Source of the DNA: an uncultured Acidobacteriota bacterium | GTDB lineage: Bacteria; Acidobacteriota; Thermoanaerobaculia; Multivoradales; UBA5704 | Length of the DNA: 64,000 nt | Assembly (NCBI GenBank): GCA_963718645.1 | Contig: OY970373.1 | Location: forward strand, 5,802,452-5,866,451 | Direction: 5' to 3' | Shown here: piece by piece, positions 1-64,000 of the stretch | Numbering within the stretch: the first letter of the stretch is position 1 | How the letters are laid out: each line of letters starts with the position of its first letter | The notes under the pieces: generated by a model | Seen by the model: only the letters and a program-made list of their open reading frames with translations | Databases searched by the model: none | Told to the model about the DNA's origin: nothing | Made by a program: the position numbers and the translations under genes

Positions 1-1
1 C

Positions 2-247
2 TACGCCGCCGTGCGCACGGCGGCCCAGCGGATCGAGACCAGCCGCACGCTCCTGCAGAGCGCCGAGGAGTCCGAGCAGGCGACCTCGGAGCGCTACCGC
101 GCCGGCGTCGGCAGCATCCTCGATCTGCTGACCGCGCAGAGCACGCTCGCCTCCGCTCGCGCTCAAGAGGTCCAGGCGCGCGCCGACTGGCTCCAGTCCC
201 TGGCCCAGCTCGCGCACGACACCGGCAACCTGAAAGGCCAGCCATGA
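2..247 (+). CDS. Outer membrane efflux protein (TolC-like outer-membrane factor), C-terminal fragment; start lies upstream of the window
   Basis: ORF runs in from the window edge. C-terminal coiled-coil/alpha-hairpin sequence typical of outer-membrane factor (OMF) family proteins. Stop overlaps the start of the adaptor gene (ATGA at 244). Confidence 0.6.
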   Translation, partial: YAAVRTAAQRIETSRTLLQSAEESEQATSERYRAGVGSILDLLTAQSTLASARAQEVQARADWLQSLAQLAHDTGNLKGQP

Positions 248-1392
248 AACATCGCGTCCGCCTCCTCGCCTGCGGTCTCACCGCCCTCCTCGCCGCCTGC
301 TCCGGCGGCAAGGCCGACAGCCCGGCCGGTAAAGAAGGGAAGGGGAAGGCCCAGCCGGCGGTGCCGGTGACGACCGGCGTGGTGGCGTCCAAGACCGTGC
401 CGGTGGAGCTGGAGGCGGTCGGCAAGGTGGAGCCGCTGTCGACCGTCTCCGTGCTGGCGCGCGTCGGCGGCGAGCTCACCGGTGTCCGCTTCGCCGAGGG
501 GCAGGAGGTGCAGAAGGGGCAGATCCTGTTCACGATCGATTCCCGTCCCTATCAGGCCGCCCTCGACCAGGCCCAGGCCGCCGTGGCCCGCGACAAGGCG
601 GTCGCCGCCAACTCGGCCGCCGACCTCAAGCGCTACGGCGACCTGGTGCAGAAGGAGTACGTCACCCGCGAGCAGTACGACCGCATCGCCGCCGACACCG
701 CCTCGTCCGGCGCCACCGTCAAGGCCGACGAGGCGGCGGTCGAGGCGGCCCGCCTGCAACTGGAGTACTGCACCATCCGCGCGCCCCTCACCGGCCGCAC
801 CGGCAGCCTGCTGGTGCACGCCGGCAACCTGGTCAAGGCCAACGACGCGCAGCCGCTGGTAGTGATCCACCAGATCCAGCCGATCTACGTCACCTTCGCC
901 GTCCCCGAGGGGGAGCTGGCAGGCATCGAGAGATACCGGCGCGAGGGCCATCTCACCGTCGAGTCGGTCCCCTCCGAAGGGAACGGCGCGAGCCAGGAAG
1001 GGACCTTGAGCTTCGTCGACAACCAGATCGACCGCACCACCGGCACCATCCTGCTCAAGGCGACCTTCCCCAACGCCGTCCGCTCGCTCTGGCCGGGGCA
1101 GTTCACCAAGGTGCGGCTCACCCTGGCGCGGCAGGCCAACGCCGTGGTGGTGCCGGCGCAGGCGGTGCAGACCGGCCAGAAGGGGCAGTACGTATATGTC
1201 GTGCGGCCGGACCAGACGGTCGAGGCCCGCGAGGTCCAGGTGGCGCGCACGGTGGCGGGCGAGGCGGTGGTCGCCGCCGGCCTGATGCCCGGCGAGACGG
1301 TGGTCACCGACGGCCAGCTCCGCCTGGCGCCGGGCATGAAGATCCAGGCCAAGAACGGCGCGCCGGCGCCTGCGGTTGGAGGGCAGGCATGA
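244..1392 (+). CDS. RND efflux periplasmic adaptor (membrane fusion protein, AcrA/MexA family)
   Basis: Lipoprotein-type N-terminus (LLACGLTALLAAC). Conserved membrane-fusion-protein core (biotinyl/lipoyl hairpin motifs, 'RAPLTGRTG'). Translationally coupled to the upstream OMF and the downstream RND pump. Confidence 0.85.
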   Translation: MKHRVRLLACGLTALLAACSGGKADSPAGKEGKGKAQPAVPVTTGVVASKTVPVELEAVGKVEPLSTVSVLARVGGELTGVRFAEGQEVQKGQILFTIDSRPYQAALDQAQAAVARDKAVAANSAADLKRYGDLVQKEYVTREQYDRIAADTASSGATVKADEAAVEAARLQLEYCTIRAPLTGRTGSLLVHAGNLVKANDAQPLVVIHQIQPIYVTFAVPEGELAGIERYRREGHLTVESVPSEGNGASQEGTLSFVDNQIDRTTGTILLKATFPNAVRSLWPGQFTKVRLTLARQANAVVVPAQAVQTGQKGQYVYVVRPDQTVEAREVQVARTVAGEAVVAAGLMPGETVVTDGQLRLAPGMKIQAKNGAPAPAVGGQA

Positions 1393-4300
1393 ATCTCTCG
1401 GCGCTGTTCATCCGCCGGCCGATCATGACCACGCTAGTGATGAGCGGCATCCTGCTGTTCGGCATCATGGGCTACCGGCTGCTGCCGGTCTCCGACCTGC
1501 CGAACGTCGATTTCCCGACCATCCAGGTGCAGGCGGCGCTGCCGGGGGCCAGCCCGGAGACCATGGCCTCGGCGGTCGCCACCCCCCTGGAGAAGCAGTT
1601 CACGACCATCGCCGGCCTGGACTCGATGATCTCGAACAACATCCAGGGGAACACCCAGATCACGCTGCAGTTCAACCTCAACCGCAACCTCGACTCGGCC
1701 GCCCAGGACGTGCAGTCGGCGATCGCCGCCGCCTCCCGACAGTTGCCGCCGGACATGCCGACGCCGCCGTCCTATCAGAAGGTGAACCCGGCGTCGCAGG
1801 CGATCCTCTACCTCACCCTGACCTCCGAGACGCTGCCGCTGTCGACCATCGACGAATATGGCGAGACCCTGATGGCGCAGCGGATCTCGACGGTCTCGGG
1901 CGTCGCCCAGGTGCAGGTCAACGGCGCCCAGAAGTACGCCGTGCGGGTGCAGCTCGATCCCCAGGCCATGGCCTCCTCCGGCCTCGGCGTCGACCAGGTG
2001 GCGACCGCCGTCCAGGGGGCCAACGTCGACCTCCCCACCGGCACCCTCTACGGCGCGCACCAGGCGTTCACCGTGCAGACCAACGGCCAGCTCACCGACG
2101 CCGCCGCCTACCGGCCGCTGATCGTCACCTACAAGAACGGCTCGCCGGCGCGCCTGCAGGACCTCGGGCGGGTGATCGACAGCGTCGAGAACGACAAGAC
2201 CGCGGCCTGGTTCAACAACCAGCGCGGCGTCATTCTCTCCGTGCAGCGCCAGCCCGGGACCAACACCGTGGCGGTAACCGAGGCGATCAAGAAGCTCCTG
2301 CCGACGTTCCGCCAGCAGCTCCCGGCGGCGATCCACCTCGACGTCCTGTTCGACCGCTCGGAATCGATCCGCGACTCGGTGAACGACGTCAAGTTCACCC
2401 TGCTGCTGACCCTGTTCCTGGTCGTGATGGTGATCTTCCTCTTCCTCCGCAACCTGTCGGCGACGGTGATCCCCAGCCTGGCGCTGCCGATGTCGATCGT
2501 CGGCACGTTCGCCGTGATGTACCTGCTCGACTACAGCCTCGACAACCTGTCGCTGCTCGCCCTGACGCTCTCGGTGGGCTTCGTGGTGGACGACGCCATC
2601 GTGATGCTGGAGAACATCGTCCGCCACATGGAGATGGGGGAGTCGGCCTGGGACGCGGCGCTCAACGGCAGCCGGGAGATCGGCTTCACCATCCTGTCGA
2701 TGACGATCTCGCTGGCCGCCGTCTTCATTCCGCTCCTGTTCATGGGCGGCATCCTGGGCCGTCTGTTCCGCGAGTTCTCGGTCACCATCGGCATCTCGGT
2801 GCTGGTCTCCGGCTTCGTCTCGCTGACGCTGACGCCGATGCTCTGCAGCCGCTTCCTGCGCCCGCCGCACGAGCAGCGGCACGGCCGTTTCTACAACGCC
2901 ATCGAGGGTGCTTTCGACCGCTCGCTGAAGCTCTACGAGGTCGGCCTGCGCTGGTCGCTCCGCCACCGCCTGGCCCTGGCGCTCGGCTCGCTCGGCGTGC
3001 TCGCCGCCACCGGCTGGCTGTTCGTGCAGATCCCGAAGGGGTTCATCCCCGACGAGGACACCGGCCAGATGATCATCTTCACCGAGGCCGTCCAGGGGGT
3101 CTCCTTCGAGGCGCTCGCCGTCCACCAGCAGCAACTGTCCAGGATCCTGGAACAGGACAAGAACGTGGCGGCGTTCATGTCCTCGATCGGCTCGCGCGGC
3201 AGCAGCACCGGCCCCAACAACGGCCTCTTCTTCATGCGCCTGAAGCCGCGCTCCGAACGGCCGCCGGCCAAGGCGGTGATCGAGGAGCTCCGGCCGAAGC
3301 TCTCGGTCGTGCCGGGCATCCGCGCCTTCCTCCAGATCCCGCCCACGATTCGCATCGGCGGCCGGCTGACCAAGAGCCAGTACCAGTACACGCTCCAGGG
3401 GTCGGATATCGGCGAGCTCTACCGCGACGCCCCCCTGCTGGAGGCGAAGATGCGCACCCTGCCCGGCCTGCGCGACGTCACCTCCGACCTCCAGATCACC
3501 AACCCGCAGGTGCAGGTGGACATCGACCGCGACAAGGCGGCGCAGCTCGGGGTGAGCATGCGCGCCATCGAGGACGCGCTCTACTACGCCTACGGCTCGC
3601 GCCAGGTGTCGACCATCTACTCGCCCAACAACCAGTACCAGGTGATCCTGGAGCTCGAGCCGCAGTACCAGCGCGATCCCACGGCGCTCGGGCTGCTCTA
3701 CGTCCATTCGGACAGCGGCACGCTGGTGCCGCTGTCGGCCCTGGCGCGGCTGACCGCCGGCGTCGGCCCGCTGGCGGTCACCCACTCCGGGCAGCTCCCC
3801 TCGGTCACCATCTCCTTCGACCTCGAGCCGGGCACCTCCCTGTCGCAGGGGGTCGCGGCCGTCGATCGCGCCGCCCGCGCGCTCCTGCCGCCGACGATCA
3901 GCACCAGCTTCCAGGGGACGGCGCAGGCCTTCCAGTCGTCGCTTCAGGGGCTCGGGCTGCTGCTGGTGATGGCGATCCTGGTGATCTACCTCGTCCTCGG
4001 CATCCTCTACGAGAGCTTCATCCACCCGCTGACCATCCTCTCGGCGCTGCCGTTCGCCGGCTTCGGCGCCCTGGTGACGCTGATGCTCTTCCACACCGAG
4101 CTTTCGATGTACGCTTTCGTCGGCATCATCCTGCTGGTCGGCCTGGTGAAGAAGAACGGCATCATGATGGTCGACTTCGCGATCGAGGCGCAGAGGGACA
4201 AGGGGCTGACGCCGGCCGAGGCGATCTACGAGGCCTCGGTGGTGCGCTTCCGTCCCATCATGATGACCACCATGGCGGCGCTGATGGGCACCCTGCCGAT

Positions 4301-4538
4301 CGCTCTGGGCTTAGGCGCCGGCGCCGAGTCGCGCCGGCCGCTGGGCCTCGCGGTGGTCGGCGGGTTGCTGTTCTCGCAGCTCCTGACGCTGTTCGTGACG
4401 CCCGTCTTCTACGTCTACATGGACGGGCTCCAGGGGTGGTTGTCGCGGACCTTCCGCCGCTCGCGCCGGCCAGCGCCGGGAGAGGGGGAACGGATCGTGC
4501 TTCCTGATTCAGGCTTGAGTGCGCGAGCGAAAATGTAA
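1389..4538 (+). CDS. RND multidrug efflux transporter permease (AcrB/MexB family)
   Basis: 1049 aa. N-terminus 'MNLSALFIRRPIMTTLVMSGILLFG' and 12-TM two-large-loop architecture characteristic of the AcrB hydrophobe/amphiphile efflux-1 (HAE1) family. Confidence 0.9.
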   Translation: MNLSALFIRRPIMTTLVMSGILLFGIMGYRLLPVSDLPNVDFPTIQVQAALPGASPETMASAVATPLEKQFTTIAGLDSMISNNIQGNTQITLQFNLNRNLDSAAQDVQSAIAAASRQLPPDMPTPPSYQKVNPASQAILYLTLTSETLPLSTIDEYGETLMAQRISTVSGVAQVQVNGAQKYAVRVQLDPQAMASSGLGVDQVATAVQGANVDLPTGTLYGAHQAFTVQTNGQLTDAAAYRPLIVTYKNGSPARLQDLGRVIDSVENDKTAAWFNNQRGVILSVQRQPGTNTVAVTEAIKKLLPTFRQQLPAAIHLDVLFDRSESIRDSVNDVKFTLLLTLFLVVMVIFLFLRNLSATVIPSLALPMSIVGTFAVMYLLDYSLDNLSLLALTLSVGFVVDDAIVMLENIVRHMEMGESAWDAALNGSREIGFTILSMTISLAAVFIPLLFMGGILGRLFREFSVTIGISVLVSGFVSLTLTPMLCSRFLRPPHEQRHGRFYNAIEGAFDRSLKLYEVGLRWSLRHRLALALGSLGVLAATGWLFVQIPKGFIPDEDTGQMIIFTEAVQGVSFEALAVHQQQLSRILEQDKNVAAFMSSIGSRGSSTGPNNGLFFMRLKPRSERPPAKAVIEELRPKLSVVPGIRAFLQIPPTIRIGGRLTKSQYQYTLQGSDIGELYRDAPLLEAKMRTLPGLRDVTSDLQITNPQVQVDIDRDKAAQLGVSMRAIEDALYYAYGSRQVSTIYSPNNQYQVILELEPQYQRDPTALGLLYVHSDSGTLVPLSALARLTAGVGPLAVTHSGQLPSVTISFDLEPGTSLSQGVAAVDRAARALLPPTISTSFQGTAQAFQSSLQGLGLLLVMAILVIYLVLGILYESFIHPLTILSALPFAGFGALVTLMLFHTELSMYAFVGIILLVGLVKKNGIMMVDFAIEAQRDKGLTPAEAIYEASVVRFRPIMMTTMAALMGTLPIALGLGAGAESRRPLGLAVVGGLLFSQLLTLFVTPVFYVYMDGLQGWLSRTFRRSRRPAPGEGERIVLPDSGLSARAKM

Positions 4539-4609
4539 GGCATGTAAAAAATAGGGAGGGAGCGCGCGATCCGGGAAACTCTTCCCGGACCTCTGCGTTC
4601 TGAGGTGCC

Positions 4610-6154
4610 ATGGACCCACTCGAGAACAATCACAAGCAGCGCCGGTTCCTCATCATCGCGATCGTCGTGGTGGTGGGAGTCCTGGTCGCTCTGTTCTTCC
4701 TCCGGCGCGGCAAGGGCAAGGGCGGCGATCAGTACCGCACCGAAGCGGTCAGCCAGGGGAACATCTCCGCCACCGTGAACGCCACGGGGACCCTGTCGGC
4801 CGTCACCACAGTCCAGGTCGGCAGCCAGGTCTCCGGCATCATCTCCAAGCTCTACGCCGACTTCAACAGCCAGGTGAAGAAGGGGCAGCTCCTCGCCGAG
4901 CTCGACCCGACCCCCTTCCAGCAGACGGTGGAACAGCGCCAGGCCGACGTCACCAAGGCGCAGGTCGACGTCGCCAACACCCTGCTCACCTATAACCGCC
5001 AGAAGCGGCTAGCCGCCGTCGGCCTGATCGCGCAGTCCGACCTCGACGCGGCCAAGGCCGCCTACGACGGCGCGCGTGCCGGGCTCGCCCAGTCCCAGGC
5101 GGCCCTGAAGCAGGCGCAGACCAACCTCAACTACGCCAAGATCTACTCGCCGATCGACGGCCAGGTGGTCGCCCGCCAGTACGACATCGGCCAGACCGTC
5201 GCCGCCTCGTTCTCGGCCCCCACCCTGTTCACTATCGCCAAAGACCTGACCAAGATGCAGGTCCAGGCCGACGTCGACCAGTCGGACATCGGCCAGATGA
5301 GCGTTGGCGAGCCCGTGCAGTTCACGGTCGACGCCTACCCCGACCAGCCCTTCCGGGGCCAGATCTCGCAGGTGCGCCTGAACGCCACGGTCACCCAGAA
5401 CGTCATCACCTACCCGGTGATCGTCGAGGTGCCGAACCCCGACCTGAAGCTGCGCCCGAGCATGACGGCCAACGTCGTGATCCGCGTCGCCACCGTCCGC
5501 GACGTGCTGCGCGTGCCCAACTCCGCCCTGCGCTTCCGGCCGGCGACGCCGGAGGGCAAGACGGCGGACGGCAAGACGGCGGATACCAGGACCGCGAACG
5601 GCAAGCCGGCCGCCTCCTCCGACGCGCAGCCCGCCACCAGCGAGGCGGCCGCTCAAGCCCCCGGCCGGCCCGCCGGCACGACCTCCGGGATGACCTCCGA
5701 CCAGCAGGCCGGGATGACCTCCGATCAGCAGCCCGGACAGCACCGCCATCGCTTCGGCGGCCAGGCTGGCGGCCAGGCCCCTGGGCAGGCCGGCCAGGTC
5801 GCCGCGTCGGACGGCGGCGCTGGGAGTGCCGGCCAGGGCGGTGCCCAGGGCGGCGGCCAGCACTTCGGCCAGGGGGGCCAGGGGCGCGGCGGTCGGCGGC
5901 AGCAGGGGCAGACCGTCTACGTCCTGAACCCGGAGGACAACAACGACAAGACGCCTGCGATGCGTGCGGTGCAGATCCGCACCGGCATCACCGACGGCCA
6001 CTACACGCAGGTGCTGGCGGTGATCTCCGGCACGCTGAACCCGGGCGATCCGGTGATCACCGGCCTCGCCACGGTCAAGGTCGAGGCCCCCGCCGGCGCC
6101 AACCGTCCTCCGGGTGCGGGCGGCGGCGGCCAGCGCGGCCTGGGGCGGTTCTGA
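4610..6154 (+). CDS. HlyD/MacA-type periplasmic adaptor subunit with Gly/Gln-rich low-complexity C-terminal extension
   Basis: N-terminal TM anchor, coiled-coil and barrel-sandwich hybrid motifs of the MacA/HlyD family. C-terminal ~180 aa are low complexity (TSDQQAGMTSDQQPG repeats, GGQ runs). Followed by MacB-like ATPase and permease. Confidence 0.8.
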   Translation: MDPLENNHKQRRFLIIAIVVVVGVLVALFFLRRGKGKGGDQYRTEAVSQGNISATVNATGTLSAVTTVQVGSQVSGIISKLYADFNSQVKKGQLLAELDPTPFQQTVEQRQADVTKAQVDVANTLLTYNRQKRLAAVGLIAQSDLDAAKAAYDGARAGLAQSQAALKQAQTNLNYAKIYSPIDGQVVARQYDIGQTVAASFSAPTLFTIAKDLTKMQVQADVDQSDIGQMSVGEPVQFTVDAYPDQPFRGQISQVRLNATVTQNVITYPVIVEVPNPDLKLRPSMTANVVIRVATVRDVLRVPNSALRFRPATPEGKTADGKTADTRTANGKPAASSDAQPATSEAAAQAPGRPAGTTSGMTSDQQAGMTSDQQPGQHRHRFGGQAGGQAPGQAGQVAASDGGAGSAGQGGAQGGGQHFGQGGQGRGGRRQQGQTVYVLNPEDNNDKTPAMRAVQIRTGITDGHYTQVLAVISGTLNPGDPVITGLATVKVEAPAGANRPPGAGGGGQRGLGRF

Positions 6155-6156
6155 GC

Positions 6157-6959
<803 letters not shown>

Positions 6960-6963
<4 letters not shown>

Positions 6964-8189
6964 GAATCACGCTCCTGCGTCTCTGGAACATCACCAAAGT
7001 GGGACTGATGGCGATCTCGCGCAACAAGATGCGCTCGCTGCTCACCATGCTGGGGATCATCATCGGCGTCGCCTGCGTCATCACCATGGTGGCGGTGGGC
7101 ACCGGCGCCTCCAGCTCCATCCAGGCGACGATCAACTCGCTGGGCACCAACTTCATCATGCTGTTCCCCGGCGCCGCCAACACCGGCGGCGCGCGCATGT
7201 TCACCGACCAGTCGAAGATCACCCCGGAGGACGCCGACGCCATCAAGGCCGAGTGCCCGGCGGTCTCCTACGTCTCCCCCGGCGCCCGCACCAACGCGCA
7301 GGTGGTGGCGGGCGACGCCAACTGGGGAACGCAGGTCTGGGGCGTCGGCGTCGACTGGCCGTTCATCCGCGCCTGGAACGTGGCCGACGGCGACTTCTTC
7401 ACCGACGTCGACGTCCGCACCTCGACCCGCGTCTGCGTCCTCGGCGCCACGGTGGCCGAGAACCTCTTCCCTGCCGGCGACGCCGTGGGCTCCACCATCC
7501 GCATCAAGCACCTCCCCTTCCGGGTGGTCGGCGTGCTGGAGCGCAAGGGGGGCAACATGATGGGGCAGGACCAGGACGACCAGATCATCGCCCCCTACAC
7601 GACGGTGATGAAGCAGCTCCTGGGCTCGCCGCGGATCAGCATGATCTACATCTCGGCCCGCACCGCCGCCGAGGTGCAGGAGGCGCAGAACCAGATCGAC
7701 GCACTGATGCGCCAGCGCCACCGCACCCCGCCCGGCCAGGAGAGCGACATCAACATGCGCTCGCAGGAGGAGATCGCCTCGACCTCCGAGCAGACCTCGA
7801 AGACCCTCTCGATCCTGCTCGGCTCGGCCGCCGCCATCTCGCTGCTGGTCGGCGGGATCGGCATCATGAACATCATGCTGGTCTCGGTCACCGAGCGCAC
7901 CCGCGAGATCGGCGTCCGCCTGGCGATCGGCGCCAAGGGGCGGCACGTGCTGCTGCAGTTCCTGCTGGAGGCCATTGCGCTCTCGGTGGTTGGTGGGGCG
8001 ATCGGCGTCGGCCTGGGTCTCCTCGCGCCCGTCCTGGTGACCCGCTTCGCCGGCCTGCCCACCCAGGTGAGCTCGGGCTCCGTGCTCCTCGCCTTCGGCT
8101 TCGCCGGCGCCATCGGCGTCTTCTTCGGCTTCTACCCGGCCCGCAAGGCCTCGCGGCTCGATCCGATCGACGCGCTACGCTACGAGTAG
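6960..8189 (+). CDS. ABC transporter permease (MacB-like, FtsX domain)
   Basis: N-terminal TM plus large periplasmic domain, then a C-terminal FtsX-type 3-TM bundle ending '...RLDPIDALRYE'. Overlaps the ATPase gene by 4 nt. Confidence 0.85.
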
Positions 8190-8201
8190 GCTCCGCCGCG
8201 T

Positions 8202-9545
8202 TTGACGGCGGCCGGGAGCGCGGTTAGAGTCCTCTCGAACCGCGCTCTACAAGCCGCCGATCTCATGCCTGCGCCCGTGCCCACCCGTACCGACCCGGTC
8301 CGCGTCGCGCGCTGGGGGCTGTTCGTCCTCACCTTCGTCAACCTGTTCAACTATCTTGACCGCAACGTCGTCGCGGCGCTGCTCCAGGATCTGAAGGCCG
8401 ATCTTCATCTCACCGACGTCCAACTGGGATGGCTCGGGACCGGATTCGTCCTGGTCTACATGCTGACCTCGCCCGTCTTCGGCACACTCGGCGACCGGGG
8501 GAAGCGCCCGCGGCTGATCGCGGTCGGGGTGGCGATCTGGAGCGTGGCGACCGCCCTGGGCGGCTTTGCGCGAGGCTTCGTCAGCCTGTTCATCGCTCGC
8601 TCGACCGTGGGGGTGGGCGAGGCGGCCTACGGATCGGTGTCGCCGGCGCTGCTCGCCGATTACTTCCCGGTCGAAAAGCGGGGACGGGTGTTCGCCGTCT
8701 TCTCGGCCGCCATCCCGATCGGTTCGGCCGCAGGCTACATGCTGGGCGGGTTCGTAGCTGGCCACTGGGGCTGGCGCGCGGCCTTTTTCGTGGCCGGCGT
8801 GCCTGGCCTTCTGCTCGCCTGGCTCACCGCCCGCCTGATCGATCCGCCACGCGGCGCCCAGGACGGTGGCTCGACGGTGGAGGCGACAGGGCACGGCGTG
8901 ACGCTGGGCAGGCAGGCGCTCGCCGCCTACACCGGGCTGCTGCGCAACGGCCCCTACGTCCTGACCGTCCTCGGCTACGCCGCCTACACCTTCGCCCTCG
9001 GCGCGCTGGCCTTCTGGACGCCGACCTTCCTGGAGCGCGAGCGCGGCTTGCCGCAAGCGGACGCCACGGTGCAGTTCGGAGCCATCGTCGTGGTCACCGG
9101 CTTCGTCGGCACCTTCCTGGGGGGGTGGCTCGGCGACAAGCTGCTCCCCCGTTTCCGCGAGTCCTATCTCTGGGTCTCGGGAGTCAGCGCGCTGGCCGCC
9201 GTGCCGTTCGCCTGGCTGGTCTTCACCGCCCACGACCGTTGGCTCTACACGACGGCCATGGTGATCGCCGAGACGCTGATCTTCGTCTCCACCGGCCCGG
9301 TGAACTCGGCGATCGTCAACGTCGTCGAGCCGGAGCGGCGGGCGACGGCGGTGGCGCTGTCGATCCTCGCCATCCACCTGCTGGGGGACGTCCCCTCGCC
9401 GCCGCTGATCGGCCTCGTCTCCGACCACTCCTCGCTCGGCCGCGCCCTGCTGATCCTGCCGGTCGCCTTCGGCGTCAGCGGCCTGATCTGGATGTTCGCG
9501 GCCTGGCGGGGCGGGCGGACCCTCACCCCCGGCGCCTCTAGCTGA
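8202..9545 (+). CDS. MFS transporter
   Basis: 12 predicted TM segments. MFS signature-like 'GTLGDRGKRPRL' in loop 2-3. Confidence 0.75.
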   Translation: MTAAGSAVRVLSNRALQAADLMPAPVPTRTDPVRVARWGLFVLTFVNLFNYLDRNVVAALLQDLKADLHLTDVQLGWLGTGFVLVYMLTSPVFGTLGDRGKRPRLIAVGVAIWSVATALGGFARGFVSLFIARSTVGVGEAAYGSVSPALLADYFPVEKRGRVFAVFSAAIPIGSAAGYMLGGFVAGHWGWRAAFFVAGVPGLLLAWLTARLIDPPRGAQDGGSTVEATGHGVTLGRQALAAYTGLLRNGPYVLTVLGYAAYTFALGALAFWTPTFLERERGLPQADATVQFGAIVVVTGFVGTFLGGWLGDKLLPRFRESYLWVSGVSALAAVPFAWLVFTAHDRWLYTTAMVIAETLIFVSTGPVNSAIVNVVEPERRATAVALSILAIHLLGDVPSPPLIGLVSDHSSLGRALLILPVAFGVSGLIWMFAAWRGGRTLTPGASS

Positions 9546-10140
9546 GCCACTTCGCGAAGGCGTCCGGGTGGATGCTCCAGCCCAGGAAGCCGGCGAGCCC
9601 CATCACCACGCCGAAGGTGGCGAAGACGATCGACACCCCCACCAGCCACTTCTTGCGGGTCAGCGCGCTGACGCCCAGCAGGGCGATCGAGATACTGATC
9701 GCCGCCTCCGACATGTCGAACTGGTCGTCGTGCACGTTGAGGCGGTCGTACTCCGCCTGGGCCCCCTCGGCCTCGCGCTTGATGTCCGCCTTCTCCTTCT
9801 CATACTTCTTCACCGTCGCGTCGTAGGTGACGATCTCCTTGGCCACCAGGGCCGCCGCCTGCGGGGTCAGGCCCCCCTCCTGCTGGCGGAGCCGGAGCTG
9901 GTCGCCCACGCTCTCGGCGAGGTTCTGCTTCATCCCCTTCGCCTGGTAATACGACCACTGGTCGACCGCCTTGGCCTGCTCCTGGGACATCGCCTGCACG
10001 ATGTTGCCATCCTTGATGTTGCACAGCGCCATGACGGTGGCGAGGATCGCCACCAGCACGGCGATCAGGTTGTTCAGCCCGTCGTGCGATTTCTCGCCGC
10101 CTTCGACGATCTCGGAAATGGTCTCTTGAATGTCGCTCAT
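9538..10140 (-). CDS. Hypothetical membrane protein (DUF4337-like)
   Basis: 200 aa with two TM helices flanking a Lys/Glu-rich coiled segment. High GC3 coding signal on the minus strand. Confidence 0.55.
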   Translation of the reverse strand: MSDIQETISEIVEGGEKSHDGLNNLIAVLVAILATVMALCNIKDGNIVQAMSQEQAKAVDQWSYYQAKGMKQNLAESVGDQLRLRQQEGGLTPQAAALVAKEIVTYDATVKKYEKEKADIKREAEGAQAEYDRLNVHDDQFDMSEAAISISIALLGVSALTRKKWLVGVSIVFATFGVVMGLAGFLGWSIHPDAFAKWLS

Positions 10141-10238
10141 GGCGCAACGTTAGCCAGCTCCATGCCCCCCGTCAACGGGCAGAGGCCTGTCCCCGTCCTC
10201 CGGCCGGCGCGCACTAGCCTTGTAGGGAGGAGCGACGT

Positions 10239-11270
10239 TTGATCCTGATCCTCAGCCAGTCTTCATTGGAGCCCACGACCGAGGAGGTCATGGACTGGCT
10301 GTGGGCGCTCGGCGGCTCCTGCGTGCGCCTCAACGGCGACGACATCGAGGGTCGCTGCGCCCTCCGCTTCGAGATCGACGGCGCGGAGGCCTCCCTGGTC
10401 TTCACCTCCGACGACGGCGAGCTGCCGCTCTTGGAGGTCGGCGCCGTCTGGTTCCGCCGCTGGATCTTCGAGCGGCGCCACGAGTCCGTGGATCTGCTGG
10501 CGCGCCCGGCGGCGGACAACCACACGCTCCACTACGAGCTCCGGCGCCACCTCAACCTGGAGTCCCGGCGGCTCAGCGACTTCCTCTATTCGAGCCTCGC
10601 CGGCCGCCCCTGGCTCAGCCACCCCCGGCGCTCGAACCTCAACAAGCTCGACGTCCTCCAGCGCGCCGCCCGCGCCGGCCTCGCCACGCCGGCCACCCTG
10701 GTCACCACCGAGCGCGAGGCGCTCCGCCGCTTCTGCGTGGAGCGCGGGCCGGTGATCACCAAGCCGATCGGCGAGGTCGACGCCTTCCTCGACGGCGAGG
10801 TCGCGCACTACCTGTACACCACCGCTCTCGGCCTCGCGGAGATCGACGCGCTCCCCGCCCGCTTCGCCCCCTCGCTGTTTCAGGAGCAGGTGGAGAAGGC
10901 CTACGAGGTGCGGGTCTTCCACCTCGCCGGCGAGCTCCACGCGATGGCCATCTTCTCTCAGAACGACGACCAGACCCGGGTCGATTTCCGCCAGTACAAC
11001 CGGCAGCGGCCGAACCGCAACGTGCCCTACCGCCTCCCCGCGGAGACCGCCGCCGCCCTCCTCCGCCTGATGGCCGACCTCGACCTCGAGACCGGCTCGA
11101 TCGACCTGCTGGTGCGGCCGGACGGCGGCGAGGTCTTCCTGGAGGTCAATCCGGTCGGGCAGTTCGGAATGGTGTCGAAACCGTGCAACTACCCCCTGGA
11201 GCGGAAGGTCGCGGAGCTGCTCCTCCGCAAGGCCGATTCCGAGAAGAGCCATGATGAAAGACGACCCTGA
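10239..11270 (+). CDS. ATP-grasp ribosomal peptide maturase (grasp-with-spasm / RimK-like family)
   Basis: TTG start preceded by GGGAGG RBS. ATP-grasp fold motifs ('VITKPIGEV', 'EVRVFHLAGELHAMAI', 'GSIDLLVRPDGGEVFLEVNPVGQFG'). Sits in an operon with a SPASM protein and a small precursor gene. Confidence 0.8.
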   Translation: MILILSQSSLEPTTEEVMDWLWALGGSCVRLNGDDIEGRCALRFEIDGAEASLVFTSDDGELPLLEVGAVWFRRWIFERRHESVDLLARPAADNHTLHYELRRHLNLESRRLSDFLYSSLAGRPWLSHPRRSNLNKLDVLQRAARAGLATPATLVTTEREALRRFCVERGPVITKPIGEVDAFLDGEVAHYLYTTALGLAEIDALPARFAPSLFQEQVEKAYEVRVFHLAGELHAMAIFSQNDDQTRVDFRQYNRQRPNRNVPYRLPAETAAALLRLMADLDLETGSIDLLVRPDGGEVFLEVNPVGQFGMVSKPCNYPLERKVAELLLRKADSEKSHDERRP

Positions 11271-11463
11271 AGAGATCTTCGCGCGCCTCTCGCTCGAGGG
11301 GCAGGAGCTGGCGCCGGTGATCTACCGCCACCTGCACCCGCGGGCCAACCGCGCGACGGTCCTGCGGCTCGTCGAGTGCCGCCCCTACCGCGCCACGGGC
11401 TACATCTGTGGGAGCTTCCGCAAGCCGATCTCGAAGTGCTGCGGGCCCGATGAGGAACCTTAA
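11251..11463 (+). CDS. Small hypothetical protein (70 aa) inside the RiPP operon
   Basis: Very high GC3 codon bias consistent with real coding. Overlaps the end of the ATP-grasp gene and the start of the SPASM gene. Cys-rich C-terminus (CGSFRKPISKCCGP). Confidence 0.4.
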   Translation: MMKDDPEEIFARLSLEGQELAPVIYRHLHPRANRATVLRLVECRPYRATGYICGSFRKPISKCCGPDEEP

Positions 11464-12520
11464 GGCCGTCTTCTCCCTCTTCGCCTGCTGCCTGCCGGTG
11501 AAGGGAGCGCGCCGCAGCCTCGTCTGCGACCTCCAGCGGCAATCGTTCCAGTTCATCCCCAACGGCCTCTACGAGATCCTGACCGAGCACGCCGGCGAGA
11601 CGGTGGACCAGATCAAGGCGGCCTACGAGCACGAGTACGACACGGAGATCGACGAGTACTTCGCCTTCCTCCTGCACCACGAATTCGGCTTCTGGTGCGG
11701 CCACCCCCAGCGCTTCCCGCCGATCGACCTGACCTGGGAGGCGCCGGAGCGGATCACCAACGCCATCCTCGACCTCGACGAGCGGTCCGACCACGACATC
11801 CCGAAGATCCTCGCCGAGCTCGACGACCTCGGCTGCAAGGCGCTGGAGGTCCGCTGCTTCCACGCCACCCCACTATGCGAGCTGCGCGCACTCCTGGAGG
11901 CGGCCCTCCAGAGCCGGCTGCGCTCGATCGACCTGCTGGCCGGCTTCACCCCCGAGCTCACTCCTGAAGTGCTCGCGAGCCTGGTCGCCGAGCACCGCCG
12001 GGTGAGCAGCGTGGTGGTCCACTCGGCGCCGGCGAACCGGCGGCTCCCGCCGACCCAGACCGGCGTCACGATGGAATTTCGCGCCGAGGTGATCGGCTCT
12101 CCCGCCTGCTGCGGCAAGATCCACCCCGGGTACTTCGTGGTCGACCTGGAGACCTTCGCCGAGGGGCTGCGGCACAACACCTGCCTGAACCGCAAGATCT
12201 CGGTCGACGCCCGCGGGGAGATCCGCAACTGCCCGTCGCTGCCGCGGTCGTTCGGCAACGCGCGCCAGGTGTCGCTGCACAGCGCGCTGGCGCACCGCGA
12301 CTTCGCCGCCCTCTGGTCGATCAACAAGGACCAGATCGACATCTGCAAGGACTGCGAGTTCCGCTACGTCTGCACCGACTGCCGCGCTTATCTCCAGAGC
12401 CCGTCGGACCTCTATTCGAAGCCCTCCAAGTGCGGCTACGACCCCTATACCGCCGAGTGGCGTTCCTCGGCGGAACCGCCGGCCGCGCTGGCCGGCATCA
12501 CGAAAGGAGTTTTCCCATGA
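11450..12520 (+). CDS. SPASM-domain peptide maturase lacking the radical-SAM CxxxCxxC triad (grasp-with-spasm type)
   Basis: C-terminal SPASM cysteine clusters (CCGKIH...; CPSLPRSF...; CKDCEFRYVCTDCRAY; CGYDP). No canonical CxxxCxxC in the N-terminal barrel region. Stop overlaps the precursor start (ATGA). Start may be the annotated 11408 or the internal ATG at 11450. Confidence 0.7.
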   Translation: MRNLKAVFSLFACCLPVKGARRSLVCDLQRQSFQFIPNGLYEILTEHAGETVDQIKAAYEHEYDTEIDEYFAFLLHHEFGFWCGHPQRFPPIDLTWEAPERITNAILDLDERSDHDIPKILAELDDLGCKALEVRCFHATPLCELRALLEAALQSRLRSIDLLAGFTPELTPEVLASLVAEHRRVSSVVVHSAPANRRLPPTQTGVTMEFRAEVIGSPACCGKIHPGYFVVDLETFAEGLRHNTCLNRKISVDARGEIRNCPSLPRSFGNARQVSLHSALAHRDFAALWSINKDQIDICKDCEFRYVCTDCRAYLQSPSDLYSKPSKCGYDPYTAEWRSSAEPPAALAGITKGVFP

Positions 12521-12678
12521 AGAAGAAGATGGAAAGCCTCGGCGACAAGCTGTTCCGCCCGCTGACGGCCACCGAGCAGAAGCGGATTACGGCCGCCATC
12601 ACCACCACCACGGCGGTGACGCTCTATGAGACCGCCAACCCCAACCCCGACACCCAGCGCGACGGCGACCACGAGTAG
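12517..12678 (+). CDS. Putative RiPP precursor peptide (53 aa), ATP-grasp/SPASM target
   Basis: ATG at 12517 with AAGGAG RBS 9 nt upstream. Sequence MKKKMESLGDKLFRPLTATEQKRITAAITTTTAVTLYETANPNPDTQRDGDHE. The Thr/Glu/Asp-rich C-terminal core is suited to omega-ester/amide crosslinking. Immediately followed by a GC hairpin plus T-run terminator. Confidence 0.65.
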   Translation: MKKKMESLGDKLFRPLTATEQKRITAAITTTTAVTLYETANPNPDTQRDGDHE

Positions 12679-12689
12679 GCCGTCTCCTC

Positions 12690-12727
12690 GAGGAGGGGAG
12701 GAGGCTTGCCTCCCTCCCTCCCTTTTT
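12690..12727 (+). terminator. Rho-independent terminator of the RiPP operon
   Basis: ggaggggaggaggcttgcctccctccctccc followed by ttttt. Confidence 0.6.
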
Positions 12728-12912
12728 CGCGAGAGCTTTCAAAGAATCGGGCCCCTTTCTTTGAAAGCCCTCCGAGCTTTGCAAGCTCACTTTCAAAGCT
12801 TCCCGAGCTTTTAAAGAAACAGGCCATTTTCTTTGAAAGCCTCCCGAGCTTTGCAAGTCCTCTTTCAAAGTTTCCCGAGCTTTGAAAGAATCAGGCCGAT
12901 TCCTTTCAAAGC
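12728..12912. repeat. About 2.5 tandem copies of a ~72-bp unit containing 8 copies of the 9-bp palindrome CTTT(C/G)AAAG
   Basis: Read directly: gagctttcaaag...ctttgaaag...gagctttgcaag...ctttcaaag, repeated. Lies between the RiPP terminator and the Fic gene start. Confidence 0.8.
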
Positions 12913-12929
12913 GTCGTAGGATCTGAGAC

Positions 12930-14069
12930 GTGAACCCCGCCGACTTCCATTCTCCCAGCGCCGGACGCGTCGTCCAGGCTCCAGGAGGGTTCGCGGCCTT
13001 CATTCCCGCGCCGCTGCCTCCCGAGCTGGCGTATCCCCCTTCGCTGGTCCTCGCGCTCTCGCGGGCCGACGCCGCCTTGAGCGAGCTGTCGGGGCTCGGC
13101 CGCCAGCTCCCCAATCCCAACCTGCTGATCGCGCCCTACGTCCGTCGCGAGGCGGTGCTCTCCTCGCGGATCGAAGGCACCCGCGCCAGCCTCTCGGACG
13201 TTCTCCTGGACGAGGCCGAGACGGACCGCTCCCAGGATGCCGACGTGCGCGAGGTGCGGAACTACGTGGAGGCGCTGGAGCACGGCCTGGAGCGCCTGCG
13301 GGAGCTGCCGCTCTCGCTGCGCCTCGTCCGCGAGCTGCACGAGCGGCTGATGCAGGGAGTGCGGGGCGACCAGGCCACGCCGGGGGAGTTCCGCCGCTCG
13401 CAGAACTGGATCGGCCCGGCGGGGAGCACGCCGGCGACCGCACCCTACGTGCCGCCGCCGCCCGACGCGATGATGGACTGCCTCGCCGACTGGGAGGGCT
13501 TCCTCCACGACCGCGACCGCCTCCCCGACCTGATCCAGTGCGCCCTGATGCACGAGCAGTTCGAGGCGATCCACCCGTTCCTGGACGGCAATGGCCGCGT
13601 GGGCAGGCTGCTGATCACGCTCTTCCTGGTCGAGCGCGGCCGTCTCCCTCAGCCCCTGCTCTACCTCTCGGACTTCATCGAGAGCCACCGGCAGGACTAT
13701 TACGACTGTCTCCAGAGCGTGCGGACGGAGGGCGACTGGCCCGGCTGGCTCCACTTCTTCCTCGCCGGCGTGGAGGCGACCGCGCGCTCGGCCGTCCGCC
13801 AGGCGAGCCGCCTGATGGACCTGCGCGAGTCCTACCGGCGGCGCCTGAGCCAGCGCCCCAACGCCCTCCGGCTGGTGGACGAGCTGTTCGCGAACCCCTA
13901 CCTCACCGCCGGCAGGGCGGCACGGGTCCTGGGCGTCACCGACCCCACGGCCCGGCAGGCCATCGCTCGCCTCCAAACGGAGGGCCTGCTCGAAGAGGTG
14001 ACCGGCCGGAGCTGGGGACGGATCTATCTGGCGCGGCCGATTTTGGAGGCGATCGAGGATCGGGGGTGA
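12930..14069 (+). CDS. Fic family protein (Fic/DOC AMPylase-type, C-terminal wHTH)
   Basis: Canonical Fic motif HPFLDGNGRVGRLL. GTG start. Confidence 0.85.
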   Translation: MNPADFHSPSAGRVVQAPGGFAAFIPAPLPPELAYPPSLVLALSRADAALSELSGLGRQLPNPNLLIAPYVRREAVLSSRIEGTRASLSDVLLDEAETDRSQDADVREVRNYVEALEHGLERLRELPLSLRLVRELHERLMQGVRGDQATPGEFRRSQNWIGPAGSTPATAPYVPPPPDAMMDCLADWEGFLHDRDRLPDLIQCALMHEQFEAIHPFLDGNGRVGRLLITLFLVERGRLPQPLLYLSDFIESHRQDYYDCLQSVRTEGDWPGWLHFFLAGVEATARSAVRQASRLMDLRESYRRRLSQRPNALRLVDELFANPYLTAGRAARVLGVTDPTARQAIARLQTEGLLEEVTGRSWGRIYLARPILEAIEDRG

Positions 14070-14118
14070 GCACCGAACCCTTTTGGGAAGCGGATATACT
14101 GAACCCGGAGGACGCCGT

Positions 14119-14343
14119 ATGACGATCGCGGACCTGGAATCCAAGATTCTCGAGCTGGACCCGAAGGAACGAGCGCGCCTGGCTCAACGGCTCCTCGAAA
14201 GCCTGGAGGCGCTCTCCGAAGCTGAAGTCGAGGCACTCTGGCTGAGAGAAGCCGATCATCGGGACCAACAGCTCGACCAGGACCCCTCTCGCGCCATCCC
14301 CGGCGCCGACGTCCTGCGCGAGGCGCGTTCCCTGCTCTCGTGA
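14119..14343 (+). CDS. Putative addiction-module antitoxin component (TIGR02574-like)
   Basis: MTIADLESKILELDPKERARLAQRLLESL... is typical of this antitoxin family. Overlaps the downstream ParE-like gene by 4 nt. Confidence 0.6.
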   Translation: MTIADLESKILELDPKERARLAQRLLESLEALSEAEVEALWLREADHRDQQLDQDPSRAIPGADVLREARSLLS

Positions 14344-14522
14344 GCTTGACCTACTCCTTTGCTCCCGAAGCTCGATTCGAGCTTCTTGAGTCGATCCAAT
14401 ACTACGAATCCGAGAGTCCCGGGCTCGGCTCTGCCTTTCTCTCCTCCGTGAACGAGGGGATCGAGCAACTCCTTGCCTTCCCTGGTCTTCGCGTCGCCTT
14501 TCAATCCGGCTCCGCGTCCTGA
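14340..14522 (+). pseudogene. RelE/ParE-family toxin, C-terminally truncated (~60 of ~95 aa)
   Basis: N-terminal half matches ParE (MSLTYSFAPEARFELLESIQYYESESPGLGSAFLSSVNEGIEQLLAFPG). It then diverges and stops. The conserved C-terminal RxxxxY/H region is missing. Confidence 0.5.
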
Positions 14523-14551
14523 TCCCACTCCGCCTCGGGTTCATCGCCGGC

Positions 14552-15043
14552 ATGTCGCGCCTGCTCTCCGCCCATCCGCGGATCGGCGCGGCGATGCGCG
14601 GCGCCTTCTTCGAGATCATGTTTGCCCCGGGAGCGATGGACCGTGCCGAGCGCGAGATGGTCGCCGCCGTCGACTCGGCGGCGCAGGGGTGCGAGTTCTG
14701 AACCGTCTCTCACGCAGAGTTTCTGCGTGTCGAGAAGAACGATCCCGCCCTGGTCGAGGCGATCCGGCTCCGGCGCTGGCGTGATCTGCCCGGGCTCACC
14801 GCGCGCCAGCGCGCCCTCTGTACGGTGGCCGAGAAGCTGACCCTGACGCCGCTGGCGATGACCGCCGCCGACTGGCAACCGCTGCGCGACCTCGGGTTCG
14901 ACGATCAGGGACTGCTGGAGGTCGGGCACCTGATCAGTATCTTCAACTACTTTCCGCGCATGGCGGACGGCTTCGGCCTGAAGCCCGACTCCCGGTTCCT
15001 CGAAGCCGCGAGGACCGGCGTGCCGCTGCGGAGGTCTTCCTGA
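14552..15043 (+). CDS. AhpD-like (carboxymuconolactone decarboxylase family) protein with in-frame TGA at the CxxC motif (C-E-F-U-x-x-x-H). Candidate selenoprotein or pseudogene. Lacks ~25 N-terminal residues.
   Basis: Single reading frame 14522-15043 aligns to the AhpD-core family (…AAQGCEF*TVSHAEFLR…). TGA at 14699-14701 falls where the second Cys of CxxCxxxH is expected. Hairpin ctct-cacgcag-agttt-ctgcgtg-(tc)-gaga begins 9 nt downstream (14707-14735). Confidence 0.5.
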
Positions 15044-15174
15044 GTCTTGAAGAACCGAGAGCCGGCGCCGCCCTCCGATTCGGGCTTTAACAGGCAAAAT
15101 CGGGCTACTTGTTTTTCGGACGCGAACGAGATTTGACGGCGCGGCTGCCTGGGGGAGCCGCGCCGCAGAGGCGC

Positions 15175-15969
15175 CTAAAGGAAGAGCCCTTCGATGGTCT
15201 CCTGGATCTGCCGCGCCGCCTGGTAGGGGTCGGGGGCGTTGCGGATCGGGCGGCCGACGACGAGGTAGTCGGCGCCGTTGCAGAGGGCCTGCTCGACGGT
15301 GACCACCCGTTTCTGGTCGTCCGCGGGGCGGTTCTCGGCCGGACGGATGCCGGGGGTGACGATCAGCGGCCCGTCGCCCAGGGTCTCGCGCAGGCTCCGC
15401 GCCTCCTGGCCGGAGGCGACCACGCCGTCGCAACCGAGGTCGACCGCCTGCTTCGCCCGCGCCAGCACCAGGGAGTGGACGTCGGCCTGGAAGCCCATGT
15501 CGCGCAGGTCCTCCTGGCTGAGGCTGGTGAGCACGGTGACGGCGAGGATCCGGAGATCCCCCTTCTCGCGGCAGGCGGCTTCCAGGATGGCGGCGCTGCC
15601 GGCGTGGACCGTGGTGAGGGTGATCGGCCAGTTGCGGAGCTGGCGGACGGCGGAGCGCACGGTCTCGGGGACGTCGAAGAGCTTGAGGTCGGCGAAGACC
15701 TTGTTGCCGCGCTCGACCAGCCACTCGATCAGCTCGAAATAGCCGCCGGTGGCGAACAGCTCGAGGCCGACCTTGTAGAACTGCACCGCGTCGTCGAGGC
15801 GCTCGACCAGGCGCTTGGCCTCGTCGACGCTCGGCACGTCGAGAGCGAAGATCAGCCGGTCTTCGGGGGGGATCGTCTTGGTGGAGAGGAACCGGGCGTC
15901 GCCGGCTTCGGGGTGCCGGGTTTCGGGATGCTGAGGATGCTGCGGGGTCTCGGGGGTGCTCTGGGTCAT
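15175..15969 (-). CDS. pyrF: Orotidine 5'-phosphate decarboxylase
   Basis: Conserved OMP-decarboxylase motifs (KVGLELF, DLKLFDVPETV, ILAVTVLTS, GxxxxVxGRPI). Confidence 0.85.
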   Translation of the reverse strand: MTQSTPETPQHPQHPETRHPEAGDARFLSTKTIPPEDRLIFALDVPSVDEAKRLVERLDDAVQFYKVGLELFATGGYFELIEWLVERGNKVFADLKLFDVPETVRSAVRQLRNWPITLTTVHAGSAAILEAACREKGDLRILAVTVLTSLSQEDLRDMGFQADVHSLVLARAKQAVDLGCDGVVASGQEARSLRETLGDGPLIVTPGIRPAENRPADDQKRVVTVEQALCNGADYLVVGRPIRNAPDPYQAARQIQETIEGLFL

Positions 15970-16168
15970 GTTTGCCCTCCGAGGATGCGACGATAGCACA
16001 GAGGGGATGGGGGCGCTCGCGGCCTGCGACCTCACCCTCGGTCCCTCTCCTGAAGGAGAGGGAGGGCCCTCGTAGGATAGTTCGGTTCGAAATCGCCCCC
16101 CTTCTCCTTCAGGAGAAGGGCCGGGGATGAGGTTGCAGGCCGCAGGGGCCGATCGAAGCTGAATTCTT

Positions 16169-16516
16169 CTACTTCACCCCCAGCAGCTCCACCTCGAAGA
16201 TCAGCGTCGCATTGGCCGGGATCACGCCGCCGGCGCCGCGGGTGCCGTAGCCGAGGTCGGCGGGGATGGTGAGGCGGCGCTTGCCGCCGATCTTCATGCC
16301 GGCGACCCCCTCGTCCCAGCCGCGGATGACCTGGCCGGCGCCGAGCTTGAAGCTGAAGGGGCCGCGGCCGACGCTGGAGTCGAACTTGGTGCCGTTCTCC
16401 AGCCAGCCGGTGTAGTGGACGTTGACGGTCTGCCCGGCCGTCGCTTCCTGGCCGGTGCCTGTGACGGTGTCGGTGTACTTGAGGCCGGAGGCGGTGGTGA
16501 TTTCCTGGTCTGCCAT
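16169..16516 (-). CDS. FKBP-type peptidyl-prolyl cis-trans isomerase
   Basis: 115 aa, FKBP12-like core ([12 protein letters not shown]...[16 protein letters not shown]...[20 protein letters not shown]...LIFEVELL). Confidence 0.9.
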
Positions 16517-16573
16517 GGGCGTCTCCCGAGTCCGCTCAAGGGCTGGGGCCCATCCCCGCCCAGGTCGGGGAGC

Positions 16574-17044
16574 TTACCGCACTCCCAGCAGCTCGAACTC
16601 GTAATAGAGCACGGAGCCGGGCGGCACGACGCTGCCAACCCCCTGCTTGCCGAAGCCGAGGTCGGGCGGGATGACCAGCCGCCGCTTCCCCCCCACCTTC
16701 ATGCCGACCAGCCCCTCGTCCCACCCCTTGATGGCGTCGCCGGCGCCGAGGCGGAAGGTGAACGGGCGGTCGCGGTCGCGGCTGGAGTCGAACCGCGTGC
16801 CGTCCCCCAGCCAGCCGACGTACTGTACGGCGACGATTTTGCCGGCCTGCGCCTCGTCGCCCGACCCGAGCCGGAGGTCGACGTAGCGCAGGCCGCTCGC
16901 GGTGACCACCTCCGGGGCGGTCACCGTGGCGTCCGAGCGCGCCTGCGTGGGTCCGGGCGCCGCGAGGAGGAGCTCCGGGCGCGGTCCCGCGACGGTCAGG
17001 AGGGTGGCGATGAGGAGGAGCGGAACGATCGTCTTCGGGTGCAT
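16574..17044 (-). CDS. FKBP-type peptidyl-prolyl cis-trans isomerase, secreted (signal peptide)
   Basis: Signal peptide plus FKBP core paralogous to the upstream gene. Confidence 0.85.
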   Translation of the reverse strand: MHPKTIVPLLLIATLLTVAGPRPELLLAAPGPTQARSDATVTAPEVVTASGLRYVDLRLGSGDEAQAGKIVAVQYVGWLGDGTRFDSSRDRDRPFTFRLGAGDAIKGWDEGLVGMKVGGKRRLVIPPDLGFGKQGVGSVVPPGSVLYYEFELLGVR

Positions 17045-17129
17045 GGGGTCGATCTCCCTGTGGAATCGACGGCTGGCGACGGCTTCGTTTCCGGATTGAA
17101 GGGTCCGATTGTACGTCAGTTCGGGCTCG

Positions 17130-18461
17130 TCAAGTCGCCCGCCGCACCACTCGCCCGTCCTTGACCACAGCGGCGACCGGATTGATCCCGTAGTGATAGA
17201 CGAGGTGGAGGAGGTTGGGTGCCTGGAGCAGCACGAGGTCCGCGCGCTTGCCCGCCTCGATCGAGCCGATCTCGCTCCCGAGGCCGAGGCAGCAGGCGGA
17301 GTTCAGGGTGGCGGCGGCGAGGCTCTCCTCGATGGTGAGCCCCAGTTGGAAGACGGCGAGCAGCACCACCATCGGCATCGACTCGGTGTAGGACGAGCCC
17401 GGGTTGCAGTCGGTGGCGAGGGCGACCGGCACGCCGGCCTCGATCAGCCGGCGGGCGGGCGCGTAGTGCTGCTTCTTGAGAAAGAAGCTGGTGCCGGGGA
17501 GGAGCACGGCGGTGACCCCCGAGCGCGCCAGCGCGTCGACACCGGCCGGCGACACCGCCATCAGGTGGTCGGCCGAGAAGGCGCCGAGGTCGGCGGCGAG
17601 CTCGGCGCCGCCGGAGTCCACGAACTCGTCGGCATGGAGGCGGGGGAGCAGGCCATGGCGCGCGCCGGCCTCCAGCACCCGGCGCGACTCCGCCGCCGAG
17701 AACACCCCCACCTCGCAGAATACGTCGCAGAAGCGGGCGAGCCCGGCTTCGGCGGTGGCGGGCACGATCTCCTCGCAGATCTGGTCGACCCAGCGGCTCC
17801 GGCCTTTTCCGTTGTCGCCGCCGTAGTCCCCACGATACTCGGGTGGCACCTCGTGGGCGGCGAGCAGCGTCGGCACCAGGTCGACCGCATGGCGGGAGGA
17901 GGCCTCGCGGATGGCGCGGAGCTGCTTGAGCTCGTCCACCTGGTTGAGGCCGTAGCCGCTCTTCGCCTCGGCGGTGGTGGTACCCCAGGCGAGCATCTGG
18001 TCCATGCGGCGCAGCACGTTGCCGATCAGGTCGTCCTCGCTCGCCCGGCGGGTGGCCGCCACGGTCGACAGGATGCCGCCCCCGGCCGCCGCGATCTCCT
18101 GATAGGTCGTCCCCGCCAGCCGCTTCGCGAACTCGTCCTCGCGGCTGCCGGCCCAGGGGAGATGGGTGTGGGGATCGACGAACCCCGGGATCAGCGTCCC
18201 CCCCTGGCCGTCGAGCCGCTCGGCGTCCGGAAGCTCGCCGAACTGCCGCCGCCGCTCCTCGGGGGAGCCCACGAAGGCGATCCGGCCGTCGCGGCAGACC
18301 ACCTCCGCGTTCGCGATCCGGCGCACCCGCCGCTGCTCGGCGCCGCGGAGAGGCTGGGAGCCTTCGGGGGTGGCCACCTCGGCGAGGTTGTGGAGGAGGA
18401 GGTCGGTCACGGAGGGGGATTGTGGACCTTTCCCCGGGAAAAGCACAACACGGACGAACAC
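17130..18461 (-). CDS. hutI: Imidazolonepropionase (amidohydrolase family)
   Basis: VDPHTHLPWAGSR...KSGYGL...HADE metal-binding motifs of HutI. True start is probably a few codons inside the ORF. Confidence 0.8.
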   Translation of the reverse strand: MFVRVVLFPGKGPQSPSVTDLLLHNLAEVATPEGSQPLRGAEQRRVRRIANAEVVCRDGRIAFVGSPEERRRQFGELPDAERLDGQGGTLIPGFVDPHTHLPWAGSREDEFAKRLAGTTYQEIAAAGGGILSTVAATRRASEDDLIGNVLRRMDQMLAWGTTTAEAKSGYGLNQVDELKQLRAIREASSRHAVDLVPTLLAAHEVPPEYRGDYGGDNGKGRSRWVDQICEEIVPATAEAGLARFCDVFCEVGVFSAAESRRVLEAGARHGLLPRLHADEFVDSGGAELAADLGAFSADHLMAVSPAGVDALARSGVTAVLLPGTSFFLKKQHYAPARRLIEAGVPVALATDCNPGSSYTESMPMVVLLAVFQLGLTIEESLAAATLNSACCLGLGSEIGSIEAGKRADLVLLQAPNLLHLVYHYGINPVAAVVKDGRVVRRAT

Positions 18462-18545
18462 GGACGGACACGGACGACCACGGACAGCAGGGGAACCGCC
18501 GGACTCTTGTCCGTGTTCGTCCGTGTCAGTCCGTGCTCGTCCGTG
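18417..18545. repeat. Imperfect palindrome built from CACGGAC(G/A) heptamer repeats (4 direct units, ~20-bp spacer, 4 inverted units)
   Basis: cacggacgaacacggacggacacggacgaccacggac ... gtccgtgttcgtccgtgtcagtccgtgctcgtccgtg, read directly. Located between the hutI start and the AbiEii-like gene end. Confidence 0.8.
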
Positions 18546-19233
18546 TGCTGCTTCCCAACCCCACCCGCCCCCTCCCCATCTCCCGCACCTCGCCGCGCAG
18601 CCAGGCCTCCACCTCGGCCCAGTCGAGCGGCACGGCCAGGCGGGGCATTGGTTCGCCTTCGATCTCGGAGAGGTCGGCGAGCCCCTTCAGCGCCTGGAGG
18701 GGGAAGTCGCGGACGTGGCCGAACTTGTCCTCGGCGAAATCGAACAGGGTGGCGAGCGGGAGGCGGCGGCAGAGGAGGTAGAGGTCCACGAAGTCGCGGC
18801 GGCTGCCGCGGCTGATGATGGCGCCGAGCTTCATCAGGCCGAGGTCGACCGCCGAGGCCACCGCCAGCCCCGAGATCTCCTCGAAGGGCTGGACGAGAGG
18901 ATAGGGGTAGTAGAAGAGGCGGAGCCCCACGGCGCCGGCGGCCCCGCCAGCGAGCCGGGCGAAGAGGTAGCCGTCCCGCGCGGTTTCGACGGCGGCGGTG
19001 GGGTCGGCCGCCAGCAGCTCGGCGAGGAGATCGCGGCGGTCCGCGCTGGCCAGCCGGTTGGCGTTGCTCATCAGGTCGAGATCGGTGACCGGCCTGTGGC
19101 CGAGGTAGAGGGCGAGCGCGGCCGAGCCGGCGAGGTAGAAGTCCTCCGGCCAGGCGCGGGCGGCGAGCTTCGGGAGCAGCTCCTGCGCCCGCGGGGAGAG
19201 CGACTCGGGGTGCGCGAGCGTCAGAGCGGCCAC
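18526..19233 (-). CDS. Nucleotidyltransferase, AbiEii/AbiGii toxin family (DUF1814)
   Basis: LAGSAALALYLGHRPVTDLDLMS nucleotidyltransferase-fold motif (GS...D.D). Size and architecture match AbiEii type IV TA toxins. Confidence 0.6.
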   Translation of the reverse strand: MAALTLAHPESLSPRAQELLPKLAARAWPEDFYLAGSAALALYLGHRPVTDLDLMSNANRLASADRRDLLAELLAADPTAAVETARDGYLFARLAGGAAGAVGLRLFYYPYPLVQPFEEISGLAVASAVDLGLMKLGAIISRGSRRDFVDLYLLCRRLPLATLFDFAEDKFGHVRDFPLQALKGLADLSEIEGEPMPRLAVPLDWAEVEAWLRGEVREMGRGRVGLGSSTRTSTD

Positions 19234-19520
19234 AGCGCCTCGGCCGCCAAGTGGTTCTCGGGAAGCGTCGCCTCGACCCCCAGCACGACCTGCCAGAAGG
19301 CGCGGCTTCGGCGCGAGAGCTGCCGGCCGCCGTGGAGCTCGACCCAGGCGGCAATCTCCGCTTCGGGGAAGGTGCGCAGGAGCCAGGCGAGGTCGGCGGC
19401 GTCGCCGTCCTCCAGCAGGCGGGAGATCAGGAGGGACGGAGCGCGCTCCGGAGCGAGGTCCCCTTCCGCGCGGTCCGGGAAGAGACGGCGGATGCCTGCC
19501 GGGAGGGCCGGCAGGCTCAC
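19221..19520 (-). CDS. Small protein upstream of and overlapping AbiEii-like gene; putative cognate antitoxin
   Basis: 99-aa ORF overlapping the NTase gene by 13 nt on the same strand. No confidently recognisable domain. Confidence 0.4.
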   Translation of the reverse strand: MSLPALPAGIRRLFPDRAEGDLAPERAPSLLISRLLEDGDAADLAWLLRTFPEAEIAAWVELHGGRQLSRRSRAFWQVVLGVEATLPENHLAAEALWPL

Positions 19521-20026
19521 GCCCCGGACGCTTCCCGCCGCTTGCGCGGCAGGGTGAGGACGGTGGCGGTGTTGCGCTCGTCCTCCATCTCGGCTTCCAG
19601 AATGCGTTCGAAGAGGTCGAGGGTGTTCTTGAACTTGAGCTGCAGCTCGCGGCGGGCGGTGCGCAGGTCGGAGATCTTGGCCTCGAAGCGGGTGGACTGC
19701 TCGATGGCCTGCTGAACGATCTTGTCGGCCGCGATCTCGGCCTCCTTGACCAGCAGCTCGGCCTCGCGGCGGGCGTTGGCGGTGATGTCGTCTGAGACCT
19801 TCTGCGCCCGCAGCAGGGTCTGCTGGAGCTGATGCTCGCGGTGCTCGGTCTCCTCCACCCGCTGGCGATAATAGCGGTTCTCCCGCTCCAGCTTGTCGCT
19901 TTGGGCGATGCGGTGGGCCAGCTCCTCGGCGAGCAGGGCGAGGAAGCCTTCGACCTCGGTCGGATCGTAACCTCGCATCTTCTGCGAGAAACGCATCTTC
20001 TGGATCTCGAGGGGAGTGATGGCCAT
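19517..20026 (-). CDS. DivIVA domain protein
   Basis: N-terminus MAITPLEIQKMRFSQKMRGYDPTEVEGFL is the DivIVA signature. Coiled-coil remainder. Confidence 0.8.
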   Translation of the reverse strand: MAITPLEIQKMRFSQKMRGYDPTEVEGFLALLAEELAHRIAQSDKLERENRYYRQRVEETEHREHQLQQTLLRAQKVSDDITANARREAELLVKEAEIAADKIVQQAIEQSTRFEAKISDLRTARRELQLKFKNTLDLFERILEAEMEDERNTATVLTLPRKRREASGA

Positions 20027-20152
20027 GGCGGGGTCCTCCTTGCGGCCCGGCTGCGATCGAGCCGGCGAATCCTTGCTACGGTCCTGATGAATCAAAAACG
20101 CCGGAAAAGGATAGCCATCCTAGCATGAACAAAGGGGGAAGGCCCGCTCCGA

Positions 20153-20890
20153 TCACCGCTCCGATCTGGGCCCCGGCGCCCGCCGCGGCCCGAACAGCGC
20201 CGTGCCCACCCGCACGTGGGTCGCCCCCTCCTCGATCGCCACGGCGTAGTCGTCGCTCATCCCCATCGAGAGGCAGCCGGGGAAGCCGGCCCATTCGGGG
20301 CGCACGGCGATCTCGTCGCGCAGCTCGCGGAGGCGGCGAAACCAGGGGCGGGAGGCTTCGGGGGTGTCCCCCTGGGGCGGGATCGCCATCAGACCGATGA
20401 TCTTCAGATGCCGCAGGCGGGAGAGCGGCAGGATCGTCTCGGCCAGCCCCGCGGCCGGGAAGCCGTGCTTGGTCTCCTCCCCGCCGAGGTTGATCTCGAG
20501 GAAGCCGAGGATGACGAACCCGCGCGCGCCGGCCTCGCGGTCGATCGCCTCGGCGATCCTCAGGCGGTCGATGGAATGGATGATGTGGAAGAGATCGAGC
20601 GCGGCACTGACCTTGTTGGACTGGAGGGGGCCGATCAGGTGCCACTCCATCTGCCCCGTCGCCTCCGGGCCGAGCTCGTCGCTCTTGGCGAGCCCCTCCT
20701 GGACGCGGTTCTCGCCGAAGGCCTCCAGACCCGCCTGGAACGCCTCGGCGAGCGCGGAGGCCGGTTGCGTCTTGCTGGCGCCGACCAGGGTCACGTTTTC
20801 GGCCGCGCGCCCGGCCCGCCGGCACGCCTCCTCGATGCGGCCGCGGATGCCGGCCAGGCGCTCCGCGATGGACCCGGTTCCGCCGGACGA
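20153..20890 (-). CDS. yggS: YggS-family pyridoxal-phosphate homeostasis protein
   Basis: C-terminal motif LSMGMSDDYAVAIEEGATHVRVGTALFG. N-terminal boundary is uncertain (ORF extends further, overlapping the upstream gene). Confidence 0.75.
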   Translation of the reverse strand, partial: SSGGTGSIAERLAGIRGRIEEACRRAGRAAENVTLVGASKTQPASALAEAFQAGLEAFGENRVQEGLAKSDELGPEATGQMEWHLIGPLQSNKVSAALDLFHIIHSIDRLRIAEAIDREAGARGFVILGFLEINLGGEETKHGFPAAGLAETILPLSRLRHLKIIGLMAIPPQGDTPEASRPWFRRLRELRDEIAVRPEWAGFPGCLSMGMSDDYAVAIEEGATHVRVGTALFGPRRAPGPRSER

Positions 20891-20907
20891 ACCGGCCGGC
20901 GAACCGT

Positions 20908-21654
20908 TCAGGCCGGCTCCTCCTCGAAGAAGAGGATGCGCTTGCAGGAGTCGCACTGGACCAGGGTGTCGCCGTTGCGGATCTCGACCACCACCTGCGG
21001 CCGCACGCGGTAGTTGCAGGCCGAGCAGTGCCATTCCTTCTGCCGCTGTCCGGGGCGCTCGATCGGCCGCACCGGCGCGATGGCGCCGCCGGGGTAGCGG
21101 AGCAGGATGCGGTCGAACTGCGAGGTGATGCCGCGCGGCAGCCGCTGGCGGAGCTCGGCGACCCGGGCCTTGAGCGCCTCGACCTGCCGCGCCACCCCGG
21201 GCTTCTCCGCCTCCCACTTGGTCATCTCGGCGGCGTAGCGGTCCTGAATGTCCTGGAAGCTCTCGCGCAGCGTGGCGAGCTCCTTGTCGGCCTGATCGGC
21301 CTGGGCGAGGGCCGAGAAAGCGGCTTCCTCGTTGGTGGTGATCTGACCCTTGACGGTGTCGATCTCCTGGAGGAGAGCGCCGTACTCGCGCTGCGTGCTG
21401 ACTTTGTTGATCTGCTGCTGGTATTTCTTGAGCTTTTCCTGCGCGTCCTGGACCGCCGCCTCCGCCGCTCTCCGCTGCCGGGCGGCCTCGGCCGCCGTCT
21501 CCTCGAGGGTCTCGATCCCCGCCTTGCGCACCGTGTGCTCCTCGTGGAGCTCGCGCATCCAGTCGGGAATGCCGTTCAGTCTCTGATCTGCCTCGTGAAG
21601 TTGGGAAAGCGCCGTCTGCAGCTCCAGGATGTTCTGGAGATTCTGATTCATGGG
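20908..21654 (-). CDS. Zinc-ribbon/coiled-coil protein (COG1579/DUF164 family)
   Basis: Long coiled coil followed by a C-terminal C4 zinc ribbon (CSACNYRV...CDSCKRIL). Confidence 0.7.
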   Translation of the reverse strand, partial: PMNQNLQNILELQTALSQLHEADQRLNGIPDWMRELHEEHTVRKAGIETLEETAAEAARQRRAAEAAVQDAQEKLKKYQQQINKVSTQREYGALLQEIDTVKGQITTNEEAAFSALAQADQADKELATLRESFQDIQDRYAAEMTKWEAEKPGVARQVEALKARVAELRQRLPRGITSQFDRILLRYPGGAIAPVRPIERPGQRQKEWHCSACNYRVRPQVVVEIRNGDTLVQCDSCKRILFFEEEPA

Positions 21655-21757
21655 AAAACGTCCACTCCTCTCCGAAAAAAAGCCATCACACCCCCTTGAC
21701 CGCGCTTGACGCCGAGCGACCGCCGTACCATCCACTTCCGCTCGGAGCGCTGGAAAG

Positions 21758-21830
21758 TGGGTCCACCTGGATTCGAACCAGGGACCAGCCGGTTATGAGC
21801 CGGATGCTCTCACCGCTGAGCTATGGACCC
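21758..21830 (-). tRNA. tRNA-Met (CAT anticodon)
   Basis: Reverse complement folds as GGGTCCA/TGGACCC acceptor, GCTCAGCGGT D-arm, anticodon loop CTCATAA, TTCGAATCC T-loop. No encoded CCA. Confidence 0.85.
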
Positions 21831-21846
21831 GGGGAAACCGCCCTTT

Positions 21847-23277
21847 TCAGGGCGACTCGGCAGTATACCATTCACGGGCCTCCTCCTTCGGCGGCCGCTC
21901 CGCCGGGATGAAGGCGTTCCACGTTCGCACCAGGGCGGCGGCCAGCACGGCTGTCCGCCGCGGATCGGTAAGGCTCTGAGTCCCGCCGTCGGGCTCCCAG
22001 CGTTCGAGGGCCAGCCGCGGCGGCCCGGTGCCGGTGAGCGGCAGGGCGGCGTCGAACGCCGCGCGCAGCCGGTCGAGGATCTTCTCGGGGGGCTCCGGCA
22101 GCTCGGCGCGGGCGATCCGCGCGTTTCCCCGGTTCATCATCGCCAGCCGCGCCAGGTAGTAGTCCGGCTGCGGCGGCGCGAACCGCGATTCCCAGGTGAG
22201 CTGGTCGTCGCCGTCGACGATCGAGACCTCGTTGGTGCCGTTGGCCAGATAGAGCTCCGACAGCACGGGCCCAGGGGACGGCCGGAACAGGCTCGGGGCC
22301 ACCGCCGGCGGCACCTCGCCGCCGGCGGCCTCGACCAGGGTGGCCCAGAGGCGCGCGGCGGCGATCCGCCGCTCCTGCGGCTCGGCGATCCGCAGCCGGA
22401 AGCCGCGCGGGAGCTTGACGGCGAACGGCACCTCCAGGAGCTGCCGGCCGAGGTTGCCGCCGTTCAGGATCTGCCCCTTCTCGCCGAACTCCTCGCCGTG
22501 GGTGGAGGTCACCACCAGCAGGGTGCGGTCCCACTCGCCGCTCGACCGCAGCGCCTGGATCATCCGGCCCAGGCGGTCGTCGGCCCAGGCGACGTTGTAG
22601 CGGTACATCGCCCAGAAGACCCGCCGCCGGGCGGGCGGCAGGGGATTGGCGGGATCGAAGTAGAGCGCCAGCTCGTTGGGCAGCACCCGCTCGGGGAGGT
22701 CGAGGCGGCCGGTCTCGACGCGGTCGTCGAAGCGCGGGCGGTGGAAGTAGGGGGCCTGCGGCTCGGGGATGTGGATCCAGACGAAGCGCCGGCCGCGGCC
22801 GATCCGCTCCAGCCGCGCGGCGGCCTCCGCCCCTTTGTTGAGCTGCTCCAGGCGGTCGAAACCGCGGTCGTAGCCGCCGTCCTTCGAGTAGGTGGGCTCG
22901 CCGGTGAAGCCGTTGGTCTCGTAGCCGGCGGCCTGGAGCGCCTTCGGCAGGCTGTAGAGGGCGGGCGACAGGCGGTCCCCCTCGGTCAGCACCTGGTGCT
23001 GCCAGGGGCGCAGGCCGGTGAACAGCGAGGCCATCGCCGGCACCCCCCAACTCGACGGCGCGATCGCTTTTCCCGCCCAGTCGGCCTGGCGCAGCAGGGC
23101 GTCGAGGTTGGGGGTCAGCCCGCGGTCGCCGCCGAGCCCGCCGACGACGTCCGCGCGCAAGGAGTCGAAGGTGATCAGGACGATCGGGCCGTCCTGCGGC
23201 GGCGAGGCGCCGCGGCAGGACGCGAGGGCGAGGAGCAGGAGGATGACGGCGGGCGGTCTGCGCAGAGCGTTCCTCAC
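21847..23277 (-). CDS. Sulfatase (alkaline-phosphatase superfamily) lipoprotein
   Basis: GTG start, lipobox LLLALASC, sulfatase N-terminal motif VLITFDSLRADV and later HGEEF. The listed 1052-aa ORF is a same-frame read-through into non-coding frames of the neighbouring gene. Confidence 0.75.
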   Translation of the reverse strand: MRNALRRPPAVILLLLALASCRGASPPQDGPIVLITFDSLRADVVGGLGGDRGLTPNLDALLRQADWAGKAIAPSSWGVPAMASLFTGLRPWQHQVLTEGDRLSPALYSLPKALQAAGYETNGFTGEPTYSKDGGYDRGFDRLEQLNKGAEAAARLERIGRGRRFVWIHIPEPQAPYFHRPRFDDRVETGRLDLPERVLPNELALYFDPANPLPPARRRVFWAMYRYNVAWADDRLGRMIQALRSSGEWDRTLLVVTSTHGEEFGEKGQILNGGNLGRQLLEVPFAVKLPRGFRLRIAEPQERRIAAARLWATLVEAAGGEVPPAVAPSLFRPSPGPVLSELYLANGTNEVSIVDGDDQLTWESRFAPPQPDYYLARLAMMNRGNARIARAELPEPPEKILDRLRAAFDAALPLTGTGPPRLALERWEPDGGTQSLTDPRRTAVLAAALVRTWNAFIPAERPPKEEAREWYTAESP

Positions 23278-25490
23278 CCGGCCGTGGGATAGAGCTGGCG
23301 GTAGCTGTCGGAAAGGACCAGGATCCGCTTGACGTAGGTCTTGGACTCCTCGAGGCCGAGGCCTTCGAGGAAGCGATCGATCTCGTTGTTGCCCGACTCC
23401 TGCCAGAGCCGCTTGATGCGGTAGGGGCCGCCGTTGTAGCCGGCCAGCGAGAGCTCGAGGTTCTCGTTGAACATGCTGAACACCTGCCGGAAGTAGGTGG
23501 TGCCCAGCCGCACGTTGACGGCGGGGTCGGCGAGCAGGCCGGAGGTCCAGGAGAGGCCGTTGTGGACCGCCAGCTCGCGGGCCGTGGCCGGCATGAGCTG
23601 CATCAGGCCGCGGGCGCCGGCGCCGCTCTGGGCGTTGGCGTCGAAGGCGCTCTCCTGGCGGATGATGCCGAACACCAGGTAGGTGGGCAGCCGGTTGGTG
23701 GCCGCCCAGGTGCGGATGGTGTCCTGGTACTGCAGCGGGTAGTAGAGCTTCCGCGCCTCGTCCGGCAGGGTGGCCTGGAACGGTCCGCCGAGCGCCGGGA
23801 AGGCGTCGCGGATCACCTGCACGCTCTTCCTGCGGTCCCCCTGGTGGGCGAGGATCACGGCCTGCAGGGCGCTCAGCGACCGCGGCTGCACCTTGTCGCG
23901 CACCAGCCCGGCCTCGGCGAGGGCGAGGTCGTCGAGCCCGAGGTCGGTGAGCAGCCGCGCGCGGTCGAGCGCCGGCTCCACCGGCCAGGCCTCCCGGGCC
24001 TGCGCGGCGGCGGCCAGCGCCGCCGGCTTGCTGTGCAGGCGGGCGAGGGCGTTGCGGCGATAGAAGTCGGCGGTGTCGGCCTGGGCGATCTCGTTGTAGA
24101 TCTGCTGCGCCCGCTCCCCCTCGCCCAGCAGGTCGAAAGCGCGACCCGACCAGTAGCGGCCACGGCGGGCGGCGGCGTCCTCGGGGTAGAGCGAGTAGAG
24201 CTCGGCCCAGGTGCCGATCGCGCCGGTGTAGTTGCCGCGGCCGTACTCCTGCCAGCCGACCTGCCAGAGGTTGGCGGCGCCGGTGGTGTCCTTGGGGGAG
24301 ATGCGGCGCAGGCGGCGCAGGGTGTCGACGGCGCGCTCGAACTGGTCGTCGGTCTGGTAATCGGCGTAGAGCGACTTCAGGGCCTTGACCGCCAGATCGT
24401 GGTCGGCGCCGATCTGGGCCACCCGCTCCAGGTACTGCTGCGAGAGCTGGCGGAGCTGCTGGCGGTCGGCGGAGCCGAGGTTGACGCGGCCGCGCTGGGC
24501 GGTGGCGGCGTCCTCGGCGGCCTGGCCGCGGGCCCAGGCGAGCGCCGCGGCCTGCCTGGGCTCGGCCGCCTCGTGGCCGGCGAGCACCGCCAGGGCGTCG
24601 CTGCCGCGGTGGAGGCGGGTCAGGCTGGCCGCCTCCAGGAGCTGCCACTCGAAATCGCGGTCGACGAGGGAGACGGAGTCGAGAGTCGCCAGCGCGTTGG
24701 CCTCCAGCTTCAGGTCGAGCAGGGTCTTCGCCCGCCGCTTGAGCTGGTCGCCATTGAGCGCGGATCCCCAGGAGAGCGTGCCGTCCGCGGCGCGGAAGAG
24801 CTCGATCACCTTGAGGTCGGCGGCCTTCATGGGGAAGTTGATCAGCAGGTGGCGCGCCGCCTCGGCCTGCACCGCGCGGTCGCCGGTCTGCACGCCGATC
24901 TGCCAGCCGAGCGCCTCGAGCTGCGCCGCCTCGTCGCCGCGCAGCTCCTCGCTGCGGGCGGCGCCCACCAGGTCGAGGGCGCGCTGGGCGTCCTGGCGTC
25001 CCCACGCCAGCGTCGCCGCGCGCAGCAGGGCGAGCGGCCGGAGGACGGAGCCGGGGTAGTCCCCCAGCAGCTTGGCGAGCGAGGTCTGGGCGAGCAGGAT
25101 GTGGCCGCGCGCCGCGGCGCTGTCGGCCAGCAGGTAGAGCCGCCAGTCCTCCAGGGGGCCGTTGGGGTTCTTCGCCGCGAACAGCCGCTCCTCGGAGTAG
25201 GCCACCTGTCCGCAGGAGCGGGCGTAGAGGCCTAGGAGGAGCTGGGCGAAGCCGGCCTCCGAGTCGTGCCCCGAGAGGATCGGCGTCAGCGCCTTGTACA
25301 CCGCCGTGCAGTCCTTGCGCCGCACCGCGGTCGCGGCCTCGGCGTAGGCGAGGGCGGCGCGGTCCGGATGGCCGGCGAGCGGGCCGGGGTAGGTCGGGGA
25401 GGACGGGGGCGAGGCGGTGGCGGAACCCAGCAGCAGGGGGAGCAGCAGGAGGAGGGCGGCGCGGTGGCGGATCGACGGTTTACTTCTCAC
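23274..25490 (-). CDS. Soluble lytic murein transglycosylase (Slt70 family)
   Basis: Signal peptide, long superhelical TPR-like domain, C-terminal SLT catalytic motif GIIRQESAFDANAQSGAGARGLMQLMPATA. Confidence 0.85.
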   Translation of the reverse strand: MRSKPSIRHRAALLLLLPLLLGSATASPPSSPTYPGPLAGHPDRAALAYAEAATAVRRKDCTAVYKALTPILSGHDSEAGFAQLLLGLYARSCGQVAYSEERLFAAKNPNGPLEDWRLYLLADSAAARGHILLAQTSLAKLLGDYPGSVLRPLALLRAATLAWGRQDAQRALDLVGAARSEELRGDEAAQLEALGWQIGVQTGDRAVQAEAARHLLINFPMKAADLKVIELFRAADGTLSWGSALNGDQLKRRAKTLLDLKLEANALATLDSVSLVDRDFEWQLLEAASLTRLHRGSDALAVLAGHEAAEPRQAAALAWARGQAAEDAATAQRGRVNLGSADRQQLRQLSQQYLERVAQIGADHDLAVKALKSLYADYQTDDQFERAVDTLRRLRRISPKDTTGAANLWQVGWQEYGRGNYTGAIGTWAELYSLYPEDAAARRGRYWSGRAFDLLGEGERAQQIYNEIAQADTADFYRRNALARLHSKPAALAAAAQAREAWPVEPALDRARLLTDLGLDDLALAEAGLVRDKVQPRSLSALQAVILAHQGDRRKSVQVIRDAFPALGGPFQATLPDEARKLYYPLQYQDTIRTWAATNRLPTYLVFGIIRQESAFDANAQSGAGARGLMQLMPATARELAVHNGLSWTSGLLADPAVNVRLGTTYFRQVFSMFNENLELSLAGYNGGPYRIKRLWQESGNNEIDRFLEGLGLEESKTYVKRILVLSDSYRQLYPTAG

Positions 25491-25575
25491 GTGTTTCCAT
25501 CTCGCGATCTACTTCGTACGTCTTTCAAACTGGGGGCTCCGGAAACGTTCCGGAGCCCGTTCGGAACGGGACGGA

Positions 25576-27216
25576 TCAGATGCCCAGCGCTTTCGAGTCC
25601 CCGGCGGCCAGGATGCGCACCAGCTCCTGGTAGAAGTAATCGGTCGTCCGCAGGATCTGGGGATCGACGCGCTCGTCGTACATCTGGCGCGAGCGGTCGA
25701 TGTCCTCGCGCAGCCGCTCATAGATGTCGCGGTTGCGGCGGCCCTCTTCGACCTGCTCCTCGTTGTACAGCTTGATCTCGCTCACCAGCAGGCGGGCGAG
25801 GCGCCGGGCCTCCTCGTGCTGAGCCTGGTTGTCGGAGCTCACCGGCACGCGGGTGGTGGCGAACGCCCACCCGGGCCCGTCGACGTCGCTCGGCGGCCGC
25901 ACCTCCGGCGTGCCCGCCGCGCGCTCGTAGGACACCGCCGGCTCCTCGGTCAGCGGCAGCGGCCGGATCGGGGTGACCGTCGTCGCCCCGGGTGGCGGAG
26001 CGGCCGGCGCCGCGGGCTCCGCGCCCTGGAAACTGGAGCGCTGGAGGAGGACGGTCGTGTCGGGGCTCGCCTCCGGCTCGACCGAGCGGGGGTAGCGCGG
26101 CACCTCCTCGGTCATCGCCGGAGAGGGCTCGGCGCGCGGGCTCTCCTCTTCCGTATCCACCATGGGCGCGCTGAGGTGCGGGATGCCGGGGAGCGGCATC
26201 GCCTCGGTGACGTGAGGGATAGCCGGCGCCCAGCCCTGCGTTGGAGCGACCGAACGGGCCGGCGGCGGCGCGGCCGGCGGCTCGGGCTCCGCGTGGGCGG
26301 GCTCCGCGTGAACAGGTTCCGGATGAACCGGCTCCGGCGCGGCCTCGGCATGCGCCTCCGGCTCAGGTTCCGGCTCGGTTTCCCGTTCAGGCGCCGGCGC
26401 GGCGGCCTGCACCGGCTCGGGCTCGGCGGCCGGCGGCTCGACGGCCGCTGGAGCCGCGGCCGGCGCTCCGCCGCTGTCGCTGGTGCCGTCGAGGGTAAGA
26501 GTGGGGGTCGCGGCACGCTCGCGGAAGGGGAGCGTCTCGATCGCCTGCGCCGCGGCGTGGGCGAGGATCTGGAGCGCTTCGACCGCCAGCTCGCCGCCGC
26601 CCTCTTTGCCGTGGTCGCCGCGGTCGGCGTAGAGGCCGGCGGCGACGCGGTCGCGCAGCACCACCGGCACCAGCACGCCGCTCTGCGGCAGCGGGCTCTC
26701 GACGCGGCTGCACAGGACGGCGCAGTCGGCGGCGCTGAGGGTCAGGGTGCCCTGGGCGCTCTCGAGGCGGCTCCAGGCGCCCTCCGGCGCGGTGAGGACG
26801 AGGCCGCGGATGGCGCCCTCGGCGTCGCCGAACCCTTCGCTCCCCCAGCCGCGCAGCTCGCCGCCGCGCACCAGCAGCACGGCCAGCCGCGAGGCGTACG
26901 GCGCGGATTCGCGCAGCAGCGCCGCCAGGATGTCCGCCTGCGAGCGGGCGCGGTCGATGCCGGCGAGGGCGTCGCGCAGCTCGCGCTGGGCGGCCTGCCG
27001 GGAGCTGGAGCCCACCGCGCGCTCGTGCGGACCGAAATCGTCGTGGGAGAGGAAGGAGGCGGGCAGCGAAGGGGTGAACTCCTCCAGCCGCCGCTGGACC
27101 TCGTCGCTGCTGGCGCGCAGGCGCTGGGCGATATCCTGGCGCAGCTCCGTGAGGGCACGCTCGACCGTCGAGGCGATCTCGCTGTTCAGTTCCTGGATTT
27201 TTTCCGAAAGGGACAT
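25576..27216 (-). CDS. Hypothetical protein with GAF-like domain and Pro/Glu/Ala-rich repetitive linker
   Basis: Start taken at MSLSEKIQEL. Central low-complexity PEPVHPEPVHAEPAHAEPEP repeats. Conserved charged C-terminal ~70 aa. Confidence 0.5.
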   Translation of the reverse strand: MSLSEKIQELNSEIASTVERALTELRQDIAQRLRASSDEVQRRLEEFTPSLPASFLSHDDFGPHERAVGSSSRQAAQRELRDALAGIDRARSQADILAALLRESAPYASRLAVLLVRGGELRGWGSEGFGDAEGAIRGLVLTAPEGAWSRLESAQGTLTLSAADCAVLCSRVESPLPQSGVLVPVVLRDRVAAGLYADRGDHGKEGGGELAVEALQILAHAAAQAIETLPFRERAATPTLTLDGTSDSGGAPAAAPAAVEPPAAEPEPVQAAAPAPERETEPEPEPEAHAEAAPEPVHPEPVHAEPAHAEPEPPAAPPPARSVAPTQGWAPAIPHVTEAMPLPGIPHLSAPMVDTEEESPRAEPSPAMTEEVPRYPRSVEPEASPDTTVLLQRSSFQGAEPAAPAAPPPGATTVTPIRPLPLTEEPAVSYERAAGTPEVRPPSDVDGPGWAFATTRVPVSSDNQAQHEEARRLARLLVSEIKLYNEEQVEEGRRNRDIYERLREDIDRSRQMYDERVDPQILRTTDYFYQELVRILAAGDSKALGI

Positions 27217-27380
27217 CCGTTGCTCTCCGCGGCCGTCCACTGAAGCGTAGTAACCAACTAAGGGAGCTTGATTATTCTGGAACCTGCCGCACGGTGTCAA
27301 GGAAAGCCATTCATGACAAAGGCTTAAAGCCCGCGGACCGCCGCCTTGTACCCCCCTGGGGCCTATGGTACGTTCGATCG

Positions 27381-28127
27381 GTGCAACGTTTCCTGGCGAT
27401 CCCGGCCCTCCTGCTCGCGGGCGCGCTGACGGCCGCCGTTCCCGGGTGCCGGCCGCGCTCCGAGGCGCCGGCGGCGCGGAAGCCGGCGGCCGCCGACGCC
27501 GAGTGGTCCTGGCTGGAGCGGACGGAGGGCCAGCTCGCCGAGCGGCGGGCGCGCCTCGCCGGCGCTCCCGACCCCAAGCTCCAGAAGGAGACCGAGAGCC
27601 TCGCCGGCGAGCTCAATCGCCGCCTGGCCGCCTACATCAACGCCGATCCGCCCCTCCAGGGAGAGCCGCCGACCGCCCGCCAGCAGGCCGCCCTGCGCCT
27701 GCGCAGCGACGAGGAGATCCAGCTCGCCCGCACCTATCTCGAGCAGGGTGGGGACTTCCAGCGCGCCATCGACATCCTCACCCAGGCGCTGGCGGTCGAC
27801 GCCGGCAACCCGCGGCTCAAGGAGGAGCTGGCGCGCGCCCAGGCGCGGCGCTACATGACGCGCCAGACCTTCGCCCAGGCCCGGAAGGGGATGGCGCCCG
27901 ACGAGGTGCGCCGCCTCCTCGGCGCCCCCAACGTCAACAACGTGCGGGGCTATCCGGACCACAACGTGGTCGGCTGGTTCTACCCCCGCGACGCCGGCGG
28001 CTCGGCGGCGGCCGTCTGGTTCCATCGCGAGGAGGGGACGATGGTCGTCTACCTCACCGATTTCGACGCCGTGCACCCGCCGCCTTCCCCTCCCCTGACC
28101 TCCCCGGCGGCCCGCGGCGCGGCTTGA
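27381..28127 (+). CDS. Lipoprotein (SmpA/OmlA BamE-like C-terminal domain)
   Basis: GTG start giving a signal peptide with lipobox AAVPGC. C-terminal RQTFAQARKGMAPDEVRRLLGAPN resembles BamE-type domains. Confidence 0.5.
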   Translation: MQRFLAIPALLLAGALTAAVPGCRPRSEAPAARKPAAADAEWSWLERTEGQLAERRARLAGAPDPKLQKETESLAGELNRRLAAYINADPPLQGEPPTARQQAALRLRSDEEIQLARTYLEQGGDFQRAIDILTQALAVDAGNPRLKEELARAQARRYMTRQTFAQARKGMAPDEVRRLLGAPNVNNVRGYPDHNVVGWFYPRDAGGSAAAVWFHREEGTMVVYLTDFDAVHPPPSPPLTSPAARGAA

Positions 28128-28217
28128 CTTTTCGGCGGATTTGAGCGAAATTCGAAGTCCGCGCCCCCCGAAGCCCGGGGGGCGCTTCTATCCGTGCCCG
28201 AAAAGAGGTGAGTGTCG

Positions 28218-28427
28218 ATGCCCGTTGTGCATGTGCGCGAGGAGGAGAGTTTCGAGAACGCCTTGCGCCGCTTCAAGCGGAAGGTCGAGAAGTCTGGAAT
28301 CCTGACCGAGCTGCGTAAGCGGCAGCACTTCGAGAAGCCCTCGGTGAAGCGCAAGCGCAAGACCGTCCAGGCTCGCAAGAAGATCGCGAGAAAGCTGATG
28401 GAAGAGCGTCGCCAGGGTCTGGCGTAA
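28218..28427 (+). CDS. rpsU: 30S ribosomal protein S21
   Basis: [48 protein letters not shown]... is unmistakable S21. Confidence 0.95.
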
Positions 28428-28448
28428 GCCTGAAGCCCGCGCCACCCG

Positions 28449-28490
28449 GACGGGAGGAAGCCTGAGAAGGCCTCCTCCCGTTTTGCTTTT
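28449..28490 (+). terminator. Rho-independent terminator downstream of rpsU
   Basis: gggaggaagcctgagaaggcctcctccc stem followed by gttttgcttttt. Confidence 0.75.
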
Positions 28491-28507
28491 TACGGGGCCC
28501 CTCATCA

Positions 28508-28645
28508 CCCCGGCCCTCTTCTCCCAGCCCTCCACCCGCCCCTGCCGGGGAGAAGAGGGAGAAAAGCAAAAACAACCCAGACCCTTGCGATCAGGATTGT
28601 TTTAGCCCCTCTCTCCCCGGCAGGGCGGGTGGAGGGATGGGAGAG
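28508..28645. repeat. Pair of inverted ~45-bp GC-rich hairpin elements separated by an A-rich 40-bp spacer
   Basis: ccctcttctcccagccctccacccgcccctgccggggagaagaggg and its near reverse complement cccctctctccccggcagggcgggtggagggatgggagagagggg. Confidence 0.7.
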
Positions 28646-28677
28646 AGGGGTTGGGGAGTGAGGGGCTCCCCGCCGCC

Positions 28678-31600
28678 TCAATCCCCCTCGACATCCCCCA
28701 CTGCCGTGAACGTGAAGGGCAGGAAAGCCGGCGGGGTCGCGGCGCGGACGCCGTCCTTCTTCTCCCAGTCCTCCTTGCTCTGCGCCTTGAGCGGCTCGAG
28801 CTTGCGCTTCTCCAGCTCGCGGTTCACCGCGGCCACCTCGCCGCTCTCTACCGCGGCCAGCCGTTTCTCCGCGGCGTTGAGCTGGTCGCCCAGCACCTTC
28901 ACCTGGTCGACCTGCGACGCCGTCGGCCGGCCGTCATAGCCGTTGACGCCGCCGTAGACCTTGGCCATCTTCTCGCGGAGCTGCTCCTCGCCCGAGAGCC
29001 AGCCGCCCGGGCCGGTGGCGACCAGCGTGGCGCGGAAGCTCTCCAGGGAGGTCTCCAGCTTGTCGAGCTGCTGGCGCAGGCGGTCGCCCGCGGCCAGCTT
29101 GGCGGCCCGCTGATGGGCGCCGTCCTCGAGCGCCTTCACGGTGTCCGCCACATAGGTCAGGCGGCTCAGCATGCCGTAGAGGGCCAGCGCTGTCTCCTGC
29201 TGCGCCGCCCGGTCGGCGTCCGAGTGCTTGGAGCGCGGGTCGGGCACGAGCTGCACCTGGCTGGTGTAGGTCTTGGCGCCGTCGATCAGCTTCACCGTGT
29301 AGGTGCCGAGCGGCACGCGCGGGCCGAACAGGGCGTACTGCGAGCCGATCACCAGCGAGTTGGCGGGGGGGAGCTTCGGCGGCGCCAGCCGCATCGGCCA
29401 GCTCACGCGGTTGATGCCGCGCCGCTTGCCGGCCGGGAGGGTCGAGAGGAGCTTCCCCTGGGCGTCGTAGACCTCGACCTTGAGGTCGCCGAACAGATGG
29501 CGCTTCTTCAGATAGTAGGTGATGGTGGCCGAATCCTCCGGGTTGTACCCCACGTACTCGTCGTCGCCCGGGAAGTCCTGCACGCTGGCGGGGATCGCCA
29601 TCGGCGTCGGCCGCGACGGCAGCATCGTCACATCGGCGTCGAGCGCCTCGCGGGTCAGCTTGCGCAGCGGCGTCAGGTCGTCGACGATGTAGACGCCCCG
29701 GCCGTGGGTGGCGAGCAGCAGGTCCCCCTCGCGGGGGTGGATGGCGATGTCGCGCACCGCCACCTTCGGCAGCCGGCCGGTGAAGCGCGCCCAGCGCCCG
29801 CCGCCGTCCACCGAGACGTAGAGGCCGAACTCGGTGCCGACGAAGAGGAGGTCGGGGTTCACCAGATCCTGCCGCACCACATGGGCGTAGCCCGAGACGG
29901 CGTCGGTCGTCACCAGCGGCGTCCAGCTCTTGCCGTAGTCGGCCGTCCTGTAGACGTGGGGCTTCATGTCGCCGGTCTGGTGGCCGTCGAAGGTGGCGAA
30001 GGCGGTCGCGGCGTCGAAGCGGCCGGCCTCGACGCACGACACCCAGGTCCCCTTCGGCAGGCCGGCGACGTTCGGCGCCACGTTGGTCCAGCTCTTGCCG
30101 CCGTCGCGGGTCACCTGCAGGTTGCCGTCGTCGGTCCCCACCCAGATCACCTGGGCGTCCTTCGGCGACTCGGCGATCGAGTAGATCGTGGTGTGGTTCT
30201 CGGCGCTCGAATTGTCGACCGAGAGCCCCCCCGACTGCTGCTGCCGCTGCTTCTTCGGATCGTTGGTGGTCAGGTCGGGGGAGATCTTCTCCCAGGAATC
30301 GCCGCGGTCGCGCGAGCGGAAGAGGAACTGCGCGCCCATGTACATCGTCTTCGGATCGTTCGGGCTGAGGTGGATCGGCGTGTTCCAGTTGAACCGGAAG
30401 GGGGGATCGCCGGCGCCCGGCAGCGGCTTGATCGACTTCTCCTCGCCGGTCGACACCTGCCGGCGCGACAGCTCGCCCCCCTGGTACTCGGAGTAGACGA
30501 GGTCGGGATCGGTGGGATCGCTGAAGGCCCAGAAGCCGTCGCCGCCGCCGATGTTCACCCAGTCCTTGTTCTGGACGCCGCCGCCGAGCCCCGCCGAGGG
30601 GCCCGTCCACGAGCCGTTGTCCTGCAAGCCGCCGTAGACCCGGTACGGTCGCGCCATGTCGTAGCTGACGTGGTAGAACTGCGCCACCGGCAGCGATCCC
30701 ATGTGGTGCCACGCCCGCCCCTGGCTGTAGGACATGTAGACGCCGCCGTCGGTGCCGAGCAGCAGCTCGTTGGGGTTCTTCGGGTTGATCCAGAGCGCGT
30801 GGTGGTCGCTGTGGGGGCCGCCGCCGAAGCCGTTGCTCAGGCTGATCGCGGCGTTGAACGACTTGCCGCCGTCGGTGCTGATGGAGAGCGACAGGCCCGG
30901 CTTGTAGATCGTGTTGAAGTCGGTGGGATCGACCACGATGCGGGCGAAGTAGAACGGCCGCACCTGCACGTTGAACGAGTCGTTGACCGGCCGCCAGCTC
31001 TCGCCGGTGTCGTCCGAGCGGTAGAGGGCGGTGTCCTTCGACTCGACCAGCGCGTAGACCACGCTCGTCCGGTTGGGCGCCACCGCCACCGCGATGCGCC
31101 CCTTGTCACCGGTCGGCAGCCCGGTCTTGAGCGGCTTCCAGGTCTCGCCGCCGTCGGTCGACTTGTACAGGCCGCTCCCCTTGCCGCCGGACGAGAACGA
31201 GTAGGGGGTGCGGCGGAACTGCCACATGCCGGCGTAGAGGATCGAGGGGTCCTGGGGATCGATGGCGAGGTCGGAGCAGCCGGTCTCGGCGTCGACGAAG
31301 AGCACCTTCTTCCAGCTCTTGCCGCCGTCGGTCGTCTTGTAGACGCCGCGGTCCGGGTGGCTCTCCCAGAGATGGCCGGTGGCGCAGGCCCAGACCGTGT
31401 TGCCGTCCACCGGGCTCACCTGGATGCGGGCGATCCGCTCGGTCGTCTCCAGCCCCACCCTCTGCCAGGTGTCGCCGGCGTCGGTCGTCTTGTAGAGGCC
31501 GTCCCCCACCGAGACGCTGTTGCGGGTCCACGACTCGCCGGTGCCCACCCAGACCTTTTTAGGATCTTTGGGATCGATGGTGATGGCGCCGATCGACTGG

Positions 31601-31875
31601 TTGTAGTCGTCGAAGACCGGCTTGAAATAGAGGCCGCCGTCGCTCGACTTCCAGACGCCGCCGCCGGCCGCGCCGACATAGATGGTCAGCGGATCCTGCG
31701 CCACGGCGTCGATCGCCGCGATGCGGCCGCCCATGGTGGCCGGGCCGATGGAGCGGGCTTCAATCCCGCCGAAGGTGTTCGAATCGATCTCGACGTCGGC
31801 GCACCACGCGGTCGTGGCTCCGATCAGCAGGCCGGCTGCCGCCAGGGCTAGCCTTGAAATGACGGTCCATTGCAT
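28678..31875 (-). CDS. Secreted sortilin/Vps10-like BNR (Asp-box) repeat beta-propeller protein
   Basis: Signal peptide. Multiple S/T-x-D-G-G-x-T/S-W BNR motifs (SSDGGLYF, TTDAGDTWQ, TTDGGKSWK, STDGGETWK, SDDTGESWR, TRDGGKSWT, ...). 1065 aa. Confidence 0.8.
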   Translation of the reverse strand: MQWTVISRLALAAAGLLIGATTAWCADVEIDSNTFGGIEARSIGPATMGGRIAAIDAVAQDPLTIYVGAAGGGVWKSSDGGLYFKPVFDDYNQSIGAITIDPKDPKKVWVGTGESWTRNSVSVGDGLYKTTDAGDTWQRVGLETTERIARIQVSPVDGNTVWACATGHLWESHPDRGVYKTTDGGKSWKKVLFVDAETGCSDLAIDPQDPSILYAGMWQFRRTPYSFSSGGKGSGLYKSTDGGETWKPLKTGLPTGDKGRIAVAVAPNRTSVVYALVESKDTALYRSDDTGESWRPVNDSFNVQVRPFYFARIVVDPTDFNTIYKPGLSLSISTDGGKSFNAAISLSNGFGGGPHSDHHALWINPKNPNELLLGTDGGVYMSYSQGRAWHHMGSLPVAQFYHVSYDMARPYRVYGGLQDNGSWTGPSAGLGGGVQNKDWVNIGGGDGFWAFSDPTDPDLVYSEYQGGELSRRQVSTGEEKSIKPLPGAGDPPFRFNWNTPIHLSPNDPKTMYMGAQFLFRSRDRGDSWEKISPDLTTNDPKKQRQQQSGGLSVDNSSAENHTTIYSIAESPKDAQVIWVGTDDGNLQVTRDGGKSWTNVAPNVAGLPKGTWVSCVEAGRFDAATAFATFDGHQTGDMKPHVYRTADYGKSWTPLVTTDAVSGYAHVVRQDLVNPDLLFVGTEFGLYVSVDGGGRWARFTGRLPKVAVRDIAIHPREGDLLLATHGRGVYIVDDLTPLRKLTREALDADVTMLPSRPTPMAIPASVQDFPGDDEYVGYNPEDSATITYYLKKRHLFGDLKVEVYDAQGKLLSTLPAGKRRGINRVSWPMRLAPPKLPPANSLVIGSQYALFGPRVPLGTYTVKLIDGAKTYTSQVQLVPDPRSKHSDADRAAQQETALALYGMLSRLTYVADTVKALEDGAHQRAAKLAAGDRLRQQLDKLETSLESFRATLVATGPGGWLSGEEQLREKMAKVYGGVNGYDGRPTASQVDQVKVLGDQLNAAEKRLAAVESGEVAAVNRELEKRKLEPLKAQSKEDWEKKDGVRAATPPAFLPFTFTAVGDVEGD

Positions 31876-31983
31876 ACACGTCTCCCTAGAAAGGAATCCA
31901 TGGGGAATAGGGAAGGAACGGCAGAGGGGAGCCGCCGCGCGGCGCCTCCCCTCGGGACTTCGTCTGTGGATCGCGCCCGGGGC

Positions 31984-32784
31984 TTACGACCGCGGAGGTT
32001 TCGCGGGAGCCGGGGTCTCCTTCTTGTCGGCGTCCGGCTTCGCGGCCGGCTTCGGAGCGGCGGCCGGCATGGCGAAGCGGGAAGCGTCGAGCGTGGGATT
32101 GACCTCGATCTTGGAGACCGTGATCGCCATCCCCGCGGGCGCTCCCTTGGCCTTCGACTCGATCGAGAAGGGGTAGATCACGCCGTCGACCGGCTTGAAA
32201 TCGCCGAAGGTCGTCTCGCTCTCGATCTCCTGGCCGCGGACGGTGACCTTGCCCGACTCCTTGATCAGCATGTACTGGTCGGCGTCGACGAACAGGTTGA
32301 CGATGTCGCCGTTCTTCTTCGTCACCTTCAGCTTGTAGGCCGGCGTGCCCTCGACGTCCTCCTTGCCGATCAGCTCGACCTGGTGACCCTTCTCCTTGTA
32401 GTCGACGAGCGGGCCGTCGATGTCCGCCTGGTCCTCGGTCTGCTTGATCTCGTCGGCCGACATCGCTTCCGGGTCGGTCTTGCCCATGAACGGCATCACC
32501 GACCAGCCGGCCTTGCCGTCGTAGGCCTGGATGCCGGTCATCCCCTGGATGGTGAACTCCATGCGCAGCTTGTTCGGCCGCGACAGCTCCATGATGACCG
32601 GGGCCTCCATACCCTGGCCCATGGTCATCTTGCCGGTCATGCGCTCGGACTGGACGGCCTTGATCTTGTCCTTGCCGCCGCGGGCCTGTAGGTGCTTGTT
32701 GATGATGTCGTCGGCGGTCTGGGCGTGCAGCGCGGCGCCCGTCAGGCCGGCGACGAGCAGCAGCGCGAAAGTCTTGCGAATCAT
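31984..32784 (-). CDS. Secreted LolA-like / outer-membrane lipoprotein-sorting-like protein
   Basis: Signal peptide. Beta-rich sequence resembling LolA-fold family proteins. C-terminal Pro/Ala/Lys-rich tail. Confidence 0.45.
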   Translation of the reverse strand: MIRKTFALLLVAGLTGAALHAQTADDIINKHLQARGGKDKIKAVQSERMTGKMTMGQGMEAPVIMELSRPNKLRMEFTIQGMTGIQAYDGKAGWSVMPFMGKTDPEAMSADEIKQTEDQADIDGPLVDYKEKGHQVELIGKEDVEGTPAYKLKVTKKNGDIVNLFVDADQYMLIKESGKVTVRGQEIESETTFGDFKPVDGVIYPFSIESKAKGAPAGMAITVSKIEVNPTLDASRFAMPAAAPKPAAKPDADKKETPAPAKPPRS

Positions 32785-32971
32785 GGATCCTCCTCAGGTT
32801 CGAGTCGAAATCGTCGGGATTATTTCCGAAGGCCAATGGCCCAGCCAGGATAGCGGAGTCGCGGGCGAACGTCACGCTCCGCTCGGGGGTGGTACGCGCG
32901 GAGAACCGAAATGTTGCGCGGCACGCCGCCCCCTGGGTTACCATCAACCGAGGCTCGTCTCCACTCATTCC

Positions 32972-34708
32972 ATGAAGCGCTCCCGATCGCCCCGCGAACT
33001 CTGGGCGTCCCTGCTGCCCACGGCCGGGGGCGTCCTGGCCCTCGCCGTCGCCCTGCGCGTGCCGGCGCTCGGCCGCGGCGAGCCGATGCCGGCCTGGCTG
33101 CTGGTGACCCTGGTGATCGCCGGCGCCGCGGCGGCCTGCCACCGGCCGGCGCCGGGGATCTCCACTCTCGGGCTCGGCACCATGATCCTCCCCGCCGCCT
33201 TCCAGCTCTCCGGCGCCGCGCCGGCGGCGGCGCTGGCGGCCGGGCTCCTGCTGGTCGTCGAGCTCTCCCTGCGCATCGTCCACCGCCTGGCCGCCCTGCA
33301 GCCCCAGGAGCGCCGCGGCTTCCTCCCCCGCTCGCTGGAGAGCGCCGGCCGCGCCGCCCTCGCCACCCTCGCCGCGGGGGGGGCCTGGGTGGGGCTCGGC
33401 GGCCGCTGGGGGTTGGTGCCGTCGCTGCTCGCCGCGGCGATCGCCTACCTCCTGGTCTGGATCGGCCTCGAAGCGGCCGACCGCAAGCTCCGGCGCCCCG
33501 AGGCGCCGCTCAAGGGGGTGCCGCTCCTCCTCCCCTTCGCGGTCGACGCCGGGGGGTGGATCGCCGGCGCCGGCATCCTCCTCGTGGGCAGCCGCGACCG
33601 CGCGGGCTGGCCGCTCGCCGCCTTCCTCGCCGCCTGCCTGGGCGGGCTGGCCGTCGAGACCACCCGCCACGGCCTGCTGCGGCAGAAGGCGCAGGACCGC
33701 GCCCGCAACCTCGAGCGTCTCCGCCGCGCCAGCCACCGGATGACCACGCCGCTGGAGGAGATGACCGCCACCGCCGACCGCCTCCACACCGAGTGCGCCA
33801 ACGTCCTCAAGGTCTTCTGGTTCCAGTTCGAGGCGCTGGCGCCGGGGAGCGAGCTGAAGAGCTGGTGGTGGGGCCCGCAGTCCGAGGCGCTGGAGGAGGG
33901 AGTGCCCGAGCCCGACCGCTACCCGCCGTTCCTGCCCGGATTCCATCGCCGCACCCAGTGGCAGATCCTCGAACGCCTCCTGCGCGCCCGCCCGGACGGC
34001 ACCGCGCTCGGCCGCATCCGCCTCTGGTGCGATCCCCGCCTCGTCGATCCGCGCGAGGTCGAGCTGCTCGACCGCCTGCTGCCGCAGATGACCGCCGCCG
34101 TCCAGCGCTGCCTGCTCGACCGCGAGGCCCGCGAGGACCCGCTCACCGGCGTCGCCATGCGGCGGGTCCTCGAACGGCGCCTGAACGAGGTGCACGGCCG
34201 CTGCTGCGAGGCCGGCGGCGCCATGGCGGTCCTGCTCTGCGACCTCGACCACTTCAAGCGGATCAACGACACCTTCGGCCATCCGGTCGGGGACGCCGCC
34301 CTGGTCGCCGTCGCGGGCGTGCTGAAGTCGATCCGCCGCGCCGACGACCTCTGCTGCCGCTACGGCGGCGAGGAGTTCGTCCTCCTGATGGAGGCCACCT
34401 CCGGGGAAGCCGGTCTGGCCGTCGCCGAGCGCCTCCGCGCCGCCGTCGAGGCCCTGGAGCTGGAGGTCGAAGGGCAGCGCATCCCCCTCACCCTGAGCGC
34501 CGGCGTCGCCTCCTTCCCCGAGCTCTACGTCAAGACCGCCGCCGAGCTGATCCTCTTCGCCGACGAGGCCCTCTACGAAGCCAAACGCCGCGGCCGCAAC
34601 CGCTGCCTGCTCGACATCGGCCAGGGGCGCTACATGGACGCCGCGGGGAACCTCCTGACCACCGACGACGCCGCCCCGGCGGCGGAGGCGCCGCGGATCT
34701 TCGCGTAG
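32972..34708 (+). CDS. Membrane-anchored diguanylate cyclase (GGDEF domain, GGEEF active site)
   Basis: Start at MKRSRSPREL. N-terminal multi-TM region. C-terminal GGDEF domain with RYGGEEF and the upstream inhibitory-site-like RxxD. Confidence 0.8.
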   Translation: MKRSRSPRELWASLLPTAGGVLALAVALRVPALGRGEPMPAWLLVTLVIAGAAAACHRPAPGISTLGLGTMILPAAFQLSGAAPAAALAAGLLLVVELSLRIVHRLAALQPQERRGFLPRSLESAGRAALATLAAGGAWVGLGGRWGLVPSLLAAAIAYLLVWIGLEAADRKLRRPEAPLKGVPLLLPFAVDAGGWIAGAGILLVGSRDRAGWPLAAFLAACLGGLAVETTRHGLLRQKAQDRARNLERLRRASHRMTTPLEEMTATADRLHTECANVLKVFWFQFEALAPGSELKSWWWGPQSEALEEGVPEPDRYPPFLPGFHRRTQWQILERLLRARPDGTALGRIRLWCDPRLVDPREVELLDRLLPQMTAAVQRCLLDREAREDPLTGVAMRRVLERRLNEVHGRCCEAGGAMAVLLCDLDHFKRINDTFGHPVGDAALVAVAGVLKSIRRADDLCCRYGGEEFVLLMEATSGEAGLAVAERLRAAVEALELEVEGQRIPLTLSAGVASFPELYVKTAAELILFADEALYEAKRRGRNRCLLDIGQGRYMDAAGNLLTTDDAAPAAEAPRIFA

Positions 34709-34734
34709 GACCTCCCCTGAAATGAGTTGAGCCC

Positions 34735-34870
34735 CGACGATCCAGCGGTGGACCTCCGGGCGAATGCGTTGGACCTCCGGGCGAATGCGTTGAACACCGG
34801 GAGGAATGTCCTCGACCTCGGGAAGCATCGCTTGGCCCTCCGGGGAAATGACTCGATCCCGCCGAGACAA
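34735..34870. repeat. Degenerate tandem 21-bp repeats (GGACCTCCGGGCGAATGCGTT x2 then diverged copies)
   Basis: Read directly after the diguanylate cyclase stop. Confidence 0.7.
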
Positions 34871-35007
34871 GCTCTCGACCTCGCCGGTCCAACGCAAAAC
34901 CCTCGCGGACTTTCCCAAACCCCAGAGGTTCAAGCTAAAACCCCGAGCGGTCCTTGGCAAAAGCCTCGGGGTTCAACAGAGACGCGTATCATTCCGATTT
35001 GCCATGC

Positions 35008-35037
35008 TTGACATCCGAAAAAGATGTGTTAATCTCC
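35008..35037 (+). promoter_or_regulatory. Sigma70-like promoter (TTGACA-17 bp-TAATCT) upstream of the 132-aa ORF
   Basis: ttgacatccgaaaaagatgtgttaatct, read directly. Rare near-consensus -35/-10 in a high-GC genome. Confidence 0.5.
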
Positions 35038-35204
35038 TTTGAGTCGATCCGAGGAAATCAAGAAAGATTCGCTTGGTGAACTGGAAAGGAGGCTTGAGGC
35101 GAAAAATCGAGAGCAGGCTTAACTTTTGTCGTCCATGCCAGGCAGAGGGTCCGGGATGACTCTCGGAAACCAAGAACCGCTCAACTCAAAACAGGAGAAA
35201 GACC

Positions 35205-35603
35205 ATGGCTGGAAAGGCCCTTGCAAAGTTCATTTCGGATTGGGAGCTGCTCGGCACTGCTCTCCAGGCTCATCTTACGGACATGCCCTTCCTCAGCGAG
35301 AAAGCCAAGGCGCTCGACGCGGTGATCTCGCAGGCGAAGGCGATGGACGCCAAGCAGCAGGAGCTGCGCGGCGCTGTGCAGGAAACCGTGCGCCAGCGGA
35401 AGGATCTGGTGAAGGAGGGCAAGACGATCCAGGGTTCCCTGGCCGCCTCGCTCCGAGCCAACCTCGGCTTCGAGAGCCAGATCTTGCTCGGCTTCGGCCT
35501 CAAGCCGCGCCGGCCGCGGAAGAAGAAGGCCACCAAGGATCCCGCCCCGCCGCCGGCGACATCGGCAGTCCAGAAAGAGGGTGAGGCAACCGCGGCGAAG
35601 TAA
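35205..35603 (+). CDS. Hypothetical protein (132 aa) within the inserted segment
   Basis: ATG with GGAGAAAG RBS. Coiled-coil-like Lys/Glu-rich protein with basic C-terminus. Confidence 0.45.
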   Translation: MAGKALAKFISDWELLGTALQAHLTDMPFLSEKAKALDAVISQAKAMDAKQQELRGAVQETVRQRKDLVKEGKTIQGSLAASLRANLGFESQILLGFGLKPRRPRKKKATKDPAPPPATSAVQKEGEATAAK

Positions 35604-35847
35604 ATGCGGTCAGCGCCGTGAAGGGGAGGGCCGCGGTTCGGCCCTCCTCTTTTTTTGACCGCGAACGCTCTACGGCGGCGGCTTGGACTCCTCCGCCGCC
35701 CCGGCGGCGGAGGCGTCGCGGATTTTTGCGTAGGCCTCTTGACGTTCCGCCGCAATCGAGGTATCTTTCGACGCGAAAAGGTTCCCGCTTGCCGAAAGAG
35801 CCCATGGGGCTCTTCTCCCCAGGAGATAGGCGAGCGGGTCTCGTTTT

Positions 35848-36010
35848 TTAGTAGTACTCCTTTTTCCCTCCGCGGAAAACGTCGAACTCGGTCAGCACCA
35901 CGCTCTCGATCTTGGAGAAGGAGCGGAGATCTCCGTCCTTCCATTTCCTGTTGATGGCCCAGCAGCAGTAGTCCGCCACTTGGAGCATGGGGTGGGACGT
36001 CGAGCTGTGC
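35848..36010 (-). pseudogene. C-terminal fragment of a DUF3800-like protein (remnant)
   Basis: Fragment translates ...MHSSTSHPMLQVADYCCWAINRKWKDGDLRSF...; the LQxAD motif resembles the C-terminal motif of the island protein at 41282-42082. No N-terminal part present. Confidence 0.35.
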
Positions 36011-36029
36011 ATGAAGATTCCATAGGGCA

Positions 36030-36181
36030 GTCGCCGACGAGGCCCTCTACGAAGCCAAACGCCGCGGCCGCAACCGCTGCCTGCTCGACATCGGCCAGGG
36101 GCGCTACATGGACGCCGCGGGGAACCTCCTGACCACCGACGACGCCGCCCCGGCGGCGGAGGCGCCGCGGATCTTCGCGTA
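36030..36181 (+). repeat. Direct duplicate of the last ~150 bp of the diguanylate cyclase gene (34561-34708); a third partial ~40-bp copy lies at 35690-35730
   Basis: Near-identical sequence gacgaggccctctacgaagccaaacgccgcggccgcaaccgctgcctgctcgacatcggccagg...gcgccgcggatcttcgcgtag at both places. Confidence 0.85.
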
Positions 36182-36434
36182 GGGGGAAGGCGTTCCAATA
36201 TGCCTGTGCCCGATGGGGCGATCCGCGCTTCGAAGCCTCACCCTCGATCCCTCTCCACAAGTGGAGAGGGAGGCCGTTCTGCTTCAGGTTTCAGTGGGAC
36301 ACCACCCTTGGATCGCGGGCCCCCCCTCTCCCGGCTGGCGGGAGGGCGGTGGGAGAGGGGCCGGGGGTGAGGTTTCGGGGTGGGGGGCGCATTGCGCAGG
36401 CCGTCTCGAACTTCACCGCCGGCCCTGTACGCGC

Positions 36435-38885
36435 CTACCGCCCCGGCGGCTTCTCCCCCGGCGGCGCCTGGTCCGCCGGAGGCGGCGCTCCCTCCGGCTT
36501 CTCCCCCTTCTCCTCGCCCCCGCCGAACAGGCTGCCGAACCGCCGCTTGAAGAAGTCCCCCAGGCGCTGGCCGAAGTCGTGCTGGGCCTCTTCGAAGCGC
36601 GGCTCGTGCTGGAGGTTGCAGATCTGGGTGGGCTTCTGGCCAGGGAGGAAGACCTCGTTGATCTGCGACGGGCAGATCGGCCGCGCCAGAAGGCCGCTCT
36701 GGCGGCAGATCAGGGCATGCTCCAGGCCGGCCGGCTCGACGAACTTGCCGCGCGCGCTGTCCCCCAGGGCGGCCTTCATGTAGAGCCCCCAGATGGGCAG
36801 GGCGGCGCGCGAGCCGGAGAGGGTGGTGGCGCCAGGGTTGTCCCGGCCGACCCAGACCACCGTCACGCGGTCCGGACGGTAGCCGGCGAACCAACTGTCG
36901 CGCGCCTCGTTGGTGGTCCCCGTCTTGCCGGCCAGCGGACCGGGAATGCCGTAGCGCTGCACCCCCCGCGCCGTCCCCCGCTGCACCACCCCTTCGAGCA
37001 CCGAGGTGGTGATGAACGCCACCTGCGGGTTCATCGCCGTCTCCGCCTTCTTCGGCTTCGGCTCAGAGACCGGCTGCCCCTCCGCATCGAGCACCGTGGC
37101 GAGTCCGTGCAGCACGGGACGGGAGCCGCCGTTGGCCAGCGTCGAATAGACCGTCGCCACCTCGCGCGGCGTCACCGCGGCGGCGCCCAGCGCCATGGCC
37201 GGCACCTGCTCGAGGTCGGAGTCGATCCCCAGCCGGTGGGCGGTCGCCGCCACCTTGTCCAGCCCCACGGCCATGGCGAGGCGGATCAGCGGCACGTTGC
37301 GGCTCTGCTCCAGGGCGGTGCGGACGGTGATCTCGCCGAGGAACTCGCCGTCGGCGTTCTTCGGCGTCCAGCGGCCGCCGCCCGCCTTGAGGGTGAGCGG
37401 CTGATCCAGCACCTTCGAGGCCGGCGAGTACTTGCCGCTCTCCAGCGCCGCCACGAAGACGATCGGCTTGAAGCAGCTCCCGGCCTGGCGGTGCGCCTGG
37501 GAGACGCGGTCGAACTCGCTCTTCCCGAAGTCCCGGCCCCCCACGTAGGCAAGGATGGCGCCGGAGTGGGGATCGACCGAGATCAGCGCGGCTTCCAGCG
37601 GCTCGTCGCCCCGCCGCCCCTGGCGATCGAGGTTGCGCAACGTGTCGGTCACCGCTTTGCCGGCGAGAGCCTGATCCCGCATCGACAGGGTCGAGAAAAG
37701 ATGGCCGCCGCGGTTGCCGAGGCGCCGGAGGCCGAAGCGGTCGCGGGCCTCGTTCGCCATGGCGTCCGCGAAGTGCGGCGCGACGCGGTCGCCGAGGCGC
37801 ATCGGGGAGGTCTCGACCGGGGTGGCCAAGGCGGCGGCGAGGGCGCCGGCGTCGACCCAGCCGAGCTGGGCCATGCGGCGGAGCACCTCGTCCCGCCGCT
37901 GCCGCGCGTGGTCGGGGTGGGCGACCGGCGAGTAGAAGCCGGGGGACTTGATCATGCCGGCGAGCGCCGCGGCCTCCGGCAGGGTCAGCTCGCTGGCGTC
38001 CTTGCCGAAGAAGGCGCGCGCCGCGGTGCCGATCCCGTAGTACTGGATGCCGTTGGCGCCGCCGAGATAGATGCCGTTGAGGTACCCCTGAAGGATCGTC
38101 TTCTTGCGGTGCTGCACCTCGACGGCGACGGCGATGAACGCCTCGCGGAACTTGCGGAAGTAGCTCCGCTCCGAAGTCAGAAAGACGTTCTTGACCAGTT
38201 GCTGGGTGAGGGTGCTCCCCCCCTGCGTCACCCCGCCATGGCGGAGGTTGACGAACAGGGCGCGCACGATGCCGGTAGGCGACACGCCCGGGTGCCAGTA
38301 GAACGAGTCGTCCTCGGCGGCGAGCACCGCCCGCACCACGGGCTCGGGGAGATCGGCGACCTGCACCGGCCACTTCTCCCGCGCCTCGTCGCCATAGTAG
38401 GTGGCGAGCACCGGCGCTTCCAGCTCGGTCGCCGCGACCGGACGGCCGTCGGCGCGGATCTCGGCGATCTTCCCCTTCTTGAACTGGACCAGCAGCGTCT
38501 CGCCGGGGACGCTCCCCCGCGGCGTCATCCGCCGGCGCAGCCGGACCGACAGGGCATCCTCGCCGGTCCGGTAGCGGCCGCTGGGAAGCGCGTCCTCGTC
38601 ATACGAGCGGTAGCCCAGCGCCTGGAGCTGTCCGGCGAGCTCCTCGGGATCCATCTCGTCGCCCACCCGCAGCTCGGCCGCCTGGCCGTAGAGGCGCGAC
38701 GGCGCGTTCTCGGGGCCCGCGCCGATGTCGCCGAATGTCCGGAGATATGGGAAGAGCAGCCAGCCGACGAAGACAAAGACGAGGACGCACACGGCGGCCA
38801 CGGCGAACAGCGTCCGCCGGAGACGCGGATGAGCCCGGAGCAGGCGGCGGAAGACCGCGAATCGGATGAATCGGAGCTTGGGCAT
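36435..38885 (-). CDS. Penicillin-binding protein 1A (bifunctional transglycosylase/transpeptidase)
   Basis: Start at MPKLRFIRF. Glycosyltransferase-51 motifs (AVLAAEDDSFYWHPGV, GGSTLTQQLVKN) and transpeptidase SxxK/SxN/KTG motifs (SCFKP, KTGTT). Confidence 0.85.
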   Translation of the reverse strand: MPKLRFIRFAVFRRLLRAHPRLRRTLFAVAAVCVLVFVFVGWLLFPYLRTFGDIGAGPENAPSRLYGQAAELRVGDEMDPEELAGQLQALGYRSYDEDALPSGRYRTGEDALSVRLRRRMTPRGSVPGETLLVQFKKGKIAEIRADGRPVAATELEAPVLATYYGDEAREKWPVQVADLPEPVVRAVLAAEDDSFYWHPGVSPTGIVRALFVNLRHGGVTQGGSTLTQQLVKNVFLTSERSYFRKFREAFIAVAVEVQHRKKTILQGYLNGIYLGGANGIQYYGIGTAARAFFGKDASELTLPEAAALAGMIKSPGFYSPVAHPDHARQRRDEVLRRMAQLGWVDAGALAAALATPVETSPMRLGDRVAPHFADAMANEARDRFGLRRLGNRGGHLFSTLSMRDQALAGKAVTDTLRNLDRQGRRGDEPLEAALISVDPHSGAILAYVGGRDFGKSEFDRVSQAHRQAGSCFKPIVFVAALESGKYSPASKVLDQPLTLKAGGGRWTPKNADGEFLGEITVRTALEQSRNVPLIRLAMAVGLDKVAATAHRLGIDSDLEQVPAMALGAAAVTPREVATVYSTLANGGSRPVLHGLATVLDAEGQPVSEPKPKKAETAMNPQVAFITTSVLEGVVQRGTARGVQRYGIPGPLAGKTGTTNEARDSWFAGYRPDRVTVVWVGRDNPGATTLSGSRAALPIWGLYMKAALGDSARGKFVEPAGLEHALICRQSGLLARPICPSQINEVFLPGQKPTQICNLQHEPRFEEAQHDFGQRLGDFFKRRFGSLFGGGEEKGEKPEGAPPPADQAPPGEKPPGR

Positions 38886-38924
38886 GGCGGACAGGGAATG
38901 ATGCCACAGACGGATGGCCAGACC

Positions 38925-39125
38925 CATCTTTTGGAGGGGGAGGCTCGCCCTCTCAAACTTTTCCGAAAAAACCCGTAGGGGAGGCCTCCCCTCCCAAAGA
39001 TGCCCAAAAAAACTCGGAGGGGAAGCTTCCCCTTTCAAAAATTTGGAGAGAATCTCGGAGGGCGGGCCTCCCCTCTGAAACTCTTCGAGAAAATCTCGTG
39101 GGGGAGCTCCGCCCTGCCAGATTTT
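38925..39125. repeat. Five tandem ~40-bp units, each a GC palindrome (e.g. GAGGGGAAGCTTCCCCTT) followed by an A-rich spacer
   Basis: Read directly between the PBP1A start and the tRNA cluster. Confidence 0.75.
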
Positions 39126-39271
39126 GTCGGTGTCCAGCTTCAGCGACGGCTGGCGGGCTTCCCCTGCGCTTGGGGCAGCGACCTTCTGCGCTGTCTCGCT
39201 GCCCGTCGCGCTCGCCTCGATTTGACTCACCGGCCGGCCTCGCTTACACTGTGCCGCCTGCGCGTTTCCGT

Positions 39272-39345
39272 CGGGGCGTAGCGCAGCCTGGTAGCGCACC
39301 TGCCTTGGGCGCAGGGGGTCCCCAGTTCAAATCTGGGCGCCCCGA
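39272..39345 (+). tRNA. tRNA-Pro (TGG)
   Basis: CGGGGCG acceptor, anticodon loop CTTGGGC, TTCAAATCT T-loop. Confidence 0.85.
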
Positions 39346-39392
39346 TACCGACGGCGCTTTCAGGGGCCGGAACCGGACGCGCAAGACCACGG

Positions 39393-39469
39393 CTGCCTGT
39401 AGCTCAGTTGGATAGAGCGGCGGCCTTCTAAGCCGCGGGTCGGGGGTTCGAATCCCTCCAGGCAGGCCA
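39393..39469 (+). tRNA. tRNA-Arg (TCT)
   Basis: GTAGCTCAGTTGGATAGAGC D-arm, anticodon loop CTTCTAA, GGTTCGAATCC, encoded CCA. Confidence 0.85.
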
Positions 39470-39505
39470 TTACCGGTTCTCTTTCAACACCGCGCACTTC
39501 CACGC

Positions 39506-39582
39506 GCGCCCTTAGCTCAGCTGGATAGAGCGGCAGCCTCCGAAGCTGTAGGTCAGAGGTTCGAATCCTCTAGGGCGCACCA
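39506..39582 (+). tRNA. tRNA-Arg (CCG); integration target of the downstream island
   Basis: GCGCCCT acceptor, anticodon loop CTCCGAA, GGTTCGAATCC, CCA. Its 3' 46 nt are repeated at 45794-45839. Confidence 0.9.
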
Positions 39583-39867
39583 TCTAAGCCCAATAAAATC
39601 AGATAGTTACGAGCGAGCCGCTGAAGTGGCTCCAGAGCCCCTTTTTGCTCGTGGACCACTGGTGGACCACTGGTGCGCTCGCTTGGGTCCACGCCGAGCC
39701 GGCCGGCTCACCCCTCCCTCGCGCCACTTCTCCCAGAAACACGACCGGCGCCAATGCGGCGCCGGGTTCAAACCTCCGTCTCCCTTCCTGGGAGCGGACC
39801 AAACCAGACGGCCCGGCGGGTGTGCGACCACGCCGCCGGACCTGACCCGAGCACAGGAGAACACCCC

Positions 39868-40191
39868 ATGCCCGAGCTGCCGGAAGTCTACCGCACGCCC
39901 CCGGACCTCATCCGCTACACGGAAGCCACCCGCCGCGACCTCTATGACCGGCTGGTAGCGATCCAATTCACCGCCCCGGACCCCGCGACCGTCGAGCATC
40001 CGGAGGACGTCTTCACCCCCTACGACCCGGATACGGCCGGGTTGGTCATCTTCCACGTCCTGGGGCGATGGTTTGCCACTTGGACCGACCTCGACGCCGC
40101 CCCCGAGCTGCCGGAGGATCGCCGCCGCGAGCTGGTACGCATCGAAGCCGATCCCACCACCTCAAACGGCATCATGCTCTATGAGGTCTGA
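39868..40191 (+). CDS. Hypothetical protein (island)
   Basis: ORF with internal ATG at 39868 (MPELPEVYRTPPDL...). No recognised domain. Confidence 0.4.
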   Translation: MPELPEVYRTPPDLIRYTEATRRDLYDRLVAIQFTAPDPATVEHPEDVFTPYDPDTAGLVIFHVLGRWFATWTDLDAAPELPEDRRRELVRIEADPTTSNGIMLYEV

Positions 40192-40194
40192 GCC

Positions 40195-40560
40195 ATGAGG
40201 GAACGGAAAGAGGCGGTCACCCTCAAGGCTACAACCTGGGAACTGGAGAGCTGGCGCGATGCCGCCCGCCGGGTCAAGCGGGACGTCCCCCGCTTCCTCA
40301 TCTTCGCGGGCGACGCCACGGCCCGCTACCTGCGGGAGTTGGACCGCCAGCGCCGGCCGGACTTCGTCATGATCCGGGAGACGGAGAAGCGGAAGCTTGG
40401 CGCCTTGCTCAAAGCGGCGCGGGAGGCCGTCGAGCACCTTCCCAAGGTCCACCACAGCCCGATCTACGGCCCCCGGCCAATCCAGCGAAACCTACGGGAC
40501 GCCGTGGAGGAAATCGACCGCTTCCTAATTGGACGCGGGGAGGAGTATCCGTGCGACTGA
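40195..40560 (+). CDS. Hypothetical protein (island)
   Basis: 121-aa ORF immediately after the previous one. No recognised domain. Confidence 0.4.
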   Translation: MRERKEAVTLKATTWELESWRDAARRVKRDVPRFLIFAGDATARYLRELDRQRRPDFVMIRETEKRKLGALLKAAREAVEHLPKVHHSPIYGPRPIQRNLRDAVEEIDRFLIGRGEEYPCD

Positions 40561-40725
40561 AGACGGCCCGCGCGAGTGCTCCAATGATCCCCACCCCTCC
40601 CGCGTAGTACCTCCGGGCCGGTTCCGACAGCGGGGCCGGCCCCCTCTTTCGACTCACAAGCAGGATCGGGGGGCGGTTCCTTTGTACGGGGCCGCCCCTT
40701 CTAGTTTTCCCAGGGAGAGCAAGCG

Positions 40726-40983
40726 GTGAACAGGAAAAGCGTAAAGGCATGGTGTGACGAAACCGAGCCGCCCGCCACGTGGAAGGGACTATCCACCGCG
40801 TACAGAGCGGGAGCGAAAGCGAGGGCGGCGGGTAAGGACAGAACCGAGTGCCGCTATGGGAGAGAGGATCTTGCTCGGGCTTGGCTAAGTGGGTTTGATG
40901 GAATGGACGGGTTTCTCTCCGGCGGTGGAATTCTGCTTTGCGATCTTTGCGGCCAAGAGCTTAAACCCACCCCTCCCGCTTAG
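40726..40983 (+). CDS. Hypothetical protein (island), flanked by ~50-bp direct repeats
   Basis: 85-aa ORF. Repeats ccacccctcccgc(g/t)tag(t/c)acct(c/t)ccgggccggttccgacagcggggccggcc at 40585-40640 and 40963-41020. Confidence 0.35.
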   Translation: MNRKSVKAWCDETEPPATWKGLSTAYRAGAKARAAGKDRTECRYGREDLARAWLSGFDGMDGFLSGGGILLCDLCGQELKPTPPA

Positions 40984-41281
40984 CACCTTCCGGGCCGGTT
41001 CCGACAGCGGGGCCGGCCTTCACTTTGGGGCCGGTTCAACCTTGCTTCCCTACAGCCGTCCCCCTGTTCAAAAAAATCTGAGTCTCCGTGCGCTCTCGCG
41101 AGATGCGATGCTACAATCCCATGGGGAATTCGGAAGCCTATGAGCGACTGTGAGCCCCGGTGCAATCCTGCCAACGCGGACACGGGAGCCGTACAGGCTT
41201 TGTATCTAAATGGATACTTGATCTAGCTTACGGAAGGAAAGGAGAAGATATGCCGAAGGAGAAGATATCCAACAATTTAAG

Positions 41282-42082
41282 TTGTCCTCGGAGAGAAGGG
41301 CTATTGTCGTGATAGCGGCGTACTTTGACGAAAGCGAGCGCGAGGATGGCACTTTTTGTGTCGCGGCTTACTGCTACTTCCCAGGGAAAGCAGAAAAGCT
41401 CGATAAACGGTGGCGTAAGATAATGGGTGGAAAAATTTTTCATGCTACCGATATGAATAATCGAGTAGGCGATTTTGAGGGCCTTGACCCGAGCATCAGT
41501 GACCAGATGTATCGCAAACTGATAGACGCTATCTTGAAGCACTTTGAATTTGGAGTTGTTCTTTCGCTTAACCCTCGTGACGTAACTGTAGAATGGCCAG
41601 GGCTTGACGGGTTCAAAACAGCTTATGCTCTTTGTTGTACTCTTGTTGTATCGACGATATCATCTCACCTTGACAGGTTGGGCATCAAATCTCGTGTGGC
41701 TTATATATTTGAGGCCGGACATAGACATCATAGTGAGGTGGAAAGATTCATGAATTCGGTGGCGCTCAGCTCTAATCGCTATCACTATCTCTCTCATTCT
41801 TTCGAGCCTAAAGACAGCGAGACACTATTACAGACCGCAGACCTTCTTGCCTGGGAGTGGGGTAAGTACATATCCGAAGTTAGTCAAAAAATGTCTATGA
41901 GACGGTCGTTGGAAGAGTTGTTATACAGAGATCCTCATAAGCAGATGGTGGGCAATCTCTCCACGAAAGATCTTGAAGAAGATATTGCAAAATTCAGAAC
42001 GATGGAGGAAATGGTGCGCAGTGCGCCGGATGCGTCTGCTTTCCTGAAGAAATTTAATCAGCGGCCAGCCCGGGAGCCCTAA
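41282..42082 (+). CDS. DUF3800-like protein (island cargo, AT-richer)
   Basis: N-terminal IAAYFDESERE (DUF3800 'DESG'-type motif) and C-terminal LQTADLLAWEW. Visibly lower GC than surroundings. Confidence 0.5.
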   Translation: MSSERRAIVVIAAYFDESEREDGTFCVAAYCYFPGKAEKLDKRWRKIMGGKIFHATDMNNRVGDFEGLDPSISDQMYRKLIDAILKHFEFGVVLSLNPRDVTVEWPGLDGFKTAYALCCTLVVSTISSHLDRLGIKSRVAYIFEAGHRHHSEVERFMNSVALSSNRYHYLSHSFEPKDSETLLQTADLLAWEWGKYISEVSQKMSMRRSLEELLYRDPHKQMVGNLSTKDLEEDIAKFRTMEEMVRSAPDASAFLKKFNQRPAREP

Positions 42083-42094
42083 AAGGCTGCCCCT

Positions 42095-42547
42095 CTAAGC
42101 GGTCAATAACTGGCCAACAGGACCCAACATCTCTAGTAGTATCTCCTCCTGGTCCGGTGTCAGTCTCTTGCCCGATCCCTCAAAGAGAATATATAGCTTC
42201 AGGGGGACAGAGAGGGAGTCTACCTCTATGTTATTGTCTTGAGTCTCAATAGGTCCGCCGTCCTTTCCAAATAACTCCACTGCTTTTGTTGGATGAAACC
42301 CTGTACGGTCTAAGACTATCTGAGATGCCTTCACTATAGAAGTTAGATCGTTGCTCTGAAGTGCCTTATGTAGTCCAGCCAATGCAGGCTCTACCAATTC
42401 GGCGAGACGTTCCTTTGCAGACTTCTTTACCTGTGGCGCTCTTCCACCGTGAGTCGCACAAACGGTAGAGCCGTTGATCGCCCACCGTTCGCACTGGCGG
42501 GAGCCGTCTGAGACGTGGGCTGTGCAGCGCTGTCTACGGGCTATCAT
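42095..42547 (-). CDS. Hypothetical protein with N-terminal Cys/His cluster (island cargo)
   Basis: RCTAHVSDGSRQCERWAINGSTVCATHGG zinc-finger-like N-terminus. 150 aa. AT-richer. Confidence 0.45.
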   Translation of the reverse strand: MIARRQRCTAHVSDGSRQCERWAINGSTVCATHGGRAPQVKKSAKERLAELVEPALAGLHKALQSNDLTSIVKASQIVLDRTGFHPTKAVELFGKDGGPIETQDNNIEVDSLSVPLKLYILFEGSGKRLTPDQEEILLEMLGPVGQLLTA

Positions 42548-42766
42548 GGGTCACGCCTTTCATGGGTGGCTGTTACCTCTGGACGGGCTGGACAGGTTGG
42601 CGTGCCGGGCACTCCTATTTATACTTATACTATTCTATTACTGGCCCACTATGTGAAGTCCGTGAAGTCTCCGGCTTCATCGTCCGGACTTCATGATGTC
42701 CCCCTTCTGAATTACGAGACTTCCCGCGTTAGACTTCATGAAGCGGCTTTGGTGAAGTGGAGAGCT

Positions 42767-43465
42767 TCACCCGACGTGCCGCCCCTGCTTCACGTCTCGG
42801 AGATGGGCTAATCCGGCTTTCCCCATACAGTGCCGGAAGCGCACCCTGCTTCTGAAGTGGTCCACGTACTCTCTGCACTCTATCCTGGTATTCTCTGCGA
42901 GGCAATCTTCATCCGCCCATGCGGCAAAACACGCTATAGTTGCCACCACCATGCGATCCTCGCCCAGAGTCTCAAGAACGGTAGTGAGTGACTTTCTCGG
43001 TTCCTCTCCGTAATAGAACGTGTGGTGCTTGAAACTGCCCAACCGCTTAAAGCCAAATTCCCTCAAGAAGTCTCCTAGATCCTTGTCCTCATCCGTCCCA
43101 AGATCGCCCAATTCCTGGAACTCACTTCTTAGTGCGGCATAGTCTTTAATCTCGGGCCAGTCGGCTACCTTCTTAATGCCGATGTCGAGAGAGCAGTGCC
43201 AAATGGCTTTTAAGGCTACTGCTCGCCCGTTTAGAGTAATCTCGGGCTTTATCTTTTCGACGATATGGTGTCCTAGAGGAGGCATGCACTTGATTGATAG
43301 ACTCTGCTCTCCTGAATTCCTGTCGAGCAGGAAGTTATAGTAATCTCTGTTTAGGGTCTCGACGATTCCCTTCTCGGCGTCTGGTTCATAATCCTCAAAA
43401 TCGACCGCAGATCCTTTGACGAATAGGGGGCGGGATTCTTGGCTTTCCCTCTGGGGTCTTGCCAT
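42767..43465 (-). CDS. Hypothetical protein (island cargo)
   Basis: ORF with probable start at MARPQRESQ. No recognised domain. Confidence 0.45.
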   Translation of the reverse strand: MARPQRESQESRPLFVKGSAVDFEDYEPDAEKGIVETLNRDYYNFLLDRNSGEQSLSIKCMPPLGHHIVEKIKPEITLNGRAVALKAIWHCSLDIGIKKVADWPEIKDYAALRSEFQELGDLGTDEDKDLGDFLREFGFKRLGSFKHHTFYYGEEPRKSLTTVLETLGEDRMVVATIACFAAWADEDCLAENTRIECREYVDHFRSRVRFRHCMGKAGLAHLRDVKQGRHVG

Positions 43466-43478
43466 TGTCGTTTCCTCT

Positions 43479-43712
43479 TCACTCAAGACACCCTTCACTC
43501 TCACGGTAATCTGGTCCACCACGGGGAGCCGCAGCGATGAACGCGGCGAGATCTTCCTCTTTCCAGCCACTCACACCAGGGCCGAGAATGACTCGGGGCG
43601 CCAGCCGGCCGGAGGACTCCCAGCGGTAAAGAGTCGCCCGGGAAATCCCCAGAAGACGGGCGGCTTTAGCGGGGCGAATGATCGGGGAGACGATCGGGGA
43701 TACAGACATCAT
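43479..43712 (-). CDS. AlpA-family phage transcriptional regulator / excisionase-like HTH protein
   Basis: LLGISRATLYRWESSGRLAP is the AlpA/Xis-type HTH. Confidence 0.7.
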   Translation of the reverse strand: MMSVSPIVSPIIRPAKAARLLGISRATLYRWESSGRLAPRVILGPGVSGWKEEDLAAFIAAAPRGGPDYRESEGCLE

Positions 43713-43826
43713 TTCGGTGCCTCCTTTGTTGCGCCGTGACACAGAGCGGAATGCGATGCTCTGCGATACCGCTCCATTGGACCACGCCGCCCTAGGGGCG
43801 CCGCAAGTTGAAAACTCTGAGAGTTT

Positions 43827-44366
43827 CTAACGTTTGACGGGGCGCGCCAGCTCGTACCAGATACTCGCGACGCGCTCGCTTGAGAGAGAGTATTCGTCCG
43901 CGACCTGATTAAAAACATCCAACATGGCAGGCTTTGGGTCACCTTCGATCAGCACAGCGACGCTTTCTGCAATGAACATGTCGCGGGAGTCAATGACGGC
44001 CTGCGCCGTGATTGAAGGGCCGCCGCCACTTCCTTTCAGGCCGAGAGCGGCGACAATCGCATTTCCCCCCTTCGGACGCTCTACGCACAGAGCCTTGGCC
44101 CATTGGTCGAACAGCTCAAGTACCCATCCGGGAATGTCGAGCTTCATACGGCGCGCTATGCGGTAGGCAGTAAACGCGTGGATTGGATTTCGGTTCCGCG
44201 CGTAGAGTACCCGAGAACGCTCTATGAAAAACTTCACTGACTTGGCCTTGGACCGTTGCCAAGCCTCCAATTGCCGCTGCCTTTCCGCGTCCAGTGGTTT
44301 GCTCTCTTCCATCATTGGCTCCGCGTGAACGTCACCTTTTCGCCCCGGCCGCGCCGAAGATTTCAT
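43827..44366 (-). CDS. Hypothetical phage/island protein
   Basis: 179-aa ORF whose start overlaps the integrase stop by 4 nt. No recognised domain. Confidence 0.4.
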   Translation of the reverse strand: MKSSARPGRKGDVHAEPMMEESKPLDAERQRQLEAWQRSKAKSVKFFIERSRVLYARNRNPIHAFTAYRIARRMKLDIPGWVLELFDQWAKALCVERPKGGNAIVAALGLKGSGGGPSITAQAVIDSRDMFIAESVAVLIEGDPKPAMLDVFNQVADEYSLSSERVASIWYELARPVKR

Positions 44367-45598
44367 CTCACCCGCTCCGCAATCCTCACCACGTTGGACC
44401 GCTCCTCCCCCGCGAGGACTCTTTCCACAAGATCCCCGAGCAAAATCACGGCTTGCCGTTTTTCCGCGTCATAGCCGGCGCGGTTGTAGGTGCGGGAGAT
44501 GCGGCCGGCGGCATGGTTCAAGAGCTGGTCTATGGTGTCAGGGCGGACCCCGGAGCGGCCGAGCCACGTTGCGGCCGTCCTCCGGAGGTCGTGCGGGGTG
44601 AAGTGGTCCAAGCCGGACCACGCCCGGAGCCGCGCCGAGCTGTGCGACAACCACGTGAGCCGCTTGCCGTCCGCGCGGGAGGCGAACACCCATTCCGTCG
44701 AGCCGGTGAGGGGGCGGAGAGCTTCAACCACCGCGAGAGCTTGCGGCGATAGCGGCACGCGGTGCGCGCGGTTGGTTTTCGTCAGCTCCGCCGGAAGGTT
44801 CCACCACCACCCCCGGGAGTCGCGCTCAAGGTCCCGCCAGCGCATAGAGAGCACCTCCCCGGGCCGCTGGGCGGTCAACAGGACCAGACGCCACGCGGCG
44901 GAGACGGCCGGCTGTAAGCGGTCGAAGAAGGGCCATAGGGCGCGGAGCTCATCCTCTGAGAGCACCCTTTCTCGCGGCTTCTCTGCATAGAGCCGCTTGA
45001 GGCCATGGACGGGATTGGTCTCGACGCGCTCTCTCTCCATTCCGAAGCTGAAAACCCGGGATATCAGGGTCCGGGTCCGATTGGCGCAGACGCCACCCCG
45101 ATCCAATGCGATCCTTTCGAGCAACTCGCGGACATCAGTCCGGCGGATCTCTGCGGCCGGCCGGGAGCCCCACACCGGGAGCACTTCAACCCGTAGTTTC
45201 CGCTCGTCTTCCTTCCAGGCGCGGAGCCGCTTGTTTCGCTTCGCGTGCTCTTCCAGGTAGAAGGCCGAGAGGGCTTCAAACGTCTCGCTTCCGGCTTTCT
45301 TGCGGGCGGCACGGTCGGCCTTCCGCTCGGCCATCGGGTCGCGGTCGTGGACCTTGACGCCTCCAAGGAGTTCCCGGGCCTTGTCCCGCGCCTTTTTCAG
45401 ACTGAGGGCCGGGTACTCGGCGAAGGTGATTCGACGCCGGCCGCCACTCGGGCCGTAGCGCAGAAACCAGAATTTGCGTCCACTCGGGAGGACACGGAGC
45501 CCGAGCCCGGGGACCTCGCCGTCCGCAAGCTCGAAGCGGGTCCCTTTGCTCGCGGTGCGGATCTGAAGATCGGAGAGGGGGGCAGTTGCACGCCTCAT
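44363..45598 (-). CDS. Tyrosine-type site-specific integrase (P4-like)
   Basis: N-terminal DUF4102-like arm-binding region (LSDLQIRTAKSKGTRFELADG...GLGLRVLPSGRKFWFLRY). Catalytic R...HxxR...Y (HDLRRTAATWL...LNHAAGRISRTYNRAGY). Start chosen at MRRATAPLS. Confidence 0.85.
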   Translation of the reverse strand: MRRATAPLSDLQIRTASKGTRFELADGEVPGLGLRVLPSGRKFWFLRYGPSGGRRRITFAEYPALSLKKARDKARELLGGVKVHDRDPMAERKADRAARKKAGSETFEALSAFYLEEHAKRNKRLRAWKEDERKLRVEVLPVWGSRPAAEIRRTDVRELLERIALDRGGVCANRTRTLISRVFSFGMERERVETNPVHGLKRLYAEKPRERVLSEDELRALWPFFDRLQPAVSAAWRLVLLTAQRPGEVLSMRWRDLERDSRGWWWNLPAELTKTNRAHRVPLSPQALAVVEALRPLTGSTEWVFASRADGKRLTWLSHSSARLRAWSGLDHFTPHDLRRTAATWLGRSGVRPDTIDQLLNHAAGRISRTYNRAGYDAEKRQAVILLGDLVERVLAGEERSNVVRIAERVR

Positions 45599-46289
45599 GG
45601 TCGGGTGCCTCCGGTTTGACGGGTGGACCTCAAGGCCCGCGCGGAATAGCCGTGGACCACTGGTGGACCACTGGTGGACGCGCTTGCATGGGTTGGCATG
45701 ATGCCGTATGATACAGGCGATGCCGCTAAATGTCCATGCTGTCAGTGACTTAGGGGGACGTGGCGAGACACCATGGAACCCCCCTGGCACAGACTCCGAA
45801 GCTGTAGGTCAGAGGTTCGAATCCTCTAGGGCGCACCATTTAAGTCACCTAAAATCAATGGTTTGCGGCGGGGGCTGACTCGGCTCCAGAGTGTCCTTGT
45901 GCAAAAGGACCCCTGGAGGACCGCTTCCGGCTGGCATCAGGATCCAACGGCTCCAGCGGGAGTGGTCACCCCCACTGGAGCCTGGTCGAGCCGAGGAGAG
46001 CTAGTTCAGCGGGCAGGTAGTAAGCCCGCCGGGGCACACCGTAGCGCTTCCCGCGCCTTCCACGGATCCCAATTCGTTCGCTTCGAGAAGACGGAGAGTT
46101 TCCTTGTTGAGCTTGAGCGACTCCCGGGTCTGGTGTTTGCCCTTCAGCAGGTTCTTTCTCATCGGCTTCTCCTTGTTGGTTAGCGCCCGCTGCGTTGAAG
46201 CGGGTCTAGGACCCGGACAAAATATATGACCAAGGGGTATGAGGCAAGCTCAGTTACAATGAAGACCCGTCCGGAAAGGGAGTGACTTT

Positions 46290-46589
46290 ATGCCCCGCTT
46301 GGCGATCGAAGAAGAGCAACTGGCGCGGTTCTGCCGGAAGCAGCACATCCGTCGGCTGTCCTTGTTCGGTTCCACGCTCGCGGGCACGGAACGGCCGGAC
46401 AGCGACGTCGATCTGCTGGTGGAGTTCGAGCCCGGCTGTGAGCCCGGCCTGCTCGGGTTGGCCTCGATGGAGGCCGAGCTGGCCGCGATGCTGGGCGGGA
46501 AAAGGGTCGACCTGCGCACCCCACAGGATCTCAGCCGGTATTTCCGCGATCAGGTCCTGGGTGGCGCAGAGGTCCAATATGCGGGATGA
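46290..46589 (+). CDS. Minimal nucleotidyltransferase (MntA-type antitoxin of HepT/MNT module)
   Basis: [24 protein letters not shown] is the GS...DxD NTase motif. Confidence 0.7.
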
Positions 46590-46920
46590 GGATCGCATCC
46601 GTATCCTCCACATGATCGATGCCGCCGAAATCGTGGCGCAGTTCATGGAGGGACGGAGCCGTGACGACCTCGATCGAGACCGTATGCTCCTCTTTGCCCT
46701 GGTGCATGCGATCGAAGTCCTCGGCGAGGCGGCGAGCAAAGTCTCAATCGACGGCCGGGCCGCCGCGCCGCAGATACCGTGGGGGACCATCGTCTCGATG
46801 CGCAACCGGCTTATCCATGGCTACTTCGACATCGACACGACGATTGTGTGGAAGACGGCCACTGTGGAAGTCCCCGCCTTGCTTCCCTTTCTGCGAACGC
46901 TGGCCGATGTGGCGACCTGA
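46579..46920 (+). CDS. HepT-like HEPN toxin (DUF86)
   Basis: Rx4HxY HEPN motif RNRLIHGY. Overlaps MNT gene by 11 nt. Confidence 0.7.
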
Positions 46921-47076
46921 AGTCGGACAATCATCGGGGCCGGCTAGCTAGTCTCGGCGTGACCCTGCGCGTGGCCTGCTCCGCGGCGCTCAGCCTCACC
47001 ATGGCGACTCGATTAGCTCTTCAATCCATTAACATGCCGATAGAAATAGGCGCGCTTTCCACGCGCTAGTCGAGTC

Positions 47077-47838
47077 ATGCCTAAAGTTTGGATCGGTTCC
47101 GCGTTCAAGATGCCGGAGCGGCTATATCGCTACAGACCCCTTGCAGACGAGAAGCACTGGGGTCACCTTGAGCAGATCTTGCTGGATTCCACAATGTATG
47201 GGGCGCCGCCTGGGGTTCTGCAGCAGGAAGATCCCGAAGACTGCCGCATTGCTGTGAATACCCGCTGCACGTTCGACGAGTTCAAGCAGAGCCGCTATGG
47301 TCAAGAGCCGACGCAGAAATACCTGGATTTGTCTGAGCCTGAAAGCGATTTCTACCTCCGCGAACATTACGAGGATCTAATGAAGCCAGATTTCGCTCCT
47401 GCCGTGGTTGATTCGCTTCGGCGAAGCATAGACCAGTACGGCGTGATCTGTTTCTCCGTAGATGGAGACATCCCAACACAATGGCAGAGCTATGCCTCCC
47501 AAGGGCGAGGAGTGTGTCTGGAGTTCGACCCGCTCAAGGACTCGGACTTCTTCATAAAGGTCAAGCCTGTCGACTATGTCGATGTGCTCGAACCGGCACA
47601 TGTCTTTACTGACACGAGTGAAGCGCAGGTCCGCAAGCGTCTGTATACCAAACTCGTCAAATATGAGAGTGAGGCGGAGTTTCGTGCCCTCTTCGTTGGT
47701 GGAGCTGATCAACAGATACCCTTCAGGCCCGAGGCGCTGATAAGGGTCAAGCCGGGCTCGGAGATGGATGAGGCGAATCGCGGCCGCTTCGAAGCGATCC
47801 TCCGGAAGCGGTGGGCGAAGACAGGGCTTGAAGTCTAG
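47077..47838 (+). CDS. DUF2971 family protein
   Basis: N-terminal LYRYRPL...W and EDPED motifs typical of DUF2971. Sits in an AT-richer stretch. Confidence 0.5.
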   Translation: MPKVWIGSAFKMPERLYRYRPLADEKHWGHLEQILLDSTMYGAPPGVLQQEDPEDCRIAVNTRCTFDEFKQSRYGQEPTQKYLDLSEPESDFYLREHYEDLMKPDFAPAVVDSLRRSIDQYGVICFSVDGDIPTQWQSYASQGRGVCLEFDPLKDSDFFIKVKPVDYVDVLEPAHVFTDTSEAQVRKRLYTKLVKYESEAEFRALFVGGADQQIPFRPEALIRVKPGSEMDEANRGRFEAILRKRWAKTGLEV

Positions 47839-48418
47839 CGGCGGTTCTCTCTTTTCGGCGCCCGGAATACGCCAAAGGGGAAGCCGCAGCAAGACGCCTC
47901 CGGTCTTCTATTTTCCGTCGGTCGGCCTTGCCGCTGCAGCTTTTGGCCTTGGCTCACGCGGGGTGTTCCATCAGCGGAACGCGCCATTGTGGTCGCAGCC
48001 CAGGTTTTTCGGCATCCCACATTTTGAGATCAGGCAGAGCACTGGAGCGGCGGCTGATCACCATCATCAGGGCTCGGCGAGATTAGGAGCAGACTGCCTC
48101 CCTCGGGGCGCTCCAAGCGCTCTTCCAAGGAGTGAATGACCTCCTCCCTCATAAGGCTTTCGCCGGTCTCAGCAGACGCGTGCCGAGCCAGTTTCTCCGC
48201 CCTGTCGTTCTTGATGCTTAGGACCAGTGCCCGCCTTATGGTGGACCTCCACGTAGCCCATCAACGTGCGGACCATAGTCGACATATGCGCACACTTCTA
48301 CATGATTGTATTGATTACGCTCTTCTAATATCCTCTTGAGGCATCTCACCGAGCCTCCTCAGAGAAGGCGGCGAAGGATCTCAACCGTTTCGAGTAATCA
48401 AGCAACGGAGGTGGCTAG

Positions 48419-49762
48419 ATGCTTGCCCAGATCCCTGCCCGGCTTGAACGGCTGCCTATTACATGGATGCATTACAGGCTACTCCTGGTGCATGGCTTCG
48501 GTTGGCTCTTCGATGCGATGGACGTGGGTATTATCACCTTCGTACTGGCGCCTCTGGCAAAGGACTGGAAATTGGCACCAACCGAAGTTGGACTAATTGG
48601 CAGTGCCAGTCTTGCAGGAATGTTTGTAGGTGCCCTCGTCTCAGGCATACTGGCGGACCGTTGGGGGCGCAAGACCGTGTTCCAAATTACTCTGCTAGTG
48701 TTCGCTCTTGGTACCGCGCTGTGTGCCGTAGCTTGGAATGTGGGCGCGATGTTGGTCTTTAGATTCATTGCCGGCCTGGGATTGGGTGGCGAGCTGCCAG
48801 TGGTTTCGTCCCTGATGGTGGAATTCATTCCTAGCGCCCATCGGGGCCGTTTCATTGTCGTGCTCGAAAGCTTTTGGGCCTATGGATGGTTTCTTGCTGC
48901 GCTGATCGCGTTTCTGCTCATCCCTAGCCATGGATGGAGGCTCGCCTTCCTGGTAGGCGCAGTTCCCGCGGTGTTTGTTTGGGTCATTCGGCAGAAGCTA
49001 CCGGAGTCGCCGAGGTGGCTTGAGAGTAAGGGACGAGTTGAGGAAGCGGGAGCAATCGTTTCAGCGATGGAGCTTGAGACAGAGCGAAGGATTCATAGGC
49101 GCCTAGCTCCGATGACTGAAACGAGCGAGTTGAAGACCGAATCCCTCCGAAGTGCCAGCTTCGCCGATCTCTGGAAGCCAGCGTATCTTCAAAGAACGGT
49201 TATGCTTTGGATTCTGTGGTTCTGTCTAGTTTTCGGGTACTACGGGATTTTCATCTGGTTGCCGTCTTTGCTAGTGAAAGCCGGCTATTCGATGGTAAAC
49301 TCGTTCCTGTACGTTATGTTGATAACTCTTGCGCAGATCCCGGGCTATTTCAGCGCCGCCGTCTTGGTAGACCGCCTGGGCCGTAGGCCGGTCATTTCAG
49401 CGTATCTTGCAATGTCGGCGACATGTGCATTTCTCTTCGGCCAAGCGACAACAACACCTGGCATCCTGCTTTGGGCATCGCTAATGTCATTTTTCAACCT
49501 GGGAGCGTGGGGAGGCGTGTATACTTACACACCCGAACTCTATCCAACACATGTAAGAGCGACTGGAGCTGGGTCTGCGGCAGCATTTGGGCGCTTTGGA
49601 GGAGTGCTTGCACCGCTGACCGTAGGTTGGCTTTTGCCCCACATCGGGCAAGGGGGCGTTTTGAGCCTGAATGCATTAATGCTGCTGCTGGCTGCAACTT
49701 CTATCGCCGTTCTTGGAAAAGAGACACGGGGCAAAACCCTTGAGGAAATCGCGCATGATTAA
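48419..49762 (+). CDS. MFS transporter
   Basis: 12 TM. GRKTVF / RWGRK MFS loop motifs. Confidence 0.8.
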   Translation: MLAQIPARLERLPITWMHYRLLLVHGFGWLFDAMDVGIITFVLAPLAKDWKLAPTEVGLIGSASLAGMFVGALVSGILADRWGRKTVFQITLLVFALGTALCAVAWNVGAMLVFRFIAGLGLGGELPVVSSLMVEFIPSAHRGRFIVVLESFWAYGWFLAALIAFLLIPSHGWRLAFLVGAVPAVFVWVIRQKLPESPRWLESKGRVEEAGAIVSAMELETERRIHRRLAPMTETSELKTESLRSASFADLWKPAYLQRTVMLWILWFCLVFGYYGIFIWLPSLLVKAGYSMVNSFLYVMLITLAQIPGYFSAAVLVDRLGRRPVISAYLAMSATCAFLFGQATTTPGILLWASLMSFFNLGAWGGVYTYTPELYPTHVRATGAGSAAAFGRFGGVLAPLTVGWLLPHIGQGGVLSLNALMLLLAATSIAVLGKETRGKTLEEIAHD

Positions 49763-49811
49763 GGCCGACCCAGAGGAGAAACAGGCTGCTTCCCCCGAGC
49801 GACAGGGATTC

Positions 49812-51002
49812 ATGAGCAAGTTGAGGAAGCACGCCGACATTCACATCCACATTCCATTAATAGGTGTAAGCGTACATGTGAAAACATGGCCAGCGTTGTG
49901 TGTGGTTCTGGTGCTAGTGCTTTCTACAATTTTGATTCCGACTTACCTTCAGTATTCTGCCAAGCATGTCTCAAAACTCCCGGCGGTGGCTGTCTTCTTG
50001 CCAGACTGGACACGTCCATTGGACCATCCTTTCTATCAGGATGGCTTTGTCCAGAAACGTGGCTTTGACCAAGCACAAAGAGAATGTGAAGGAAACGGTG
50101 CTCCTCGCGTCGAATATGTCCAGATGAAACTGGAGGCGACTCCGGGAGAGCTTCTGACGGAGATGAAATCTCATTATTCCGAAGGAGCAGTTTTTTTTGT
50201 GATGACAATGAGCTCAAAGATCAAGCCCCTTCTGCCAGGTTTTAGGGCTTGGCGGAACGAGGTCCTTAAGGAAGGAGGCCGGCCGCCAGTACTCGTTGCC
50301 ACGGTCGCAAGCGCTCCAGACCTCGCAGATGCCAATAACGGTGTGGTGAGATGGTACATTAGGTCTGAGGAAGAGAGCGAACTCGTTGCGGAATTTCTTC
50401 GCTGGAGGCGTGCCGTTGGACACGCCGCAGTTTTTTACATCACACGGACGCCAGGCGTGTCAGACGACTCTTACGGGCAGCGTGGGATGGAGGTATTTCG
50501 TGAGCGGTTCCTTGCGCTTGGTGGTGAGGTTGAGACGCACGGTGTGACTGCGGATACTGCCGCTGACGAAGTCAAGAACTTTGTTAAAAATGGACCTCAG
50601 CCTGCGGCCGCCGGCGTATTCGTTGTCGGGTACGGGAAGATGGTCAGTGCTACGCTAAATGCTCTGATAGCTGCAGGTTTTTCTGGTTCCATCGCGTCTA
50701 CTTCCACTCTTACTGAACGCGATTGGCAGCCAACAGATCAAGGCGCTGACGATCGAATTTTTACTGTGTTACCGCGCCTTGAAAAGGCCTCGCTAGAGGG
50801 CGATGACCGCAACGTGGTATTCTATTTTGCCAGGATTACCCTTAGACGAGTACTGCAAATGACGGTGACCGATAGGGACCCAGCGAAATTCGTCACGCGG
50901 TGGACTTCCGGCCAAGACGCTTCTCAGCTAAGTGAAGAATATCTCGCCAATGGAGACACGCTTGTGCGTGTCGAGGTCGTTGGGAAGGAGCGTTGGCGGT
51001 GA
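49812..51002 (+). CDS. Periplasmic-binding-protein-like protein (type I PBP fold, LivK-like), membrane anchored
   Basis: N-terminal TM then ~370-aa domain with alternating beta-alpha pattern of ligand-binding receptor family proteins. Start uncertain (49755 or 49812). Confidence 0.45.
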   Translation: MSKLRKHADIHIHIPLIGVSVHVKTWPALCVVLVLVLSTILIPTYLQYSAKHVSKLPAVAVFLPDWTRPLDHPFYQDGFVQKRGFDQAQRECEGNGAPRVEYVQMKLEATPGELLTEMKSHYSEGAVFFVMTMSSKIKPLLPGFRAWRNEVLKEGGRPPVLVATVASAPDLADANNGVVRWYIRSEEESELVAEFLRWRRAVGHAAVFYITRTPGVSDDSYGQRGMEVFRERFLALGGEVETHGVTADTAADEVKNFVKNGPQPAAAGVFVVGYGKMVSATLNALIAAGFSGSIASTSTLTERDWQPTDQGADDRIFTVLPRLEKASLEGDDRNVVFYFARITLRRVLQMTVTDRDPAKFVTRWTSGQDASQLSEEYLANGDTLVRVEVVGKERWR

Positions 51003-51562
51003 CAGAGGCCGTGATAGTCGTCGATGTACAAAGAGACTTCTGTAAAGGCGGAACTCTTGAGGCGACCGACACGCTCTCGCTGTTGGAGCCTCTGAAATCA
51101 TACATTGTGAAGGCTCGCAAGAGAGACTGTACGATTGTGTTTACGCAGGACTGGCATCCGGTGGATCACAGATCATTCGAAGCGAATGGGGGACCATGGC
51201 CAGTGCATTGCGTTGCCGGTACACTTGGGGCAGAACTGATGCCAGCACTTGAAGCGCGGGAAGATGACATAGTTGTACGTAAGGGAACGGATCGTAATGC
51301 GCCGGGCTATTCTGCGTTCGAAGCTCCAGAATTGGTGAGAGAGCTTCGTAGAAGAGGCGTCAAATCTCTCGCGGTTTGTGGAATTGCGACTGAGTACTGC
51401 GTTCGTGCGACCGCGTTGGACGGTGCTAAGGCAGGATTCGGCGTTGTTGTTTTAGTGGACTTAGTGCGGCCAGTGGCACCTCGCGCAGGTTACGAAGCTC
51501 TTCATGAGTTGGCTCAGGCGGGAATAGCCTTGAAGCGATCTGATGAGCGCGCGTCGGCCTAG
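50993..51562 (+). CDS. pncA: Nicotinamidase/pyrazinamidase (isochorismatase family)
   Basis: VDVQRDFCKGGTL, QDWHP, catalytic Cys in AVCGIATEYCV. Classic PncA motifs. Confidence 0.8.
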   Translation: MAVTEAVIVVDVQRDFCKGGTLEATDTLSLLEPLKSYIVKARKRDCTIVFTQDWHPVDHRSFEANGGPWPVHCVAGTLGAELMPALEAREDDIVVRKGTDRNAPGYSAFEAPELVRELRRRGVKSLAVCGIATEYCVRATALDGAKAGFGVVVLVDLVRPVAPRAGYEALHELAQAGIALKRSDERASA

Positions 51563-51705
51563 ATTGAGATGATCTTTTGCGCCGTTGGGATTTAGTTTAT
51601 AGATATTTTTGAACGGCGACAACACAAAGAAGGCGAAGAAGGACAACCGTGCTTCAGAAATTTCCGCTTTTGATCTGAATGTCACTCTCGATCGAGGTCA
51701 TAGAT

Positions 51706-52107
51706 ATGCGAGAGCCAGCATTACATGCAACGGCTTCTGCGAAGCTGGTGGTTCGCAACGACGATTTGGCCAGCGCTTTGCAAATGGAGCCGAGTGATGA
51801 ATTCCCGGCCGTGTTCGCCACATCACGCATGATAGCCTTGATGGAGGTTGCAGCTGCCCGCCTACTCCGCTCTTACCTAGAGCTGGGTGAGTTATCAGTC
51901 GGCGTTTCCGTTGACGTTGTACATTCCTTGCCCACACCACCTGGGCATACCGTTACGGCTACGGCCGAGTTTTTAGGGCGTGAAGGAAAGTTTCTTGCCT
52001 TTGGTGTTGTTGCCTACGACGAGGCGGGTGAGATTGGACGAGGAACTCACAGGCGAGCTATCGTTTCATATTCCAGGCTACTTGCGGGTGCCGCGAGACG
52101 ATTCTAA
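51706..52107 (+). CDS. Hotdog-fold thioesterase (FlK-like)
   Basis: FATSRMIALMEVAAARLL...TVTATAEFLGREGKFLAFGVVAYDEAGEIGRGTHRRAIV resembles the fluoroacetyl-CoA-thioesterase-like hotdog family. Confidence 0.6.
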   Translation: MREPALHATASAKLVVRNDDLASALQMEPSDEFPAVFATSRMIALMEVAAARLLRSYLELGELSVGVSVDVVHSLPTPPGHTVTATAEFLGREGKFLAFGVVAYDEAGEIGRGTHRRAIVSYSRLLAGAARRF

Positions 52108-52672
52108 GGTGCAGATCAGGGCTGATGACATAAAATGAAGCAACTGCACATTGAATCGAAGTAGATCCGAAGCCGAAGACAACTAAACAGCCAGGCAGAG
52201 TAGACGACTGATGGCTCCTGTGTTCGAGGCGCTCATCTCATGTAGAGAGCTACCAGTTCTAGCGGCGACTCATCGACAACAAGGTTTCAGTGAGATCGGG
52301 AGCGGGCCTCCACCCTTTGAGGCGCTCCAAGCGCTCTTCCTAGGAGTGAATGACAGCCTTGGTGAGGCTCTCGCCGGTCTCGGCAGACACCTGCCGAGCG
52401 AGCTTCTCCGCCATGTCGTTCTTGATCCTGATAGCCATAGAGAGGATCTCCTGCGTCTAGAAACTCCAATGAATCCTAGATTTTTCCGGCCCGGGTGGCA
52501 AACCGGGCAAGGGTGGGTCCTACCGATACTTCCTCATCTTCCGGTACCCTCGGCCTCCAGCGGTGCCGAGGCTGCGACCACTACCCCGGTGAGGTAACGG
52601 GTGATGACTCCTTGGAGGCCATGCGCTCGCAACCCTCTTCTCTCAAGGCGCCGACGATGGCATCGAACCCGC

Positions 52673-53014
52673 TCAGGCTGCCTGAAGCACAAAGTTGACG
52701 CGGACCGCCTCAAACGGGAACACGATCCGGCCTTCGTCCGTCTTCCGCAGGATCCCAACGTCGAGCAACGCATGAGCATCTCCATGCACAGCCTTGACGT
52801 CTCGGCCGACCCTGCGAGCCAGCTCGCGCAAGGTCAAAGGGCCTGCGCCCGCCATCACCGACAGCAGCTCCCAGCGTTTCTGCGTCAGCACTTTGAACAG
52901 CAGCGCCGGCGTCTCGAAGCTGATGAGCTCGCCTTGGGGCTCCCCCTCGAACGCTTGCAGGAAACGGTGATTGGCCTCCTCGCGGGATGAGACTTCCAGG
53001 GTCACTGCATGCAT
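52673..53014 (-). CDS. wHTH DNA-binding protein (putative TA antitoxin/transcriptional regulator)
   Basis: Start at MHAVTLEV. C-terminal LLSVMAGAGPLTLRELARRVGRDVKAVHGDAHALLDVGIL winged-helix. Confidence 0.5.
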   Translation of the reverse strand: MHAVTLEVSSREEANHRFLQAFEGEPQGELISFETPALLFKVLTQKRWELLSVMAGAGPLTLRELARRVGRDVKAVHGDAHALLDVGILRKTDEGRIVFPFEAVRVNFVLQAA

Positions 53015-53203
53015 TTCAGGATCTCCAGTGGTCCACGTCGTTCCAGAAATCGGCAAGCAATCGCGCCGGCGTAGTGAAAACGTAAGGAGATTCCTCCTCA
53101 CCGACGTGCTTGTGATCCCCCTTGCCCGCCTCATTGTCGTAGCGCAGAACGCACACGCCATATAAATCATACTTGCTGCTTCATCAATCCAGAAGTGGCA
53201 CGT

Positions 53204-53302
53204 TATGTGTAGGGGCGGCCCTATGTGGCCGCCCTGGGAGGGGGAGATTCTCGACCGGACCGGCCTCCCACCCAGGGCGGCCACATAGGGCCGCCCCTAC
53301 AA
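53204..53302. repeat. Near-perfect 33-bp inverted repeat (GTAGGGGCGGCCCTATGTGGCCGCCCTGGGAGG ... CCTCCCACCCAGGGCGGCCACATAGGGCCGCCCCTAC) with a 25-bp spacer
   Basis: Read directly. Arms are reverse complements except for a 3-nt insertion. Confidence 0.85.
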
Positions 53303-53702
53303 AATCCCACATTTCTAGGATGACGGTGAACTTAGGTCGCAGCAGCGGAGCTTGGGGGCGCAGGTTCGCCCACCTATGTCTGAGAGGCTCAGGACTCCGG
53401 AGTCCTCGCCGCCCAAGCCGATCGGGGTAGAGTTCCACTCGCAGAGGCTCGCTCCGAGTCCTGCCTACAAAAGGGAGAGAAGGCATCATGAAGAAAAAGC
53501 CCGGGCCGCTCAGCTTGAACCGCGAGACCGTGCGCTGCCTTTCGTCGGCCACACTGTGGGGAATCGCCGGCGCAGCCGCCGAGACCGGCTCCAACCCTCA
53601 CAGTGTGTGCGTCACCTGTTCCTGTGTGGGTTGCATCACCCCACCGGCATAGTTCGAGGGTTTCGGCTCAAGCGGCGATCAGGGCGAGGTCCTGCCCCGC
53701 TA

Positions 53703-54278
53703 CTACCGATACCGCTTCATCTTCCGATACCCCTCGGCCTCCAGGGGCGCCGAATCACCGACCATTTCGACCTCGGTGAGGTAGCGGGTGATGAAGCCCT
53801 GGAGGCTCATGCGTTCGATCTGCGCGACGTGGACCATCTCGTGGGCGAGGATCGAGCGATCCTTCTGGTACTTCGGCTTGAGGAAGATGACGGTGCCCAT
53901 CGTCCGTCCCCCTTCGTTGCGGCTGCCGAGGCCGTAGGAGGTCAGGAGAGCGCGCAGCGCCGGGTCGTCGGGGAGAGGGAACGCCTTCGCCACGACGACC
54001 CGGATCCGTTCCGGCTCCTTGACGCCGATCTCGGTCGCCATCTGGACCTCCGGTGGAGTCAGGGAGCGGCCGGCGGTCTCGAAGTCCTTCTCGACGCTCT
54101 CGATCCAGGCGACGGTCGGCGGGCTGAACCGCGCGACTTTCTGGACGACTTGCGGCGGTGGATCGTCCAGCGCCGCCAACTGCTGCGTGGTCAGGGGCGG
54201 CCGGGCCGCGCAACCGGCGGCGAGGAGCAGGAGCAGGACGATCCGCCCGCGGCGAACGTTTATCGGCGACCTCATGGC
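53703..54278 (-). CDS. Lipoprotein with HExxH zinc-metallopeptidase motif
   Basis: Start MRSPINV..., lipobox LLAAGCA, ILAHEMVHVAQ. Its last ~125 bp are duplicated at 52500-52625. Confidence 0.55.
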   Translation of the reverse strand, partial: AMRSPINVRRGRIVLLLLLAAGCAARPPLTTQQLAALDDPPPQVVQKVARFSPPTVAWIESVEKDFETAGRSLTPPEVQMATEIGVKEPERIRVVVAKAFPLPDDPALRALLTSYGLGSRNEGGRTMGTVIFLKPKYQKDRSILAHEMVHVAQIERMSLQGFITRYLTEVEMVGDSAPLEAEGYRKMKRYR

Positions 54279-54392
54279 GGCGATTCTATGTCTCCGCGGC
54301 GGCCCGTGTCCCCTGTCGGCCTGTAAATGCGTGCTCTCGGATGCGATGCGAGGCGGCATGACGCCCCTCGCTGATCAGAAGGAGAGGACGAC

Positions 54393-55415
54393 ATGGTTAC
54401 TTTCGCGCAAAAGACCACGATCGCAGCCGTCGCGAGACCCGGGGAACAGATCGACATTTTCGGGGTCGAGACCGACGGCGGTGTGTACACGGCAGCGAGG
54501 CGAAAGGCGGCTTGGCACAATTGGGGGCGCATCGGCATCGGTGAGTTTGCCCAGAACACCGCCGTCGCCGCGGTGAGCAAGGACCCCAGCCAGATCGATG
54601 TCTTCGCGGTGGGGAAGGATGGCGGAGTCTATACGGCCTGGTGGAATTCGAAGGAAGGCTGGGATGGCTGGGGTCGGGTTTCGGCCGGCGAATTTACGCA
54701 GCACACTCCGATTGCCGCGGTGAGCAAGAGCCCGGGCCAGATCGATCTCTTCGGGGTCGGGAAGGATGGCGGAGCCTACACCGCCTGGTGGAATCCGGGG
54801 GACGGCTGGGGCGGCTGGGAACGAGTTTCCTCCGGACTATTTCTGCAGCAGACTCCGATTGCCGCGGTGAGCAAGAGATCCGGCCAGATCGACCTCTTCG
54901 CGGTCGGGGAGGATGGCGGAGTCTACACCGCCTGGTGGAACGCGAACGAGGGCTGGGGCGGTTGGAGCCGTGTCGGCAATCGCCTCTTCCCGCAGTGGAC
55001 CCCCATCGCCGCGGTTTCCAAGAACCTCGGCGAGATCCACCTCTTTGCCGTGGGCGAAGATGGTGGAGCGTACATGGCGTGGTGGAACGAGGTTGAGGGC
55101 TGGAACGACTGGAGCCGGGTTGCCATCGGCAGCTTCACGCCGAACACTCCGATCACCGCTTTGAGCAAGAACCCCGGCCAGATCGACCTCTTCGCCGTGG
55201 GTCTGGGTGGCGGTGTGTGGACCGCTTGGTGGAATACCGACGATGGCTGGGATGGCTGGAACGAAGTCAGCAAAAGCCTTTTCGCGCAGCACACCCCGAT
55301 CACCGCGGCAAGCAGGGGCTCGGACGAGATCAACCTGTTCGGCGTCGGCGGCGATGGCCACGTTTATACCGCTGTACGGGATGGAAACTGGAGCCCCTGG
55401 GCCCTCGTTCCATAA
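54393..55415 (+). CDS. Seven-repeat beta-propeller protein (PLL/tectonin-like Trp-rich lectin-type repeats)
   Basis: Seven ~47-aa repeats of consensus TPIAAVSKxPGQIDLFAVGxDGGVYTAWWNxxxGWxGWxRV. Confidence 0.6.
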   Translation: MVTFAQKTTIAAVARPGEQIDIFGVETDGGVYTAARRKAAWHNWGRIGIGEFAQNTAVAAVSKDPSQIDVFAVGKDGGVYTAWWNSKEGWDGWGRVSAGEFTQHTPIAAVSKSPGQIDLFGVGKDGGAYTAWWNPGDGWGGWERVSSGLFLQQTPIAAVSKRSGQIDLFAVGEDGGVYTAWWNANEGWGGWSRVGNRLFPQWTPIAAVSKNLGEIHLFAVGEDGGAYMAWWNEVEGWNDWSRVAIGSFTPNTPITALSKNPGQIDLFAVGLGGGVWTAWWNTDDGWDGWNEVSKSLFAQHTPITAASRGSDEINLFGVGGDGHVYTAVRDGNWSPWALVP

Positions 55416-55466
55416 CCTTTTCGTCGACGAGCCGTTCCGGAGTCGCGCCCCCGGTCCCCGGGGGCG

Positions 55467-56087
55467 TTGGCTCTGGCGTCGAAGAGCCGGGGCGGCGTAG
55501 AATCCTTGCAAGTGACGGAAATCCCCGGCGACATCACCCAACTCCTGTCGGAGGCGCGGGACGGCGATCGGGACGCGGCCGACCGTCTGTTCTCGATGGT
55601 CTATCGCGAGCTCCATCGGATCGCCCACCTGCAACTCGGGAGCGGCGGCGACAGTCTGCGCACGACCGATCTCGTGCATGAGACGTATCTCAAGATGGCG
55701 CAGGGTCAGGCGGCGACGCCGCGCGACCGCGGTCACTTTTTCGCCGTCGCGGCGCGCGCGATGCGTCAGATCCTGGTCGACCACGCGCGGCGCCGGCAGG
55801 CGGGGAAGCGGGGCGCCGGCCTCAGGCCTGATCTACTGGACGACGAACGCATGGGCACCGATACGCATCTCGAAGAGATCCTCGCCGTGGACGCCGCCCT
55901 GGGCCGCCTGGAGGCGCTCGATCCCCGCCTCGCGCGCCTGGTGGAACTGCGTTTCTACGCCGGGCTCTCGGTCGAGGAGACCGCCGCGACCCTGGCGGTG
56001 TCCGACCGCACGGTGAAGCGCGACTGGCGCAAGGCGCGCGCCTTCCTCTACCGCGAGCTGGCGGAGGCCAGCGCTCTCATGGGGTGA
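55467..56087 (+). CDS. ECF-type RNA polymerase sigma factor (kinase-associated ECF subgroup)
   Basis: Sigma-70 region 2 (LVHETYLKM) and region 4 (LSVEETAATLAVSDRTVKRDW). Overlaps the downstream Ser/Thr kinase by 4 nt. Confidence 0.8.
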   Translation: MALASKSRGGVESLQVTEIPGDITQLLSEARDGDRDAADRLFSMVYRELHRIAHLQLGSGGDSLRTTDLVHETYLKMAQGQAATPRDRGHFFAVAARAMRQILVDHARRRQAGKRGAGLRPDLLDDERMGTDTHLEEILAVDAALGRLEALDPRLARLVELRFYAGLSVEETAATLAVSDRTVKRDWRKARAFLYRELAEASALMG

Positions 56088-58882
56088 TCGACCGCCGGAC
56101 CTGGGAACGCGTGGCGGCGCTGTTCGACGAGGCGCTGGAGCTGCCTCCCGCCGAGCGCGCCGCCGTTCTCGATCGCGCCTGCGCGGCCGGGGTGCGTGCC
56201 GAGGTCGAAGCGCTGCTCGCGGCCGACGAACGGGCGGCGAGCTTCCTCGCGGAGCCCGCGGATCCTTCCGGCCGCATCCTCGCGGCGGCGGTGATCGATC
56301 GCCGTGAGGAAGTGGCCGCGGAGCGGGTGGGCCAGCGGCTGGGCGCGTACCGGTTGGTGCGCGAGATCGGCCGCGGCGGCATGGGAGCGGTCTACCTCGC
56401 GGAGCGCGCCGACGGGCAATTCGAGCAGAGGGTGGCGATCAAGCTGATCCAGAGCGGCCGAGCGCGCGATCGCATCCTGCGCGACTTCCTGCGCGAGCGC
56501 CAGATCCTGGCCCGGCTCGAGCATCCCCACATCGCGCGCCTGCTCGACGGCGGCCTGACGCCCGCGGGCGAGCCGTACTTCGTCATGGAGTACGTCGCGG
56601 GACTGCCAATCACCGACCACTGCGCGCATCGTGGGCTGGCCGTGGAGGACCGCCTGCGCCTCTTCCTCGCGGCCTGCGAGGCGGTCGCGGCGGCGCACCG
56701 CGCGCAGGTCGTGCATCGGGATCTCAAGCCGTCGAACATCCTGGTCGACGGCGCCGGCGAGGTGAAGCTCCTCGATTTCGGCATTGCCAAGGTGCTGGGG
56801 CCGGAGACGGGCGAGGCCACCTTCACCGCCTCTCCGATGACGCCGCTCTACGCCTCTCCCGAGCAGATCCGCGGCCTGCCGGCCACGGAGCGCACCGACG
56901 TGTATGCGCTCGGGCTCCTGCTCTACGAGCTGCTCACGGGCCGGCGCGCGCACCGGGTCGACGCCGAGAGCCCGGAAGCGCTCGTCCGGGCCGTCCTGAC
57001 AGGCGTTCCCGAGCGGCCGAGCGCCGCGGCGCCCGCCCTGCGCCACAGGTTGCGTGGGGACCTCGACAACATCGTGCTCAAGGCTCTGCGCAAGGATCCG
57101 GCGAGCCGCTATCCGTCGGTGGTCGCGCTCGGCGAGGACGTCCGGCGCCATCTCGCCGGAGAGCCCGTGGCCGCCCGGGGGAGCGGCCTCCTGTATCGTG
57201 CGGCGAGGCGGCTGCGGCGTCGCCGGACCGAGGCTGCGGCGGGCGCGCTCGCCGTACTGGCCCTCGCCGGCGGCATGGTTCTCCGGCGCTCGCCCTCCGC
57301 GCCTCGGCCTTTGCGTTTCGAGATGTTCTCGAATTTCGCGGGCTCGCACCGCCAGCCGACGCTGTCGCCGGACGGGCGGCGAGTCGCGTTCATCCAGGAA
57401 GACGCCGCCGGCATTCCCCAGATCTTCCGCCGCGAGCTCGCGGGGGGCGAGGCCGTCCAGCTCACCCGGGGTGCGCCAGGCGCCCGCGTTCCCCGCTGGT
57501 CGCCGCGCGGAACGATCGTCTACGACGTGCCCGGCCAGGGCATCTGGAGCGTGCCCGCCGCGGGTGGCAAGCCGCGGCGGATCGTCGCGCTCGGCTTCCA
57601 TCCCAGCCTGTCGCGCGACGGCGCCTGGCTGGTCTACGAGTGGCGCACCGAGCTGTTCCTGGCCCATGGCGACGGCAGCGGAGCCCGTGCCATCCCCGGC
57701 GTGCACCTGCACTTTGCTTTCAACCCGGCCGGCCCCGCACTGTCGCCCGACGGCACCCAGGTGGTCTATTTCCAGGACACGATCGGGCCGGTCAAGGGGG
57801 ATCTGTACGTGGTCCCGATCACCGGCGGCGGGGCTCGCCGGCTGACGTTCGACGACGACCTCGCCGCCGATCCGGTGTGGACCCCTAACGGCTCGGCGAT
57901 CGTGTTCTCGTCGGCCCGGCGCGGCTCTCTCACGCTCTGGCGTGTGCCCGCGGCCGGAGGCCTTCCCGTGGCCGTGACCAGCGGATCGGGAGAGGATACC
58001 GAGGCGGCGATCTCGGCCGATGGCCGGCGGCTGATGTACTCCAACTCTCGCGCCGTATATGCCCTGAGCTGGCTCCAGCCCGGTTCCGGTGCCCGGCGCA
58101 CTCTGCTGGAATTGCACGGCTTCGTTCCTCATCCGAGCTTCGCTCCGGATGGCTCCCGGTTGACCTTCTTCAGACGCGCCGGGAAGAGCGAGCAGATCTT
58201 CACCCTCGCCGCCGACGGCAGCGGCGAGCGCCAGATGACGGCCGACCCTCGCCAGGTCGATGTATTGCCCGATTGGTCCGCCGACGGCCGGCAGATCTAT
58301 TTCTACCGCCTCGCACCCTCCCCCGCCTTCCTCCGCATGCCGGCGGCAGGGGGGCCGTCGATGGTCGTCGCGGCGGACTTTCCGCTCTCTGCGCGCCTGG
58401 GGGCGCACATGGACCCCGAGGGCCGGAGGCTGGCCTATCCGGTGATCGAGAACGGCCTCGTCCGCGCGACGCGAGTGCGCGAGCTCTCGACCGGAGAGGA
58501 GCGTGCCCTGTCCGAGCCCCTCGCCTGGCCGCGCTGGTCGGCCGACGGGCATTGGATCGCCGGCGGCGCCCGGGACGGCAGCCTCGCGCTCTGCCCCGCC
58601 GGCGGCGCATCCTGCCGCACACTCTCCCCGCGAGGCGCCGGTCCCCGGTGGTCGCAGGGCTGGGTCTATTTCGGGCGATACAGCGACCCGCTGGGTGAAG
58701 GCGACGTCAAGACGATCGAGATCCGCCGCGTGCGGCCCGACGGCTCCCGCGAAGAGCACGTGGCCAATCTGCCGGGCGCCCATCCCGTTCACTTCTTCTA
58801 CGACGTTTCCACCGCCGGTGCGATCGTCTGGTGCGAGTACCGCCCGAGCCGCTCGGAGCTGTGGACCGCCGAGCTGCCGTGA
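56084..58882 (+). CDS. Serine/threonine protein kinase with C-terminal TolB-like (PD40/WD40) beta-propeller
   Basis: Hanks kinase motifs (GRGGMGAVY, VAIK, HRDLKPSNIL, DFGIAK, SPEQ). TM segment. PD40-like repeats. Confidence 0.85.
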   Translation: MIDRRTWERVAALFDEALELPPAERAAVLDRACAAGVRAEVEALLAADERAASFLAEPADPSGRILAAAVIDRREEVAAERVGQRLGAYRLVREIGRGGMGAVYLAERADGQFEQRVAIKLIQSGRARDRILRDFLRERQILARLEHPHIARLLDGGLTPAGEPYFVMEYVAGLPITDHCAHRGLAVEDRLRLFLAACEAVAAAHRAQVVHRDLKPSNILVDGAGEVKLLDFGIAKVLGPETGEATFTASPMTPLYASPEQIRGLPATERTDVYALGLLLYELLTGRRAHRVDAESPEALVRAVLTGVPERPSAAAPALRHRLRGDLDNIVLKALRKDPASRYPSVVALGEDVRRHLAGEPVAARGSGLLYRAARRLRRRRTEAAAGALAVLALAGGMVLRRSPSAPRPLRFEMFSNFAGSHRQPTLSPDGRRVAFIQEDAAGIPQIFRRELAGGEAVQLTRGAPGARVPRWSPRGTIVYDVPGQGIWSVPAAGGKPRRIVALGFHPSLSRDGAWLVYEWRTELFLAHGDGSGARAIPGVHLHFAFNPAGPALSPDGTQVVYFQDTIGPVKGDLYVVPITGGGARRLTFDDDLAADPVWTPNGSAIVFSSARRGSLTLWRVPAAGGLPVAVTSGSGEDTEAAISADGRRLMYSNSRAVYALSWLQPGSGARRTLLELHGFVPHPSFAPDGSRLTFFRRAGKSEQIFTLAADGSGERQMTADPRQVDVLPDWSADGRQIYFYRLAPSPAFLRMPAAGGPSMVVAADFPLSARLGAHMDPEGRRLAYPVIENGLVRATRVRELSTGEERALSEPLAWPRWSADGHWIAGGARDGSLALCPAGGASCRTLSPRGAGPRWSQGWVYFGRYSDPLGEGDVKTIEIRRVRPDGSREEHVANLPGAHPVHFFYDVSTAGAIVWCEYRPSRSELWTAELP

Positions 58883-58888
58883 GCCGGG

Positions 58889-60097
58889 CTACGCACCGCT
58901 CTTGAGGCCATCCAGGACCCGATCGACGCCCTCCAGAAAGGATTTCTCGACATCGTCGGTATAGGGCGTGATGTTCATTTCATAGCCCTTCAAGCCGTCG
59001 TGGAACGCTGCGTGGGTCGGGAGATATCCCGAATACCCGTTGACCAGGCCGCCCAGAATGGTATGGGTGAACCCGCGCGCCTGCGCCCGTTTGCGGATCT
59101 TGTCGCCATATTCGAAAAAGACCTCGGCCGAGCAGGAGAGGATGGCTATGCTTCCCAGGCGCAGGCCGTTGATCGTGATGGCGGGGGTGTGCGGGTAGCC
59201 GGGGCGCGGCTGAGGATTGATGATCTCCTCGGCGGTGACCATGGAGGCAATGGGCACCGGCTGGGCCTTCGATAGCGTGATCTCGACGTCACCTTTGAGA
59301 TAAACGCCGAAATCCGTGATCGCCTTGTAGTTGCTGCGCGGAATGCCGGTGGGAAATACCGGCGACAGGTCGCCGGAGAAGCCTTGGAGGAAGAGAGCGA
59401 CGAAGTCGTCCTTCTCCCAGCGCTTCTCCAACTGTTGCATGGCCAGCCCCACGAACTCGGGAGTGATCTCGTAGTTTTCTGCATACAACGTCGGATGAAC
59501 GCCGTAGCTCACCAGGCAGGCCAACGGGGAGGGCGCTTCGCCGGCCTGCTGCCGCTCGAGGATCAGAGCGCTGACCGTCAAGTCGACGGGCTTGTCCTTG
59601 AGGTCGACCGGCTTTTCGAGATGCGGCCGCCGAAAGCGGCAGAGCGGGCAGGTGCCGATGCCCACCTTCGCGGTCACCGGCACCAGGGAGCTTTTCAGAG
59701 CGCTGATTTTGCTCGTGATCCGTCGCACCGAATCCGCGCTGATCGCCGGCGCGTAGTGGGTGTGGGTCGCGCAGACGAACACCGATTCCTGGTCGGATCC
59801 AAGCGCTTTCGCCCAATCGCCGCGCGCCCCCTGCGGGATGGTGGCAGGGATGCGCTTCTCGGCGTCCCCGGGAAAGGCGTAGAAATCATTTTCATGGGAG
59901 AAGGCACAGTCGAGGCTGAGGATCGCGGTGCGGCGGGAGCCAGCCTCCAGGATCAGGATGCGCGCGAAAAGTTTGTCCCGGATCGCGGTAGCCTTCACAT
60001 GGCCATAACCTTTCAGGAAGACCTCTCCGCGTTTCACCTCGTCCAGGCTGGGGGTGATTTCGATCCGCTCGGCTGCGGCTCGCAATGAGTTGTCCAT
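58889..60097 (-). CDS. Hypothetical protein (402 aa)
   Basis: Long ORF with strong GC3 bias. No confidently recognised domain. Confidence 0.5.
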   Translation of the reverse strand: MDNSLRAAAERIEITPSLDEVKRGEVFLKGYGHVKATAIRDKLFARILILEAGSRRTAILSLDCAFSHENDFYAFPGDAEKRIPATIPQGARGDWAKALGSDQESVFVCATHTHYAPAISADSVRRITSKISALKSSLVPVTAKVGIGTCPLCRFRRPHLEKPVDLKDKPVDLTVSALILERQQAGEAPSPLACLVSYGVHPTLYAENYEITPEFVGLAMQQLEKRWEKDDFVALFLQGFSGDLSPVFPTGIPRSNYKAITDFGVYLKGDVEITLSKAQPVPIASMVTAEEIINPQPRPGYPHTPAITINGLRLGSIAILSCSAEVFFEYGDKIRKRAQARGFTHTILGGLVNGYSGYLPTHAAFHDGLKGYEMNITPYTDDVEKSFLEGVDRVLDGLKSGA

Positions 60098-60253
60098 GGC
60101 GCCACTCCTGTGGGTAGGGCATTTGCCCGATTGAACGCCGGCCGGTCGGGCGGCGACGTTCGCCGCCCGCCTTGCCGTTACCCACTGAGTGATGGCTGGA
60201 TCCGCGGAATTGCAAGTTTTCTTTGACGTCAGCTCGATCGGGCCGCGGCGAAA

Positions 60254-62788
60254 TCACGGGGCTGGCAATGGCCGCTGCCAGATGCCGTTGCCGTGCGTCA
60301 CCAGCCGCAGCAGCCGCTCGGGGGCGTAGAGCACGAGCTCCATGCTCATCACGCCCGGGTAGAGACCTTCGCTCCAGGGCTGCCAACTCGTCCCGCCGTC
60401 GACGGAACGGTAGACGCCGCGGTCGGTGGCCACGTAGAAATGACGGGAGTGGGGATCGGCCGGATCGATCAGCAGGCTCCCGGCCCAGACGTCGGGGAGA
60501 TGGCCGCCGTCGAGGTCCAGCCACTTTTGGGGCGCTCCGGGTGCCCTGTCGAGCTTCCAGACGTGGGAGAAGCCGTAGCCGCCGAGCGTGAGGTAGAGGG
60601 TCGATTCGGTCGCGTCGTGCGGATCGAAGAGGAGCGACATCGGATAGCCGGTCTCGGGCAGATCGTAGGTGATCCGTTCCCAGGTGCGCCCCACGTCCCG
60701 GGACTCGAAGACGTTCATCCGGTTGTAGCGGGGCGCGGTGGCGATCACCAGGTGGTCGTCGTGCTTCGGGGCCACGGCCAGGGAGAAGACCGGGTTCCCA
60801 TCCAGCTCGCGGCCGAGGCTGGTGGGCGCCCAGGTGACGCCCGGGGCGTCGTTCGAGGTGCAGGACTTCTCGGGGATGCTCTTCTCCGCGGCCGAGAGCC
60901 CGGCCCAATCGTGAATCGGGGCCCTGTCCGAACGGTAGACCACGTCGCGCGCGGCGTAGAGGCGGTTCGGGTTCGAGGGCGCGAGCACGAGGGGCGCGTT
61001 CCAGGAGACGTTGTCGAGGCAGTTGGCGCTGCGCCGATACGGGTCGACGTCGGGGATGTAGCAGGGATCGAAGGCCGAGGCGGGATCGATCGGCGGCGCC
61101 TTTTCATCCTTGCGCCAGCGGCCGAGCTGACGGTTGCTGTGCGTGGTGAAATAGCCGATGCCGTTCTCGTCGTCGAAGGTGGAGAAGCCCGCCTCCTGCC
61201 CCCAGCCGGACACGATCGTCCATGGAGGCTTGGCGCTGGCGCCGCCGGCTCCTTGATAGCGCAGGAAGCCCACGCCATAGTCCTGGGGCACGCCGGCGAT
61301 GAAGTCGCGATCCTTCTGCGAGATCGAAACGCCGCGGTAGAACTGCAGGGTGTTGAATCCCTGGTTGACCCGTTCGATCGTGCGCCCGCCGTCTGCCGAA
61401 CGGTAGACGCCCTGATCGCAGGCGAAGTAGACGATCTCGGGCTCGCCCGGCGCGTAGACGATGGCGTGGAAGTCGACGAAGATCAGCGAATCGGTCGTCT
61501 GCGTGTAGACGGCCTGCGCCACCAGCCGGTTCTCTTTCCAGACCACGAAGCTCTCGAGCGTCTTGCCGCCGTCGAAGGAGCGTTGGGGGTTGACGTAGCC
61601 GACGAAGAGCTCGTCGGGCTCCTGCGGGTGGACCGCCAGGGTGTTGGCGTACCACCCCTGCGTATAGCCGCCGTCGTTGGTGGTGCTCCGCGTCTCCCAG
61701 GAATCCCCGCCGTCGACGCTGCGCAGAAGATAGGACGACGGCGCCAGCAGCGGCGTTGGAATGTAGAGGCATTTGAAACGTTTGTTCTCCGGATAGGTGA
61801 TGCCGTCGGCGCCGCCGTTCTCGTCGGCGCCGGGATCGACCTTGTTGTTCGCGAAGGTGAGCTGGGTCAGGTTGCCGATGCTGACGTAGAGGGTGTCGGG
61901 GTTGGAGGCCGAGCGGGCCAGCTCGGCCTTGCCCTGATAGGTCACCGGCAGGCCGCGCACGAGATGGGTCCAGGTGGCGCCGCCGTCCCTCGTCTTGTAG
62001 AGGCCGTGGCCGGGACTGGCGAAATCTCCGCACCCGGCCACGATCTCGCGCGGGTTTTTGGGATTGACGCTCAGCGAGCTCGCGGCGACGACGTTGAGGG
62101 AAAGCTTCCAGTCCTCCGCCGCGCCGGAGCCGCCGTTGCTCTTCGAGGAGTCGAGCCGGTAGATCCCCTCGGAGGTGGCGGCCCAGACGGTGAAGCGGCT
62201 CGGATCGGCGGGATCGGGGACGATCGAGAGGGCCTGCACGCCGGTCTGCTGGCTCGGTTGGCGGTCGAGGCTCTTCGTCCAGGTCTTGCCGCCGTCGTTC
62301 GAGCGGAGGATGCCGATCCCGTAGTTGCCGCGCGAGGCCTGGTTGTCGAAGCCCCGCGCCGTCGTCTTTTGGTAGCCGTAGACCTCGCCGGTGCCGATGT
62401 AGAGGATGTCCGGATCGCGCGGATCGATCGCGATGGCGCCGACCCCGAGGACCGGAAAGCCGGTGTCCACGTAGCGCCAGCGCCAGAGGGGCTTGCCGGC
62501 GTCGCGCCAGTTGGCCGCGCGGGGATCGCCGTTCTGGGGCGCGCCGGAGAGCTCGCTCACCCAGAGGCCGCCGCTCGCCGAGCCGGCGAACACGTGGTTG
62601 GGATTCCGCGGATCGACGGCGAGCGAGATCACGCGTCCGCCCAGCCCCTCGTTGCCGGGCTCGCCGAAGGGGCCGAGCGCGCGCCACCCCTCCTCGGCAT
62701 GAAGGGCGCGGGGGGTAACCGCGAACAGCGCGCACAGGATGATGGCCAGACAGAGGATTACGACTCGCTCGCGAGCGTCCTGCCCCAT
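60254..62788 (-). CDS. Secreted sortilin/Vps10-like BNR repeat protein (paralog of 28678-31875)
   Basis: Signal peptide. BNR motifs (SNDGGKTWT, TRDGGATWT, SVDGGDSWE, SFDGGKTLE, SADGGRTIE, SRDVGRTWE, SVDGGTSWQ). Confidence 0.8.
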   Translation of the reverse strand: MGQDARERVVILCLAIILCALFAVTPRALHAEEGWRALGPFGEPGNEGLGGRVISLAVDPRNPNHVFAGSASGGLWVSELSGAPQNGDPRAANWRDAGKPLWRWRYVDTGFPVLGVGAIAIDPRDPDILYIGTGEVYGYQKTTARGFDNQASRGNYGIGILRSNDGGKTWTKSLDRQPSQQTGVQALSIVPDPADPSRFTVWAATSEGIYRLDSSKSNGGSGAAEDWKLSLNVVAASSLSVNPKNPREIVAGCGDFASPGHGLYKTRDGGATWTHLVRGLPVTYQGKAELARSASNPDTLYVSIGNLTQLTFANNKVDPGADENGGADGITYPENKRFKCLYIPTPLLAPSSYLLRSVDGGDSWETRSTTNDGGYTQGWYANTLAVHPQEPDELFVGYVNPQRSFDGGKTLESFVVWKENRLVAQAVYTQTTDSLIFVDFHAIVYAPGEPEIVYFACDQGVYRSADGGRTIERVNQGFNTLQFYRGVSISQKDRDFIAGVPQDYGVGFLRYQGAGGASAKPPWTIVSGWGQEAGFSTFDDENGIGYFTTHSNRQLGRWRKDEKAPPIDPASAFDPCYIPDVDPYRRSANCLDNVSWNAPLVLAPSNPNRLYAARDVVYRSDRAPIHDWAGLSAAEKSIPEKSCTSNDAPGVTWAPTSLGRELDGNPVFSLAVAPKHDDHLVIATAPRYNRMNVFESRDVGRTWERITYDLPETGYPMSLLFDPHDATESTLYLTLGGYGFSHVWKLDRAPGAPQKWLDLDGGHLPDVWAGSLLIDPADPHSRHFYVATDRGVYRSVDGGTSWQPWSEGLYPGVMSMELVLYAPERLLRLVTHGNGIWQRPLPAP

Positions 62789-62955
62789 GAGATATCTCCA
62801 GGTTAGAGCTGCTTTGGCGGCAGGATACCAAACTTCTTTTCCGTGGCGAGGCTCTTCGCAAAGGATCGAGGGCTATCACCACAACCGACTCCTGGAGGCG
62901 CGATAAGGGCGCTGCAAGTTGCAGGAGTTGGGAAAGAGGAGGCGGTACTTGGGCG

Positions 62956-63819
62956 GTGTTTGTGATATCCTTAGGCGCCATGGACTATCTGCCCACGCTT
63001 GAAGATGATGCCTTAGTGACACCGGAGGTCGGCGACTGGGCTGAGGACAAGTACCAACTCGTCAGGTGTTATGCCACGATCTTTTCCAGCTCGATGTCTG
63101 GAAAGTGGGGATCTCTGGTCTACATGGACCTCTTCGCCGGTGCTGGTCGTTCGCGGATACGCGAAAGCAGTCGCATTATTCCAGCTTCGCCGCTGGTTGC
63201 TCTTGACATCGGTAAGCCATTTTCCAAATATATCTTTGCCGAGCTTGACACTACCAAGATCTCCGCCTTGGAGCAACGCATCGGGCGATCCTATCCGGAT
63301 CAAAACGTGGCTTTCGTTCCAGGCGACTGCAATGATCGGATTGAGGACATCGCTGCTCAGATTCCGAGTCTAAGCAGGGGCTCCAGCGTACTCACTTTCG
63401 CCTTCATTGATCCCTATCGCTTAAACAATTTGCGTTTTCGAACTATCGAGCGGCTCGCCAGAAACCGCAAGGTCGACTTCCTGATATTACTACCTTCGGG
63501 GATGGATGCCAACCGGAACGAGGTGCTATATACTCGCGCTGAGAATAGTATCGTTGCCAACTTCATCGGCGATTCAGATTGGCGTGCCAGGCGAAAGGCC
63601 AGTCGTCTTGGCTTTGGAGATTTCGTAGTCGACGAATTTGGAAGATCCATGGCGAGGATCGGCTACCACTACGATGGGCTTGGCGACATGCAGTTGATTC
63701 GGTCTACTGAGAAAAACTTACCTCTGTACTACTTAGGTTTTTTCAGCAAGCATCCACTAGGCTCCAAATTTTGGGAGCAGTGCAGAAAGTACACGAATCC
63801 CCAGAGATCTCTCTTCTAA
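62956..63819 (+). CDS. tcmP: Three-Cys-motif partner protein TcmP
   Basis: N-terminal [18 protein letters not shown] matches the TcmP family signature. Immediately upstream of a Gp37/Gp68 three-Cys gene. AT-richer. Confidence 0.6.
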
Positions 63820-63835
63820 CAATAGCGGAGTACTT

Positions 63836-64000
63836 ATGTCCGAGGCATCTAAGATCGAATGGACCGATGCAACGTGGAACCCGATCCGCGGCTGCACAAA
63901 ATTAAGCGCCGGCTGCAAACACTGCTACGCAGAGAGGTTTGCAGAACGCTTCCGTGGCACTCCTGGGCATCCATATGAACAAGGATTCGATCTGCGCCTA
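63836..64000 (+). CDS. Phage Gp37/Gp68 family (DUF5131) three-Cys-motif protein, N-terminal fragment (continues past window end)
   Basis: [33 protein letters not shown] contains the CxxxxxxCxxC motif and the conserved EWTDATWNP start. GGAG RBS. Confidence 0.7.

Follow-up and report, generated by a model that had tools for sequence, protein, structure and literature searches.

Three open reading frames occupy the 41.1-43.5 kb stretch of the window, by which we mean the whole 64,000 nucleotides of Acidobacteriota DNA that were analysed. ORF calls bear out the initial annotation on these genes and their orientation: a gene for a 266-aa protein faces two genes on the opposite strand, for a 150-aa and a 232-aa protein (one residue shorter than first given, according to public gene call P0022). 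They lie centrally in a tyrosine-integrase island of ~6.26 kb that is inserted in tRNA-Arg(CCG) (Table 1). As bordered by the tRNA and a direct repeat, the island spans ~39,583-45,857, or 6,256 bp; the two repeat copies are spaced 6256 nt apart, and an Rfam search gives a weak tRNA match over 45745-45835, spanning part of the right copy. The G+C content is 0.44-0.53 over 41250-43500 (0.47, 0.52 and 0.53 for the three ORFs) against 0.65-0.72 in the flanks, in agreement with the earlier view of foreign DNA in an integrase/AlpA island.

Table 1. Positions in the window of the genes and sequence features of the island.
Feature	Position	Strand	Remarks
tRNA-Arg(CCG)	39506-39582	+	ARAGORN; Rfam tRNA 70.9 bits
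Left att direct-repeat copy	39534-39601	+	68 nt, 91% identical to right copy
Tandem GGACCACTGGT repeats	39650-39685		Left end of island; repeat search
g172	39673-40191	+	Backbone gene; no family match (Pfam, PADLOC, PHROGs, NCBIfam)
g121	40195-40560	+	Backbone gene; no significant family match (Pfam, PADLOC, PHROGs, NCBIfam)
Rmf/CrpP-like small protein gene	40726-40983	+	Far border of cargo slot; NCBIfam Rmf_CrpP_fam; PRK14563
DUF3800 gene	41282-42082	+	266 aa; sole gene of variable slot 40984-42094
TerS homologue	42095-42547	-	150 aa; backbone gene; N-terminal CxnCxnCxxH zinc ribbon (HGG motif) replacing the usual HTH
Iteron-like cluster, then AT-rich stretch (~42615-42650)	42615-42770		Between p232 and terS; repeat counts
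p232	42767-43465	-	232 aa; slot that holds primase/helicase genes in relatives
AlpA-type HTH_17 excisionase/regulator	43479-43712	-	Pfam HTH_17 29.9 bits, Phage_AlpA 21 bits; PHROG 66 excisionase
p179 gene	43827-44366	-	Overlaps int stop by 4 nt (ATGA); sequence GTG AGA TGA AAT
Tyrosine integrase	44363-45598	-	411 aa, counted from the M that aligns with relatives; Pfam Arm-DNA-bind_3, Phage_int_M, Phage_integrase
Right att repeat	45790-45857	+	Partial copy of tRNA-Arg 3' half; direct-repeat search

The gene order is int, the gene overlapping it at ATGA, alpA, p232, the terS-like gene, a variable slot, the rmf-like gene, g121 and g172. This backbone is kept in ~15 Thermoanaerobaculia/Acidobacteriota loci, as judged from tblastn mapping and ORF calling across L001-L019 and from all-versus-all clustering; the insertion sites of the relatives are tRNA genes for Arg, Thr, Gly, Glu and Lys. 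The integrase is 79-94% identical in five of them (L002, L007, L008, L009, L012). A second copy of the GGACCACTGGT repeat (36 nt, 92% identical) is found immediately upstream of int, at 45651-45686. The integrase has an Arm-DNA-bind_3 domain, and we regard these repeats as its candidate arm-type sites. The public gene call gives the AlpA-type protein 77 aa, and its ORF reaches 43742. Its match to PADLOC mad1 runs through the HTH only.

Several of the remaining backbone genes are conserved in place. The Rmf-like protein (NCBIfam Rmf_CrpP_fam, 27.7 vs a cut-off of 28; PRK14563, E 6.8e-8) is 82-88% identical, with its position kept, in L008, L011 and L014; g172 has homologues at the same position in L006, L018 and L007 (63% identity in the last), and g121 has a weak one in the L021 element, found by all-versus-all clustering. 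For p179 there is no family match in Pfam, PADLOC, PHROGs or NCBIfam, and its position is taken by sequence-unrelated genes in L002 (210 aa, with a 4-nt overlap) and L010. With the same four collections the remaining island ORFs gave no structural-gene match, no ORF of the island gave a reverse transcriptase or Cas domain, and no primase, helicase or capsid-morphogenesis gene was recognisable in the window element.

The 150-aa protein was initially described as an ORFan with an N-terminal Cys/His cluster. The cluster is genuine, with C8, C19, C30, H33 and G34 invariant across 22 homologues; the ORFan status is not, as more than 126 homologues were found, and the protein belongs to the small-terminase family. 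A profile of the family (A1) retrieves two small terminases from the PDB, 6w7t (E 1.6e-4) and 7joq (E 2.1e-4), in an alignment that covers residues 28-105, including the KAAQxILDRxGF…ELT region. The window protein itself matches phrog_3678 (E 5.8e-10) and, weakly, the TerS phrogs 10899 (E 0.0039) and 2538 (E 0.017); it also resembles NCBIfam HGG_STG, under the cut-off (E 8.6e-4). Both PDB entries are Pseudomonas phage proteins (PaP3 and NV1) of similar length, 152-157 residues against 150. They differ from the island protein in that the latter has a Cys3-His (HGG) zinc ribbon at its N-terminus, before the aligned region, and identity is low.

On one viral contig (L023), a homologue with 52% identity lies at 9998-10381, directly upstream of and overlapping a large terminase gene (10293-11660; Terminase_6N 8.5e-23, Terminase_6C 8.3e-11), and this homologue matches TerS phrog_2538 with an E of 7.4e-5. 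Two positional equivalents of the 150-aa protein in related elements, L002_150 and L021_130, begin with an HTH at the N-terminus and match TerS PHROGs; the C-terminal tail of L002_150, ~45 aa, is common to HGG-type members. Clustering such TerS C-terminal tails was uninformative for linking satellites to helpers. The AlphaFold2 monomer (mean pLDDT 78, pTM 0.38) combines a zinc ribbon with a helical hairpin; Foldseek finds no significant terminase for it in the PDB, and in BFVD only uncharacterised actinophage proteins. The gene is kept downstream of int and alpA in 14 Thermoanaerobaculia loci. The 150-aa protein is homologous to small terminases, and its gene belongs to the backbone. Packaging is an ordinary phage function, and an assignment of this kind is what the initial annotation had itself set against a defence role.

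The second supposed ORFan, p232, is indeed rare: it has 10 close homologues, and 8 matches among 1.84 billion cluster representatives. It belongs nonetheless to the conserved backbone of its element, always directly after alpA. Neither Pfam, PHROGs, NCBIfam and PADLOC nor a profile search of PDB sequences gave a match, and no relatives were found in viral contigs. Its AlphaFold2 model is all helical, of low confidence (mean pLDDT 61.8), and has no significant match in the PDB by Foldseek. In relatives, the slot of p232 is filled by DUF3631, DUF3987, DUF5906/VapE, D5_N or AAA_25 proteins, with DUF3987 or DUF5906 proteins present in L006, L007, L011 and L016. An apparent homology between p232 and the DUF3631 protein of L001 proved to be a clustering artefact caused by over-extended ORFs (direct BLASTP E 0.067).

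Between p232 and terS lies a block of short repeats. Five copies of GAAGTC/GACTTC fall at 42655-42737, four of them as the heptamer TGAAGTC, with degenerate copies nearby; these four, out of 13 heptamers in the window, are found within 85 nt. Equivalent 400-500-nt search windows hold six GAAGTC copies in each p232-bearing locus (the window, L002-L005 and L013), and 0-1 in loci with other middle genes. A block of ~130 nt is nearly invariant in the window, L002, L003 and L005, and a promoter-like site (42657-42629, reverse strand) overlaps it. The cluster is thus non-random and co-inherited with p232: within the primase-helicase slot, the protein always travels with a conserved block of GAAGTC iterons and AT-rich sequence. 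We presume that p232 is an iteron-binding initiator or regulator, with the block as its candidate origin or operator.

The 266-aa protein matches Pfam DUF3800 (PF12686) marginally, with 21.8 bits against a gathering threshold of 21 (E 3.4e-4), over profile positions 2-144 of 149; several of its homologues carry precomputed PF12686 matches. The motifs read from it at the outset are real: D16 and E17 lie in YFDESE, and Q184-T-A-D187 in LQTADLLAWE, which correspond to the N-terminal DE and C-terminal QxxD motifs of the family (PMC7736814). D16, E17, S18, E144 and D187 do not vary in an alignment of 21 homologues. Translation could also begin at the GTG at 41309, which follows GGAGAGAAGGG; public gene call P0001 uses this start, giving 257 aa. 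The family is predicted to have an RNase H-like fold (PMC7736814, PMC10910872). Because of this published fold and of the invariant D16/E17, E144 and D187, we propose that the protein is a nuclease. A profile search of PDB sequences gave nothing relevant, and the protein has no match among the PHROGs.

Elsewhere, DUF3800 proteins are linked to retron type VII and to CRISPR V-A2 and VI-F loci (PMC7736814, PMC10910872, PMC12669027), and the family is associated with structured RNAs, namely DUF3800-I to XI, drum and skipping-rope (PMC5737381). The island protein shares with these systems the Pfam family, the DE and QxxD motifs and a defence-type context. It differs in that the island has no reverse transcriptase, msr/msd, Cas gene, CRISPR array or TPR domain, and no Rfam DUF3800 RNA motif near the gene; it also has the Q of QxxD, a residue missing from the retron-associated clade. 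A retron type VII, for which a reverse transcriptase and a non-coding RNA should adjoin or be fused, is not what we find here: no reverse transcriptase domain and no retron RNA match was detected. With no such domain and no Cas domain in the island, an association with retrons or CRISPR was rejected. So was a structured RNA nearby. Rfam 15 detects only tRNAs, both in the window at the gathering threshold and in the island at E up to 10, the Rfam DUF3800 RNA motifs are absent from 20 loci of relatives, and the 271 nt upstream of the gene fold no better than shuffled sequences (z 0.32).

Among the three genes, only the DUF3800 gene is variable, and no other gene shares with it the variable slot that follows terS. 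Its coding sequence is 90% identical in nucleotides to that of L001, a likeness that ends at the ends of the coding sequence, the backbones being different. It sits beside terS in the same slot in L001, L020 and L021. In other relatives this slot holds SIR2_2, PIN_12, FRG, HEPN/MtlR or AAA_33 genes, with PADLOC matches to SIR2, PDC-S15 and PDC-M32A. Most cargo proteins of relatives are without an identified family (~85% of those examined), and 3 of 23 match PADLOC. The DUF3800 gene is swappable cargo and a candidate anti-phage gene. The initial reading of the stretch as cargo holds for this gene, whose slot is of a defence type in relatives, and fails for the other two, which are conserved backbone; none of the three proteins matches a PADLOC model at E up to 1. 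No DUF3800 match was found in GenBank phages, and on plasmids only distant Bradyrhizobium proteins, ~24-26% identical, were retrieved.

SatelliteFinder defines phage-inducible chromosomal islands (PICIs) by a set of core components; their accessory genes come behind terS (PMC10085698). The island has an integrase, an AlpA-type regulator and a TerS homologue in the same order and on the same strand, accessory genes after terS, and no tail, holin, portal or TerL genes; in its relatives there is also a primase-replicase, placed between alpA and terS. At this place the window copy carries p232, which has no primase or helicase signature. Without a primase, a helicase or a detected capsid-morphogenesis gene, the window element therefore has only three of the five PICI core components. 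The last of these genes is absent from many accepted PICIs (Type B), and >99.9% of the PICIs detected so far are in Proteobacteria or Firmicutes (PMC10085698). The island departs from them in its host, an Acidobacteriota of the Thermoanaerobaculia, and in a TerS with a zinc ribbon rather than an HTH. Typical PICIs are also larger than the ~6.3-kb island.

[quoted passage not shown] The island is likewise ~6 kb, with int, an ATGA-overlapping gene (p179, laid out as 'iolg' is), alpA and a small gene without assigned family; relatives have a primase of the DUF3987 or DUF5906 type, and the distal accessory or defence hotspot includes single genes without assigned function. PICMIs are marked, mandatorily, by integration beside fis and by a DUF3987 or DUF5906 primase (PMC10803314). 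The island family instead uses tRNA genes, here tRNA-Arg(CCG), and its window copy is without a primase; in addition, terS is not in the PICMI core set, and the phylum differs. P4-like satellites also have defence hotspots (cited in PMC10803314). The island family resembles them in the fixed slot between backbone genes, the unrelated, low-G+C and often single-gene cargo, and the part of this cargo that matches known defence families. It differs from them in that psu, delta, sid and alpha are missing from its backbone and most of its cargo belongs to no known family.

On balance, the island is probably a minimal phage satellite of PICI/PICMI type, with a stand-alone, putative DUF3800 nuclease of predicted RNase H fold as its candidate defence gene. 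Upon infection by a helper phage, AlpA and the integrase would excise the island. The p232 protein would then act on the iterons, either initiating replication or switching on terS, and the TerS homologue, together with the large terminase of the helper, would direct packaging of island DNA. The DUF3800 nuclease may cut the nucleic acid of competing phages, to the benefit of host and island; it would then be a single defence gene carried as cargo, of the sort that other satellites have in their accessory slots.

It is less probable, and in our view rather unlikely, that the element is a small integrative genomic or defence island independent of any helper, in which the 150-aa protein would bind DNA as a regulator and have no more in common with small terminases than a helical hairpin. 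The similarity to TerS is modest (E ~1e-4), the model has no structural match to terminases of the PDB, and the homologues in GenBank actinophages are annotated as hypothetical and lie 1.7-2.3 kb from TerL or at the genome end, not beside it; the lack of a capsid-redirection gene, and in the window copy of a primase, is also in keeping with such an island. However, the L023 homologue stands in the canonical place before TerL, a protein of HTH type that matches TerS PHROGs substitutes at the same position of the backbone, and the order int, alpA, primase, terS, accessory genes fits the PICI definition (PMC10085698).

The DUF3800 nuclease could serve the element itself rather than host defence, by processing RNA-DNA hybrids or primers where no primase is encoded, or by sabotaging replication or packaging of the helper. 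The predicted RNase H-type fold (PMC7736814, PMC10910872), the missing primase and helicase, and close homologues adjoining a terS-like gene in 4 of the 6 contexts examined would all suit this role. We think it improbable, since L001 and L021 carry DUF3800 in addition to a DUF3631 or DUF3987 replication protein, unrelated genes fill the slot in other relatives, and 70 metagenome loci with more distant DUF3800 relatives have no link to the backbone. That the three proteins cooperate as one defence or accessory module, as the initial annotation suggested for its three-gene cargo core, is highly improbable: all three are lower in G+C than the flanks and DUF3800 adjoins the 150-aa gene in the window, L001 and L020, but we reject the module because the three genes are distributed independently (tblastn map, ORF calls, clustering), with unrelated genes at the DUF3800 position next to the 150-aa gene in 14 loci, p232 accompanied by SIR2 or PIN cargo without DUF3800, and DUF3800 without p232 in L001, L020, L021 and L022, and the TerS homology and the lack of PADLOC matches stand against it too.

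More tentatively than for the single island, we can imagine a previously undescribed satellite family of 5-8 kb in Acidobacteriota (Thermoanaerobaculia), a possibility that we consider less likely than not. Its hallmarks would be a zinc-ribbon TerS, a p232 initiator with an iteron origin in one sub-lineage, and a slot serving as a reservoir of one- or two-gene anti-phage systems, including a DUF3800 nuclease free of partners (reverse transcriptase, Cas or RNA). Nearly all documented phage satellites, with their defence hotspots, come from Proteobacteria and Firmicutes. If such a satellite family exists, the PICI/PICMI design extends to a major soil phylum without genetic tools, and int, alpA and terS would provide a compact scaffold for mining the defence genes of Acidobacteriota. 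The widespread RNase H-fold family DUF3800 occurs alongside retrons and Cas12a2/a3 as well as eleven unexplained RNA motifs; a stand-alone member from a slot of defence type offers a simple starting point for functional work. The p232-iteron pair is likewise a candidate for a clean, testable protein-DNA module, one that matches no recognised type.

Lastly, the second, decayed DUF3800 fragment noticed in the initial annotation is real. Residues 61-85 of the ORF at 35848-36198 (reverse strand) align with the final 25 positions of the DUF3800 model (24.6 bits, E 4.6e-5), and this remnant sits on the margin of a further small insertion.

The three genes lie in an island of about 6.26 kb at a tRNA-Arg(CCG) gene, whose 3' half is copied 6256 nt away (68 nt, 91% identical). 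Between the tRNA and this copy, the plus strand holds g172 and g121 (named by length in residues), an Rmf/CrpP-like gene and the DUF3800 gene; the minus strand encodes a tyrosine integrase (int; Arm-DNA-bind_3, Phage_int_M and Phage_integrase domains), p179, an AlpA/HTH_17 protein, the 232-residue p232 and a 150-aa protein. The p179 ATG and the integrase stop overlap as ATGA. The three ORFs of the initial annotation are present as described, except that the third has 232 and not 233 residues, and the stretch is indeed AT-richer: G+C is 0.44-0.53 across 41250-43500, against 0.65-0.72 in both flanks. The element is a mini-island of Acidobacteriota resembling the phage satellites PICI and PICMI, with a zinc-ribbon homologue of the small terminase TerS, a rare protein-iteron module and stand-alone DUF3800 cargo.

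Features of the island and of neighbouring insertions, in window positions
Feature	Position	Strand	Remarks
Direct repeat, 153 nt	34557-34709, 36031-36183		perfect; flanks the 1321-nt insert
1321-nt insert	34710-36030		3' end of GGDEF (diguanylate cyclase) gene
Third repeat copy, 41 nt	35694-35734		93% identical
ORF with DUF3800 remnant	35848-36198	-	residues 61-85
tRNA-Arg(CCG)	39506-39582		tRNA prediction
Tandem 11-nt repeats GGACCACTGGT	39650-39685, 45651-45686		two copies per set; direct orientation, near both island ends
Repeat of ~60 nt	40590-40649, 40966-41026		86-92% identical; G+C-rich hairpin inside
DUF3800 ORF	41282-42082	+	266 aa
150-aa ORF	42095-42547	-	
p232 ORF	42767-43465	-	232 aa; identical to public gene call P0022
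Copy of tRNA 3' half	45790-45857		
ORF overlapping the nucleotidyltransferase	46282-46920		
Nucleotidyltransferase	46290-46589		NTP_transf_2/Polbeta
DUF2971-like gene	47077-47838		low G+C

The 150-aa protein has more than 126 homologues, and a scan of one genome per species located its gene at 14 loci, every one of them in a MAG of Thermoanaerobaculia or other Acidobacteriota. Placing the window proteins on these loci and on metagenome contigs revealed one recurring order: int, alpA (in some relatives preceded by a gene overlapping or abutting int), a middle gene, then the 150-aa gene, low-G+C genes, an Rmf-like gene, g121/g172-like genes and a tRNA. The relatives measure roughly 5-8 kb, with integration sites at genes for tRNA-Arg, Thr, Gly, Glu or Lys. 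A p232-like middle gene is found in the window and in relatives L002-L005 and L013; elsewhere the middle gene encodes a DUF3631, DUF3987, DUF5906/VapE, D5_N/Pox_D5 or AAA_25/DnaB-like protein. The low-G+C slot after the 150-aa gene contains one to four genes, mostly on the opposite strand: DUF3800 (window, L001, L020), SIR2_2 (L002), PIN_12 (L005/L013), FRG (L011), HEPN/MtlR-like (L017), AAA_33 (L010) and, at the remaining loci, family-less proteins. Among 23 cargo proteins, PADLOC matched one SIR2, one PDC-S15 (E 2.6e-41) and one PDC-M32A.

The 150-aa gene and p232 therefore belong to the backbone, with DUF3800 the sole swappable cargo among the three. In support, the DUF3800 coding sequences of the window and L001 share 90% nucleotide identity that ends at the CDS limits; their neighbours are more diverged, the 150-aa proteins sharing only 73% protein identity and the middle genes being unrelated. 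Of the three-gene cargo or defence module proposed initially, only the DUF3800 part stands.

Previously taken for an ORFan, the 150-aa protein gives a profile that matches the small-terminase structures of Pseudomonas phages (PDB 6w7t, E 1.6e-4; 7joq, E 2.1e-4), its residues 28-105 pairing with 50-129 of the terminases, KAAQxILDRxGF…ELT included. The N-terminal Cys/His cluster is well founded, C8, C19, C30, H33 and G34 being invariant in 22 homologues; this N-terminus resembles the NCBIfam HGGxSTG domain, with a score under the cut-off. The protein matches phrog_3678, of unknown function (E 5.8e-10), and TerS PHROGs weakly. In the viral contig L023, a 52%-identical homologue (9998-10381) sharing the Cys3-His pattern directly precedes, and overlaps, a large-terminase (TerL) ORF of 455 aa (Terminase_6N 8.5e-23, Terminase_6C 8.3e-11, TerL PHROGs down to 1.4e-33). 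At L002-L004 and L021, a protein of 130-150 aa fills the position of the 150-aa protein; its N-terminus is of HTH_Tnp_1_2 type, and it matches TerS PHROGs. Since the last ~45 residues of the L002 protein are common to HGG-type members of six other loci, a DNA-binding head may have been swapped on a shared tail. Other results are less favourable: with the AF2 model (pLDDT 78), Foldseek found no terminase in the PDB and only uncharacterised Microbacterium phage proteins in BFVD, and in GenBank actinophages the homologues are either at a genome end or 1.7-2.3 kb ahead of TerL. Altogether, the gene is likely, though not proven, to be terS. Its exact product is absent from the database matches (best 93% identity), while the DUF3800 and p232 products of the same public contig are present; it may be uncalled in the public annotation.

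The other presumed ORFan, p232, matches nothing in Pfam, PHROGs, NCBIfam, PADLOC or PDB sequences. It has only 10 close homologues and eight matches among 1.84 billion cluster representatives, and no relatives were found in viral contigs. Its low-confidence model (pLDDT 61.8) consists entirely of helices and has no significant structural neighbour. In the 219-nt gap separating p232 from terS, GAAGTC/GACTTC repeats are clustered ahead of an AT-rich stretch, and the cluster overlaps a promoter-like site; of 13 TGAAGTC heptamers in the window (whole-window shuffles average 4.9), four fall inside 85 nt. Every p232 locus has six GAAGTC copies per equivalent 400-500-nt search window, whether the next gene is HGG-type or HTH-type terS, against 0-1 at loci with another middle gene. 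A 130-nt block is near-invariant across the window, L002, L003 and L005, whose p232 proteins are 67-71% identical. As the copies track p232 and the block outlasts protein divergence, the two are one module. Satellites and plasmids usually have origins in which iterons stand next to an AT-rich stretch. Given this design and the place of p232 in the replication-gene slot of relatives, the leading inference is that the module would be an initiator-origin pair. Alternatively, it could be a regulator-operator pair controlling terS.

The DUF3800 assignment holds, the 266-aa protein barely passing the Pfam gathering score (21.8 bits vs 21, E 3.4e-4). An alignment of 21 homologues shows D16, E17, S18, E144 and D187 to be invariant; these residues match the DE and QxxD motifs reported for the family (PMC7736814), for which the literature describes an RNase H(2)-like fold. 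DUF3800 has been described beside, or fused with, reverse transcriptases of type VII retrons (PMC7736814), as an accessory of Cas12a2/a3 and VI-F loci (PMC10910872, PMC12669027, bioRxiv 10.64898/2026.01.16.699850) and together with eleven RNA motifs that lack an explanation (PMC5737381); a functional test appears in none of the cited papers. The island DUF3800 stands alone: family searches of the island ORFs revealed neither RT nor Cas genes, Rfam DUF3800 motifs were absent from the window and from 20 loci of relatives, and no unusual RNA folding was seen upstream of the gene. Close homologues (54-87% identity) adjoin a terS-like gene in the window, L001, L020 and L021; one, in L022, has housekeeping genes on both sides. 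Among 70 more distant metagenome relatives, none showed a link to the backbone; GenBank phages yielded no homologues, and plasmids only distant ones, in Bradyrhizobium. Because the catalytic residues are intact and the slot elsewhere holds SIR2, PIN, HEPN, FRG and PDC-type genes, we give a little under an even chance, from context, to a putative nuclease acting as a single-gene anti-phage or helper-interference system.

For the DUF3800 ORF, the public call P0001 starts at the in-frame GTG 41309, giving 257 aa. In L001, a 103-aa ORF (44-355) ends 4 nt within the DUF3800 start, an overlap that suggests translational coupling. The window has no counterpart of this ORF; just upstream of DUF3800 it instead carries a duplicated AAGGAGAAGATAT and an insertion of 39 nt, and AGG stands in place of the L001-type start codon.

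PICIs have a core of integrase, regulator (e.g. alpA), primase-replicase, capsid-morphogenesis gene and terS, with accessory genes typically after terS, and over 99.9% of those detected are in Proteobacteria or Firmicutes (PMC10085698). PICMIs, ~6-kb elements of Vibrionaceae defined by integration next to fis, are ordered int, ATGA-overlapping gene, alpA, small unknown gene, DUF3987/DUF5906 primase and distal defence hotspot (PMC10803314). The window element resembles these satellites in order, size, ATGA overlap and hotspot, and its relatives in their primase families. However, it falls outside formal membership of both, because it has no primase or capsid-morphogenesis gene, sits at a tRNA instead of fis and comes from another phylum. 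No paper linking Acidobacteriota with phage satellites turned up in a literature search. The architecture is familiar; the phylum of the host, the p232-iteron module and a DUF3800 gene occupying a defence slot each offer a concrete experiment.

Several relatives (L001, L005/L013, L021) are flanked by a flavoprotein/HtrA/peptidase M16 block on one side and by other housekeeping genes on the other. No integrase occurs in the available sequence of L001 and L005/L013, and no tRNA was found in L001, L005, L013 or L021; these may represent a different integration site or integrase-less remnants. In L014, whose cargo slot has four genes, the TerS homologue (10001-10338) runs in two frames (90% identity over 1-61, 61% over 58-114) and is probably a frameshifted pseudogene.

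Within the island, one GGACCACTGGT set lies 68 nt past the tRNA and the other immediately upstream of int; these are possible arm-type integrase sites. The ~60-nt hairpin repeat, which comes after g121 and again after the Rmf-like gene, appears to be a duplicated terminator or boundary element bordering the cargo slot.

The second, decayed DUF3800 fragment noted initially is real: it matches the last 25 model positions (24.6 bits) and adjoins the right 153-nt repeat of the 1321-nt insert, which appears to be what is left of one or two decayed elements that targeted the 3' end of the GGDEF gene. Just past the right att repeat of the island, 45874-45925 resembles 39620-39671 just past the tRNA (71% identical). 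The nucleotidyltransferase farther on is probably the antitoxin-like half of a pair with its overlapping ORF, and 45858-47900 may be left over from an earlier tandem insertion at this tRNA.

Follow-up and report, generated by a model that had tools for sequence, protein, structure and literature searches.

The window, by which we mean the whole 64-kb stretch of DNA that was analyzed, closes with the start of a cassette of two genes, tcmP and a gene for a DUF5131 (Gp37/Gp68) protein, which together fill its final 1.1 kb. The features at this locus are the following.

60254 to 62788, minus strand: left-flanking gene for an 844-residue BNR/sortilin-like secreted protein (Pfam Sortilin-Vps10 and BNR), outside the cassette, at the host GC content of 0.65 to 0.71.
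62789 to 62979, no strand: divergent intergenic region of 191 nt, aligned to loci L089 and L090, in which GC starts falling and which forms the left edge of an AT-richer island.
62912 to 62924, no strand: perfect palindrome CTGCAAGTTGCAG, occurring once in the window and not palindromic in L089 or L090.
62963 to 62971, plus strand: putative extended -10-like element TGATATCCT, read from the sequence 8 nt before the ATG; a generic scan for promoters gave no call here.
62980 to 63819, plus strand: tcmP, 279 residues, TIGR04474, with a predicted RlmJ-like class I SAM-methyltransferase fold.
63827 to 63830, plus strand: putative Shine-Dalgarno sequence GGAG of the DUF5131 gene, read from the sequence inside the 16-nt gap between the two genes.
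63836 to 64000, plus strand: 5' end of the DUF5131 (Gp37/Gp68) gene, 55 codons, cut by the window end; PF07505, with cysteines spaced as C20-x6-C27-x2-C30.

The tcmP open reading frame runs from a GTG at 62956 to 63819, with the TAA stop at 63817 to 63819. Translation almost certainly begins at the ATG at 62980, since the closest homologues begin with MD(Y/H/P)LP and gene calling on a Logan contig gives an identical 279-residue product. The product contains the signature string by which the first-pass annotation had recognized TcmP and matches TIGR04474 with 144 bits against a curated cutoff of 53 (E = 8.1e-42, residues 19 to 270 of 279). The 55-residue DUF5131 fragment matches Pfam PF07505 with 70.9 bits (gathering cutoff, 28.9; E = 1.6e-19) and also phrog_2045. 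The E values of both genes are far beyond chance, and the identities given earlier, TcmP and Gp37/Gp68 (DUF5131), are correct. The three-cysteine motif claimed for the second protein is likewise there, as C-x6-C-x2-C, and its cysteines are invariant among 39 DUF5131 homologues. The DUF5131 gene does lie directly downstream, as had been stated, with its ATG at 63836; the gap after the tcmP TAA measures 16 nt and not the 17 nt given before.

On the same Logan contig, the PF07505 gene encodes 244 residues, which is also the length expected for the full DUF5131 product of the window. For full-length work we used the L037 homologue as the query, the 55-residue query having yielded only fragments of at most 97 residues, and protein P0241 (244 residues; 93% identical to the window DUF5131 over the 55 residues) as the proxy. 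The latter matches PF07505 over its full length with 330.9 bits. DUF5131 is a basic protein (pI 9.6) of roughly 245 residues.

The composition profile shows GC of 0.69 to 0.71 at 61800 to 62800 and 0.49 to 0.56 from 62800 to the window end, which bears out the GC drop noted previously (about 0.70 to 0.50). The left-flanking gene and tcmP are divergent, as they lie on opposite strands. A syntenic relative of the locus, L089 (79% DNA identity), retains the left-flanking gene, and its AT-richer island consists of the two cassette genes alone, with chromosomal genes on either side. There, the low-GC stretch does not extend past DUF5131, and the next gene, for a VIT+vWA secreted protein, is at host GC; the layout recurs on the Logan contig whose TcmP is identical. 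Synonymous divergence from L089 is pS 0.73 for the cassette versus 0.30 for the flanking gene, while dN/dS is 0.057 for tcmP against L089 and about 0.02 for DUF5131. Across the family, about 70 of 75 loci have a cassette richer in AT than the host. The best match among GTDB representatives is 72%. We read the window end as the start of a self-contained, horizontally acquired tcmP-DUF5131 cassette of ∼1.8 kb set between ordinary chromosomal genes. Taken alone, the window holds an ordinary further copy of a known but uncharacterized cassette. An Rfam scan of positions 62000 to 64000 gave no match.

Upstream of tcmP, with TGATATCCT only 8 nt away from the ATG, the mRNA is predicted to be leaderless or nearly so, and no Shine-Dalgarno sequence precedes the gene. 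The same layout, TGnTAnnnT followed by ∼8 to 9 nt and the start codon, is found in L001, L081, L082, L084, L085, L037, L007, L012, L089, and L078. By this reading of the upstream sequence, the cassette seems to bring along an extended -10 promoter of its own and to be transcribed as a leaderless mRNA. The palindrome CTGCAAGTTGCAG was considered as an operator and rejected: it is unique in the window and, because it is not conserved in the syntenic relative L089 (nor in L090), it probably is none.

We modeled TcmP with AF2 (pLDDT, 93.9) and compared the model with known structures using Foldseek. Most of the top ranks were chains of RlmJ and of LPL1258, a DUF519 homologue, with E values from 6e-7 to 2e-5; the best E value to RlmJ was 5.9e-7, at a TM-score of about 0.52, and the best TM-scores were 0.49 to 0.54. 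The model thus has a class I methyltransferase fold with an RlmJ-type helical subdomain, and this RlmJ-like SAM-methyltransferase fold of TcmP is newly recognized here. RlmJ, the Escherichia coli 23S rRNA m6A2030 methyltransferase (DUF519), is the best structural match, and five of its motifs (YLDTHAGAGRY, YPGSPLIA, LTELH, ADG, and IDPPY) are colinear with their counterparts in TcmP (motif I, IPASPLVA, FAELD, GDCN, and FIDPY). In TcmP, motif I, which binds SAM, looks intact, and FIDPY is a DPPY-like motif IV, the D-P-aromatic motif of the base pocket. The likeness has limits, however. The TM-score is only about 0.5, TcmP has no Pfam match and so does not belong to RlmJ/DUF519 by sequence profile, and when its profile was compared with RlmJ by hhalign, motif I alone aligned, with a probability of 12%, so that the profile link stops there. 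Motif IV of TcmP, (I/V)DP(Y/F), has one proline fewer than the DPPY of RlmJ, and RlmJ acts alone on rRNA.

For DUF5131, SFLD and RadicalSAM.org list a radical SAM subgroup, Megacluster-5-2, in the same megacluster as SPL (5-3) and MJ0683-like proteins (5-1) (PMC9477430). Our hhalign comparison of DUF5131 with COG1533 SplB-like proteins gave a probability of 65% (E = 5.9e-5 over 139 columns): NPxRGC...GCxxCYA aligned with the CxxxCxxC cluster loop, with a 3-residue insertion, and the strands that follow aligned as well. The DUF5131 model has a β/α barrel-like core; Foldseek returned no match to it at an E value of ≤1e-3, with SPL and SuiB among the weak matches. Both SplB/SPL-like proteins and DUF5131 are encoded in lexA-linked operons, in which they are sometimes adjacent (L026, L032, L072, and L074), and SplB-type radical SAM genes count among the established members of the SOS response (PMC8565304; PMC3765255). 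Compared with SplB/SPL-like proteins, DUF5131 is ∼100 residues shorter, always needs its TcmP partner, lacks the canonical CxxxCxxC motif, having the noncanonical spacing Cx6Cx2C instead, and with the proxy P0241 shows no match to PF04055 even at an E value of ≤10. The profile alignment suggests a remote and weak homology to SplB-type radical SAM repair enzymes, reported here for the first time, and we infer that DUF5131 is a divergent [4Fe-4S]/radical SAM-type enzyme in the neighborhood of SplB and spore photoproduct lyase.

The first-pass annotation had described the pair as a recurring, functionally unassigned module, and both parts of this description stand: 85 of the 86 related loci hold the pair, in the order tcmP then DUF5131 with DUF5131 directly downstream, and we found no functional study of TcmP-DUF5131 in the searchable literature. 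The gap between the two genes has a median of 9 nt across loci, with some overlaps, and the two are predicted to be translationally coupled. With both HMM cutoffs well passed, the genes adjacent, and the three cysteines present, the window cassette is a member of the TIGR04474 (TcmP) plus PF07505 (DUF5131) pair. Its subfamily is narrower than this general definition in that it has tcmP first, resides on chromosomes, and is all but missing from phages. The TcmP family comprises ∼3,000 clusters at 50% identity; of DUF5131, over 8,000 proteins were found at ≥70% identity, a level that is kept across phyla. Cultured carriers are Geobacter hydrogenophilus DSM 13691, Geobacter sp. AOG1, Geothermobacter hydrogeniphilus HR-1, and Pedobacter frigiditerrae RP-1-13. 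In most loci the surroundings are housekeeping genes, and our neighbor census revealed no conserved third gene across loci. IntI-like genes, seen in 4 loci, raised the possibility of a link to integrons.

A phage origin had also been claimed for the pair, and this is contradicted by the distribution of TcmP, which has no relatives among 2.9 million viral contigs of IMG/VR and only two distant matches (23% identity) in 50,697 phage genomes. A further 11 distant matches were found in 72,556 plasmids. The 267 neighbor genes include no phage structural family and, together with the synteny of L089, place the module outside any intact prophage structural region.

The survey of genomic context uncovered a link that the first-pass annotation had not anticipated, as the recurrent neighbors are SOS and translesion genes. 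In 18 of 80 genome loci the cassette sits beside or inside lexA, imuA-imuB-dnaE2, dinB, or splB-like operons, mostly on the same strand, with lexA itself adjacent in 13 (identities confirmed with Pfam); the other 62 loci have no SOS neighbor. These genes are the only recurrent neighbors of the subfamily, across at least 7 phyla and often in the same operon. When the two nearest genes on each side were counted, the top families were S24/LexA, Radical_SAM, and IMS, against about 290 families that occurred once. At least 7 different SOS-type arrangements were found, among them the following.

lexA-tcmP-DUF5131-imuA-imuB-dnaE2: Burkholderiales and Chromatiales.
lexA-Ypol-dnaE2-tcmP-DUF5131: Aminicenantes.
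lexA-tcmP-DUF5131-dinB: Nitrospirae.
splB-like-tcmP-DUF5131: NC10 and Chitinophagales.

This linkage is new, and at the level of the family the cassette is associated with lexA and other SOS genes. Two known systems are comparable. The COG1573-COG4277 pair (UDG-like plus radical SAM) is likewise a two-gene operon, proposed to act in DNA base excision repair, and it belongs to SOS regulons in several phyla (PMC8565304). The second is the mobile lexA-imuA-imuB-dnaE2 mutagenesis cassette, as tcmP-DUF5131 lies within imuA-imuB-dnaE2 operons in L017, L020, L021, L067, L045, and L051. The protein families of tcmP-DUF5131 differ from those of both. The copy in the window stands alone: the 64 kb contain no lexA, imuA/B, dnaE2, or dinB and no known LexA motif or recognizable SOS operator, as judged by consensuses from other groups that may not be those of this lineage, and nothing in the window ties the cassette to SOS.

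We found no description of LexA control of tcmP-DUF5131 in the literature, and scans of the regions upstream of tcmP with published LexA consensuses (E. coli, Cheo, alpha, Geobacter, Bacteroidetes, and cyanobacterial) showed no overall enrichment. Only individual sites stand out, namely, perfect Cheo boxes upstream of tcmP in L041 and L043. A generic count of dyads upstream of tcmP gave no universal motif. In L078, the palindrome ACGACAAAAATGTCGT occupies the spacer between TTGACA and TATACT of tcmP, and the lexA-like promoter of L058 and L033 has two copies of this motif. The L078 tcmP is itself a stand-alone copy, and the lexA-like promoters bearing ACGACAAAAATGTCGT belong to a related lineage. 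Thermoanaerobaculia tcmP promoters carry the candidate palindromes GCACA-N6-TGTGC and CTAC-N5-GTAG, which are not linked to LexA, there being no lexA or recA promoters of the class for comparison. A second pair of such sites in L001 falls within repetitive, probably noncoding DNA.

So far, the pair has been filed only as a "phage protein" or a "defense candidate." The neighborhood evidence and an operator held in common with a lexA-like gene shift the leading hypothesis to the DNA damage response. The pair most likely acts there, because its only recurrent neighbors are of SOS type and because the palindrome in the L078 promoter spacer is also found at a lexA-like promoter. We therefore favor, tentatively and short of even confidence, a mobile pair of DNA-processing enzymes linked to damage. 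TcmP and DUF5131 would function as a single enzyme whose substrate is nucleic acid, most likely DNA, with TcmP binding SAM and providing the pocket that takes a flipped-out base, and the pair would process or reverse a DNA lesion, or mark damaged DNA, as part of the damage response. Nucleic acid modification, which had been suggested before, remains plausible for the pair.

A more specific form of this damage-linked reading, which we consider unlikely as a whole, is that the pair is an SOS-controlled, horizontally mobile DNA repair device, a "split" radical SAM enzyme for oxygen-independent direct reversal of lesions that has adopted the host LexA operator in its promoter spacer. The Rossmann-fold TcmP would hold SAM and the flipped-out damaged or methylated base, and DUF5131, as a small Fe-S barrel subunit, would provide the electron and the radical chemistry; the lesion could be, for example, a UV cross-link or an alkyl adduct. 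If the damage-linked reading is true, a new radical-based activity for DNA repair or marking would join the SOS repertoire, and an annotation as defense or phage would be corrected. The cultured carriers, the predicted operators, the predicted RlmJ-like base pocket, and the Cx6Cx2C cluster site offer handles for testing.

Among the alternatives, anti-phage defense or self-marking survives best, although we regard it as rather improbable too. The pair would either introduce a modification into host nucleic acid or generate a modified nucleotide able to block the replication of phages; for the latter route the radical SAM viperins set a precedent. Both proteins match the A and B profiles of the PADLOC candidates PDC-M41 and PDC-M30, the adjacent genes reaching E values of 2.6e-25 for PDC-M41A (partial, residues 18 to 179) and 4.8e-22 for PDC-M41B. 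The earlier suggestion of defense holds for this candidate label only. The PDC systems are candidates for which we found no experimental test in the literature, and TcmP of the window type matches PDC-M41A over its N-terminal ∼180 residues only, reaching the N-terminal two-thirds of PDC-M41A (E about 1e-25), whereas the full-length PDC-M41A match (E = 2.5e-64) is to another, plasmid-borne subfamily with the opposite gene order. It is these plasmid homologues that lie in defense-like neighborhoods, adjoining Abi proteins and a methyltransferase/DEAD-helicase/GIY-YIG/PIN cluster and also occurring inside a Tn7-like element.

Some chromosomal loci do have neighbors that speak for defense. In L018, L028, and L029, the gene immediately after the cassette encodes a DUF262 protein (NsnA-like in L029, the one that was scanned), and restriction-modification genes lie upstream in 2 loci. 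In L070, a fourth DUF262 gene lies ∼3 kb downstream on the opposite strand. The TcmP of Sinorhizobium meliloti, SMa2243, is encoded near the defense helicase Hna and is coregulated with it (PMC12445080). The AT-richness of the cassette and its raised synonymous divergence relative to the flanking gene also resemble the turnover of defense genes. Most loci, however, have no nuclease or other defense gene nearby, and SOS neighbors (18 of 80 loci) outnumber defense neighbors (about 6 of 80). The conservation of DUF5131 across phyla and its very low dN/dS are unlike those of arms-race proteins.

Less probable still is a role in RNA modification, in which rRNA or tRNA would receive a complex modification from an RlmJ-like adenine methyltransferase and a radical SAM partner comparable to RlmN/Cfr or MiaB. 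It is indeed RlmJ that TcmP resembles most closely in structure, with colinear motifs, the housekeeping surroundings of most loci would fit, and radical SAM RNA methylases are well known and provide a precedent. Against this, the cassette has a patchy distribution, moves horizontally, and is richer in AT than its hosts, which would be unusual for modifiers of the translation machinery, and no ribosomal or tRNA genes recur nearby. The recurrent neighbors, LexA, the Y-family and DnaE2 polymerases, and SplB-like proteins, act on DNA, and the nearest detectable relatives of DUF5131 are radical SAM proteins of the DNA repair type.

Finally, a phage DNA metabolism module in a prophage or remnant running past the window end is very improbable and close to refuted, even with the family name Gp37/Gp68, the phrog_2045 match, the GC drop at the window end, and the occurrence of DUF5131 alone in 181 phage records, mainly of Gordonia and Mycobacterium phages: the host-GC VIT+vWA gene follows DUF5131 in L089, the Logan contig keeps that layout, and in close relatives neither an integrase nor a structural gene adjoins the cassette. 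The window does contain an integrase-bearing island, at 39.6 to 54 kb, and 8.8 kb of host-GC genes separate it from the cassette.

The right end of the window carries a tcmP gene followed on the same strand by a three-cysteine DUF5131 gene, as the first-pass annotation had proposed, and this pair is a further copy of a known, uncharacterised two-gene cassette, here a stand-alone, horizontally acquired insertion and not a prophage. The tcmP frame does open with GTG at 62956 (+ strand, to 63819), the beginning first proposed, but translation most likely begins at the ATG at 62980, because the nearest homologues open with MD(Y/H/P)LP and the 279-aa product of a Logan metagenome contig is identical to the ATG version. 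The second frame follows the tcmP stop by 16 nt, not 17 as first counted; its start is preceded by GGAG and it leaves the window after 55 codons, whose product scores 70.9 bits against Pfam PF07505/DUF5131 (cut-off 28.9) and also matches phrog_2045. The fall in GC noticed earlier is real, from 0.69-0.71 to 0.49-0.56 at about 62800.

Features of the window
44366-45790, minus strand, P4-type tyrosine integrase (Phage_integrase + Arm-DNA-bind_3)
62963-62971, predicted extended -10 of tcmP, TGATATCCT
62980-63819, + strand, tcmP
63836 to the window end, + strand, DUF5131 gene (truncated)

Across 80 loci from GTDB representative genomes and 6 metagenome loci, DUF5131 is the next gene after tcmP, in the same orientation, in 85 of 86, which bears out the earlier description of a recurring pair. 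The gap has a median of 9 nt, several pairs overlap, and no conserved third gene was found among the cassette neighbours in the examined loci. GC is lower in the cassette than in the flanking DNA in about 70 of 75 loci, with differences of as much as 0.25, and copies inside SOS operons are no exception. Both genes are under strong purifying selection (dN/dS of 0.057 for tcmP and 0.02 for DUF5131 between the window and L089, a syntenic JGI contig). In the same comparison the proportion of synonymous differences was 0.73 for tcmP and 0.69 for the DUF5131 fragment against 0.30 for the adjacent BNR gene, and we therefore read the cassette as undergoing horizontal transfer or replacement more frequently than the DNA around it, a contrast that compositional bias at saturated sites could inflate. 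Four of the 80 genome loci (L007, L014, L022, and L067) have integron-integrase-like tyrosine recombinase genes within 1.5-10 kb of the cassette, the one in L067 directly upstream of lexA. The closest genome relative, a Thermoanaerobaculia MAG with 72% TcmP identity (L037), carries tcmP as two overlapping ORFs, an apparent frameshift (L037:1643-2483), with DUF5131 intact.

When all ORFs of the 80 genome loci were clustered, DNA-damage genes, their identities confirmed by Pfam, were the only recurrent neighbours of the cassette, with at least one of the following in 18 of the 80 loci.

Recurrent neighbours (number of loci)
Canonical or Bacteroidetes-type LexA, 13
DnaE2, 5
ImuA, 4
ImuB, 4
DinB-like Y-family polymerase, 4
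SplB-like radical SAM protein, 5

Gene orders
lexA-tcmP-DUF5131-imuA-imuB-dnaE2, Burkholderiales and Chromatiales
lexA-Ypol-dnaE2-tcmP-DUF5131, Aminicenantes
lexA-tcmP-DUF5131-(x)-dinB, Nitrospirae
lexA-like-(x)-tcmP-DUF5131, Bacteroidota and Ignavibacteria
splB-like-tcmP-DUF5131, NC10 and Chitinophagales

For a random gene, we infer that a lexA no more than 10 kb away would be expected in under about 1 locus of 80. Among the two nearest genes on each side, the top families were S24/LexA (6), Radical_SAM (4), and IMS (4), about 290 others occurred once or twice, and there were no phage structural families. The 64-kb window itself contains no lexA, imuA/B, dnaE2, or dinB. Five loci (L026, L032, L033, L040, and L058) share, next to lexA-like or splB-like genes, a conserved protein (cluster 15) that is about 260-285 aa long and matches nothing in Pfam. 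Its gene, which is divergent from the lexA-like gene across ACGACA-N4-TGTCGT sites in L033 and L058, may be a further SOS-linked gene that is as yet uncharacterised.

In stand-alone cassettes the start codon follows an extended -10 (TGnTAnnnT) at a distance of about 8 nt, and the closeness of this predicted element implies a leaderless mRNA. An Ignavibacteriaceae locus with no lexA nearby (L078) has the layout TTGACA-gcACGACAAAAATGTCG-TATACT-8 nt-ATG, and two copies of its palindrome, ACGACA-N4-TGTCGT, lie in the divergent promoter that serves the lexA-like gene of L058 and L033. Perfect Cheo boxes occur in L041 and L043, and the lexA operon of L017 carries CTGTATATAAATGCAG. Stand-alone copies may be under LexA control. 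In Thermoanaerobaculia relatives, GCACA-N6-TGTGC lies in the promoter spacer (L001, L082, and L084) and CTAC-N5-GTAG at about -53 (L007, L008, L012, and L084); both are absent from the window, and the L037 promoter is without the former. About 2 kb downstream of the L001 cassette, repetitive DNA (L001:13000-14100), in which the ORFs of several frames encode degenerate repeats (…RPFLQETQPFF…), holds a second perfect GCACA-N6-TGTGC and, as a separate site, CTAC-N5-GTAG. A window palindrome at 62912-62924 was rejected as an operator since it is not conserved in L089.

The best PDB matches of the TcmP model (pLDDT 93.9) were all RlmJ or its DUF519 homologue (E down to 5.9e-7, TM about 0.5), and read side by side the two proteins share five colinear motifs.

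Colinear motifs
1, RlmJ YLDTHAGAGRY, TcmP 11-residue counterpart
2, RlmJ YPGSPLIA, TcmP IPASPLVA
3, RlmJ LTELH, TcmP FAELD
4, RlmJ ADG, TcmP GDCN
5, RlmJ IDPPY, TcmP FIDPY

TcmP residues D50, G54, E88, N118, and D144-P145 show little or no variation. Because fold and motifs agree, whereas the profiles join only at motif I (probability 12%) and a Pfam search with TcmP matched no family, TcmP is by its sequence not a member of the RlmJ family, yet as modelled it would function in the manner of an RlmJ-type enzyme.

As a stand-in for the full DUF5131 protein we used P0241, a 244-aa homologue with 93% identity over the 55 residues in the window. The protein is basic (pI 9.6); identity across phyla is at least 70%, and C20, C27, and C30 are invariant among 39 homologues. 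The model has a beta/alpha barrel-like core (pLDDT 79.8) with a disordered Cys loop, for which Foldseek returned nothing significant, SPL and SuiB being among the weak matches. Profile-profile comparison with the COG1533 SplB-like radical SAM proteins found near some cassettes gave a probability of 65% (E=5.9e-5, 139 columns), NPxRGC...GCxxCYA falling on the SplB-like CxxxCxxC loop with a three-residue insertion. RadicalSAM.org/SFLD lists DUF5131 as radical SAM subgroup Megacluster-5-2, beside SPL (5-3) (PMC9477430). The protein may thus plausibly belong to this superfamily. In a Methylomirabilota MAG (L038:3514-5358) the DUF5131 product reaches 614 aa, and PF07505 is interrupted precisely at the third Cys of Cx6Cx2C (between GCKNC and LAPET...) by an intein-like insert that carries a LAGLIDADG homing-endonuclease domain; in nucleic-acid enzymes, inteins usually occupy sites that are critical for catalysis. 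Two other copies (L082:8538-9281 and L083:1865-2488) have this third Cys replaced (GCKNRYAE for GCKNCYAE) and are otherwise intact (325 bits on PF07505), being either decaying copies or sequencing/assembly variants.

The mechanism that we find best supported, if only tentatively, is a DNA-acting enzyme of two subunits that serves the damage response, in which TcmP would be the binding partner for SAM and a flipped-out base and DUF5131 would bind a cluster, cleave SAM, and provide Fe-S/radical chemistry related to that of SplB. What the analysis shows are the identities of the genes, their obligate pairing, the folds and motifs, the SOS neighbourhoods, and the lack of a phage context, whereas the cluster, the cleavage of SAM, the substrate, and LexA control of stand-alone copies are inferred.

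A defence or nucleic-acid-marking system is a possible but rather unlikely alternative. Both proteins match the PADLOC candidate defence systems PDC-M41 and PDC-M30, but the homologues that match PDC-M41A over its full length (E=2.5e-64) are found on plasmids, have DUF5131 preceding TcmP, and adjoin Abi genes or a methyltransferase/DEAD-helicase/GIY-YIG/PIN cluster or sit in a Tn7-like element, whereas window-type TcmP aligns over only about 180 residues (E about 1e-25). An NsnA/DUF262 gene directly follows the cassette in three loci (L018, L028, and L029) and R-M genes are near it in two, defence-type neighbours being rarer than DNA-damage neighbours in the 80 genome loci. One TcmP gene of S. 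meliloti has the defence helicase Hna as its neighbour (PMC12445080); we found no experimental test of the pair in the searched literature. Plasmids L092 (NZ_CP009155.1) and L094 (NZ_CP021649.1) carry DUF5131 followed by two TcmP paralogues, one of them short and the other PDC-M30A-like and longer, at about 425 aa. In L092 these genes are cargo flanked by TniB/TniQ genes, and in L094 they belong to the run methyltransferase/DEAD helicase/GIY-YIG/DUF5131/TcmP/TcmP/PIN.

RlmJ itself is a 23S rRNA m6A2030 methyltransferase, and we regard an RNA-modification pair as improbable; the recurrent neighbours belong to the DNA-damage response.

That the cassette is a prophage gene, an embedding raised in the first-pass annotation, is very improbable, because low GC in L089 ends with DUF5131 and close relatives have no adjoining integrase or structural genes. 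L089 is syntenic with window 60429-64000 (79% DNA identity) in the order BNR-type gene (minus), tcmP (278 aa), DUF5131 (244 aa), and VIT+vWA secreted-protein gene, GC being 0.53-0.55 in the two cassette genes only and back at 0.64-0.67 in the last. The Logan contig has the window's minus-strand neighbour upstream of tcmP and, downstream, a 244-aa PF07505 gene and a + strand gene 140 nt on. Close-relative cassettes in other Thermoanaerobaculia/Acidobacteriota contigs are surrounded by metabolic genes, with no integrase or phage structural gene adjoining, and one interrupts a xanthine-dehydrogenase/purine-catabolism cluster between the FAD/2Fe-2S and molybdopterin subunit genes (L084:6545-11918); three related Thermoanaerobaculia loci (L007, L012, and L060) share these purine-catabolism neighbours (allantoicase, OHCU decarboxylase). 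The "phage origin" first given to the pair fits the name of DUF5131 and not the pair, since window-type TcmP has no relatives in 2.9 million IMG/VR contigs and two 23%-identical matches in 50,697 phage genomes, while 181 phage records, most of them from Gordonia and Mycobacterium phages, contain DUF5131 by itself. In 72,556 plasmids there were 11 distant TcmP matches (25-29% identity).

The window has a second, larger AT-richer island at 39271-54000 (GC 0.53-0.64 against about 0.70), which begins directly after a tRNA-Pro/Arg/Arg cluster (39271-39582), contains the P4-type integrase together with a DUF3800 protein, an MFS transporter, and an isochorismatase. This island, probably an integrative element, lies 8.8 kb from the tcmP cassette, with genes of host GC in between.
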